A DNA stretch of 64,000 nucleotides from Eledone cirrhosa (Eukaryota): assembly GCA_964016885.1 (NCBI GenBank), contig OZ024756.1, forward strand, positions 15,686,001-15,750,000. Reading direction: 5' to 3'. Below the pieces are notes generated by a model. The model worked only from the letters and a program-made list of their open reading frames with translations. It had not been told where the DNA came from and did not search any database. Position 1 is the stretch's first letter; each line of letters begins with the position of its first letter. Position numbers and translations under genes: made by a program. Positions 1 through 64,000 of this stretch are shown here, piece after piece.

Positions 1-340
1 CATATTCATTATTAAGCTAGTGTTTGGGAACATAACTTAACAAAGGTTCTTATGTGAAATTATGATGAATTGCGTTTAGACAGGAAGGCGACTGTAAATA
101 GATCTAGATAATTATTAAGACTTGATTAAAGTTGGTTGTTTCTATGGGAACTGTTATCTACCACCACCCTATCACTACCACAAAACATTTCTGTCACCAC
201 CACCACCACTGGTGGTGCTGATGGTGGTAGTAGTGGTGGTGGTAGTAGTGGTAGTGGTGGTGGTGGGTTACTATTTATTTAACCTAATAATAGAGATTTG
301 GTGGAAGGTGAGACTGGGAAATACCTAGTGTTGGAATTTC

Positions 341-582
<242 letters not shown>

Positions 583-1190
583 ATGGTGGCTGCCAACTCG
601 TTTTCGAGTACGGCCACTACTTTATATCCATGTAGGAGAACCCCTACCGATGCGCTGAACGAGTGTGACTTTTTAGTCCAGCCAACGACTTGAAAACTCT
701 GGTACAAACACTACACTTGTGACAATTATTGACACATAGTGCTGGGCCCATGGTACCATGTGACGACAAGTGCAGAGAGATCTCCAGATATAAAGCAATG
801 CCTGTGCCGTGAAGCTTTTATAGTGAGCAAAGGCACTGCACAAAGCCAGACCCGCTCTCTTAACCAAGAGGATATTTACCAAAAAGAAGAACAAGTCAAC
901 ATCATTGGATACCATCAGGGTTGCAGGTGTTATATCAGAGTTTTCCTTCTCCGAGAATTCTGCCTTGACAAAGGCTAAGGGGTCATCTCTCCCGGTGATT
1001 TTGGATGGCCATTGACTCTTAAGAGCTCCTTTGTCCTTTGACAGGTTTTGTTTTTAGTCCTGCAGGATGTCCAAAGTCACCCTCCTCACCAAGAAACCTT
1101 GGTGGGGTTGCCAGTTGAGTCGCCAACGACCCGACCATGAGACAGGTTGTACTGGGATACATGTTACCAGTAGCACCAACTGGTGACCTG

Positions 1191-1221
<31 letters not shown>

Positions 1222-1377
1222 TATCATTATAATAAAGCTCAATTATCAGTGTTTAATATTCTCCCTTCCAAAAACAAGAGTTACAGCAACTACTGCTGCT
1301 ACTACTACTGATGACGATGATGATAACACCAACATCACTATGACGACTGCTGCTACTGCTACTATTGCTATCACACG

Positions 1378-1438
<61 letters not shown>

Positions 1439-1547
1439 TTCAAGAGTAACCAATCTTAAAGAGAGAGATGGAGATAGGAGAGGAGATATGAGAGGAGAGA
1501 TTGGTGAATTATATATATATATATATAAATGTATACCTACATGTGTA

Positions 1548-1647
<100 letters not shown>

Positions 1648-1689
1648 GTAAAATGCTAGAGCTGGAAATGACTTTCAAACATGGCATAA

Positions 1690-2745
1690 CGTCTTTGGAT
1701 CTAACGGAGTCGGAGCTACGAACTCCAATGGGCTTAGGCTGCTCTCACACTGTAAAGAATTTGATCTCAGCATCACCAACAGCTTCTTTCAACAACGTGC
1801 AAACCATAAAACAACATGGATGCACCCTAGGTCCAAGGACTGGCATATGATTGACTATGTCATCACCTGCAGGCGTAACCTAAAAGATTTTTAAAATCAC
1901 TCGTTCTGTTATCTCTCGAATCATGCACTACTGCGCAGTAAAATTTCATTCAATCTTCCAAACAAAAGGCGTCTTCAGAGGCCACCTATCCCACCCAAGA
2001 TTGATTTGGGCAAGCTACGATCAGTTAATGGCGGGCTGAAACATTGGATGTCTGATGACATTGAGGCTTCCTGGGAAGTGCTCAAAGATGCCATCTATGT
2101 AGCCTCTGTATAAATCTAAGGATTTGCTATGAGAAAATATCAGGACTTGTTTGATGAACTTAATTCCGATGTTCAGAACCTTAGCAGGATTTGGATTGGA
2201 GATAAAAACTAAGTAATAAAAAAGATGGCCTACAAAGATTGCAAGCAGCAAGTACAGTCCTTACTTTCTGACAGTCTCCAATGCCAAACTGTTTACAAGG
2301 TGCAACATTAGTGGAATTGAATCATTTCTGATGCAATCCCAACTCAGATGTGCTGGTCATGTGCTACGGATGTCTGAGGACCACACACCTAAGGTACTAT
2401 TGGACTGTCAGCTCCAGGATGGTGTGCATAGTGTGGACAGGCCACTACTCCGATATAAGGACCACCTGAAGTACAATCTTAAGCCTGTCAACGTACCCCT
2501 TTCTTTGTTTGAAGCCATGACTGCCAACAGTGAACAATGGAGAACTGTCTGCCACGAAGGTATAAAGAACTTTGAGAAATCTCGTTTAGCCCATCTCTGT
2601 GAGATAAGATCTGACACCAAAGTCCGGTCAGGCATTCCAGCCTGCTCTGTTTAAGATCCTGTCAGCTGCACCAAATGCGGATTGATGTGTAAATCAGAAG
2701 CTGGATTGAAGTGCCATTTGAGACATAAACATAGAACGATGAACT
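1690..2745 (+). mobile_element. Degenerate RTE-like LINE fragments (endonuclease end and C-terminus)
   Basis: HPRSKDWHMIDYVIT-like peptide near 1820; QLRCAGHVLRM...PK.LL...RPLLRYKD.LK at 2331-2654. Confidence 0.75.
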
Positions 2746-3213
2746 GAAAAAAAACTGTTGAACCCTCATATGTCGAATCGATGGGAAAATCCATCGTGTA
2801 TATATATATATAAAATTAGAATTTTATTTCTCGCCCTAGCACAGCTGATACATAAATGTAAGTATGCATACGTACATCGACACGGCACAGCTTTAATCGG
2901 GCCGTTTGTTTACAGATGAATCGAACATTATTATTAATGTTCGATATAACCCATACGTACATATGTATATGTATATATGTGTGTGTATGTATGTATATAT
3001 ATATATGTGTGTATGTGTGTGTGTGCGTATGCATACTTATATATATATATATGTGTGTGTGTGTGTATGTGTGTGTGTGCGTATGCATACTTATATATAT
3101 ATATATATGTGTGTATGTGTGTGTGTGTGTGTGTGTAGTGATTAAACAGTTTTAATGAAAGTAGATTAATTTCTTTCAAATACTTTTGAATATATATACA
3201 TATATATATATAC

Positions 3214-3244
<31 letters not shown>

Positions 3245-3406
3245 CATATATATATATACATATATATATATATACATATATACAATGCATGCCTATATAT
3301 GTGCGTGTAAAACAGGACTGTGTGTCTGTGTCAGTGTGTCTATCTAACTCTCTCTCTCTTTCTCTTCGTTCTCTCTCTCCTCTTTATCTCTCTGTATATA
3401 TATATA

Positions 3407-3546
<140 letters not shown>

Positions 3547-3552
3547 TATATT

Positions 3553-3678
<126 letters not shown>

Positions 3679-3684
3679 TATATT

Positions 3685-3778
<94 letters not shown>

Positions 3779-3785
3779 ATATATA

Positions 3786-3829
<44 letters not shown>

Positions 3830-4727
3830 CAAAGGAATTGTGGTAAGGAACCAAATGGACCATAACGCACCAGAGTACTCAATACTTAGGGTAGTAGAGT
3901 GGGAAATAGGAAAAAGTATGACCCCGACGGCAGAGCTCAAGCCGTTTCGACGGCTATTTCCAGAAATAGCCGTCGAAACGGCTTGAGCTCTGCCGTCAGG
4001 GTCATACTTTTTCCTATATATATATATATATATATGCTGGATAATCAATCTCTATTAAGTCAGTAGCCAACAAAGAGACATCAGTTATGAAGAAAACAAG
4101 CTTTTCAAAACCCAGCATTATTAACATTTTTTCTTAAATATAAGAGTTGTCTCCCTTGTCGTGGATTGCAGTATCGGTAGAACGACATGCTTTGACGCAT
4201 AGAGTTACGGCCCTTACTATTCTGAGTTCAAATCCGCCCGAGGTTAACTTTTCCTTTCATCATTTATGGGGTCGATAAAATAAAGCACCAGTAATGCACT
4301 GGGGTAACCTGCTGGCTTTGTGCCAACAAGTAGAAAACAATTATTGGATTGGTAGATAATGAATGCCTTTGTAGGGGATCAACTTTGCCTTACGAAGTCG
4401 ACAAAGTAAAGTACTGGGGTCTATATAATCAACTCTCCCCGTCTCACAAATTTCTGACCTTGTGCCTAAATTAGAAACCATTATTCCGTTCAGAGTTCAA
4501 ATCCTGCTGAGGTTAGCTTTTCTTTTCAACCTTACGCGGCCCGATAAAATTCGTCGCTCTCTGATATGTGTGTACATACACATACACATACATATATACA
4601 TACACTCTCACATATATAATACATATATGCATACATCCACAGGTACATACAATGAACTCGAAATTAAGAGAAAGAGAAACATACGTACATACGTACATAC
4701 ATACCTACATACATACATACATACAAG

Positions 4728-4763
<36 letters not shown>

Positions 4764-5534
4764 TAGATATTCAGGTTTGAGGTTCATCTATTCCGTATGG
4801 TCAATCGTAATGCAATAATATAGAGAGTACTCAACATAAGGCAGTTCAACCGTCTTTGTTTTTGTAGTTGGTGGTGCTATTACGGAGTTAAATATTATAA
4901 TGAAATGACAGGAGGCTGGATTTGTGTAAATCCTTGAAAGGTTTATTATACTATGATCATTTCAATGACCGGGTCCTCGATTTCCAGCCCCATGGATTTT
5001 ATCTATTACATTCACGTATTATATTTCGAATACCTGATGATATCACCGGATTCATACGGAACCCGGTCATTGAAATGATCATAGTATAATAAACCTTTCA
5101 AGGATTTACACAAATCCAGCCTCCTGTCATTTCATTATATATATATATATATATATATATGCGGAAAATGCACGTTGAGTTCTTGAATTGAATTACATCA
5201 ATATTTTTGCAATATATATATATATATTGCAAAAATATTGATGTAATTCAATTCAAGAACTCAACGTGCATTTTCCTCACGGGAGTGACGGAGTGTTTTT
5301 AGAATAAGCTAATACAAAGTTTAGATGATAAAGTCCTTTATCGATGAGGCCGTGATAGATATTTAGACGACGTCATTGGTTACGCAATTCAGCGTAGAAG
5401 CCTCTGCCATGCTCTCTTCAGACACCGCCTTACATAATAAAGTTACAATCAAGATGGTAATCCAAAATGGAAGTGACAAGGGAACGGACAAACAGCGATG
5501 TTCGTTAATCGAATGTCCGTTCTTTATTCTATAT

Positions 5535-5566
<32 letters not shown>

Positions 5567-5620
5567 ACGCACACACACATATGGAATGTATAATTTTCTT
5601 CTTTATCATTATGATTTCAG

Positions 5621-5892
5621 AGGCTTCAAGCTGACGAGAGCTGCTAACGGTCTGTGCAGTAATGCGGCTGATATGGCCTCGTGGCTGAATATGCACCTCA
5701 TGAAAGGTGTCTCCTCTAGCACACAAAACACCATCGTAAACCCAGAATTTCTCGACCTGATCTATGAACCAGGCAGCAACCAATTCAGCAATGCTTTTAA
5801 TTTAGTCAAAGACACATTTCTACAGCCAGCAGTATCGGTCAGTTTCGCCAGGAACGGCTACGCCATGGGATGGGAAACAGGACTTTATAGGG
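5621..5892 (+). CDS. Beta-lactamase/serine-hydrolase family protein, internal exon (upstream exons not found in window)
   Basis: Acceptor tttcag|A, donor G|gtaaat; encodes GFKLTRAANGLCSNAADMASWLNMHL...YAMGWETGLYRG, matching the 'G.l.S.a.Dma.w' and 'Y.lGW' motifs of class C beta-lactamase-like proteins; phase matches next exon. Confidence 0.85.
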
Positions 5893-6099
5893 GTAAATTC
5901 TCTGCATTATTTTATTTTAATTTTATTTTTTATTCTTTTACTGTCAATAGACAACGGCCATGCTGGGACACCACCATGAAAATGTTACTACCTAATTTTC
6001 AAATTCTAAACAAAATCTGCTTTGTGTCTCCCTAATTATATACATATATATACCTGTTATGGTTATATAGCTTCTATTTGAATGGAAGAAAGCATGGGT

Positions 6100-6170
6100 G
6101 GCGTGTTGGTGTAATGGTACCATATTGGTCCGGCAAGTCAAAGATGTGAGTTCGTGTCCCGTGTACGTCA
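6100..6170 (+). pseudogene. tRNA-like sequence (degenerate tRNA or SINE head)
   Basis: TGGTGTAATGG A-box, GTTCG B-box, weak acceptor stem GGCGTGT/GTACGTC, downstream T-run. Confidence 0.35.
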
Positions 6171-6684
6171 ATTCTCATCCTTTTTTTTTTTTTTCCATTC
6201 AGAGGGTTTTTCTAAAAATCCCAACTAACAGACTAATTCTATTTAGTCAAATACCGCGTAAGAACATGTTACTACCTAATTTAGGTTATATTGGAGTTTA
6301 CCAATATATATCCTAGTGAGGATTATAGAATCTCAATGCTAATCTGTATCCTTGGTCAATCGGTGATCCAAGAGGCTGAATGATCTTCATCCTCCGTGGA
6401 TTACGTATGGACTGTTATGGCACGAACTGCACAGCTCAAAATTTTAATAAATTAACAATGAATAACCAGTTAATATTTACATTATTTTCCTCTACAAACG
6501 TTTCAATGCAGGGCGCATTATTGCATTGAAACGTTCGTAGAGTAAAATAATGTTCGTAGAGTTATGTCCTTGAACACGTTGCTTCGCCTGGATTTGCGAC
6601 CAGTAAATAATATTAGCAATTGGAAAGACCATCCTATTTGACAAGCTCCACCCCACTCGTTAAGTGAATGAGGTCTGTGACTGT

Positions 6685-6756
<72 letters not shown>

Positions 6757-7055
6757 GAAATACTGTTGGCTTCATGCTCACAATAATTTCTATACTTTCA
6801 TTTATATATATATATTTATAATTAGAAAATATATAGCTTTCACCGTATTTTTAACTAAAGGAATTTTAGCTTGATAAATGGAAAAAGATGAGTATTGACG
6901 TACATGTACGTCAATACTCATCTTTTTCCATTTATCTGAGGGTTCTAAACCCCGTTATCAAGCTAAAATTCCTTTAGTTAAAAATACGGTGAAAGCTATA
7001 TATTTTCTAATTTCAAACTCGCTCACTGTTTCAAAACATACTTACTTGCCATATA

Positions 7056-7306
<251 letters not shown>

Positions 7307-7872
7307 GAACAAAGAATCAGTGTTGCATCATATACACATTAATTACATATTACATATTACATATGTTTCACTGTCGATCAGCTCGAGGAACAATCGATTA
7401 ATGATCGATCCTGACACTGGAATGAGAAGCTCCTATATATATAGTAATAAGATATACCTACAGCTACATAAATATATAAATATATGTGTGTGAAATGTCC
7501 CGCCTTGACCAGTTTTGCTCAGGCGACGCTGGGGCCTAAGAGGGCGGTAGGGATGATATAATAGTATATTAAATATCAAATGATATATATTATATACAAA
7601 TATAGTAAAATAAAAAATATATAATATTTATTTATACATAGTATATATTATATTATCTATTATATATAAATTAACGATTTTATATTATTTACAATTTGCG
7701 CGTAGGCAGGTCTCTCTGGAAATAGGGTTGGTGGCGCTGGGGGTATTACATGGCCGTGGTGGGGTTGGCACAAGTTTGAGAACCTCTGGTGTAAAAGAAT
7801 CTTTATTGAGGAGAGTATCAAATTGCTGCTACATACATATGTATAATTTCTTATCCATTCTTTCATCAACAG

Positions 7873-8160
7873 GCTTCGATCTACGCACACATAGTGGTTC
7901 GATACCAGGTTACGAATCGATGTTATCAATTCTACCTGACCAACTGGTTGGCGTGTACTTCTCCCTCACCGGTGTAGGGGGTAGTAGGGCGACGGTGATC
8001 AAAACCCTCTTCAATATATTTGCCCTCGATCTGCTGCTGGGCAAACGGAGCTGGATCAACTACACCAACGTCTGTCTCATCCTTGACGATCTCGTAGCGA
8101 ATCTAGAGAGGAAGGCCTACCTAAGCCGGCCGCCATTTACTCCTCACATATGGACAGAAG
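7873..8160 (+). CDS. Beta-lactamase-family protein, exon with HSG (HTG/KTG-equivalent) motif
   Basis: Acceptor caacag|GC, donor G|gtaacc; spliced reading YRGFDLRTHSGSIPGYESMLSILPDQLVGVY fits the family pattern 'HxG...Gy.s.....P....Gv'; phase 1/1. Confidence 0.85.
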
Positions 8161-8500
8161 GTAACCAAGCTATTTTACATTATTACTTTACTATTTTATT
8201 CTTTCTTATACTTGTTTAAGTCATTATACTGCGGCCATGTTGGAGCACCACCTTGATATATTCAATTCCTCCTAATCGTGATACTAATAAGACACTGAGC
8301 TTTTGCATCTCCGTGTTTGTTCAACTATGTGTGTGTGCAAGGCCTGTGAGAGGTGGGAGTCCAGCCGGTACTTTGTTCTGAGGCCCAAGAGCTAAGAAAG
8401 CTCCACAACAACCATGCAACATCTATTTTGAGAAAAATCTTTGTCTCCTTCGGGCCCCAAAAGAGTCTTGTACCGCCTCGCAAAATTTCTCTTAGAGGCC

Positions 8501-8547
<47 letters not shown>

Positions 8548-8609
8548 TGTGTGTCTGTGTGTGTGTGTGGGTGGGGGGGGGGGGGGTGCGTGTGTGTGTG
8601 TGTGTGCGC

Positions 8610-8724
<115 letters not shown>

Positions 8725-10236
8725 TGCGTGTGTGTTGTAAGTAAATAAACAAATAAGACCGTCAAATACATAAATCTAAATGTAGCTACACCTAGAACAA
8801 ACGCTAAGTAATCACTGAATGTCCCTATATGTAAATAATACACTCCGAAAACAAAATCAATAATAAACGAAACAGCCAGTGGGTAAGACCATCGAATGTC
8901 AAACTTGTAGCTAATACACTCCTTAAAACAAAGCTAATTACAAACTGTCTATACTAGATCCAAGACATCATTCATATTTTCTGGCTCAATCTCCGTAAAC
9001 CCAACCAACAACCCCCCACTAAATATCAGTAGGGGAGAGATGTAGCCATAATAAATGAACATTTAAACCCTACTTCGGTATTGAGTACTCATTTCACTGG
9101 AGTTAATTCTTCCTCTATATCTACTCCTCCCTTTTTCTCTCTCCCTGCCATCAAACCTGGCAACTCTCCCAGTCGGACGAGGACATCTCCCACCCACTTT
9201 GGGATGGGTGAGAGATGTCCTCTTGTGAGAATGGGTATAGCTTTCATTAGACAAAATCTTCCCATTTTGCCTCATTTCTCCCCGTTTGGGGGGGCAGTTT
9301 TTTTTTTCATGGTACTCCCCGTTTGGGATTTTATAGGTTGGAAGGTCTGCTTCCTCTGTAAGAAATTGGCTGTGTTCAGACATGGAGAGATGAGGGATGA
9401 GCTTCGCCAATTTTAAATGCCGGTAGACAGGAGTTAAGTACCGGTTGATTGATAGATTTCTCACTTAAATTGAACTGGTATAGCTCTATCCCCACCCCAC
9501 CCGCAAACAGTATCAAATCTAAGTTTAATGTCCGTCTTAACCCTTTAACATTTAAACCGTCCATATCTGGCCAGAATTCTCTCGCCTCTTTCTGCTCAAA
9601 CCAGCTGTAACTGGTCACTCATACTTATATTAAGGTATTGTTCTCAAAATAAATAATTATTTCTACGTTTGGCACAAGGCCAGCAATTACCCAGTGCATT
9701 ACTGGTACTTTATTTTATCGAAATAAATAATATCAAAATCTTATAGATTCTATATTATGTGAGATAATTATGTGCAGTAAAGCATTTACTCTGAAAATAC
9801 AATAAGCCACAAGGCTCATTAAGCCAGTGCTTATCCCGGTTGCATGGCATGAAGCGACTGGGAGTACAACACTTCCCCCTGGACAGGACGCCAGTCTATC
9901 GGAGGGTTAAACCCCCAGCTATTGCTGGTACTCATTTTCAGCTGTGTAAACTGGAACAATGTGAAATGAAGTGCTTTGCTCAAACAGTATCAAGGGTGTC
10001 GGTAATGTTGTTATATATCGTCTAACATTGAACCCGGGTTGTATTACGAAACAGGAAGAAAATAAAACACAAAACAAGAACGTCTCTCTATCAATACTGC
10101 CAGAAATAGACTAACAGCATGAGTAAATTAGTGAACAGTTAAAAGGTTTGGGTGTGGCGATACCATATGATTTGACATGATATAATATAGGGTATTATAT
10201 GAAAGGGTATTGTATATATTGATGTATGTGTATGGC

Positions 10237-10850
10237 TGTGGTGTGGTGTGGTGTGGTGTAGTGTGATGTGGTCTGGTGTGGTCTGGTCTGGTGTGGTGTA
10301 GTGTGGTGTAGTGTGGTGTGGTGTAGTGCGGTCTGGTGTAGTGTGGTGAAGTGTGGTGTAGTGTAGTGTAGTGTGGCGTGGTGTAGTGTAGTGTGGCGTG
10401 GTGTAGTATAGTGTGGTGTGGTGTAGTGTGGTGTGGTGTAGTGTAGTGTGGTGAAGTGTAGTGTAATGTAGTGTGGCGTGGTGTAGTGTAGTGTAGCGAG
10501 GTGTAGTGTAGTGTGGAGTACTGTAGTGTGGTGTAGCGTAGTGTAGTATAGTGTGGTGTAGTGTAGCGAGGTGTGGTGTGGTGTAATGTGGTGTGGTGTA
10601 GGGAGGTGTAGTGTGGTGTGGTGTGGTGTAGTGTGGTGTGGTGTGGTGTAGTGTGGTGTGGTGTAATGTGGTGTAGTGTAATGTGGTCTGGTGTAGTGTG
10701 GTGTGGTGTAGTATGGTGTAGTGTGGTATGGTGTAGTGTGGTGTAGTGTAGTGTAGTGTAGTGTAGTGTAGTGTAGTGTAGTGTAGTGTAGTGTAGTGTA
10801 GTGTAGTGTAGTGTAGTGTAGTGTAGTGTAGTGTAGTGTAGTGTGGTGTG
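10237..10850. repeat. (GTGTA/GTGTG)n pentanucleotide satellite
   Basis: Direct inspection. Confidence 0.95.
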
Positions 10851-12380
10851 GCGTTTTTGTTATCTGTGATTCAGGCATTGAACGCTGTGACATATATTAT
10901 CAGGAAACATTATCAGGGTTGGGCTGGTGTTTGGGTAGGGTGGCTGTGCGGTGGGGGTCTGGTGACTGGGTGAGCTGGTGGTGGAGGTGGATGGTATTGG
11001 GATGGAGTGGTGGAGAGGGTGGTAGGAATTTGGAAAGTGTCTGACTCTTCTTAACCTCTTATTTCATAACTATCGCGTTCTTAAAAAACGTTGTGCGCAC
11101 GAAAGTGAAATTTTATAGCGTTGACTGCGAACCTGGCTGTGTGTGTGTGTGTGTGTGTGGTTTATGAATGCATATGTGATTATGTACGCCTCTGTGTTGA
11201 TGTGCATGTACATGTGCATGTATGTGTATGTGTATCAGTCTGCCTATTCACATGGAGTCATAAAGGGTGTGTCACACACACCCCGACAAAGTTTTAAAAT
11301 TAACCCACCACCCTTCATATACACCTCAATTCTCTGGTTAACACATGTGTGTATATATATATATATATATATATCAAATTACAAAATATGAGGAAATAAT
11401 AGACAAAAATATACCTATTTTTTCTTCAAAGTCCCGACTGCAGTTTCGCCGATCCGTGTGCACCGATATCTGCACTTTAAAAGTGGATCATCTCTGTGAG
11501 GTTGATACGGCTTATCAAGAGACCCCTCAGAAAAAAAGGACTGTTTCCTGACGCGTTTATAGCAAGTGAGAAAGTCTCAGAGGCGGAGGGAGAGAATAAC
11601 ATGTTATACAGTGGTAAAAAAAAAGGAATGTTTCTTTCGTAGCAAGTGAGAATTTCTCGAGAGGCGAAGAGAGAGATAAACACATGATACAGTGGTCACA
11701 GAAGGGTAGTAAGGTGGACAGTGAGGGAATAACTTATTTTCTAGAAAAAGCAGTTGATACACTCGTGGTTAATTCGACCATAGAGGGGTTTGGGACAATA
11801 TAATAATGAAATACACACACATATTCATATGTATGCGTGTGTGTGTGTGTGGTGTCCGCCTTAACAAGTTTTGCTCGATGACCAAAAGAGCCATTTTATT
11901 CAATAATATATATATATATATATTATTGAATAAAATAACAGGAGGCCGAACTGGTGAAAGTCCTTCAAGTTTTATTCCCACACCACCAACAGGATTCAAC
12001 ATCAAAGATGGACGAGTTGCGTAACGTTCCTACTATTACATCATGATTAACTATACGGAATGACCAATTCTATCCAGAGGCGAACTACCAAACTTCAATG
12101 AATGTGTGTGGGGTGTGGGGGTGTGGGGGGTGTAACTCCATAATACGAAGAACAATTGATAACAAATAAAACAAAAAAAGCATGATATTTCGGGACTACT
12201 ACCCCCTTTTTCAGATGCGAAGTTGAAAGATTTCAAAATAATAAAAAAACAGCGATCAAAGAATATTTCGTATTTTTCTACCGCATTGTACCTGCTTTTT
12301 TTTAAATGATCGGTCTTTTACTACATATCTCACAAGGCTTCGAATTAACTACACTACTATATATATTAATATCTAATGCT

Positions 12381-12418
12381 ATCTTCTGATGAAGGACTAG
12401 TGTCTGAAACGTAGACTC
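12381..12418 (+). ncRNA. Minimal hammerhead-like motif (Penelope-type)
   Basis: CTGATGA-A-GGAC.TAGT.GTCT-GAAA-CG-TA; stem I weak; related degenerate copy at 45105-45140(-): CTGAAGA-A-GGGC.CTAA.GCCC-GACA. Confidence 0.5.
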
Positions 12419-12529
12419 TTTTCCTGCTATTTCAAGCATTAAACTAATATATTTTTTCAATGTACTGCGTTGTTTGCTTTGTTATTTCTGTTTAACTTTT
12501 ACATTCATATATGTGGGTGTGTGTGTGAG

Positions 12530-12570
<41 letters not shown>

Positions 12571-12821
12571 ATGTATATATATAAGTATAGCTATATGTAT
12601 ATATAAATATATATGGTGGGTAATAATAGATATCACCCAGTTACAAGTATGTAAAATAACAAGTATAATTGAGAGCCGAAATAGTGTAAATGACAATCAA
12701 AGAATGTTTAAACTTTCAAACATTTAATCACTGGCAATTGTTTCATCCTAGCACAAGGCTGGACTCATCATAATGTTCTTGTGACAAAGTTCTGATCTTA
12801 TATTTGTGTTTGATCTTTATT

Positions 12822-12875
12822 ATCTACTCCGATGATTCCGGCCTTGTGCTAGGATGAAACGATCGTCAGTGATTA
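12822..12875 (+). ncRNA. Hammerhead-ribozyme-like motif (type I, U4C variant)
   Basis: ATCTACT-CCGATGA-T.TCC...GGA.T-GAAA-CG.AT.CG-TC^AGTGAT; stems I, II and III can be paired by eye. Confidence 0.6.
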
Positions 12876-13216
12876 AATGTTTGAAAATCTAAACACTTTT
12901 TGATTGCCATTTACATTGTATGTATATATATATGTATATGTATATTATATGTATATATATATATACAAGGGATAACAAAATATCGTTATAGGTAATCCAG
13001 ATGATCTGATTAAGCTAACATCGTATTTAAAATTGAGTGGCACTGCTTCAAGTGTTCAGCAATTTTTAGACAACTTAATCAGTGAAACAATTGTCAGACT
13101 GTAAATAAATCCCTTTTTTGTACTGTTGACCATGTTATTCTTCACGTTTTCAATTATATATATATATATTTTTATATATTAATCAATATTTGTTCTATTT
13201 GGTTTTCTGTTGCCAG

Positions 13217-13734
13217 GAAACGACCAGGAAGAGTTCCGAAAAGAAATTTATGCAGCCACATACAAAAATAGAATGTTTGGTGACGTCACGATCAGCTACA
13301 ACGAAACTAGCGAGAAACTGAGTCTGACTTATGGAAGAACCGGTTTTTACGAGTTGTATCGAACCAGCAGCAAAGACGTGTTTCTCCTGCAACCGTTACA
13401 AGGACTGCCATACTATATCAGCCATGCAGACGGCTACCATGGTGTACTGTACGAATACCTCTACTTCAATCGGACGTCCAGTAATAATAACAACAATTAC
13501 AACAACGACAACGCTCAGAACATTGTCAGTGTAACTATACCAGATTTTGATCCACAAACACACCCGACCTTCAGCAAGATGTTAAAACCTATAAATATGC
13601 TGGAAAAATATAAACTACAATATTTAAGTTCGCACGAACCCATACTAAGTCCTTCTATACTACTTTTACTTTCTCTACTAATTAGCATTGCCTTAATTAA
13701 TTCATTAAAATTCAACAGTAGCTTCTCGTCCTAA
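13217..13734 (+). CDS. Beta-lactamase-family protein, last exon (DUF3471-like region plus hydrophobic tail)
   Basis: Acceptor tgccag|GA in phase; YAATYKNRMFGDVTI resembles the 'Y.G.Y.n..yG.v.i' C-terminal domain; ends ILSPSILLLLSLLISIALINSLKFNSSFSS-TAA. Confidence 0.8.
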
Positions 13735-13789
13735 CTATTAAAGAAAAATGAAAAAAAAAACAAAAACGACTCTAATTGTTTTCTTGTTA

Positions 13790-14130
13790 CACTTGGTAGG
13801 TCCAGAAGAAAACGCAGTTCCTGTGGCCTTCCCTCCCCCCTCCTGGGACCGGAAAGATCAATGTTTGATGGTCTGTTGTAGATTCACTCTATTTTGGAAA
13901 GAAATTAACAAGGAGCGGGAGAGTTTCCAGAGGGTTGATGTTCTGGGCATGTGTGAAGGTAACATAGGACTGGTGAGCTTCCAAAGAACAGAGACCATTA
14001 TGGTAGTGGTAGAAGAAGCAAAGGGAGGAGACAATATGGGCGGGTGAGAAGAGAGACGATTGAGTTGCAAGTGCCTGAGTGAAGATGGCGTAATCCCTGT
14101 CAGCTTTCGGAGAACGGAGACCATTGTAGT
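13790..14130 (-). mobile_element. Degenerate CR1/L2-like LINE 3' fragment
   Basis: Peptide IVSSLCFFYHYHNGLCS resembles the CR1/L2 C-terminal motif. Confidence 0.4.
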
Positions 14131-14136
14131 AGAAGA

Positions 14137-14826
14137 TGGTAATGAAAGGGTTAATGACATAGGCAGTGACATTCATTAGAAATATGGTAATGAAAGTGTT
14201 AATGACATAGGCAGTGTCTTTCATTAGAAATATGGTAATGAAAGGGTTAATGACATAGGTAGTGTCTTTCATTAGAAATATGGTGATGAAAGGGTTAATG
14301 ACATAGGCAGTGTCTTTCATTAGAAATATGGTAATGAAAGGGTTAATGACATAGGTAGTGTCTTTCATTAGAAATATGGTAATGAAAGGGTTAATGACAT
14401 AGGCAGTGTCTTTCATTAGAAATATGATAATGAAAGGGTTAATGACATAGGTAGTGTCTTTCATTAGAAATATGGTGATGAAAGGGTTAATGACATAGGT
14501 AGTGTCTTTCATTAGAAATATGGTGATGAAAGGGTTAATGACATAGGTAGTGTCTTTCATTAGAAATATGGTAATGAAAGGGTTAATGACATAGGTAGTG
14601 TCTTTCATTAGAAATATGGTAATGAAAGGGTTAATGACATAGGTAGTGTCTTTCATTAGAAATATGGTGATGAAAGGGTTAATGACATAGGCAGTGTCTT
14701 TCATTAGAAATATGGTAATGAAAGGGTTAATGACATAGGTAGTGTTTTTCATAAGAAATATGATAATGAAAGGGTTAAAGACATAGGTAGTGTCTTTCAT
14801 AAGAAATATGATAATGAAAGGGTTAA
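14137..14826. repeat. 48-bp minisatellite, about 14 copies
   Basis: Unit GAAATATGGTAATGAAAGGGTTAATGACATAGGTAGTGTCTTTCATTA. Confidence 0.95.
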
Positions 14827-15374
14827 ACTACATTGTATCAAATAAACTTTACATCTCTCTTACAGATTTAATATATCCTACAATGTACATACATACAACA
14901 TACATTTGCTGCAGTTTCCTTCTTCAGACACACACACACGAGCCCAGACATTTCCTGACCAGCTTCTGTGAGGGAGAAACAGGACACACACATACAAACA
15001 TACAGCCTGCAGTTCCCTCTCACACACACACACATATATACATACATCCTGCAGTTTCATCTTATACACACACACACACACAAATACGACCTGCCGTTTC
15101 TTCATACACACACCGACATACACCCTGCAGTTTCCTCACAAACACATACATCCGGCAGTTTTATAGTCGACAATATATCGAGGGTAGGATTGTAAATTGT
15201 AAACATAAAACATTAGGTTTTAAATATTTACACTGAAGCCACAATTCCACACACCATTTACCAAGTCTCTGTCAATAAGACAACAGGAAGTGTCATAGAG
15301 CAAGTAAACACAACAGCAATGGGGATGTATAAAGAGGGAAGCTCTAAATTATATATATATATATATATATACAC

Positions 15375-15738
15375 TATATTAACAAATGGAAACTATATTT
15401 ATAAAACCATATTTATTTCATTATACATATTTCAAGGGCCACCAAGGCAAATTATGGTGTGCTTTCATTAGATAAAATATAATATAGGTTAGTTTTATAA
15501 ATAAATATTGACATAACCTGAAAAAATGCAACCATTCTGGTTGGAATCTCCTGACTATCCAGGAGATTCCATCCAGAATGGTTGCATTTTTTCAGGTTAT
15601 GTCAATATTTATTTATAAAACTAACCTATATTATATTTTATCTAATGAAAGCACACCATAATTTGCCTTGGTGGCCCTTGAAATATGTATAATGAAATAA
15701 ATATGGTTTTATAAATATAGTTTCCATTTGTTAATATA
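15375..15738. repeat. Near-perfect foldback, arms about 180 bp
   Basis: 15375-15553 is the reverse complement of 15560-15738 with few mismatches; flanked by (TA)n. Confidence 0.92.
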
Positions 15739-15911
15739 TTGTATATTTACTCCAATAATTTGTTGAGTGCTTTATATCAGTTATAAAAATATTTTGCTTG
15801 TATCCCAACAAATTAAATATAACCTCTACATATATATATATATTTATATAGTTATGTAATAAACAACATTTTGTTAGGTGCCTACTGACTGTAGTAGGTT
15901 TTACTTTGTAT

Positions 15912-17236
15912 TTAGGTAAGGCAGGTCTTCTCTATTACTGTGTACCGCCAAAGATCTTGGTCCAGTGACATTGTCTTGGAGAGGTGTAAGTGTGTGAGGT
16001 CGGAATTTATCAAGTCGTCCCAGGTTTTTCTGGGTCTGCCTACTCCGTGGCTACCGTCTATTTTTATTGCCCTGCACTTTTTTATACAGCTGTCGTCTTT
16101 CATGCGCATCACGTGTCCATACCAACGTAGCCTTCTCTCGAGTAAACAACATCTGATCCCTCTTATTTCTAATTTTTCCCTTAGTTCGTTAATGCTTTGC
16201 CGTTCACGTATATTACTATTACACATCCAGTGGAGCATGCAAGCTTCGTTCCTCTCTAGTCTGCGTATATCCTCTGCACACAATGCCCAGGTCTCACTGC
16301 CATGCAACATTGCTGTTCGTATGCAGGCATCATACAGCCTGCCTTTCATTTTTAGGGAGAACCCTTTAGCGGCTAATAGTGGTATAAGCTCTCTGAACTT
16401 TTTCCATCCAGTTCTGACTCTAGCTACTGTACTTTCAGAGCACCCTCCCCCACTGCTGATTTTGTCACCCAGGCAACGGAAGCTGTCCACTATTTCTATA
16501 GAACCCTCTGTGCAATTGAAAGAGCTAGTATTCTGTGGGCACTTGCTGCTACTTATTGCACCAGAGCACCGGCCACATGTAAAATCTATGTTCTTAGTTA
16601 GCTTACCTGTGATCCCACTACTTCTTTTATGCACCCATACTTTGCATTTGAGACATAAAATGGAGTTTCTACCTACTCCTTTCCTACACACTGAGCATGG
16701 CCATTTCCCGGATGGGGCCGTCGCCCTATTTTCCTTCCTACAAACTAGAACTTTAGTCTTAGACAGGTTAATTTTAAGGCCTTTTGATTCTAGGCCGTGC
16801 TTCCATGTTTGGAATTTCTTCTCTAGTTCGGCCATTGATTCAGCTATGAGCGTTGGATCATCTGCGTATAGGAGTTCCCATGGGCAGCCGGTCTTGAACT
16901 CCACTGTTATAGCCTGAAGGGCAATAATAAATAGTAGGGGGCTAAGAACGTTGCCCTGATGAACACCAACTTTTACGCTAAACTCTTCACTATAGTTTTC
17001 TAAGACCTAGTTTTCTAAGAGCCCACCAGATAATGGAACGGGGTACTCTGTCGAAGGCTTTCTCCAAGTCAACAAAAGCTAAGTATAGGGGTTTACTTTT
17101 AGCTAGGTACTTCTCCTGTAGTTGTCGTACAATGAAAAGAGCGTCTGTAGTACTTTTGCCTGACACAAACCCGAACTGCATTTCATCTAGATCAATTCTC
17201 TCTCTGATTAGTTGCGCTATTACTTTTTCCGTGACC
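15912..17236 (-). mobile_element. LINE (RTE-like) reverse transcriptase fragment with Cys-rich PHD-like insert
   Basis: QFGFVSGKSTTDALF, AFVDLEKAFDRV, LLYADD, RRLRWYGHVMRM, GRPRKTW; insert WPCSVCRKGVGRNSILCLKC..WVH...CGRC. Confidence 0.9.
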
Positions 17237-17293
17237 TTATATATATATATATAAAGAATGAAGAGTAACATGGTTGGCTGTACAATAAGGGGC

Positions 17294-17336
<43 letters not shown>

Positions 17337-17611
17337 GAAAAAGAAAAATCAATGATGTATCGGAACTCAATTTATTGCGTGTTACAATTGTTAGGAAGGA
17401 CATCCAGCTGTAGAAATCAAGCCAGAACCAGTTCCCGTATGAGCTAGACATGGTCAGCCAACCGGACACTGCCCACAACAGGACAACCCGTCTAACCCAT
17501 GTTAGCGTGGAAGAACGGACATAAAACGGTGATGATGATGATGATGATATATATATATATACACATACACACATTTTCCCAAAATGCTTTTCTAATTTAA
17601 CTTTTCAGATC

Positions 17612-17642
<31 letters not shown>

Positions 17643-17644
17643 GG

Positions 17645-17985
17645 GGGCACATGGTTTATGGTTAGAGCATTGGGCTTGCAATCGAAAGGTTGTGAGTTCA
17701 ATTCTCAAACCGGGTGATGTGTTGTTTCCTTGAGCAAGACACTTTATTTCACATTGCTCCAGTTTACTCAGCTGTAGAAATGAGATGATAGGGACTGGGG
17801 TCCCTATCATTCCACAGCAAAGTGGTCGTGGAAGTGCCACGGCAAAAAAGCACCCAGCACTCACTGTAAATGAGGTTGGTGTTAGGAAGGGCATCCAGCT
17901 GTAGAAAACAAGCCAGAATCAGTTCCCATCCCACCCTTGCAAGCAGGGAAAAGTGGACGTAAAATGAAATGATAATGATGATGAT
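17645..17985 (+). mobile_element. tRNA-derived CORE-like SINE family A, representative copy
   Basis: A/B-box head (TGGYTTAGTGG, GAGTTCAATTC), CCTTGAGCAAGACACTT core, (GAT)n tail; copies at 32840-33150(-), 34012-34280(+), 36865-37188(+), 42755-43087(-), 45530-45868(-), 55890-56210(+). Confidence 0.85.
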
Positions 17986-18379
17986 ATATATATATATATA
18001 TACATACATATATGTCTCTCTGTCACTGTAGTGGAAGGTAGCTGCAGAACAGGAAGTTATTGATGAGAAATGATTTCAAATTTTTGTACCGGGGGGGGGG
18101 GGGGGGGGGGGGTGATGAAAGAACACAGCAAATGGAGGGAGGCTGTAGTAAAGTAAAAAAGACCCATCCAACCCATGCAAGCATGGAAAGACAGACACAC
18201 ATACATACGTATATATATATATATATAATGTACCCCCTGACATTTGTGGAATTTTCCTTCAAACTTAACTAATAATTGTTTGTGAAAACCACCACATAAT
18301 TGTGGAATTGTAAATATCTTCTGCGATTTTTTTTAATAGCATTTTTCATGACAATATATTTTTTTTTAACGTTAAATTA

Positions 18380-20100
18380 CACCGTGTAACAAAAAAAAAA
18401 TGTTTCTCTGTTCCTGGCTTGTAATCAGTTTTTGTGTTGCTTGGGTCCCAAATAAATAAAAAAAAAAGTGCTATTAAACAGTTAAAAGTTTGGGTTTGTA
18501 AAAATTCTAAGCTATTCACTAGAATAATTTGTATGCTGGATTTTACGTTGTATGTAAGTTTAATTTGCTTATGTTAAATGATTTTTTTATATATGTTTCA
18601 GGTTAAATTAAAATTATAAAAGTGCAATAAAGTATAAAATTGTTAAAAAGTGGATTAAAGGGATTTATTGGTACTGGGGTACCAGAAAAAGTTCCTCACT
18701 TCCCAAACCAAAATGAAGTCAATGACTTGGTCAGGGATATGGGTCTGACCAAGTCCAATGCAGAGCTATTCGTACCCAGGATGAAGCAGTGGAACTTGGT
18801 CAAGGAAGAAGTGCAGGTGACAAGTCAGAGAAGTCGACACAAACCCTTGTCAGGCTTTTACACTCTTAGGGATGGCCTCTGCTTCTGCCAGGACGTGCCT
18901 GGACTGTTTGACGTTATTGGGGTACCGTTTGTGCCCAAGGAGTGGCGGTTATTTATAGACAGCTCCACCACAAGTTTGAAGACTATCCTCCTCCACAATG
19001 GAAACAAGTTCCCGACACTGCCCCTAGCTCATTCAGTCTGCCTGAAGGAAGATTACTAGTGTGAAAGTCCTCTTGGAAGCTCTGCAATACAACCAGTACA
19101 TTTGGGAAATCATTGGAGACTACAAGATGGTGGCTTTCCTGCTTGGACTCCAAGGAGGCTTTATCAAATTCCAATGTTTCCTCTGCCTTTGGGAGAGCAG
19201 AGCAACCTCTGACCACTACAAAAGAAAGAACTGTGAACAGAATTTGTAGTTGGGACCCAGAACATCATGTGGGAGCCACTGGTTGATCCCAGGATTGTGC
19301 TCATGCCGCCACTGCACATTAGGTTGGGATTGAAGCAGTTTGTGAAGGCTCTCAACCAAGAATCAGCCGCTTTTAACTACCTTCTTGAGTTCTTCTCTAA
19401 GTATCTGAGGCCAAAATCAAAGGTGGAATTTTTGTTGGACCTCAGATAAAGAAGGTCTACCGAGTTCTCCAATAAGCTCAATAGGACTGAGAGAACAGCA
19501 TGGAACTGTTTCAAGGCAGTTGTTAAGGGCTTCCTGGGCAACTACAGAGCTGAAAACTACCAGCAACTGGTGCAGGATCTGATAAAGGCTTTTGGCGCCA
19601 TGGGATGCAGGATGTCGCTTAAACTCCATATGCTGGACGCTCACCTGGAAAAATTCAAGGACAATATGGGCGCCTACTCAGAAGAACAAGGCAAACGATT
19701 TCACCAAGATGTGAAAGAGATAGAGCGGAGGAACCAGGGCCACTACAATGAAAAAAATGATGGGGGGGACTAGTGCGGGAATGCGAGCTGGACTACAGTC
19801 GCAAATCCAGTCATTTCTGACGTGTATAAGTTGCTTTATAAGTGTTATTTGTTTTTACGTGTTGGCTTTTGATAAGCTTGTATAATAAAATAAAAATATA
19901 CTCTGTTGATTTAATTATATGAACTGATAAATTTTTTTAAAATGTGTTTTTTCTTGAAAAATATGAAAATTTCGAAGTATCAAACTCCTGACCACAAACC
20001 CAAACTTCTGATTAAATAAGTGTTTTTTTTATAATAATGGGATATAACAAACCAGGAAATGACACTTAGCACCGGGGAACAAAAAATATGCTACACGGTG
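18380..20100 (+). mobile_element. Chapaev3-like (CMC) DNA transposon with degenerate transposase
   Basis: TIRs CACCGTGTA...TACACGGTG, 3-bp TSD TTA; broken ORFs 18640-19773 with WRLFIDSS..SLK.ILLHNGN, GD.KMV..LLGLQ.G..K..CFLCLW, PPLHI.LGL, YSEEQG.RFHQD; family assignment from recalled motifs. Confidence 0.8.
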
Positions 20101-20475
20101 TTATTAATAACTGTTTCTACTATTGGCACAAGGCCAGAAATTACCCAGTACATTACTGGTACTTTATTTTATCGACCCCGTAAGGATGAAAGGCAAAGTT
20201 AACCTCGGCGCGATTTGAACTCAGAATGGCAAGGGCCGTAACTCTATGCGTCAGACCCTCTACCGATACTGCCAATCCACCGGTGTTATTAATAACATTT
20301 GCCAGCCTATTGGACACTCCTTCCCATAAGATACTCCCTTTTGTTATTACATCTTGACGTTTATAGGCATTTTTATGGAGCACGTCCGATTTGTGCGGTT
20401 TTTTACTCTTCGCAGGTGCTTTAGAAACATAACCCTGTGGGACAACCATATGTATGTATGTATATAGACTTTGTT

Positions 20476-20526
20476 AGTTTCAGAAGATCCCGTTAAGGGT
20501 GAAAGCAGCGATTCTTTGCTTAAACT
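20476..20526 (+). ncRNA. Hammerhead-ribozyme-like motif (CAGAAGA core variant)
   Basis: AGTTT-CAGAAGA-T.CCC.GTTAA.GGG.T-GAAA-GCA...TGC-TT^AAACT; sister copies at 52621-52667 and 55350-55400. Confidence 0.55.
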
Positions 20527-20565
20527 TGAATCTGTTATTTTAATAAATATATATATATATATATA

Positions 20566-20921
20566 TACGATATTAAACAAATGGAAACTATATTTATAAA
20601 ACCATATTTATTTTGTTATATATATTTCTGGGATATCATATTAAAAATATGTTATGCCTTCCTCAGACAAAATACAATACATAAGCTGTTTTATAAATAA
20701 TTAGTGACATACCTTGTAATAATGCAACTTCCTTTTAAAAAGTTGATTTTAAAAGGAAGTTGCATTATTACAAGGTATGTCACTAATTATTTATAAAACA
20801 GCTTATGTATTGTATTTTGTCTGAGGAAGGCATAACATATTTTTAATATGATATCCCAGAAATATATATAACGAAATAAATATGGTTTTATAAATATAGT
20901 TTTCATTTGTTTAATATCGTA
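20566..20921. repeat. Near-perfect foldback, arms about 175 bp, same family as 15375
   Basis: Centre near 20744; shares AAATGGAAACTATATTTATAAAACCATATTTATTT and the downstream tail with the 15.4-kb copy. Confidence 0.92.
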
Positions 20922-21006
20922 AACCTACTCCAGAAACTGTCGAGTGCTTTTATATCAGTTATAAAATATTTACTCGTTGTAACCCAACAATCTTAAATAA
21001 AACTTT

Positions 21007-21048
<42 letters not shown>

Positions 21049-22857
21049 TAGATGGGATGGAGAGAACAAAACATAGCAATATATAATTTCTGAATAAATT
21101 TCTTTATTGTTTATAAACAAATGCTTATCAAGACAAATTAATTTTATTTTATTTATTTATTTATTTATTTATTTTTTGTAATCTCTTGGCATATTATAGG
21201 GGAGGTGGAGGGGGTGATGAGAGGAGAGATGGCGAGATACAGGGTGAGGAGAAGATATTTATTTAAGTCTGTTTTATCCAAGTTGGAAAGGAATCAGGGA
21301 AAAAACAAGAGTGCAGGGCGGAGCGGAATAAGGGAGGGAGAGGGGGAATTTAAAAAAAAACAAGCATTTAAAAGATAAAACAAAAAAATGATTCACATTC
21401 ACTAAATAATAATTATATGCTTGGCAAACAAAAGGAAGGGTTTTATTTATTTATATATATATATTAAAAGAAACAGAGAAGTGAGAAGCAAATAATAATT
21501 GTTTCTACTTTTGGCACAAGACCAGCAATTATCCAGTACATTACTGGTACTTTATTTTATCGACCCCGTAAGGATGAAAGGCAAAGTCAACCTCAGCGGG
21601 ATTTGAACTCAGATCGTTAAGGGAGGTAACTATGCTGGAAAGCATGGCATCCGACCCTCTACCGATACTGCCAATCCACCATTTCTGAATTAGGTACAAG
21701 ACCAGTAAATTTGGGGTGAAAGGTAGGGGGAAAGTTAAATTGACCCACACTATATGACTGGTACTTTGTTATCTGACACCTGAAAGGGTGAAAGGCAAAG
21801 TTGACCTCAGAGCCAATCCACTGCCCTTTTATTAATAATGGTTTCTAATTTAGGCACAAGGCCAGTAATTTGAGGAAGGGGGGGGGGGGTAAATCGACCA
21901 TATTATTTGACTGGTATTTTATTTTATCAACCCTGGGAGAAGGATGAAAGGTAAAGTTGACCTCAGCAGGATTTAAACTCAAAAATTTGTTTTAAATAGA
22001 AAATAGAAAAGTAAAGCAAGATAAATACAGTAGAAACATTGGCACATCAAATGTTATATTTTCTTCATAGAGAAATGTTGGGAATGGAGGGCAGAGGGGC
22101 CATTATTTCAGATCTTCACATTTTTTTTAAAATAAATTTTAAAGTTCATTTTAGAATAATTAGCTTTGTATATTTGTGTCTAAAGTCTGTCTCCAGCCAT
22201 TTATGGCTTGTTAGGTCGGTGCTTATCCGTTTCATGAATTGAAGCTACTGAGAGTACAAGACGCCAGTCCATCACAAGGTTAAACACCCAGCTTATTGCT
22301 GGTACTCATTTCCAGTTGAGTATACTAGAGCAATGCGAAATGAAGTGTTTTGCTCGAGAACAATATGCAACCTAGCCCAGGAATCAAACCCACAAAATTA
22401 GGCCATGCACCTCCTGTGTACTTTTTTTTCATGAAAGATAATGAAATATCAATAATAAGAATAATAATGGCTTGTAATTTAGGAACAAAGCCAGCAATTT
22501 GCAGGGAGATGGGTGGAGATTACATCAACCACCAGCTTCAGTACTTGACTGCTACTTTATTTCATCAACCACAGATCATAAACAACTATAGCTAATGACT
22601 GCAAGGAAGGCATTTTAAGCCAGCAGCATTCTAACAATTTTTCCAACCCACCACCCTAATTATATAAATGTATATCTAGTTGGCTGAATGTGTGGTTGTA
22701 ATCACTAAAAAAAAAAAAAAAAAAAGAGCTCCCAATATGTAAAAATTAAAGGTAAATATAGTATATCATATAAAATACATATCAAGCTGGCATTTACCTT
22801 TGTAAGTGCTTGGAGTTTCCTGGAAAGGTATATGCCAGTTTGGCATGTGTTTTATAT

Positions 22858-23035
22858 AATTGTTTCTACTTTAGGCACAAGGCCAGCAATTACCCAGTGC
22901 ATTACTGGTACTTTATTTTATCGACCCCGTAAGGATGAAAGGCAAAGTCAACCTCGGCGGGATTTGAACTCAGATCGTAAAGGGACGTAACTATGCTGGA
23001 AAGCATGGCGTCCGACCCTCTACCGGTACTGCCAA
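22858..23035 (-). mobile_element. tRNA-derived SINE family B, representative copy
   Basis: TGGCAGTAYCGGTAGAG...GAGTTCAAATCCCGCC...GGGGTCGATAAAATAAAGTACCAG; copies at about 4160(+), 20112-20280(-), 21495-21680(-), 36390-36665(-), 39630-39830(-), 47930-48052(-), 51640(+), 57700(+). Confidence 0.85.
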
Positions 23036-25139
23036 ATTTGGTAATAAACAATTCACATACCAAATTTATTCACCTCCTATATATATGTATGTATACATAG
23101 TGAAGGAATGGAAAATTTAGATTTTAAATTTGAATTTTTTAAAAAAACAAAACAAAAAAACACAGCCAATGTAAAAAAAAAAGGGGGGGGGGCTGAACCA
23201 GTGGCTTTGTATGTTTTTTCCTTTTCTTTCTAACATTAACTAGGCACTGGCTCAGTGAAGCAGGAAGGAGTTAGACAATAGAATCACAAAATATGGACCT
23301 AATTGATGAGAGAGAGAGAGAGAGAGGGTCCCAAAAGTCACTTAGGTTATTTGAACATTTTAACCAATTTAGATACCAAACTACACGAAACTACCAGGGC
23401 TTCTATGATAGAAAGCTGTTTGTTTTAAAAGTGTTCATAGTTAAATTCAAACCATCTATTACAATTTTTGTAAGACCCGTTGTGTTCTAAACATCACCAT
23501 AACCCATTGACATTCACATTACTCTAAATTTACTATTGTATTTTCACGGTTTCAAGGCTTTATTTCACATATCTTATATAATATTGAATCGACAAGATTT
23601 TGATATTTATTTTGAGAACAATACCTTAACATAAGTATAAACAGCCAGTTACAGCCAGTTTGAATTGAAAGAGGTGAGAGAATTCTAGCTAGATATGGCT
23701 GGTTTAAATGCTAGAGGGTTAAAATTTTTCAAACCAAACCAACTGCAACTCCCATGGCTGTTTATATTTAAATTTTGAAACAAAAATTCCATAATTTTAT
23801 CTAAGAACATTTTTTTTAATTATGTTCCAAACACCAGTTTGATAAAGTTAGTTACATTAATTACCAAATCCCTCCAAATTCTTGAATATTTCCAAAATTA
23901 TTTGCAAATCATAATAGTCTTTCATTACAAAGAGGGTAACAAATGTCCTGGGTATGACATCAAACTGCATCCAGTGGCAAGACTCCAGTTCAGGAGCTGT
24001 GGGGAATGTGGAGTTACCCCTTAGTTGTTATCACTCCCAGATCTGCTCTGGCCCAAAGCAGTAGTTAGGATCCCATTTATGGACTAAATTTTACTCGAGT
24101 TGCACCGGTAAGGTATTATCAGCCATTGGAAAGTAAAGAAAAAGGGTTAAAATAAACGTACCTATTTCACTTTCAAATACCTAAGTGATTTAGGGAACAA
24201 CCTGTGCGTTGAGAGCCAAGTTAATTTTGGGGATAGCCTATGTGTGGGCACAGTAAAGTTAATTTTGGGGTGATATGAGGGACAACCTGTGTGTGTGTGT
24301 GTAGTAAATTTTATCAATTTTTTTCTCAATAATTAATCAATAACCAATAAATGAAGAAGAGGGAGGGAGAGAAAGACCAGGTGAAAATTAAAGGTGAATT
24401 CAATGAAATATGATTTAGTGTTTTTTGTTGTAATTCTTTTACTGGTTTCAGTCAATTAGACAGTGGCCAGCCATGCTGGGGCACCACCTTATGTAAAAGA
24501 CAAAACAGTTTGTTTTTTTTATTTATTTGATTCCTATAATAATGGCAGGATGAAATTTTATGTGGAATTCTTTTTTCTTTTCATTTTTTTTTCAAAATAT
24601 TTTTTTAAAAAGTAAAAAAAAAAAAAAATAAATAAATAAAAATATAAATAAATAAAAATCCATTCCAAATTTTTCCAAGATTTGATTTGCAGAAATTAAC
24701 CTAAACTAACCAATTATATGTCAATGTAAAAAAAAAATTATTTTTATATATATATATATATGCACACACGCGAAATGTGTGTGTGTGTGTGTATATATAT
24801 ATACACACTCACACATATATATATATATATATATATATACACATGTAAAATATGTATGCATATGAGTGTGTGTATATATATATATATAACCATAATAGAA
24901 ATCCGAAGAGCTTTTGATTCCAGTCTGGCCAGATCGAGCCTTGAGCTGTTCAATCGTGTCACACCTCAATAAAAGTAATGAAGATCTAACACTTCAGCTT
25001 TTTTATTATTATTATTATTATTAGTATATATATATATATATATGAAAGGAATCCAAGACTTCCTTAAAACACTCGAACTATATATGCACATGCACACACA
25101 TGTGTATAAGTGTTTTAAGGAAGTCTTGGACTCCTTTTA

Positions 25140-25178
<39 letters not shown>

Positions 25179-27174
25179 TTGTGAAGTAAATCACTTCCTA
25201 TTCTTTATTAAAATACATACATGCACAAAGAACCTTCTCCCAATTTCTAGATAATTCTAAATTCTCAAAACTAGAAAAAGTTGGTATTCAGGTATTTTTG
25301 TAGGATTTTTAAAGATAAATTCTTTAGAAGTAACTATAAAATGTTCTGTACAGATGATTTTATATATATATATAAAACGTAATATATAAATATATATATA
25401 TATAAAATTATATATATAGATATATATAAAATATAATATATATAGATATATATAAAATTTATATATATATATATATATATAATGCATGCACACACACATA
25501 TATAAACATGTGGTTAAACTTTTTGATAGCAAGCCACATGAAAACAGCTATGGTTTTATAATATAAAACTGCTTGTTTTAAAGTGTTATGTTATCTCAAT
25601 ATAAACCTCCCATTTTATGTAAGGATATTTCTGTCAGTTATGTTCCAAATATCAGCTTGATAATGAGATAATTAAGCTATGTTACTGAACTACTTCAAAT
25701 TCATTATTTTCAAAACAAATTGAGAGACCGATCATATTTGACACACATGCATGCTCGGGGTTAAATACTGAACCTTATCATTCATACTATCTCTTCCTCT
25801 TGTCATTCAGTGTAAGAGAACATTCTACAAAAGGGTGAGGGTGGGAGACACACTTGGGTTAGGGGCGTTATTTCTATGTTGTGACAGGGTGGGCCCCTTT
25901 GTTTTATTTAGAATTGTTTTCGTTCTTTCTTTTCTTCATAAATATAAATATATTGAAATATATTTACTATTGTATTTTCGCAGTAAAGGCTTTACCTCAC
26001 ATAATATCGAATCTATGAGATTTTGATATTTATTTTGAGAACAATACCATAACATCGGTATGAGTGACCGGTTACAGCCAGTTTGAACAGAGAGAGGTGA
26101 GAGAATTCTGGCCGGTTTAAATGTTATGAAAGAAATACATACAAGTGGATTTAATTCCAACAATGAGTAAAGAAATGTAGCCGTTTTGATACCAAACTGC
26201 TTGCGACCACCTCTGCCTCTACAACACAAAACTGTTTATTTTAAAGTATTTATATTTATCTAAAAGCCTTCCATCATAATTCTATATTGGAACCTTTATG
26301 TTATATGTTCCAAACACTGCTGGTTTTACAACACAAAACCTACCGTCATAATTCTATGTTAAGTTATGCTCCAAACACCCCTGGTTCTGTGATACAAAAC
26401 TGTTTATATTTATCTAAAAACCTTCCATCATATATAATTCTATATTAGAACCTCTATGTTTTGTTCCAAACACCAATTTAATAATGAAAAAATAATATTT
26501 CACAAAATCTTTCCAAATTAATAGAAAATCATAGGCAATGTCTTTCACTAGAAATGAGTTAAAAATATGAGAAATATCTAAGGAGGAGGAAGAGGAGATA
26601 GGAACAGATCTAATTAGGACAAATATTCAGGTGAATGATGAGGAAAGACAACAGGTCGTTAGCTACTCTGCATGGATTTAATTAATGCAAGGTGTTAAAA
26701 AACAAAACAAAAAGCATGCTATTAGAGTATGGCTCTCAGACATTCGTATTGTGTCATAAATGTTTGACATTGCTGGGAGTGGAAAGGGAACAATCCTATC
26801 TAAAAGGTATTGAATTCGACATTGATCTAGAGCAACAGCTGATGCAGGGAAAGGGAAGGTCTTGCAGTGCAAGCTGTTGTGTAAAAATAATATAATGTAT
26901 GATGGGTGCAGCAACATCAGACCTGGTATCCAAACAATTTAAACTGCCAAAAATATTCCTTCCTCACCCCCAATCAGCTACAGCAGAAACATTTAATAAC
27001 AAAATTATTTTCCATTCAAGATTTTTTACTTTTCTTTTTGTAAACATATTTTATAATCTTAATACCATTTACGTTTAAATGACCAACAAAGATGTCGTCG
27101 GATTAAAACTCCAGCACATTCCCCATCCCTCAAGGACTAATAGTACCGACAAATGACCATAAAACCCCCCAAAA

Positions 27175-27660
27175 AAGCTCACACCTGTAGAGGTTTAGCT
27201 GGCTTCCTACAAAATGGTATCTCAGGTGTTTTAATAAGGACTCTAGTCCTATCATGTTACAGCTCACACCTATGTATGTTTAGCTAGCCGCCAATAAGGT
27301 TGTGGTGTCTCACAGGAGGATTCTTGAGTGTTTTAATGATAGGGACCCTTGTCCTACCATATTGTTACAGCTCACACCCATGTAGAATTAGCTGGCGTCC
27401 TACAAGGTTGCATCTCAAAGGAAGTTTCTCAGGTATTTTAATGATAGGGACTGCAGTGATGATGATGATGATATAGTTCACGCCTATGTAGGTTTAGCTA
27501 GCATCTCATCAGAAGTTTCTCAGATGTTTTAATGAGAGGGACAAAGTCCTATCATGTTGTTACAGCTCACATGTAGGTTTAGCTGACCTCCTACAAGGTT
27601 GCATCTCAAAGGTTTTTTAGGTGTTTTAATAATTAGAAGGCAGTGCCCAATCCTATCATC
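27175..27660. repeat. Degenerate tandem repeat of about 85-110 bp, about 5 copies
   Basis: Recurring AGCTCACACC..GTAGGTTTAGCT...GTGTTTTAATG...GGGAC; a related array in inverse orientation lies at about 53960-54360. Confidence 0.7.
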
Positions 27661-27990
27661 AAAAGCTATGTGAAATGAAGTTTCTTGCTCAAGAAAATGT
27701 GCCATCCAGTGCAGAAACCAAACTGTTCTACCTTAGATCACAAGTCCAACACTAGGCCACAACTTTTACTAAACAAAAAAGAAGCTTGCGATATCATATT
27801 TTGTTTCTTTTTGTTTGGTGTTTTTTATTGTTATTAACAAAACCTTTCAAAGTTTTGAACGAAAATAAAAAAAACATTAACCCCCGGACATTAAAAACAT
27901 GTAGCCAATGAATGGAGGATGAGGGGAAGAGGAGGGAGTCAGGTGGGGGAAGAGGAAGGAGTCAGGTGTAGTACATGTGTGTGTGAATGT

Positions 27991-28021
<31 letters not shown>

Positions 28022-28971
28022 ATCCGATGAGATTGCAAATGTTACATAACATTTGCCATTGAAATATGTATAACAGTGCTTATGCAACAAATAAAATGAT
28101 GAAAATCTGAAGCTACTAGCTTCAACTTCATTACTATATGTGTGTGTGTACATGCATTGGTTAGAAGACAGTTATTTTCTATGTAAAAAAAAAAAATAGA
28201 GGGTGGGGGTGAAGACAAACAAGCAGGTTTAAATCAATCAAAACAAATCAATACCAGAGAGAATAACTAGTATGAAACATCCCCCTTCCCCACCTCCATG
28301 ATCTAACAGTGATTGATAGATAGATGATAGTGAGAGGATATAGACAGGTAGACAGTTAAATAGGTAGCTAGGTAGATAGACAGCTAGTTAGATTGAGGCT
28401 AGAGTGAGAGAGACAGAAGAGAAAGAGATTCATAGAGTAGGAGAAAGACAGATAGCTTGATAGAAGAAAGATATTGATAAATAGAGAGGAGATAGATATT
28501 AGGAAAGTGAGAGAAAGACTGAAAGATATAGGATGAATACTCAGGCTGTAGCAGCCTGCAGCATTTAATGATGATGATGATGATGATGCTTTTTTTAATT
28601 TCAGTCTATCATCTTACAACAGCATACAGTTTATTTTTTCATTTTTTTTAGTTTTATTTACCAAGGTATTAAGGGTCAATTCGTTCAGGAAAAAGGGTGA
28701 AGAGGAAGGAAGAGTACTGCAAATATCATTCTGGGGCATGAGGGATGGTTAGAAAGTTTAAGATATCCCAAGTCGGTGGAGTTTTGAAGAAGAAACACTT
28801 CCCGCCTCTCCCCACTCTCTAGCATAAACTGAGGAGAGAGGGAGGGAGAGAGGTACTGAGTACTGCAGGCATGATCTGGGATGTGAGGGATGGCTCAGAA
28901 GTTAAGGTATTACTCCAAGTCGGCAGAGTTTAGAAGTAGAAGTAGACGTAGTAAAACCCCTCACTCTAGTG

Positions 28972-29159
28972 TCAACTGAGATCGCAGCGTCTATAAAACA
29001 ATAAATAGGGGATTCGGTTGACGACAAACTTGAGGACGTGGGCTGGAGATACATTTCTTACAACTCCATCATCGTACAGGATCCAGTTGTTGATGCCACT
29101 GTGGTAGACACATGCTGTATAATGTCCTCCTGTTGCATTCTTGCCGTGATGAAAGATAA
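28972..29159 (-). CDS. USP10: USP10 exon 15 (His box, stop)
   Basis: VIFHHGKNATGGHYTA...WILYDD...YLLFYRRCDLS-TGA; summed CDS 2868 nt is divisible by 3. Confidence 0.95.
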
Positions 29160-29399
29160 CTGAAAGAAAAAGAAGGAGATAGAGATAAACATTCTTGCCA
29201 TGGTGAATGATAACTAAAAGATGAAGAAAGAGAGACAAATATTTTTCTCTATCTGTACAAGTTAACGTTATCGCTTTATGTCAGTTTTTCCATCCTTGCA
29301 CAGATTGGATGAAACCAGGAGCTTATCCCAGTTTTCACGGGTATTAACTATCCATGCTAGTGTGGAAGATGGATGTTAAATGATGATGATTAACTTTTA

Positions 29400-29770
29400 A
29401 TCCTAAACCACATGGGGAATCACCACTGCTTCTATATTACAAAGCTGGGTTATTTCATCCATCATAATTTTCCATAAGAACACCAAATTAATAATGACAA
29501 AGTTAGTTATATTTCACTAAATCCCTCATTTTCAAAATTATTTGAAAATCGTAGGCAGTGTCTTTCAATAGAAATATGGTAATTAAAGGATTAAAGTGTT
29601 CATTTCATCTAAAAACATCCCATTGTAATTTTACATAAAAACATTTGGTAAGTTATGTTCCAAACACCAACTTAATGAGAAAGTTAGTTATATACTACTA
29701 AATCCCTCCAAATTATTGATTATTTTCAAAATTATTTAGGCAGTGTCTTTTATAAGAAATGTAAACAGTT
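29400..29770. mobile_element. AT-rich dispersed repeat family 2 (probable TTAA MITE), representative copies
   Basis: Shared core GTTATGTTCCAAACACCAG and end AAATATGGTAATGAAAGGGTTA; copies near 1-90, 23760-23940, 25550-25770, 26230-26560, 34290-34420, 40995-41190, 51305-51500, 62100-62430, 63520-63740. Confidence 0.6.
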
Positions 29771-30009
29771 AAAAATAACTAAAAATAATTGATACTGTAT
29801 TGTATTAAGATAATGAAGTATGATAATCTGCATCTGGGGGAAATAAAAATGTTTATTTTTTAACCTTTTTATTATTGTTAAAAGCAATGTGGAAAAAGAA
29901 AAAACCTTTGACTTATTTCAAATAGAATTTACAACACAAAGCACTGAATAGCATGTAAAAATATGTAAAAACAGTAGATAATTCAGAGAGAGAGGGGGGA
30001 AATAGTTAC

Positions 30010-30072
30010 CAGCAAAAAGTTTATAATTTCTTTGAGCCAATGGGATTCTGATGCGAACTGGAGACAGCAGTT
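30010..30072 (-). CDS. USP10: USP10 exon 14
   Basis: ELLSPVRIRIPLAQRNYKLFA; tttag| and |gtaact; 63 nt, phase 1/1. Confidence 0.92.
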
Positions 30073-30429
30073 CTAAAACGAAATAATTAGAATGATTAAT
30101 ACATGTACAATTGACAGAATAGACTGGTCATACACTTGACGTTTCAAGATCAGAATCCCACGAGAGGATCATATTAAACATCACATGGGGAGATTGAAAA
30201 ACTGCTGAATGGATCCGAGAAGGAACAAAAGTTTGCAACATCCTAAGAATTATTAGCAAAGCAAAATGGAAGTGGGCATGATACATTACCAGAATGACTA
30301 ACAACAGATGGACCACCAGCATCACCTTCTGGACCTCTCTCCTTCTCTCGAAGAAATCAACTATGTTCAAACTCTGCTGTCCTGCCACATCAATTTCACC
30401 AGGAGTTACAGACCCAAACATCCATGCAT

Positions 30430-31964
30430 ACAGATAGAGGAGCTTCTATTGCCTTTACTAATATCAAGTTCTATTGGGCAAGATTTAGGAGTTTATTACC
30501 TTTACTAATACCAAGTTCTATTGGGCAAGATAGAGGAGTTTATTACCTTTACTAATACCAAGTTCTATTGGGCAAGATAGAGGAGTTTATTACCTTTACT
30601 AATATCAAGTTCTATTGGGCAAGATAGAGGAGTTTATTACCTTTACTAATATCAAGTTCTATTGGGCAAGATAGAGGAGTTTATTACCTTTACTAATATC
30701 AAGTTCTATTGGGCAAGATAGAGGAGTTTATTACCTTTACTAATATCAAGTTCTATTGGGCAAGATAGAGGAGTTTATTACCTTTACTAATAGCAAGTCC
30801 TATTGGGCAAGATAGAGGAGCTTCTATTGCCTTTACTAATACCAAGTTCTATTGGGCAAGATAGAGGAGTTTATTACCTTTACTAATACCAAGTTCTATT
30901 GGGCAAGATAGAGGAGTTTATTACCTTTACTAATACCAAGTTCTATTGGGCAAGATAGAGGAGTTTATTACCTTTACTAATACCAAGTTCTATTGGGCAA
31001 GATAGAGGAGTTTATTACCTTTACTAATACCAAGTTCTATTGGGCAAGATAGAGGAGTTTATTACCTTTACTAATACCAAGTTCTATTGGGCAAGATAGA
31101 GGAGTTTATTACCTTTACTAATACCAAGTTCTATTGGGCAAGATAGAGGAGTTTATTACCTTTACTAATACCAAGTTCTATTGGGCAAGATAGAGGAGTT
31201 TATTACCTTTACTAATACCAAGTTCTATTGGGCAAGATAGAGGAGTTTATTACCTTTACTAATACCAAGTTCTATTGGGCAAGATAGAGGAGTTTATTAC
31301 CTTTACTAATACCAAGTTCTATTGGGCAAGATAGAGGAGTTTATTACCTTTACTAATACCAAGTTCTATTGGGCAAGATAGAGGAGTTTATTACCTTTAC
31401 TAATATCAAGTTCTATTGGGCAAGATAGAGGAGTTTATTACCTTTACTAATACCAAGTTCTATTGGGCAAGATAGAGGAGTTTATTACCTTTACTAATAC
31501 CAAGTTCTATTGGGCAAGATAGAGGAGTTTATTACCTTTACTAATACCAAGTTCTGTTGGGCAAGATAGAGGAGTTTATTACCTTTACTAATATCAAGTT
31601 CTATTGGGCAAGATAGAGGAGTTTATTACCTTTACTAATATCAAGTTCTATTGGGCAAGATAGAGGAGTTTATTACCTTTACTAATACCAAGTTCTATTT
31701 GGCAAGATAGAGGAGTTTATTACCTTTACTAATATCAAGTTCTATTGGGCAAGATACAGGAGTTTATTACCTTTACTAATACCAAGTTCTATTGGGCAAG
31801 ATAGAGAAGTTTATTACCTTTACTAATACCAAGTTCTATTGGGCAAGATAGAGAAGTTTATTACCTTTACTAATACCAAGTTCTATTGGGCAAGATACAG
31901 GAGTTTATTACCTTTACTAATACCAAGTTCTATTGGGCAAGATAGAGGTGCCTGTATTACCTTT
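30430..31964. repeat. 47-bp minisatellite, about 32 copies, derived from the USP10 exon 13 donor region
   Basis: Unit TTATTACCTTTACTAATACCAAGTTCTATTGGGCAAGATAGAGGAGT aligns to 32452-32510. Confidence 0.95.
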
Positions 31965-32450
31965 AAATAAATTATCAACGGTCTGGAAATCTAAGCTTCT
32001 ATTAAATTTGAAATGTGATATCTTTCAAGCGGTTGTGCAGTCAGTTCCTTTATATGGATGTATAACGTGGACTCTAACAATGTGTCTTGAAAAGAAAGTT
32101 GATGGAACCTATACAAGAATGCTTCAAGCTACTCTGGACATCTCCTGGAAACAACACCCTACAAAAGATCTTCTCTATGGAAATTTACCACCAATATCAC
32201 ACGTCATTAGAGAAAGAAGAACAAGATTCACCAGACATTGCTGGAGAGCAATGGATGAGATCATCAACGTCCTTCTTTAGGAACCAAAACATGGGTACAC
32301 AAATGTTGGCAAACCATATTGAACCTACATAAAGCAACTGTGCAAGGATTCCGAGTGTACCAGAGAAGACCTACCACAAGCAATGGCAGACCGAACAGAC
32401 TGGAGACGAGTCATGAAGATTCATGCAATAAGCACACCTGGATGATGATG
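31965..32450 (+). mobile_element. RTE-like LINE 3' fragment in USP10 intron 13
   Basis: LYGCITWTLT..LEKKVDGTYTRML...ISWKQH; ends in a (GAT)n tail. Confidence 0.8.
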
Positions 32451-32482
32451 ACTATTGGATAAGATAGAGGTGTTTCTATTAC

Positions 32483-32627
32483 CTTTATTTATATCAAGTT
32501 CTATTGGGTAATCTATCTTCTTCAAGACTTTCTGAATTCCACCATTCTTATCATAGATGAAACATTTAAAATGTAGAATAAGGACTGGTGGCAATTCCTC
32601 AAGGGTTAATTTTTTCGTTATTTCCAC
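32483..32627 (-). CDS. USP10: USP10 exon 13
   Basis: VEITKKLTLEELPPVLILHFKCFIYDKNGGIQKVLKKIDYPIELDINK; ttcag| and |gtaata. Confidence 0.95.
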
Positions 32628-33564
32628 CTGAAATGGGAGAAAAATAGATTTAATATTAACATAAAATAACTGATCTTTGTACAGTACATACACACATATA
32701 TATATGTCTAACCCATGCTAGCGTGGAAAACGGACGTTAAACGAAGATGATGATGATGATGTATGTATGTATACACACACAATCATCATCGTTTAACATC
32801 CATTTCCAATGCTAGCATGGTCATTTTTATCATCATCATTTCATTTCACGTCCGCTTTTCCCTGCTTGCAAGGGTGGGACAGGAACTGATTCTGGCTTGA
32901 TTTCTACAGCTGGATGCCCTTCCTAACACCAACCTCATTTACAGTGAGTGCTGGGTGCTTTTTTGCCATGGCGCCTCCTCGACCACTTTGCAGTCCCTAT
33001 CATCTCATTTCTACAGCTGAGAAATGTGCAATGGAGCAATGTGAAATAAAGCGTCTTGCTCAAGGAAACAACACATCACCCGGTCTGAGAATTGAACTCA
33101 CAACCTTTCAATTGCAAGGCCAATGCTCTAACCACTAAGCCATGTGCCTCCATTTTATATGAATTCAAATATGTATATATTTGTATATATGTGTATGTGT
33201 GTCATTAGTTTTGTTTTGTTATTTCTGTTTACCATTTATAACAGATCATCATTATCATTGTTTAACATCTAACTTCCACGCTAATATGGGTTGGATGGGT
33301 TTGTCCCACCTGGGGCGAGATTGGTCGGGAGACCGTGTTTTGCTCGTACATAGCTGTTCCTGGCAGGTTTTCTACGGCTAGATGCCCTTCCTAACACCAA
33401 CCACATTTACAGTGTGGACTGGGAGCCTTTTTACCGTGTCTCCTACACGACCACTTTACAGTGTGGACTGGGTGCTTTTTGTCGTGTCACCTACACGACC
33501 ATTTTACAGTGGACGGAAGTGGGAGGATGGAGTAGGGAGTGGGGTGAGGTGTATATTGGGTTAA

Positions 33565-33980
33565 GAGGCACCTACTGACTGTAGGTTTAAGTTCATATAC
33601 ACGGGAAGACAGGTTTTCTGTATAACTGCATAGCGCCAAAGATCTCGATCCAGTGACCTTGTCTTAGAGAGGTGTAAGCGAGCATGGCCAGTTTTTATCA
33701 CCTCGTCCCAGATTTTTCTTGGTCTACCCACTCCGTAGCTTCCATTAATTTTGATTGCTCTGCACTTTTTTATACAGCTGTTGTTCTTGATATGCATCAC
33801 ATGTCCATACCAACGCAATCTTCTCTCCATTTTTTACCTCTTATGCTTAGTCTCTCTCTCAATTCGTTTATGCTTTGCCATTCGCGCACATTACTATTAC
33901 ACATCCATCGGAGCATGTAAGCTTTGTTCCTTTCTAATCTACGCAAGTTTTCTGCACACAACGCCCAGGTCTCACTACTA
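33565..33980 (-). mobile_element. 3' fragment of the same RTE-like LINE family
   Basis: SETWALCAE..RRLERN, ERRLRWYGHV, GRPRKIWD; similar to 15880-16300. Confidence 0.85.
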
Positions 33981-34517
33981 TGTATGTATATATATATATA
34001 TATATATATATGATGTGTTGTTTCCTTGAGCAAGACACTTTATTTCACATTGCTCCAGTTTGATCAGCTGTAGAAATGAGATGATAGGGACTGGGGTCCA
34101 TATCATTCCACTGCAAAGTGGTCGTGGAGGTGCCACGGCAAAAAAGCACCCAGCACTCACTGCAAATGAGGTTGGTGTTAGGAAGGGCATCCAGCTGTAG
34201 AAATCAAGCCAGCATCAGTTCCCGTCCCACCCTTGCAAGCAGGGAAAAAGCAGACGTAAAATGAAATGATGATGATGATGATATATAATAGCCTTCCATT
34301 ATAATTTTATATAAGAAACACCAGCTTAATAACAAGAAACTTATATGAGTAAATCCCTCCAAATTATTAATTACTTTCAAAATGATTTTCATTACAAATA
34401 TGGTAATGAAAGGGTTACATGAAAACATTAAGGGTGTAATAAAAAGACATTGGTAAGTTCTGGTATAATCAAACAGGTTTTGTGTAATAACTATTTAGAT
34501 AGAAATCTGTTACCTAC

Positions 34518-34610
34518 CTCTGTGTTAGTCTTAGAACATGTATAACCATGAACAGCTTCTCTGCTAACAAGACCATCAAGAGCATCCTTCACATTCCACA
34601 CTTTATCAGA
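34518..34610 (-). CDS. USP10: USP10 exon 12
   Basis: SDKVWNVKDALDGLVSREAVHGYTCSKTNTE; tgcag| and |gtaggt. Confidence 0.93.
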
Positions 34611-34659
34611 CTGCAAAATAAATATTATTATTATTATTATTGCGCATCATTACTGCTTT

Positions 34660-35550
34660 ACCGAGCACGGCTCTGTGTACCTTGGGTATGAGCAGTGCAG
34701 TTTTTGCTGATGTTTCTATTGTATTGACAATACTTTTCATAATGTGTGCAGTGCCTAGTAGTGCTATCTTTTGTATGTTGTATATATTTGTAAGTCCTGG
34801 GGTACTCTATATAATATATATACAGTACCTAGTATTGCTATCTTTTGTATGTTGTATATATTTGTAAGTCCTGGGGTACTCTATATAATATATATACAGT
34901 ACCTAGTAGTGCTATCTTTTGTATGTTGTATATATTTGTAAGTCCTGGGGTACTCTATATAATATATATACAGTACCTAGTATTGCTATCTTTTGTATGG
35001 TGTATATATTTGTAAGTCCTGGGGTACTCTATATAATATATATACAGTACCTAGTATTGCTATCTTTTGTATGGTGTATATATTTGTAAGTCCTGGGGTA
35101 CTCTATATAATATATATACAGTACCTAGTATTGCTATCTTTTGTATGGTGTATATATTTGTAAGTCCTGGGGTACTCTTATATAATATATATACAGTACC
35201 TAGTATTGCTATCTTTTGTATGTTGTATATATTTGTAAGTCCTGGGGTTTTGGTTAAATATCAGTCTGTGTGTTTTTTTTTTTTATCATTCCTAGAGCAC
35301 CTATTATTATAGGTATTGTTTCTGTCTTCATCATCCCCATTCGAGTTATTTCTATCTCTAGATCTTTATATTTGGAGAGTTTCCTCTATTTCCTTGGAAG
35401 ATATATTGTCGTCTGTGGGGATTGATACAGCCATTAGAAGATATTGTTTTCTTTGTGGTCTTTGACTATAATATCTGGTCAGTTGGCCTTGATCTCTGTG
35501 TATGTATTGGTATATCCCAGAGAAAGATTGCTTTGTCATTCTCTGACACA
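34660..35550 (-). mobile_element. R4/Dong-like LINE REL-endonuclease C-terminal remnant
   Basis: Minus-strand peptides PDIIVKD, VSIPTDDNISSKEIE, KDLEIEITR, IPIIIGALG, IQKIALLGTAHI; ends at a (TAA)n tail. Confidence 0.65.
34752..35248. repeat. 74-bp tandem repeat, about 6.7 copies, inside the LINE remnant
   Basis: GTACCTAG recurs at 34825, 34899, 34973 and onward. Confidence 0.92.
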
Positions 35551-35875
35551 TTTATTATTATTATTATTAAATTTACATATGATATTCAAGTAACATTTTC
35601 AATATTCTTTGATGAGAAAATTTTATGTTTTATTTTTGTTAGATAAAATTTAACTGAGGGTTTAAAATAAAACAAGACTGTGTGTGTGTGTGTGTGTGTG
35701 TGTGTTTGTGTGTGTACTTGTGTGAATATATGTGTGTATGTGTGTCTAACTGTAATAAAAAGTCAATCAATTTTTACCTGCAGATAAACCAATTTGTATG
35801 TCAGGCAGCAGTGTATACATACATGTGTGTGTGTGTGTGTGCACGTGTAACTATAATAAGGCAATCAATATTTAC

Positions 35876-36001
35876 CTGTATATCTAACTGTAGTGTAAAG
35901 AATGGCTGAAGGGTGGCCGATTCTTTAGAAGCCACCTGGTACAAAGCTGACCTCATCTGGCCACCAAATATATCAGAAATACAACTCCTGGCAAAATTGG
36001 C
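35876..36001 (-). CDS. USP10: USP10 exon 11
   Basis: [11 protein letters not shown]...[17 protein letters not shown]; tttag| and |gtaaat. Confidence 0.95.
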
Positions 36002-36029
36002 CTAAACACAAATAAAATGGAATAGAACG

Positions 36030-36291
36030 AAATATAGATTAGGTGACACTGGACAGACATATTGATGAAATATAGAAGAGGTGACACTGGACAATGTAAA
36101 ATAGGATGTGGTGGTGGACAGACATATTGATGAAATATAGATTAGGTGACACTGGACAGACATATTGATGAAATATAGATTAGGTGACACTGGACAGATA
36201 TATTGATGAAATATAGATTAGGTGACACTGGACAGACATATTGATGAAATATAGATTAGGTGACACTGGACAGACATATTGATGAAATATA
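36030..36291. repeat. 38-bp tandem repeat, about 7 copies
   Basis: Unit GACATATTGATGAAATATAGATTAGGTGACACTGGACA. Confidence 0.9.
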
Positions 36292-37248
36292 TTCACATTC
36301 TAAATTGCTGACCTTTTACCTGAATTAGAAACCATTATTATTTTTATTGAGGGTGACAGATTGGCTGTACCGAATGGGCATCACAAAGGGACGTACCTTA
36401 ACTATACTGCGGCGCATGTTGTCTGATGCTCTACCAACACTAGCAATCCACAGCCCTAGTAATTGTTTCGGCATTTGGCACAAGGCCAGCAATTCAAAGG
36501 GAAAGTCGACCATGTCGACCCCCGGTGCATTACTGGTACTTTATCAACCCCACAAGGACGAAAGGCAAAGCTAATCTCGATGGAATTTGGACTCTGAACA
36601 TAAAGAGACATAACTATGCTGCAAAGCATGTTGTCCAACGCTCTACCGATACTGCCAATCTACCGTCCTATAATAAAAGCCAATGTGTGTTTATTTATAA
36701 ACATGTCCATCACTTACTGAAAGCGAGATGACTGAGGAAGGAAGGGGTGGTAACAAACTATAGAAAACTGTCACCAGGGTCCTAAGATGAGCTACACTTG
36801 TGTGAATGTGTGTGTAGCGAATTGGCTATTATTATTGTGTGAGTGTTTGTTTATGTATATATGGAGGTTAGAGCATTGGGCTTGCAATCGAAAGGTTGTG
36901 AGTTCAATTCTCAGACCGGGTGATGTGTTGTTTCCTTGAGCAAGACACTTTATTTCACATTGTTCCAGTTACTCAGCTGTAGAAATGAGATGATAGGGAT
37001 TGGGGTGCCTATCATTCCACTGCAAAGTGGTCGTGGAGGTGCCACGGCAAAAAAGCACCCAGCACTCACTGTAAATGAGGTTGGTGTTAGGAAGGGCATC
37101 CAGCTGTAGAAATCAAGCCAGAATCAGTTCCCGTCCCACCCTTGCAAGCAGGGAAAAGCGGACGTATGATGATGATGATGATGATGATACTCGCACACCA
37201 AGATATTATCTTGATTATCTATGTTAGTTGTAATAATAATAATAATAC

Positions 37249-37364
37249 CGTTCTTGTGAATACAGTTTTGTTTTTTGGTCCAACTTGCTCCCAGTCATCA
37301 TAGTTATTGGCGTTCTCATCAGGAAGAAAACCATTTTCTTTTAATTTTGAATTGTGGTTTTCAT
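37249..37364 (-). CDS. USP10: USP10 exon 10
   Basis: DDWEQVGPKNKTVFTRT, a USP10-typical motif; ttcag| and |gtatta. Confidence 0.92.
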
Positions 37365-38051
37365 CTGAAATATAGAAAAGAGATTATTTTTTTTTTTTTT
37401 GTTTGTTCAATCTAACGATATGGCAATTTTATCATAGGGTCCAGAATACAAATAGCAGTTTTATCATAGGGTCCAGGATACAAATTATCTACAGTGGACC
37501 CTTTCTTAATGAATATTTTTGCATTAATTTGCTAACAAATAAAATCATGGCAATAAACAATTTCTATACAAGAATAACAAAAACCTTAAGGTCAGAAAAG
37601 GTCACTTGGGCCGCTTCATAGAAATTAATTTTGTTGACTGCCGTGTGCATTTTACACAGCTGCAGTTACTGTGCTGGGTCTTTTTTCAGTAAAATGACTA
37701 TTTTTTTTAAAAACAAACATTTATTAACCCTTTAATGTTCAAACCAGCCAGAATTCTCTACCTCTTTCTGTTGAAACTGGCTGTAACTGGTCACTCAAAC
37801 TGATGTTAAGGTATTGTTCTCAAAATCTCATAGATTCAATATCATGTGAGATAATTATGCGAGGTAAAGCCTTTACCATGAAAATATAATAATATATATA
37901 GAGTAATGTGAATACTAAAGGGTTAACAATACATATCTGAATGATTGACAAATGTCACATCAATAAACTAGTAACTCCATCTAGCTTTGGAGTTATGAAC
38001 TGTTGGAAACAATTTCATAACTTTGAAGTTATGAACTTTTGGAAACAATTT

Positions 38052-38218
38052 CATACATGTTAGGACGAGTTATCTTATCTGTGGCACTGGAATGCATACG
38101 TGTTAGGACAAGTTATCTTTTCTGTGGCACTGGAATGCATACATGTTAGGACAAGTTATCTTTTCTGTGGAACTGGAATGCATACATGTTAAGACAAGTT
38201 ATCTCGTCTGATGCACTG
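38052..38218. repeat. 43-bp tandem repeat, about 4 copies
   Basis: Unit CATACATGTTAGGACAAGTTATCTTTTCTGTGGCACTGGAATG. Confidence 0.88.
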
Positions 38219-38731
38219 AAGAGGTTAAGTAGTGTTTTACTTGGCTAGCTTTTATATTCATTTAGCTTCACTTTACAGGTGGTGTTTGTCCTGTAAGCAT
38301 TTATCTTGTACTCTTTGATAATTTGATGACTGTCACTGATATAGGTAACAAGTAAGACAAAATTAGATGTAAAGGGAGGCAGTTTTGGGAAGAGTGGTGT
38401 TTAACCCTTTAGCATTTACATTAATCTATATATACTATTATATTTTTGTGTTAGAGACTTTATCTTACATAATTATCTCACAATATTGAATCTACAAGAT
38501 TTTGATATTATTTATTTTGAGAACAATACCTTAACATAAGTATTGGCCAGTTTGAACATAAAGAGGTGAAAGAATTCTGGCCAGATATGGCTGGTTTATA
38601 TGTGAAATGGTTAATTAATTGAAATAGGGTGTATTTCATTAGAAATATAATCATGAAATAGTTAAATTAAATGCCTGTTTCAGTAGTAGAGGAGGCAGAT
38701 ATAATTACTTGATTGGATAAATGATAATTAC

Positions 38732-38840
38732 CTTGTTGATTAGGATTGTTATTGGCAACATTTACAACAGCAAGCATTTCATCATGAAGATTGCTCAGTA
38801 CAAAAGTCAAAAACTCTTCAGCATCCTCTTGCTTCCCATG
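38732..38840 (-). CDS. USP10: USP10 exon 9 (QEDAEEF box)
   Basis: HGKQEDAEEFLTFVLSNLHDEM; tgtag| and |gtaatt. Confidence 0.93.
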
Positions 38841-39857
38841 CTACAAGATAATAATAATAATAATAATAATGGTTTCTTTATTGGCCACAAGGGCTAACAT
38901 GAAGAAAAACATTAGACGGCACAGAACGATACAAAGTGGGTTTTGGCCGTGTAGAAAGGTTACAAAAAGACAGAAACGTGTAAAACAAATTAAAATTCAA
39001 ACAACAAAAATTCCCCAATCAGGATGAAGCCTCCGAGGGTCACTCGTGGTGAAAACCACGGCCACCATGACCACCAGAGCAAGCGCCCTCTCTCACTTTT
39101 TCCACTCCTCAGTCTACAGGCGCACACTCAGAGCGGGCACGTTGAATGGGTAATTTTTGAATAGATACATTGCATAGAAATAGATTTTTTTGAATGACGC
39201 CATTTTTCATTTTTATTTTGGCGGGACGTATTTGCTAAATGCAAAGTTCAAATTGGAATTTAGCCCTAAAGGGCTAAATACTGATTAATTTTGACCACTT
39301 CAAAAGAAGCAGGGTGTGTTTAAACGCAAAACAATATGATTTTTACATAAGTTCGCAATAAAAACTGTTCAAAAATCACAAACTTACGGGGACAAAATTT
39401 CCTACAACTATTATAATAATAATAATAATGTTTTCTTTATTAACCACAAGGGTTGATATAAAATATACCATTAAGGACAGTACAGGATGGTACAAATGGG
39501 CATTTCTGTGTGTAAAGAAAAACAACAGAGGAAGTGAAATTAAACAATGGAAAATTCCCCAAATAGGGGATAGACTTCTGAGAGTCACTTGTGGAGAAAG
39601 CCCACTAGAAGCCGCAGTGACAATAATAATAATGGTTTCTAATTTAGGCACAAGGCCAGCAATTTGAGGGGGGGGGGGTTGATTAAATTTACCTCGGAGA
39701 GTTACTGGTACTTTATTTTATCAACTCCGTAAGGATGAAAGGCAAAGCTAACTTCTGTGGGATTTGAACTCAGAATGTCAAAGGCCGTAACTATGTGTGC
39801 AAAGCGTGTCTGAAGTTCTACCGATTCTTCATGAGTGCAGATCTGCAGCAGTTAAGA

Positions 39858-40641
39858 ATAGGGTGTATAACTAAAACCTAGAGAGAAGTGGGTGTATAAC
39901 TAAAAGCTAGAGTGAAGTGGGTGTATAACTAAAACCTAAAGTGAAGTGGGTGTATAACTAACAGCTACAGTGAAGTGGGTGTATAACTAAAAGCTAGAGT
40001 GAAGTGGGTGTATAACTAAAAGCTAGAGTGAAGTGGGTGTATAACTAAAAGCTAGAGTGAAGTGGGTGTATAATTATTAACAGCTACAGTGAAGTGGGTG
40101 TATAATTATTAACAGCTACAGTGAAGTGGGTGTATAACTAACAGCTACAGTGAAGTGGGTGTATAATTATTAACAGCTACAGTGAAGTGGGTGTATAATT
40201 ATTAACAGCTACAGTGAAGTGGGTGTATAATTATTAACAGCTACAGTGAAGTGGGTGTATAACTAACAGCTACAGTGAAGTGGGTGTATAACTAACAGCT
40301 ACAGTGAAGTGGGTGTATAACTAACAGTTACAGTGAAGTGGGTGTATAACTAACAGTTACAGTGAAGTGGGTGTATAACTAACAGTTACAGTGAAGTGGG
40401 TGTATAACTATTAACAGCTACAATGAAGTGGGTGTATAACTAACAGCCACAGTGAAGTGGGTGTATAAGTATTAACAGCTACAGTGAAGTGGGTGTATAA
40501 CTAACAGCTACAGTGAAGTGGGTGTATAAGTATTAACAGCTACAGTGAAGTGGGTGTATAACTAATAACAGCTATAGTGAAGTGTGTGTATAATTATTAA
40601 CAGCTACAGTGAAATGGGTGTATAACTAAGATGGGTGTATA
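39858..40641. repeat. 29-32-bp minisatellite, about 26 copies
   Basis: Unit GTGAAGTGGGTGTATAA(TTA)CTAACAGCTACA with length variants; abuts the exon 8 donor. Confidence 0.93.
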
Positions 40642-40646
40642 GTCAC

Positions 40647-40753
40647 CTTGAAAGGCACGGCAGCTTCTGTTAAGTGGACCATATTATACACACATGATGG
40701 TTCAAATGGAAGACCTGGGATTAATTCTGTGGTAGGTGATCGTTTCTTAGAAG
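40647..40753 (-). CDS. USP10: USP10 exon 8
   Basis: SKKRSPTTELIPGLPFEPSCVYNMV...FK; ttcag| and |gtgact. Confidence 0.9.
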
Positions 40754-43119
40754 CTGAAAAGATAAAATAATTGAAATGCATTAAAAACCCTTTCGTTACC
40801 ATATTCCTAACGAAAAAGACACTGCCTATGATTTAACCCTTTAGCATTTACACTATTCTATATTTACTATTATATCTCACATATCGAATCTATGAGACTT
40901 TGATAACAATACCTTAACATCAGTATGAGTGGCCAGTTACAGCTGGTTTGAACAGAAAGGCAAGAAAATTATGGCTGGATATGGCCGGTTTAAATAACCC
41001 TTTCGTTACCATATTTCTAACAAAAAAGACACTGCCTATGATTTAAAATAATGTTTTTAAATAATCAAGAATTTGGAAGGATTTAGTAATATAAATCAAT
41101 AATCTAGTGTATGGAACATAACTTAAACATCCTTACGTAAAATTATGATGAAAGGATGGAACTTTTAGAAAAAAATGTAAATACTAAACTTGCCAATGAA
41201 TCTTATTTTTTTAAATAAGAATTTAACCCTTTAGCATTTAAACTGGGTGAATCTGGCCAGAATTCTCTCATCTCTTTCAGTTCAAACTAGCTGAAACCAG
41301 CTACTTATACTTATGTTAAGGTATTGTTCTCAAAATAAATAATATCAAAATCTCATAGATTCGATACTATGTGAGATAATCTTATATAATAAAGTTGTAG
41401 TTCCTGCCTGTTTGTTTGTTCACAAACTCCTCCTATGGTTTTGGAGATAGACCCCCATAACCATATATATTCTGAAACTACATTGCCCAGGGTACTTGGA
41501 TAAGTATATTTCATTTTAATCAAAGGGTTCCCTAGGGGCACAAACCCCTGCTTGCCGCCGCTGAAAATGTTTTCCCTTCGATTTATATGAAATTTAAGCT
41601 ATAGGTAAACAACAAGATATGATGCCTATTCAGCAAATTTCAATAATATTAAGACACCCTAATAGGGGTTAAACCCACTATAGTGAAAATGCTGGAAGCC
41701 CATAACTTGAGTATTGGAACCTCTATTATCACTGGGTTTTTCTATTAATTAAACGTAAATCAACAAAAAAAAGCACCTCTCTTTTATCGTAAAATTTGGC
41801 TAATTTAGACATTTTATCTATGGCAAAACATCACTAGAATTATGACAACAAAAATTATTAGTTAATGCCTCTACTTTTTTAACATTTTCCTTTTATTTTT
41901 TCTCCATAAATTATATCACTGATTTAAAATCAATCATCATTTTCTCTTAAAAAAAGTGTGAAACGCAGCAAGGCGTGGGTAATTCGGATAGTTATGCAAG
42001 ATAAACCCTTTACAGCAAAAATACATGTGACAATCCAACCATTGCCAGCATGGGACATGGACCTGAAAATGACATCCAATGGTGACGATGAATATAGAGT
42101 ATGGGTAAAGACATCTTTTAGGCACAAACGACCATGGGATTTGCACCAAGACTGGGCCCCGTTGTTTGTGGAAGACCAGCTGTTGCCCAAGCATACCAGA
42201 CACCCCCTCTCCACACCACTGATGTTGTCCAAAGGAAAGGCAAAGACCGATACAGCTTGGCACCCGTGACTCACTTCTACAGCTGAGTAAATGGAGTAAC
42301 GTGAAATAAAGTGTCTTTACTCAAGGACAAAACCCACTGCCCAGTCCAGGAATTGAACTCACACCTGACAATTATAAGCCCAGCACTCTAAGCCATGAAT
42401 ATCATCATTTCCATTTAGCATCAATCCCTCCATGGGTCATCCATGCTGGGAAGCAAGGTTGGCCATGTCGCACCTTATTCCATCGAGGACGATAAATTTA
42501 GCAGGGTATGTCACAGCTGGATGCCCTTCCTGACACCAACCACATTTACAGTGTGAGACTGGATGGTTCCGTCATGAGGGACAACAGGCCAGTTGGCCAC
42601 ACCCAAAACCTCTCAAACGGAGCCATAGTTTAGGAGCCCGGCACTGATACAAGGAGCCTGACCCATCTCACAGCATAGCCAACGTTTTGGGGGCCCGGTT
42701 CTAGATAAGGAGGGACAGGTGAAGGGCCACAGTTTGGGAGCCTGGTGTTGGATATCATTATCATCAGCATTTTACATCCACTTTTCCCTGCTTGCAAGGG
42801 TGGGATGGAAACTGATTCTGGCTTGATTTCTACAGCTGGATGCCCTTCCTAACACCAACCTCATTTACAGTGAGTGCTGGGTGCTTTTTTGCCGTGGCAC
42901 CTCCACAACCACTTTGCAGTGGAATGATATGGACCCCAGTCCCTATCATCTCATTTCTACAGCTGAGTAAACTGGAGCAATGTGAAATAAAGTGTCTTGC
43001 TCAAGGAAACAACGCATCACCCGGTCTGAGAATTGAACTCACAACCTTTCGATTGCAAGCCCAATGCTCTAACCACTAAGCCATGTGATATATATATATA
43101 TATATATATTTATATTTAC

Positions 43120-43160
43120 CTGAATTTGGCATAGCACTGAACTCACTCATGAACTGAAAC
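43120..43160 (-). CDS. USP10: USP10 exon 7
   Basis: FQFMSEFSAMPNS; tgcag| and |gtaaat; phases consistent. Confidence 0.88.
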
Positions 43161-44122
43161 CTGCAAAACAATGAAATGAGATTTTCAGGAATATAAAATG
43201 TAAAGTTATTTTAACATCCTGAAATAATTTATCTGAACATTTACAATAAACTAAAATAAACACTGTAATGTGATGCAGTCAATACTGTTTTCTACTTTTC
43301 AAAAATGTTTTGCTAATATGGTTTCATAAAGATATTTTACAAGAATTTAGTTTTTAAAAAAAATCATAGGAGCCAATCACCAGATCAGATCAGAGAGTAT
43401 ACTGGAGCAATGTGAAATAAAGTGTTTTGCTCAAAAACACAACACACGACCCAGTCCAGGAATTGAACCCACAACACTATGATCATAAGTCCAACACCTT
43501 TACCCAGGGCCTATGAGAAGGGTGTCCAGCCGGTACTTTGTTCCGGGGCCCAAGAGCTAAGAAGACCGCACAGCAACCATGGAACATCCATTTTGAGAAA
43601 AATCTTGTAACGTCTTGCAAAAATTTCTCTGAGGCCTTGCCCTTACCACTAGGCCACTTGCCTCCACAATTTTGATAAAAAGTGATTGAAATTGAAGTGC
43701 AGAGAGCTGGAACAAGTAATGTAAATGCTAAAGGGTTAAAGTGTTTACATTTATCTAAAACTCCAGATATGACAAAGTTATATCACTAAATCCCTCCAAA
43801 TTTTCACCTGGAAAAATTATTTGTCTTTCATATGGTAACAAAAGAACAGAGTTAACCCTTACTCTATATTTCCTATTGTATTTTCACAGTAAACACTGTA
43901 TTTTATATATAATTATCTCACATATCAAATCTACAAGATTTTGATATTTATTTTGAGAACAATACTTAACATAAGTTTGAGCAACTGGTTTGAACAGAAA
44001 GAGGTGAGAGATTTCTGGTCAGATGTGGCTGGTTTAAATACTAAAGGGTTAAGGAACAAAAGAATAAAGTGAAAACTGTTTAACTCCAATTCAAGTAGAT
44101 ATGGCAGAAATGAAATACTTAC

Positions 44123-44232
44123 ATGGCATCTAGAACTGGTGTTGAGCTGGGACCACGTTGTTTAATTGACACAAGTGGCAAGTTTGTTATTAGGTGGTAA
44201 AAGGGTGGACAAGACAAGAGAGCCTGTAAGGT
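44123..44232 (-). CDS. USP10: USP10 exon 6
   Basis: TLQALLSCPPFYHLI...STPVLDAM; cag| acceptor, |gtaagt donor. Confidence 0.92.
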
Positions 44233-44936
44233 CTGATTGCATGGTTAAGGTAAAGAAAAACCAAACACACCTGGTAGATATTGTACAGAAGCTTGTCATA
44301 TAATAAAGCTGTTTGTACAAAAAAAAAAAGCCCAACACATTTCATAGATAGAAATTAACAGAAACCTGTCATATACACATATATATATATATATACACAC
44401 ACAGTATATAGTAGAGTAATAGTTGACCCCCTGTTTTTAGCCAAAAATCTGGAATTTTCCATAGACCTCATAAAAGACAACCATAGTGTTTCACGGATAA
44501 CTGGTCAACATTTGTAGATCAAGGTATCATCCAATACATAGAATTAACACTTTAGAAAAATTGTCGTGAATCTAAGGTAAATTTATATTATTGTAAATAC
44601 ATGTCTGAAACTAAAAATTTACCCAAAACGTGTACCATACATTATAGCAGAATGCTTGCTGCTTGTAGTAAAACACCATATAATAGCGAGCACTACACAT
44701 CTGTTGATGAGTGCTACATCCTCCTCATTACTAAAATGTATGCACAATATGTGCTGCAAGCCTGTAACCTTTATATTTTCCTCATTTCCACTTCTGCTAC
44801 TGATACAGTACTTTGGATTCTAGCTTGAATTTCAGGCCCCCTGAAAAGTAGTATCCATGTAACTGTCGACCTCATAAATTTAACCTTAAAAAATGGTCTT
44901 AAAAATTTGATTTTTACTCAAGTTTATACAGGATAA

Positions 44937-45031
<95 letters not shown>

Positions 45032-46404
45032 GTTCAAGGAGACAACAAACAGAGGTGCAAAAGTCTTATTAGTTTCACGCTTTATATTGGAAAGCGGAAA
45101 GACAGTTCAATGTGTCGGGCTTAGGCCCTTCTTCAGAAGTACAAAATAAGGTTCAGTAAAGACAACAAAAAATTGAAAATGAAGATTGAAAACAAGACAA
45201 GTGTTAGGTAGTCTTGGTAACGAGTTGGAAGTGGAGTGTGTGTGTATTAGTGTCGTTATATGTTTGAGTCTAAGTGTATGTTTAAACCTGTGTAAGTTTT
45301 AAAGGTATATTGTGTAAAGTAACAAAGATAGTGAGTGCAGGTGTATATCCATGTGTTAGTGGTAGTGGACGTGTATGTGTGTGTAAGTTTGAATGTGTGT
45401 AGTGTATATGTACATTGAAGTAATTTTGTGTGTGTGTGTGTGTGTATAAAGTATGTGACAGTGTTGTGTATGTCCAAGAGATGTGTGGATTTGTATGTGT
45501 GATGTATGATAAATTTTAACGTGTTTCTCATCATTTCATTTTACGTCTGCTTTTTCCCTGCTTGCAAGGGTGGGACGGGAACTGATTCTGGCTTGATTTC
45601 TACAGCTGGATGCCCTTCCTAACACCAACCTCATTTACAGTGAGTGCTGAGTGCTTTTTTGCCGTGGCACCTCCACGACCACTTTGCAGTGGAATGATAT
45701 AGACCCCAGTCCCTATCATCTCATTTCTACAGCTGAGAAATGTGCAATGGAGCAATGTGAAATAAAGTGTCTTGCTCAAGGAAACAACACATCACCCGGT
45801 CTGAGAATTGAACTCACAACCTTTCAATTGCAAGGCCAATGCTCTAACCACTAAGCCATGTGCCTCCATTTTATATGAATTCAAATATGTATATATTTGT
45901 ATATATGTGTCATTAGTTTTGTTTTGTTATTTCTGTTTACCATTTACATACATACAGATCATCATCATCATTGTTTAACATCTAACTTCCACGCTAATAT
46001 GGGTTGGATGGGTTTGTCCCACCTGGGGCGAGATTGGTCGGGAGACCGTGTTTTGCTCGTACATAGCTGTTCCTGGCAGGTTTTTTTATGTCCTTGAGCA
46101 AGACACTATATATAAATGTATATATCATTTTACTGTTTTCAGTCATTAGCCTGAAATCATGCTGGGGCAGCACCATAAAGAAGAGATTTGGCAAATCATG
46201 TCAAACTCTAGTACTTATTTTTATTGATCCTTTTTTGTCAAACCACTAAGTTATGGGACACACATGTAAACACAGAACTGAAACAATCTTGCTCAAGGAC
46301 ACAGCCACTGCAGAAATCCAACTCACAACCTTATGATTGTGAGTCCAAACCACCACGCCACTAAACACTAAACTTTTCAATGATAACTATAGTAGAAAGG
46401 ATAC
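44233..46404 (-). other. U12-type (minor spliceosome) GT-AG intron of USP10
   Basis: Donor GTATCCTTT; branch site TACCTTAAC about 12 nt before CAG; no long pyrimidine tract between branch and AG. Confidence 0.9.
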
Positions 46405-46496
46405 AGCATTGATATAACACCAGTTGCCTTTGTTGTTGAGTGCCCGGGGTTGTAGGGATACAGATCGGTAGACCAAATTCACATCTTTTAGAGCAG
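46405..46496 (-). CDS. USP10: USP10 exon 5 (Cys box)
   Basis: [19 protein letters not shown] with the catalytic Cys; donor GTATCCTTT. Confidence 0.95.
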
Positions 46497-48300
46497 CTAA
46501 ATTTAAAAAGAAACAAAAACAATTAACATTATACCACCGGAATAGATATTTCAAGGGTCAATTTCTCCTGTACTAGCAAGGGTTAGTTTTGTCAGCCCTG
46601 TAGCAAGCTTCTCCATTTTGCCCTAACCTCTACAGCATAAGCCTCGCCCCATTGCTTTCATTTCCCCCTCTATCATCCTTAGCTATATCTTTCTAGGTCT
46701 TTTCCTCCCTCTACTTTCCTGCCCTTTTACCCTCCAGTAACTTTCATCCTTCCTCAACACATGACCCAGCCATCTCATTCTTTTTCTCTTCACTTGATTA
46801 GCATCAACATCTGTAATTCATCATTTTCCTTTCAATCAGCGATACTTTGCTCATTCACCAAACTATTCCATTTCCATTCTTTCCAGTCTTCTCTGCTGCT
46901 CCATGTTAACCCTTTAGTGTTCAAACCGCCCGAAAACACCCACACTAAAAAATTGTTCTAAAAATAAACAAACCATCATCAAAATCTCGTCAATTCGAGA
47001 CTGCTGCGAGATTAGGCCTTTACCGCGAAAATTAACACTTAATATGGGGAAACAACTTGAAACAACAAGTGTTTTTTTTTACTTTGAAAGTGCAACAAAT
47101 TTTATTTAATTGTATCAACATGGCTTACGAAAGTAGCGATACCGACTTTGAAGTTTTTACACACGACATTCAGAATAAACAAGAAACAAACGATAATATT
47201 AGTGATTTATCTTCAAATGAATCTGATGTTTATATTTCTGAAATTTCGTCCGACGGTGATTATTGTTTTGAAAGTGAAAATGAAGGAGACTCGAGGGCGC
47301 CATTGAAAATATTTCAGCAACATGGTTGAAAAATACCACACCAATATATGTTCCTGATTTTATTCAAATTACTGGTCCACAACACATGTTAGCTCACGAT
47401 GCTAAAGCACTGGATTATTTCTTTTTGTTTTTACCACAAACTTTCTTCGAAGTTAAAATTCTTCTTCGAAGAATAAAATGGCAGAAGAGATTAATCAATA
47501 TGCCCAACAAACAGATTTCAAATCGAGGAAAACCCGATCTGTTATGGCGACCGACAGATGCTGCAGAAATGTGAGCATTTTTTACCGTAAATATTACATT
47601 CGGTATAAAGCAATTTCCAAGACTGGAATTATTGGAACACTGATATAAGGTTTAGTGATTCTTATATATCAAGTATTATGCTGAAAACAACGTATTTAAA
47701 ATTAAACCAGTATTTGCACCTGGTTGATACTTCAAATGCTCCTATTAATTAATTTCACCTGCCCATAAAAATCAAATTTGACCAAAAAAATCAGGTAAAA
47801 TTATATAATTGTAAATTATTGATATTTAAACATCTACTGACAAAATTTCAAGTCTGCACATAGAAAATTAAGAAAATTATAAACAAATAAAATTGATAAC
47901 CCTCTTGAGTACGATTAACTGAAAATAATTGTTTCTACTTTAGGCACAAGGCCAACAATTACCCAGTGCATTACTGGTACTTTATTTTATCGACCCTGTA
48001 AGGATGAAAGGCAAAGTAAACCTCGGCGGGATTTGAACTCAGACCGTAAAGGGATTAACTGAAAATAATGCGAATGCTAAAGGGTTAATACCCATGTCTC
48101 ACTTCCATAAATCATGGTACTTCTCACACATGCAGCCTACATGTTTCCCTTCAGTTTCAATGACACTCCCCTCCACAGTTTGCAGAACTTCTATGCCTAT
48201 CTCACTGAAGCTAACATCACAGAATCCAATCCATGTCTCCTAGATAATAAAATACTTTCACAGAAGAGGTGAAAATAACAGAAAAACCTAAAACACTTGC
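46497..48300 (-). other. GC-AG intron of USP10
   Basis: AG|GCAAGT donor gives phase 1 and joins KIG-A-ALKD in register with the homologous protein; the nearest GT is out of phase. Confidence 0.8.
46906..48088 (+). mobile_element. Internally deleted piggyBac element with transposase N-terminal remnant
   Basis: TTAA-CCCTTTAG...CTAAAGGG-TTAA; frameshifted PGBD-like peptides (acidic N-terminus, ALDYFFLFLP, WRPTDAAEM, YLHLVD) at about 47120-47740. Confidence 0.8.
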
Positions 48301-49818
48301 CTCCAATCTTCATCGCCATGGGGTCGTCATCAATGGGAACACGTTTTTGAAGCTGTGGTGTCGGAGTTGAATCTCGTTCTGGGCTTGGTTTCGGCCCTGT
48401 ACCTATTGCACCTCTGTCGACAGATGCTGGAGAGGATGCACGTTTAGAAAGAGTCAGCTCATCGTTCCTGTCCGATGTTCCACAGTATACAACAATACTC
48501 TTTAATGTAGTCTCAGTGTTTCTGAACAGACCAGCCCAAGACTTCACCTTGGGAAGTTGTGGAGTTGGAGAAATATCTTTGTCTTTAGCCTGGCTAACAA
48601 ATGTCTCCACACTCTCTGTTGAGCTCACACTGTCTGCATCTTTTGTCACATCAACAGTCGGTGTCCGTGACTCACATTCTAAACTATTCGCTACATCTTC
48701 CCCAGCAACTGTTGAACTCTCAACAATAGGCTCGCTATTTTCAGTAGATATTGTTGTCGTTCCCTTCACAGCACCAGCAGCAGACACAGTTACAACACTA
48801 CTTTCGTTCACCAAACAACTATCTACTACATCAACCGGCTCGTCAACCTGGTTGCTAAGTTTGTGTGATTGGTCATCACTGGCCTGGTTCTGCAGCTTGC
48901 TGCCAACGTTGTTGTCATGGTGGTTGTGGTGGTCTGAAGATGAAGTCGTCGTTGGGAGTGGTTTATCTTTAGATTCACTGCTGCTCAGTGAGTTTGCAGT
49001 ATCAGATGACAACCCCTGCCCAGTCTCGTTACCGTTGCGTCTTTGATCAGGAAAGGTTATTACATAATGGTCATTCTGTAGCTTCAACTGTAAGTTGTCA
49101 TTAGGAAGAATGCCGTTGCCAGAGATTTCAGAGTCAAAGAAGCTTATTGTTTCCAACATTTGGGTCTCGGCTTCTATAGATTTTTCTAGATTTCCAGAAG
49201 GCACATTATCACAGTCTGGCTTGGCCTGACCACTTTTCTGCATCGTGTTAATACCAGTCGGCTCAACTTTATCAAGTCCACAGCAATTCTTCAGTTGCAC
49301 TTTCTTGTGGGCCTGCCTAACATTCTTGGCGTCCCCAGATTTTGTAACCCCTACCTCAGAAGTTCTCACTTCCGGTACGTGGTTCTCCTCACACAATTTG
49401 CTATTTTCTTTCACTGCAGCAGTTGGTGATGCAGTGGGGAGCACACTTGCTTTGGGCACCGCAACCACTGGGGGTGGCAATACAGCGTCGCCGCTGGCAA
49501 CTGCCACTGGTGATGTGTCGGAAGCAGGGGCTATGAAGTCATGGTTCACCACAGCCACGTTGATGGGGATCATACCAGGAGGGGGCCCAACCACTGCAGC
49601 TGCTCTGTTTATTGGAGGTTGAGGAAGGTTAACTGCTGTCACTGCTGCTGCAGGGGGTGGTGTAAACACTAGAGGTACCAGTGGAGATTGGAAAATAGCC
49701 CCTCCATGAGGGATGTGCGGAACAGGTCCTGTGCGTGGGTAAAGAGTAGCGACAGGAACTACAGATGGAGGTAGTGGAGGTGGACTACCATTGTAGGCTT
49801 CATAAGGAACCACATCAT
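48301..49818 (-). CDS. USP10: USP10 exon 4 (large Pro/Ser/Thr-rich disordered region)
   Basis: Inside the 548-aa ORF; acceptor ttccag|; contains KSWAGLF (USP10 KSWASLF-like) and DPMAMKIG; ends at GC donor AG|gcaagt. Confidence 0.9.
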
Positions 49819-50869
49819 CTGGAAAGATAAACACACAAAACATTAATTCTTAACAACTTGGAGTGATTTTTATCTATTTATCTATCTTCAGCCTTGGAAA
49901 GTTTGTTGTTGGGCATAGGAATTTAGCAGAAAATACATGAATATCATCTAAAAAGTATCTTTACAAGTGGACAGCTTGAGAAACTTTGCAATATTAGACT
50001 AAAGATTTTCATTTTTAATGTGATGCAGTCGTCCAACCATCTTACTCAGGATCTACCGTTGGGTCTGCTGTCGGTTGGTTTTGTTCATAAAATCTGTCCA
50101 GCAATTCTTTTCTGCTTGGCGACCAAGCCAGATTAATTGGAGAGAGTTGCTTCCAACAGGACCTGCTGGAAAGCTCTTTTGAAGACTGCTGTCACGACAC
50201 TCCCAGGAATAAGTGGGCAAATAAGAAGAATGTGATGCAGTCAGTTTTTTCTCAAGATGTTGCATAGGCGAAGCAGTTAACTGACTCTTAACACCCTGTA
50301 ATGATTTAGCAGGAAATTTCTAAAAATAGCATTATTAATTCAGATGTTTATAATAAACGCTATGTAATCCGCAAGCCATGTCACTCGCCGTGATGAACCT
50401 GCTGGTAGATTGCTCCTCTGGACTCCAAATATAAAGAGACAAGTTGGCCAGCAATATATCACCTTGAATTTAATCATTGAGATGGACACAGTCCTCAAAG
50501 GAACAGATCTGTGTGCTGTAATGGTCGACCAAGGACTCTGAAGCTCGAACTATGTCAGTGCTCCACCATGGCCTCAAGGCATTGGATAAGACACAACAAG
50601 AGTAATAATGTTTATTATAGTATCATTATGTAATAGCCTTGTGTTTATTAGCAAACAAATCCTTGTGAAAATTTGCAGTATTGGGACTAAAAACTTGAAT
50701 TTCTAATAGGATGTAGTCACAGTACTTTTTTTATACTTTTCTAGAACATCTCTAGTGTAACTTCATGTGGTACAGGACGTTAAGAGTCACCAAAGGTTTT
50801 GGTCTATTATATATAACTTTGCAAGCAAATTAAATTATCAAACAAGCCATAATAATTAATAGAACTTAC

Positions 50870-50903
50870 CAGCTAGAAGAGATCCATCTTTATCCCATGG
50901 AAA
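50870..50903 (-). CDS. USP10: USP10 exon 3
   Basis: atttcag|TTTCCATGG...G|gtaag; 34 nt, FPWDKDGSLLA; bridges phase 0 to phase 1. Confidence 0.75.
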
Positions 50904-52057
50904 CTGAAATAGAAAGAAAAAATCTTAACCCCTACCATTACTATATTTCAAAGAAAGACACTACCTATGTTTTAACCCCTTCCATTACCATATTTCAAAT
51001 AAAAGACACTACCTATGTCTTTAACCCTTTCATTTCCATATTTCTGATGAAAGACACTGCCCGTCTTAACCCCTTTTATTACTATATTTCAAATGAAAAA
51101 CTATGCCTTAACCCTTTAGCATTTAAATTGGCTGTATCCGGCCGGAATTCTCTCACCTCTTTCTGTTCAAACCAGCCACAACTGGCCACTCATACTGATG
51201 TTAAGGTATTGTTCTCAAAATAAATATCAAAATCTCATAGATTCGATATTATGTGAAAATGGAAATACAATAGTAAATATAGAGTAATGTAAAGGTTAAA
51301 GAGTTAAACTCATTTTGTTACCATATTTCTGATGAAAGACATTACCTCTTAAGATTTCCAAATCCTTTTGAAAATAATCAAACAGCTGGAGTCAGTAATA
51401 TAACTTTCTGATTATTAAGCAGGTGTTTGGAACATAACTTAACCAAAGTTCTTATCTAAAATCCTTCCATTATAGTTTTATGTAACTATAAACACTTTAA
51501 TTACCATGATTTCTCATGAAATATGCTGTATTGGCATTAATTAATGAAGAATTTGAAGGGTTTTACTCTAAGTAATTATTTCATTATTACAATAGTAGTT
51601 TTAAAAATTATAAAGGTTCTTATATCAAGTTATAATGTTGGCAAATTGGTAGGGTCGTTAGAATGTTAGATAAAAAGCTTTGTGGTATTTGTTTCGTATC
51701 TCTGCTATCTGAGTTCAAATCACATTGAGGTCAACTTTACCTTTCACCCTTTTGTGGTCGATAAAAAAAAAAGCACCTGTTTAGTACTGGGGTTAATTCT
51801 TCCTCTATATCACTTTCTCACTTCCTTTGGAAGTAATATGCTGTACTTATAGCTAGAGAGAAGATGGGCTCTGCCAGGTTTTAAATGCACCCCTACGACT
51901 CCATCGGGTGTTACCATACCATATCGAGTTTATATTAGATTTTAACTTAAATAAGAACCCTTTTAAAATGTATGGTTCTGTTTCATAGAATCAAGGGAAG
52001 GTTTTTGGGTAGGGTGGTGTCAAAAGGATTAATGCTTCAGAGAAACTGATGGCTTAC

Positions 52058-52165
52058 TTCTATTTTCTTCTGCCCAGATTCCACATTTGCTCCATGCAAT
52101 ATATGTTGGACCACATTCTGTTCATCTGGAGGTAAACCACTAAAGTCACCAAATGAGTAGTTCTC
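52058..52165 (-). CDS. USP10: USP10 exon 2 with FGDF G3BP-binding motif
   Basis: ttttcag|...|gtaag; 108 nt; ENYSFGDFSGLPPDEQNVVQHIL... Confidence 0.85.
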
Positions 52166-55100
52166 CTGAAAAAAATACATTTTAAAAAAAGTTAACATCC
52201 AGAAATTATTTTAATTATCACTAAAAGCATTTTTTTTAATCACTGACATACATGACGGTGATTATATATATATATCATCATTATCATCATCATCATTTTA
52301 CGTCCACTTTTCCCTGCTTGCAAAGGTGGGACGGGTCCTATTCAGCATCCTTCATCATCTAAATATATAAAATCAACACTGGGTGAGCAAAACACGGTCC
52401 TCTAACCTGATTCTCTCCCAAATGGTCACCCCGCCCTACCCATGCTAGCATGAAAAATGGATGTTAAACAATGATGATGAATAGTATTAATAAATACAAA
52501 GACCAAAATCCAGAGAGGACTCAATAAGAATACATAAAACCATAGAGCAAATATTAGCACAGATTAAAAGTTTAAGCAAACAATTTCTGTTTTCACCCTA
52601 AAGTGAGATCTTTTGAAACTCAGAAGATCTCACCTTAGGGTGAAAGCAGAAATCGTTTGCTTAAACCGTTAATCTTTGCACATAATAAATGTGTGTGAGT
52701 GTGTGTGTGTGTATGGAAAGAAGCTGCAGTAAAGGAAGACCAAGAAAGACCTGATCTCAAAATGCTGAACCCCACAAATAAGATGAAGGAACATTACAAA
52801 TGAAGGGTGGCTGTGGTGTAAAGGTCGTCCAACCCATGCAAGCATAGAAAAGCAGACATTGAATGATGATATGTGTGTGAATGGGAAAGCACAGATGAGC
52901 TGAGAGAAAAACTAAGCATAAAAGGTATCAGATATAGTGTACTGGAGAGAAGACCGTGTTGGTACAATGTATAGAGGAGATGATTATTGGTGGTATCAGA
53001 TTTGATGCAATGTATGTGTAGAGATGATTATTGGTTAAAGAAGTGCCAGAATTTCCAAGAGGAAAGAAGTCATGGAAGATGAAAAAAATATGGGCAAAAG
53101 TAGGGGAAACCAATCTCCAAAAAGTACATTTCACAACAGTGATGTAATGGAGAGAACTTATCTAACCCATGCAAAAAAAAAGTTAATCCTTTCAATACTA
53201 TATTTCTAATCAAAGACACTGTCTTTGATTTTCAAATAGTTTTCAAAATAATCAAGAATTTCAAGGGATTTAAACTAACTTTAACTCTTCAACATTCTGT
53301 AAGGATTTAACAGAAATGTCTAAAAATAGTGTGTATCAATTTAAATGTTTATAGTGAACAGATTGTTGTGAAATTTTGCAGTATTAGAGTATAAAGACTT
53401 TAACCCTTGTTTAACCCTTTAGCATTTAAACTGGCCATAACCAGCCACTCATATTGATGTTAAGATATTATTCTCAAAATAAATAACATCAAAGTTTAAT
53501 AGATTCGATATTATGTGAGATAAAGCCTTTACCATGAAAATATAATAGTAAATATAGTGTAATGTAAATGCTAAAGGGTTAAAATAAATAGCTTCACATA
53601 AAAACAAATTGCAGTTTCAAGCAATTTAGAATCAAAAGAGTTAATTTAACGTACTGGCCATTTAGAAAAGTAGTTAGGTGTCATGTCAAAGTTTGTCACT
53701 GACCAAATAAGACCAGGCCAGGAACAATAATGACATCCACAAAACCAGAAAACATACTTTAGACTTTGGCAATATTATTAGACAATAATAATATTGAAAC
53801 AATTATTGATGTTCCAAATTCTATAACTATAAGTATAAATACAGTTTCAATGTTAAAAAAAGTATGAATTAGACAATACCAGAATACAGGTGGCCTAGAT
53901 TCTTGGACCATGTGTTCTTGAGCAAGACACTTCATTTCATGTTACTTTTCATTGTAGGACTGGGGACCCCATCATGAAATACAACTTCACAGGAGAGTGA
54001 CTAAACCTACATGTGTGTGAGCTCTAACAACAATATTTGAGTATAGATAGTATGGGGCCCATATCATTAAAATACCAGAGAAACTTCCTATGAGATCCAA
54101 CTTCAGAGGAGGTTAATTAAATCTACATAGGTATGAGCTGTAACAGTATGTGTGTGTGTGTGTAAAACACCCATGAAACCATCTATGTAATACAACTGCA
54201 TAGAAGGCTAACTAAACCTAGATGTGTAAGTTCTAATAACAATATGTATATGTATTGATAGCACTGGGGCCCCTATCATTAAAACACCAAAAACCTCCTA
54301 TGAGATACAACTTCATAGGAGGCTAACTAAACCTACATAGATAGGTATGAGTTATAACTGTGTGTATGCACGTGTGTGTGTGTACACACACAAAACCAAG
54401 GTAGAAAGATCTATATACAAGCAAAGTTAGATAGAAAAACTTTTTCAGCTATCTTGTTTATACTCCCAGAATCAAAGTTTTTTTTCATTTAACCCTTTAG
54501 CATTCACATTACTCTATATATACTATTATATTTTCATGGTAAAGGCTTTACCTCACATAATATTGAATCTATGAGATTTTGAAAGTATTTATTTTGAGAA
54601 CAATACCTTAACATCAGTTTGAGTGACCAGTTACAGCCAGTTTCAACTGAGAGAAGTAGAGAATTCTGGTCGGTTTGAACATTAAAGGGTTCATTTTAAT
54701 ATATAATATTGCTTCTCAGAGAGATTTTTCTTTCATTGAGATGTTTGGGTATTAGTGACTAATTAACCTTTAATTAATACATATATATATATATATATAT
54801 AGTAATTAAATGTTAGCAAAAACAATACCAAATTCTTGAACAAATATATTTAATGGCTTACAATTGTTTCAGAAATCATATCAATATCCTGCACATTCAG
54901 ATGATAATTATCGATTATAAAATCGATAATAGTAAATGACAATAAAAAGAAGTTTGATATGGTCTCCTTTTCAGAGCCGAAAAGAAAAAATAAACATAAA
55001 AATTCAAAAATACGTCCCTGAAAATAGGTATGTGCAAAATATTGATATTGTTTTCTATATTAATGCTCTGCTTATACAATTTATCTTTGCTTGACATTAT

Positions 55101-55572
55101 TTCTCTTGCTTACTTACATCATTCGCAATTCTTGCATCTAATACACATTGAGCATGCTGTCCCCTTCACTAATGGCATAAAATTCTCATAACGAATCTCT
55201 TATCTCTCCTCAAGTAGTTTGTATGCATAATTTTTATATATATATATAATGAAAATATATATATATATAGTAACAATAATAAATGTGAAGACTAAAACCC
55301 AAAGAGGGCTCGATAAGGATAATATATATATAAAAATATATAAAACCGTAGTTTCAGAAGATCACGTTAAGAGTGAAAGCAGTAATTCTTTGCTTAAACT
55401 TTAATCTGCTTTTTTAAAGGTCGTTTTTTTCCATGGTTATGTCAATATTTATAAAACAAATCTTGTATTTTATCTGATGAAAGTGCACCAAAAATGCCTT
55501 GGTTGTCCTTGAAATATATATAATAAAACAATTATGGTTTTATAAATATAAATAAGTTTCCATTTATTAATT

Positions 55573-55612
<40 letters not shown>

Positions 55613-58600
55613 CTTTAGTGAAGGCACAAGGCTGTAGTTAGGGTATTTGGCTTGTAATCGTACAGTTGTGAGTTCGTTTCCTAGCTGCAAAAATGATTTG
55701 TACCTGTAGTTCAAATGGCCAGCTTTGTCACATTCTGTGTCACGCTGAATCTCCCTGGAAACTACATTATGGGTGCGCATGTCTGTGTAATGCTCAGTCA
55801 ATTATACATTAACTTCACAAGCAGGCTGATCCGTTGATCGGATCAACTGGAACACCCTCATCGTAACCGACAGAGTGCTTCTTTTTTTAAGGCGCATGGC
55901 TTAGTAGTTTGAGCATCAGGCCTGCAATCGGGAGGTTGTGGAGTTCGATTCTCGAACCGAGTGATGCGTTGTGTCTTTGAGCAAGACACTTTATTTCACG
56001 TTGCTCCAGTTTACTCAGCTGTAGAAATGAGTTGTGATGTCACTGGTGTCAAGCTGTATCGGCCATTGCTTTTCTCTTGGACATCGGTGGTGTGGAGAGG
56101 AGAAGCTGGTATACATGGGTGATTGTTGGTCTTGCACAAACAACCTTGCTTCGGAAATTTTCTAGGTGCAAATCCCATGGTCATTCATGGCTGAAGGGGC
56201 CTTTACCCTTTTATATATACTCTAATTTTTTGTGTAATGTATAATGGTTTTGTACATAAAGAATGTCTTGTTATGAGGTTTTATGTAGTAGATGTCCTTA
56301 AAAGTCAATGTTGTTTAGTCCCTAACTCTAACCCAGATCAGCCCTAAGAGAGATAAGATCAATTGAATCAATCAACAAGATACCAGACCTCATTTGCTAA
56401 CCATGTGGGGCGGAACTTGTCAAATTGGACTAACGAAACAATGTTTCTATTGCTGATACTATCTACTGGTTGCAATACCTGGCAGAAAGAGCAACATGAA
56501 AAAGTTTCTTGCTTAAGGATATAATGCAATTCCAATTCATGAACCGGTCGATGCAACTCCACAACTGAGAAGCCAATTTTCTAATCACTAAACCATGAGC
56601 CTATAATCAAATACCATTCCAATCATGACCAACCATACTGTTTTATTTTTAGAATATTGTACAGTGGAAAGCATTATTACAATGTCTTTATAATAAGGTT
56701 GTATGGACAGGGATAGGGAAATTGTGGCACTTTCACCTATCACCAGTGGCACAAAGGCACTTTTAACCCTTCAATAACTTAACAAAACTATGAGCGGCCA
56801 GTTACAGCTGGTTTAAATGCTAGAGGGTTCAAGCAACTTCAGTTAAGATTCAAAACCAAAAATTGTATATAGTAAGAAACAAGTTAATTAAATCCATAGG
56901 GATTTTTGTTTATAATAAATCATGCAGTTCCAATAGTTTTAATTTTTTTTTAAGTTAAAAGTGGCTGTTCAGGTTGAAAAGTTTCCCTACCCTTGTAATA
57001 GGGGTGAGAGTTGAAAGAGGTTTAACTCAACTAACAGATTTAGAAAGCTCCCTTGTCAGCACAGTAAATCACTAATTAATAAGCGCAGGCATTAATTACT
57101 GCCCACAGGTCAGCCGTCTGTCTATAATAAAACTCCACAACTAGGACAACAATGACACCGGCCAACAATTTGAAAGAAGTTATTGACAAAAAAATAAAGA
57201 TGAGCGATATAACTAATATAGCATAATTCAGAATATAGATAGACCCATGGACCCATCTACAATATATTTTGTAAAAAATAGTCTCACTAAAAAAACAAAA
57301 GCACTGTATGCTGATTTGGTGCCAAAATAACAAAAGCACTTAGTCCATCCTAAGGTGGTCGTGCTGTTGACACAACAAAAAGTACCCAGTCCACACTGTA
57401 AGGTGGTCATGCTGTTAATACGACAAAAAGCATCCAGTTCACCCTGTGCGGTGGCCGTGTTGCTAATACGACAAAAAGCACCCAGATCACTCAGTAAGGT
57501 GGTCGTTTCAGTGCCACAATAAAAACACTGTAATGTGGTTGGTGTTAGGAAGAGCATTCAGCCATAGGAACCAAGCCAAAATACAAATCTGTATGAGCAT
57601 GATGCAGTCTCCAGACCTGACCTGACTCATAACATGACAACCTGTCTAACTCATGTAAGCATGGAAAATGGACATTAAACAATGATGATGTGATGCGGGT
57701 GGTAGATTGGTAGACCATCATAAATACCATAGCAGTATTTGTTCTGGCTTTTTACATTCTGAGTTCAAATCCTGCCAAAGCCAACTTTGCCTTCATCCTT
57801 CCAAAGTTTGATCAAATGAAATACCAGTCAAGTACTGGGCTTAATAAACTTTGCTGGCTTTGTGCCTAAATTAGAAATCAGCATTATAAGCTGTGTAAGA
57901 GCGTTACATGTATGTATTTCAGAGTTACTACTCATCATCAGCAGTCAGAAGTACTGAGATATGAAAGAAATTGTATAGATTTAGACCTTTATTTCAAATA
58001 AGGATGTTTAACCCGAGGCCAAGGCCACGTGTGTTTAGGAAGGTGGAATAATACAGGAGATTACTACCAAGAATTCCTTTTAAAATAAATTTCCAATTAC
58101 CCCACTTCCCCAAGGACTACAATTAATCCTATCTCAGATTGTTATACAGAACGAAGAAAGAATAGCTACCCAATGGTGTGTGCAGAAACATTAACAATGC
58201 CTCGGTATTTGTACCAGTTCACTGCGCTCCTAGTTTCAAATGCCTTGGCGATCAACTTCGCCTTTCGTCCTTCCGAGGTCGATAAATGAACTACCAATCA
58301 AGTACTGGCGGTTAACTATTTCTCCCTTCTTCTAGAAGAAATCTCTTGTTTCGATTTGGAGTGAAACAGGTTCCACAAGGTTTTAAAATAATTCCTAAAA
58401 CACGTCGTGTAGACACTGCGTCCTTACGATGCCATCCGGTTTTTTTGTTTTTTTTTTATTTACGATACATTGGAAACTTAGCAACAGGGACATTAATGTA
58501 ATTAATGTAACTGTTAAAAGAATGAAAGAGCATGGGATTCACAGATGATGCTATCTTATTGCCATCGACATGAAATTCTAAAAAGTTGACAGACCATAAA

Positions 58601-59476
58601 GGCTATAAATGGTTAGACGGAACGGTAAATAAACAACCCAACCAATTTTTTTAGAAACATGCTTTTAATATACTTAAATAATTCAGTAAGTTTACAGCCT
58701 ACTAACATCTCTTGAAAACGGATCAACTATATATATACCATTTTTACTGACTATATATATAACACATGTGAACAGTTAGCGACAAAGTTCCAACATGGCG
58801 CTTAATTCTTTAAATTTTACGATAACAGCTGAAACGAAGTAAAAATTTGTAATCATCACAACAGAGTGTTAATAAAAATGGTTAGATGTTTATATTTTAT
58901 AAACAATTCATCTAACATTTCCACTAAAGTTTATTTGCAAACGAACGTTAACTTTTTACTTTATTAATAGAGAAATTTTGTAGAGTAACAAGTAAAATAA
59001 CTTCACAGATTTACCAAACTCCAGCTTTCACCCACGTGTCTTTTAAACTAAAACTATTTTTGATTAAACCAGGCACACACAAGCTATATATTTTTTATCT
59101 AAATAAAATACATGAGAGTAGCTGTTTTTCGTGAGTAAAATAACTATTAAAAGAAAATACTTGGAAGGGGAAAAAGTGACATCGCTAGAGATAAAAAATA
59201 TATACTTTTAAGCTATATATATATACTTTCTACAGCTGGTATCTAAATCTTATATATCTATCTCTATTCTCCTTCAAGATTGATGATTATATATATATAT
59301 ATATATAAGATTTAATATAGAAATAGCTTGCTTCATTCGAAGGAAATTATCAGGGCTTTTGAGTGAAACAGTTCTAGTCCTGTAGAAGCCATTTCTATTT
59401 TAAATACTGTATATACTCTATGTATTGAATACCTTTTTGTGGTTACCCCCGATTGAACATGCGATTCACGCACACA

Positions 59477-59508
<32 letters not shown>

Positions 59509-61029
59509 ATATATATATATATATATATTATAGATGGGCAAATCTAGTTGGGTTATTAAATAGAAGAGATTTAAAGTAACTTCAATTAACCGAAATTTGT
59601 GAGAATAAGCAAATAATCTTCACATCGAAATAGCAATTTTATAGACAAATAAAAAGAAAAGAACTACTTATAGATAATAGGCAACTAGGCAACTAAACCA
59701 TGTTTGTTATTTGTGTAACTAACAAAGTTTATATTTATATTAAGATATAATTAAATAAAAGAGATCTGGACTAGCATAAATAACTGGAGTTGTTGATGCA
59801 TAAATAAGTGAATTCTCCACATTACATTTATAGATGAACATGCTTTTAGATAAAACCTAACAAGCCATGGATGTTATTACCACGAGTTAAAGTAATTAAG
59901 TTAACACTAACAGGAATACCTAAATATATTGAATCCTATATAATCCTTCCTTCTCATCCCATCCTCAAATCTGACTGTCCAGGGTCATTTACATAATATA
60001 ATAATCAACTATAATTATTTTATACAGCAAACCCCATTATAATTATCTATTTCTATTTTACAGCAATATATGTATTCCGATCATGCTTACATAAGTTGGT
60101 TAAGTTGTTTTTAAATATTTTTTTACTTTACATAGCGAGGCTAAGCCTCTCGGTTTTCAACAAGTCTTGAGAAGAAAGACAAGACGAGGCAGTTTTAGTT
60201 AGTGAAATACAAAAACGTGCGGGGATAAGAAAAAGCTTGTTCTAATAAACATACATAGGTTTAAAATATGTACTGTAGAGAAAATTGGTTGAGGTGGGGA
60301 GAGCAATGTTAGGTAGAAATATGAAGCAAGTATGATAATGGAGAAGGGGGATACGATAGAAAGAGCTACCTTATTTGCTTCATATACTTTTATATCTATG
60401 TTATATATATAAGCAGAAGGGAGATATATATATATCTATATATATATACACACACACATCATGTCACTACGCTATACTTAATAGGGTGAAGAAAAAACGG
60501 ATAGGGGGATTTGGACAAGCGAGGATAGTAGAATTGTGTCTTAGTCGTCATTAGAGTTTATTTAAAAGAATTATCAACTGGAATCGGTAGCTTTTCAAGT
60601 TAACGATGGTAACAGGCATCGTAATAGTAATAATAGTAACATCCATATACACACACACACACACATCGTGATCAGTTGTTGAGTGAAGCGGGGACACGCA
60701 TAAAATAACTGAGTTGTAACTTAACAATGAGAGACATCATACCATATATATATATGTATATACTATAAAAATGTTTAAACTCGATCAGCTACAAAAGATG
60801 TATTTTAAACAACATCTAAAACATTCCTAGACATCATGATACACCACGTTCTAATTCCTTTTTCTTCTACCCTACCCCCCACTCGTGTTATGTATAAACA
60901 ATAAATAAATAAGAAATACTACAGTATTAATCTGTTGACAATGAAAACTCATAAAACATGCATCGTTAGTAATGTTAAAAGTTGTTTTGTTCTTATCTGC
61001 ATGCAGAAAAATTAAAAAAATTCAGTCAC

Positions 61030-61047
61030 CTGAGCAGTTTTAGCCAT
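61030..61047 (-). CDS. USP10: USP10 exon 1 (MAKTAQ)
   Basis: aaacATGG start context, CAG|gtgact donor, phase 0 matching exon 2; resembles the short vertebrate first coding exon (MALHSPQ). Confidence 0.7.
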
Positions 61048-63073
61048 GTTTATAAACTGAGTTGTTACGACCAATCCATTGCCATTAGAGTTCACACTGT
61101 AGCTATAATGTCCGACATGATGATAAGGTAAGTACAGAATGCCATCAACACGCATGCTCAATAAGGGACATAACTCCATCAAGGCGGTTTAACTAGGGCG
61201 AGCGAAGAGTAGATACCCCAGGATCAGTGTGGTCTACGGCCGGCGACAAATATATATATACAAATAAATATATATATATATATATATACAAGATTGTCAC
61301 ATTAATGGAACCTAACTAAGAGAAGACGAAAATAAAATTAAAAACTACACTAATGACAGAAACACACATATATATATATATATACACTGTCTCGCCTACA
61401 ACTGAAACATTTTCAAAACCTCATGGCTAGATAGTTAGGTGTGAACAAGAAACAGGGAAAGAGAACGGACAGAATTTCTTTTTTTTAAATAATCGCAATT
61501 TTTTGTTCTCTTAGAATTTTCACGTGACTCTCAATGGCGTTTTTATATTACTCAGCCATCCATCTATTTAGCATATGAAGAAAGTATATTTATATTGTCT
61601 AAATAAGCACGTGATTGGTAGTTATCATTTACGTCTTAAATATTCTCCACTAAAAGTATTGGAATGACCCCTTCCAGTCTTTGATAGCACACCTGAAAGG
61701 TTTACATAGTAATTCCGCGTGTGTATATATAAGTTCTATATTTACATCACAAAGTAAATAATACTTCTTAACGAATTTAAATCGCATTAATTTCATAACA
61801 CTTTTTAATAATTCAGACATTTTCTCGGCTCTTTTGTGCTTATATTTGAGTTTATGTAATTAACCATTTTTCTAGTCTTGAATGACAAATAAACAGAATT
61901 CTTTTTTTGTAAAGGGGGCATCAACCCTGATGTCATGCATTTACTAGAAGTTGCTATGTATAGTACCTAAGAGTCCTCTTCAAGATATGCACAGTACCCT
62001 TCATTGCTGCAGTTTGTGCCTCACAGAATTTTAGCTTAACTGATATCTTGGTCAGGTTGTTTTTCATGAAGCCTGTAATTCCTATTATTATTGGGATATA
62101 TTTAACTCTTTCTGTCTCTCTTGCCTTACCATATTGCTAAGAAAAAAATGCCTATGATTTTCAAATCTTTCAAACAATCAGGAATTTGCTGGGATTTTGT
62201 GATATAACTAACTTTCTCATTATTAAGCTGGTGTTTGGAACACAACAAAGGTTCTTGCATGAAATTATGATGAAATGTGTTAAGATAAATATCAATAGTT
62301 TAAAATAATCAGCTTTTTCTTCTAAAACCACAGTTGATTTCTGATGGTTTGTTATCAAAAAGGTTAATCTGGTATTTGGAATATAACTTAACAAAGAGTC
62401 ATACATAAAATTATGATGGAATGCTTTTAGATTCCTAGACCCTTTCAAAATATTTGACAAGTCATACTATGAGGTATGTCTATGTGGTTATATAGCTCCT
62501 AGCACTATTTTTACCTATGGGCTTCTTCGCCCACTTATTCCTGAGAGGCTCATTGGGGCAGAGTCCTCAAACATCTCCAACTGATCTAGCTGGATCCCTA
62601 AGTGTTACCAACCAAGCTCATAGACATTATCCAACCATCTTGGGTCTCTTGCCAGTTGTTTTGCCTGTAAAATCTGTCCAGCGATTCTTTCCTGAGACAT
62701 TCTAACCATATGCCCATAGTAATGGAGCTATGTTCTCTCAATTCCTATGGGCTTAATTATATAAATGGTTTAATAATCCAGCCACCATAGTGTTTCTCAC
62801 CCATGATAATCAAAGATAGATCATACATCTGAAGAAGTTTTTTTCTCTCTCTCCAATGATAGTTTATCTGACTTTGATAGAAAGTGTTCCTAGTCCAGGT
62901 GGCGGCCATAGTACATGTCATGCTTGCCATACCCTAGTTACACCTCTGAGTGTTGGTGATTTACATAATAAATGCACCCAATGCACTCTGTAAAGTTGAT
63001 TATCCAGGACATCCAACTATAGATAACTCATTAAACAAAGGATTGGAAGGATTCTTCTGCTGTGCTAGTTATG

Positions 63074-63299
63074 TTAACCCTTTAGCATTTAAACCAGCCA
63101 TATCCACCCAGAATTCTCTCACCTCTTTCTGTTCAGACCGGCTGTAACCAACTGCTCATACATATGTTAAGGTATTGTTCTCAAAATAAATTTCAAAATC
63201 TCATAGATTCGATACTATGTGAGATAATTATGTGAGGTAAGGCCTTTACCATGAAAATATAATAGTACATATAGAGTAATATAAATGCTAAAGGGTTAA
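63074..63299. mobile_element. piggyBac-type MITE family 1 (about 200-225 bp), representative copy
   Basis: TTAA-CCCTTTAGCATT...AATGCTAAAGGG-TTAA; related copies near 9537, 23500-23722, 25965, 37724-37926, 38401-38614, 40833, 41223, 43852-44052, 51108-51307, 53411-53582, 54489-54693. Confidence 0.8.
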
Positions 63300-64000
63300 A
63301 GATATAACAATCTTCCTAGAGCTGGTGCCATGATAAAATGCACTCAGTAGAGTAGGGGAGTGCTTTGTAAGTGAGATGCTAGTCTATAGTGGTCCATGCC
63401 CCCCCCCCCCCCCCCCTGAACACTTGCTAAAGTGCAGGAACATAAGTAAGGGAGATGCATGCCTCTTGACTTATCTGAGGGATCAGTAGCTGGGAAAAAC
63501 AGATGTTAAATGATAATGATGATAAACACTATAAAATAAACACCTTTGTATCATAAAACCAGAGGTGGTTCTAAGGGCTTTAGTATCAAAATGATTAAGT
63601 TGGTATTTGGAACATAAATTAACAAAAGTTTTACATAAAATTATGATGGCAGGTGATGGAAGGTTTTTTTTTTATAAATATAAACACTTTAAAGCAAACA
63701 GCTTTGTTCCATAAAACCAGAGGTGGTTTCAGGGGGTTTGGTATCAAAACCAACTGGCAGGAAACCCAGAGCAAGATGGTTGGATAACACCCATGAGCTT
63801 GGCTGGTCTCACTTGGGGATCCAGCCGGATCAATTGGAGATGGTTGCTTCTGACAGGACCTGCTAGAAGAAATGTTTCAAGACTCTGCCCCACAACTCTC
63901 TCAAGAATAAGAAAAGGAAGACTGTATAATTGAACAGCCAATATTCCACAGTCTGTTTGGAAGAGTGTTTGGCACAAGTTTCACCAAAGAAGGCTTGCTT

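Follow-up and report, generated by a model that had tools for sequence, protein, structure and literature searches.

The tandem array in intron 13 of the Eledone cirrhosa USP10 gene is probably a minisatellite of 32 copies of the gene's own exon 13/intron 13 junction, likely to have arisen by one local tandem duplication and likely to be neutral; silence, or use at trace level, is expected of its donors and 18-nt segments. It lies in a 64,000-nt stretch of DNA (the window), to which all coordinates refer. The spliceosome would define exon 13 by the first donor, as in human F7, and would join it to the strong acceptor of exon 14; the unit acceptors would be too weak on their own and would need a dedicated enhancer to define 18-nt exons. 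Silence is favored because the human minisatellites that begin with a monomer across an exon-intron boundary (F7, CBS, 6-16, lamin B2 and PDGF) are described in the accessible part of PMC1557585 as using the authentic donor alone or also the next two. The scanning rule that selects the first donor was derived from mammalian cells, which counts to some degree against silence in a mollusc, as does the fact that 32 copies would sum small per-copy usage rates.

Table 1. Location of the main features of the USP10 locus within the window.
Feature	Position	Strand	Remarks
USP10 coding span	28972..61179	-	999 aa in 15 coding exons, mapped by tblastn (Octopus USP10 queries)
Coding exon 13	32483..32627	-	145 nt, ends in phase 1, ...PIELDINK
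Authentic donor and first monomer	32452..32487	-	GT at 32482-32481; also the direct-repeat copy at the LINE 3' end
5'-truncated LINE fragment	31961..32451	+	runs antisense to the gene; tail of (GAT)n at 32441-32451
36-bp direct repeat, second copy	31930..31965	-	likely target-site duplication; starts the first unit after the LINE
Minisatellite	30432..31960	-	32 complete units, 30 of them 47 nt and two 49 nt long; a partial one continues into original intron
First of 32 candidate 18-nt microexons	31912..31929	-	ELGISK
Last candidate 18-nt microexon	30453..30470	-	ELDISK, followed by a GC donor
Coding exon 14	30010..30072	-	63 nt; tblastn and frame

The USP10 gene and its junction repeat

The exons were mapped by tblastn with the USP10 proteins of O. 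bimaculoides, O. sinensis and O. vulgaris as queries, and when joined they form 999 codons in a single open frame with one stop at the end. The peptide of exon 13 is 96% identical to Octopus bimaculoides USP10, and the large exon 4 shows 64% identity to the Octopus USP10 proteins. A Pfam UCH match lies on exon 13, and a PDB sequence search returned other USPs only. The positions of exons 13 and 14 in the original prediction were recovered by tblastn and by the open frame, as was phase 1 at the end of exon 13; the length of that exon is corrected to 145 nt. Among the matches of the protein searches none was identical to exon 13 and none was a transcript-derived protein of the source species, and an Rfam scan of 28000-36000 gave no matches. 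Intron 4 is of the GC-AG type, and its GC donor (48300, reverse strand) is needed for the open 999-codon frame. Intron 5 (46404-44233, reverse strand) has the donor GTATCCTTT and the word TTTACCTTAAC shortly before its acceptor; by consensus, it appears to be a GT-AG intron of the minor spliceosome (U12-type). The window also contains a broken reverse-transcriptase element (15915-17298, reverse strand), with Pfam RVT_1 in two frames and a weak PHD match. On the forward strand, exon-like frames of another gene and a transposon-like ORF pair are found at 5367-6032, 7614-8216, 13183-13731 and 18631-19770, all without a Pfam match at E 0.01; the exon-like frames presumably resemble a beta-lactamase-like hydrolase.

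Tandem Repeats Finder places the array at 30432-31965 with a period of 47, 32.5 copies, 97% matches and a score of 2853, in agreement with the roughly 32 tandem copies originally counted. With unit boundaries set by splitting at each AAAG/G(T/C)AATA, the 32 whole units fall into ten types in an ordered, patchy pattern, and a partial 33rd unit (30452-30432) runs into unique intron sequence. In alignment, the unit reproduces the final ~26 nt of exon 13, which form its exonic half, and the first ~22 nt of intron 13. The best 28-nt match of unit to junction has 23 identities of 28, a value reached by none of 300 shuffles, and the origin of the unit from this junction is confirmed. The arrangement is that of F7 and CBS: the first monomer spans the exon-intron boundary and the donor is repeated in tandem in the following intron, here with a LINE lying between monomer 1 and the rest. 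The array is a further case, from an invertebrate, of the exon-intron-junction minisatellites already described from human genes. Literature searches on octopus intronic minisatellites and on microexons with tandem repeats, whose coverage mostly excludes subscription journals, returned neither this USP10 locus nor a microexon minisatellite.

Each unit holds an 18-nt segment between a YAG and the copied donor. Read in the phase-1 frame, the segment gives ELGISK in 22 of the 32 units, ELDISK in nine and GLAISK in one, so that the earlier reading of ELGISK or ELDISK applies to 31 units; the segments are frame-preserving and free of stops in all 32, as had been proposed. The acceptor is TAG in 31 units and CAG in one. 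The donor after the segment is GT in 30 units, and these donors equal the authentic one from -4 to +6, which sustains the earlier notion of about 32 decoy donors with the exception of two units that have GC. The in-frame length of the segment is unsurprising, because five of 14 USP10 exons have, within their final 27 nt, a YAG at a 3n distance from the donor, and copying such an exon end would give a segment of this kind.

Twelve tandem arrays of period at least 20 were found in USP10. Random placement of 12 arrays gives P = 0.46 for at least one that spans a junction and P = 0.18 for a donor. Two further junctions of the gene have local copies, namely the exon 11 donor (1/300 shuffles) and the exon 15 acceptor (0/300); junction copying is thus recurrent in USP10 and needs no function. 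The duplicate of the exon 11 donor, diverged and including the start of the intron (~35740-35790, reverse strand; 21/28), is located 98 nt downstream of that donor. The exon 15 copy is a 54-nt tandem (29190-29243, reverse strand; 42/54 identical) that is in frame and adjoins exon 15 (29159). Its acceptor at 29213 scores 9.4 bits versus 6.6 for the real one (leave-one-out), and its use would insert 18 residues in frame, among them a second HHGKN immediately ahead of the His box. As a candidate for alternative splicing, this acceptor copy ranks above the array. Other arrays also lie close to exons: a minisatellite at 39861-40629 (29/61 bp) starts 18 nt after the exon 8 donor, another at 36029-36291 (38 bp) precedes the exon 11 acceptor by 28 nt, and one at 34749-35248 (74 bp) lies ~140 nt before exon 12. 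Arrays at 14136-14826 and 50925-51098 apparently share the same 48-bp unit in opposite orientation, and the latter ends ~20 nt before the exon 3 acceptor.

The LINE insertion and the order of events

The LINE fragment between exon 13 and the array is dispersed and multi-copy, is truncated at its 5' end, ends in a 3' simple-repeat tail and is flanked by a direct repeat. Contigs of three DNA-like runs, all from one sample that is possibly the source of the window, were aligned to 31890-32690. Each run yielded ~150 contigs of other copies, with loose ends at 31961 and 32447; these copies extend beyond its 5' end (31961) and terminate in (GAT)n. No contig joint skips the LINE, which in one sample is uninformative on polymorphism, and joints inside the LINE belong to other copies. 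At position 32450 in the tail, one X2 contig has A for G and X1 matches the window, possibly a second allele of the same sample. A decayed ORF is found at 31921-32280. A LINE of the RTE clade had been proposed to separate exon and array; the LINE is present and its relatives end in (GAT)n, but the RTE label drew no support from the tools. The Pfam search gave DUF6451 at E 0.1, below the cut-off, and the Atlas clusters are unnamed, with DUF6451 on 27% of members; neither named a clade. The assignment to RTE is kept here as our assumption.

The direct repeat measures 36 bp with five mismatches between its copies (32452-32487 and 31930-31965), and at the 5' end of the LINE 5 nt (31961-31965) overlap with the target, placing the start at 31961 or 31966. 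Both copies share a CACC state that is absent from all other units; because this state is confined to the flanking copies, the repeat is read as a likely target-site duplication rather than as two older units, the alternative being a pre-existing unit.

The following order of events is likely. A piece of ~49 bp spanning the donor would have been duplicated in tandem, with the exon upstream left intact. The LINE would then have landed in the second monomer in antisense orientation; in the process 36 bp of target would have been copied and the repeats moved ~520 nt away from exon 13. The duplication is regarded as older than the insertion because the 36-bp repeat already contains the join of intron start and exon copy. 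Thereafter a 47-bp variant would have expanded and been homogenized by slippage or unequal exchange. The expansion or homogenization is probably younger than the LINE, because the units are 97% alike whereas the flanks differ at 5 of 36 sites (14%); the LINE copy differs from others by 10-14%, a range among the pieces listed at an identity floor of 85%. Meanwhile exon 13 would have changed from ISK to INK; the array keeps ISK, the state also present in three Octopus species. A hairpin across the real junction was considered as the cause of the duplication and is too weak (z -1.8, 12/200 shuffles).

The read-through gene models P0009 (O. vulgaris) and P0001 leave exon 13 at the same codon, and the position of intron 13 is therefore old. 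The O. vulgaris model goes on with Y-L-Y, which matches the far end of the array, instead of the Y-L-A/I-Q-stop of the repeat, a faint hint that this species may be without the junction duplication. The original prediction had likened the array to intron gain by tandem duplication of a proto-splice site. This part of it is not supported: about half of the unit is intron sequence, and since the copied piece holds intron bases and the intron is older than the repeat, the event does not amount to intron gain as PMC3443670 describes it in its available part.

Splice signals of the units and their possible use

Acceptors were scored (leave-one-out) with a matrix of only 13 sites, the U2 acceptors of USP10 itself. 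The unit acceptor reaches -4.2 bits versus 5.8-13.4 for the real ones and has 6 T in its tract versus 10-14; 513 of the 1412 intronic AGs outside the array score equal or higher. Pseudo-exons with equal or better sites elsewhere in the USP10 introns number 96 at lengths of ≤300 nt and seven at ≤27 nt, two of the seven being 3n. The unit donor (7.9 bits) is mid-range among real donors, with 7/11 U1 matches versus 5-10 (median 8) and no G at +5. The best branch-like word of the unit has a 4/5 match, a score equal to that of most real USP10 acceptors, and lies at -26 inside the donor of the previous unit. The nearest upstream AG lies at -31 (at -24 for unit 1), a distance exceeded in 12 of the 13 real acceptors. 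RNA folding of the units revealed no stable structure (z +0.9 and +1.8), and the predicted accessibility of their splice sites is like or above that of real sites. Recursive splicing at the unit AG/GT was rejected, as no pyrimidine tract precedes that AG.

Use of the units as regulated cassette microexons is unlikely. A neuronal Srrm234 eMIC isoform would bind CU/UGC and include one or several non-adjacent units, so that ELGISK or ELDISK would follow ...ELDINK where the loop leading to the His box begins. In its full form, which is likewise improbable, the junction duplication would have made a complete microexon signal in one step (CU tract, UGC, AG, 18 nt, donor), the LINE would have set it apart, expansion would have led to a bank of 32 copies, and neurons would add the residues at a repeat-tuned rate. 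From the motif, the insert site in the exon 13 loop is presumably the USP box 4-5 insertion site. Insertion between boxes 4 and 5 is described for USP domains in the accessible part of PMC12440824. The accessible parts of 10.1101/2024.09.17.613571 and 10.1101/2021.02.24.432780 describe eMIC/SRRM3-4 microexons of fly and mammals with weak 3' sites, a set-back CU tract and UGC before the AG, together with long AG exclusion zones, strong branch points (CUAAY) and a 5' splice site that is strong in mammals and weak in fly; the latter source calls the programme bilaterian-wide. The low acceptor score would be compatible with such regulation, since weak 3' sites and CU/UGC mark these microexons, and a CU-rich tract followed by UGC at -10 to -8 is indeed present in 32/32 units, each with its in-frame, stop-free 18 nt and YAG and, in 30, the real donor. 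The pair of CU tract and UGC precedes only 6 of the 1412 other intronic AGs (UGC alone, at -14 to -6, precedes 113), and the change of length from 49 to 47 nt fell outside the 18-nt segment. Against this, all copies stem from one seed: the G of UGC falls where the duplicated pieces meet, and the 32 occurrences of the motif count as a single event, which was singled out after the fact. The units have a short AG exclusion zone in place of the long one of eMIC microexons, their 4/5 branch word overlaps the upstream donor, and the donor falls short of the U1 median and of +5 G, whereas microexons need strong donors. With only seven distinct substitutions among the 47-mers and one 49-type donor lost to GC, the unit variants have no power for selection and no sign of it is readable. 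Of 141 homologues, 10 do not cover the loop; the spacing is 26-29 residues in 131/131 that do, with no doubled motif or 6-residue insert, although these are gene models of other species, which miss microexons. eMIC in cephalopods was not found in the literature searched.

Unregulated leakage is also unlikely; decoy donors or weak acceptors would here be used in a few per cent of transcripts. Use of a decoy donor alone would extend exon 13 to a stop 20 codons downstream, after ...PGVLIA, probably with nonsense-mediated decay, and the length of the array would then modify dosage slightly, as has been reported for CBS. The score of the unit donor is in the range of real donors, and downstream donors are used in CBS and 6-16 according to the available text of PMC1557585, which is in favor of some leakage. 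The same text reports that identical donors placed downstream in F7 minigenes are not in competition and become less efficient the farther away they lie, and this weighs against it, as the nearest decoy donor is 522 nt from the authentic one. That the array is an artefact of assembly is very improbable. It is true that no contig spans the array and that the three DNA-like runs represent one sample, possibly the window's own source. However, ten unit types occur in their ordered pattern, one contig runs from unit to unit, and the summed contig depth (which is not a copy number) is 80-120 at the unit edge versus 0-12 on the exon; moreover, collapse or stutter could not produce the target-site duplication and the diverged end units. 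A mostly silent, neutral repeat is thus retained as the probable reading.

Comparison with known systems

If silent, the array would be an invertebrate case of a class known from human genes. Its LINE insertion is datable, and it would serve as a natural test of first-donor selection outside mammals. Were inclusion true, it would illustrate a mutational route to the birth of neural microexons, in which junction duplication gives frame and donor and the intron start gives the tract, and copy number would be a dial on splicing. Three copied junctions among 28 in USP10 hint that such raw material may be common in octopod genomes.

Like the members of the F7/CBS class, as far as the accessible parts of the sources describe them, the USP10 array has a first monomer that spans the junction, a donor repeated in the intron, and a similar unit size and copy number: F7 IVS7 is a 37-bp VNTR and CBS intron 13 a 31-bp VNTR (PMC1557585), the latter named c.1444_1467+7(16_21) (PMC2630376), and the CBS unit, like that of USP10, holds exonic bases (~24). 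Unlike that class, the USP10 array occurs in a mollusc, is split from its exon by a LINE, and places a pyrimidine tract from the intron, and UGC, ahead of an AG from the exon, with an in-frame 18-nt candidate exon as the result. CBS 844ins68 is described in PMC2630376 (seen in part) as a single tandem copy of an intron/exon junction that is bypassed by splicing; it is closest to the exon 15 acceptor copy of USP10 and differs from the array in being one copy, on the acceptor side and not expanded. As in intron gain by tandem duplication (PMC3443670, accessible part), the USP10 duplication creates new AG/GT copies near coding sequence; that mechanism copies an exonic AGGT segment and yields a new intron position, whereas in USP10 an existing junction was copied with intron bases. 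With the eMIC/SRRM3-4 microexons, so far as the cited excerpts characterize them, the USP10 unit shares a short 3n segment, a weak 3' site, a set-back CU tract and UGC. It differs from them in the short AG exclusion zone and apparently in the strength of branch point and donor, and the USP10 units are 32 tandem copies 29 nt apart, without conservation and known from DNA alone.
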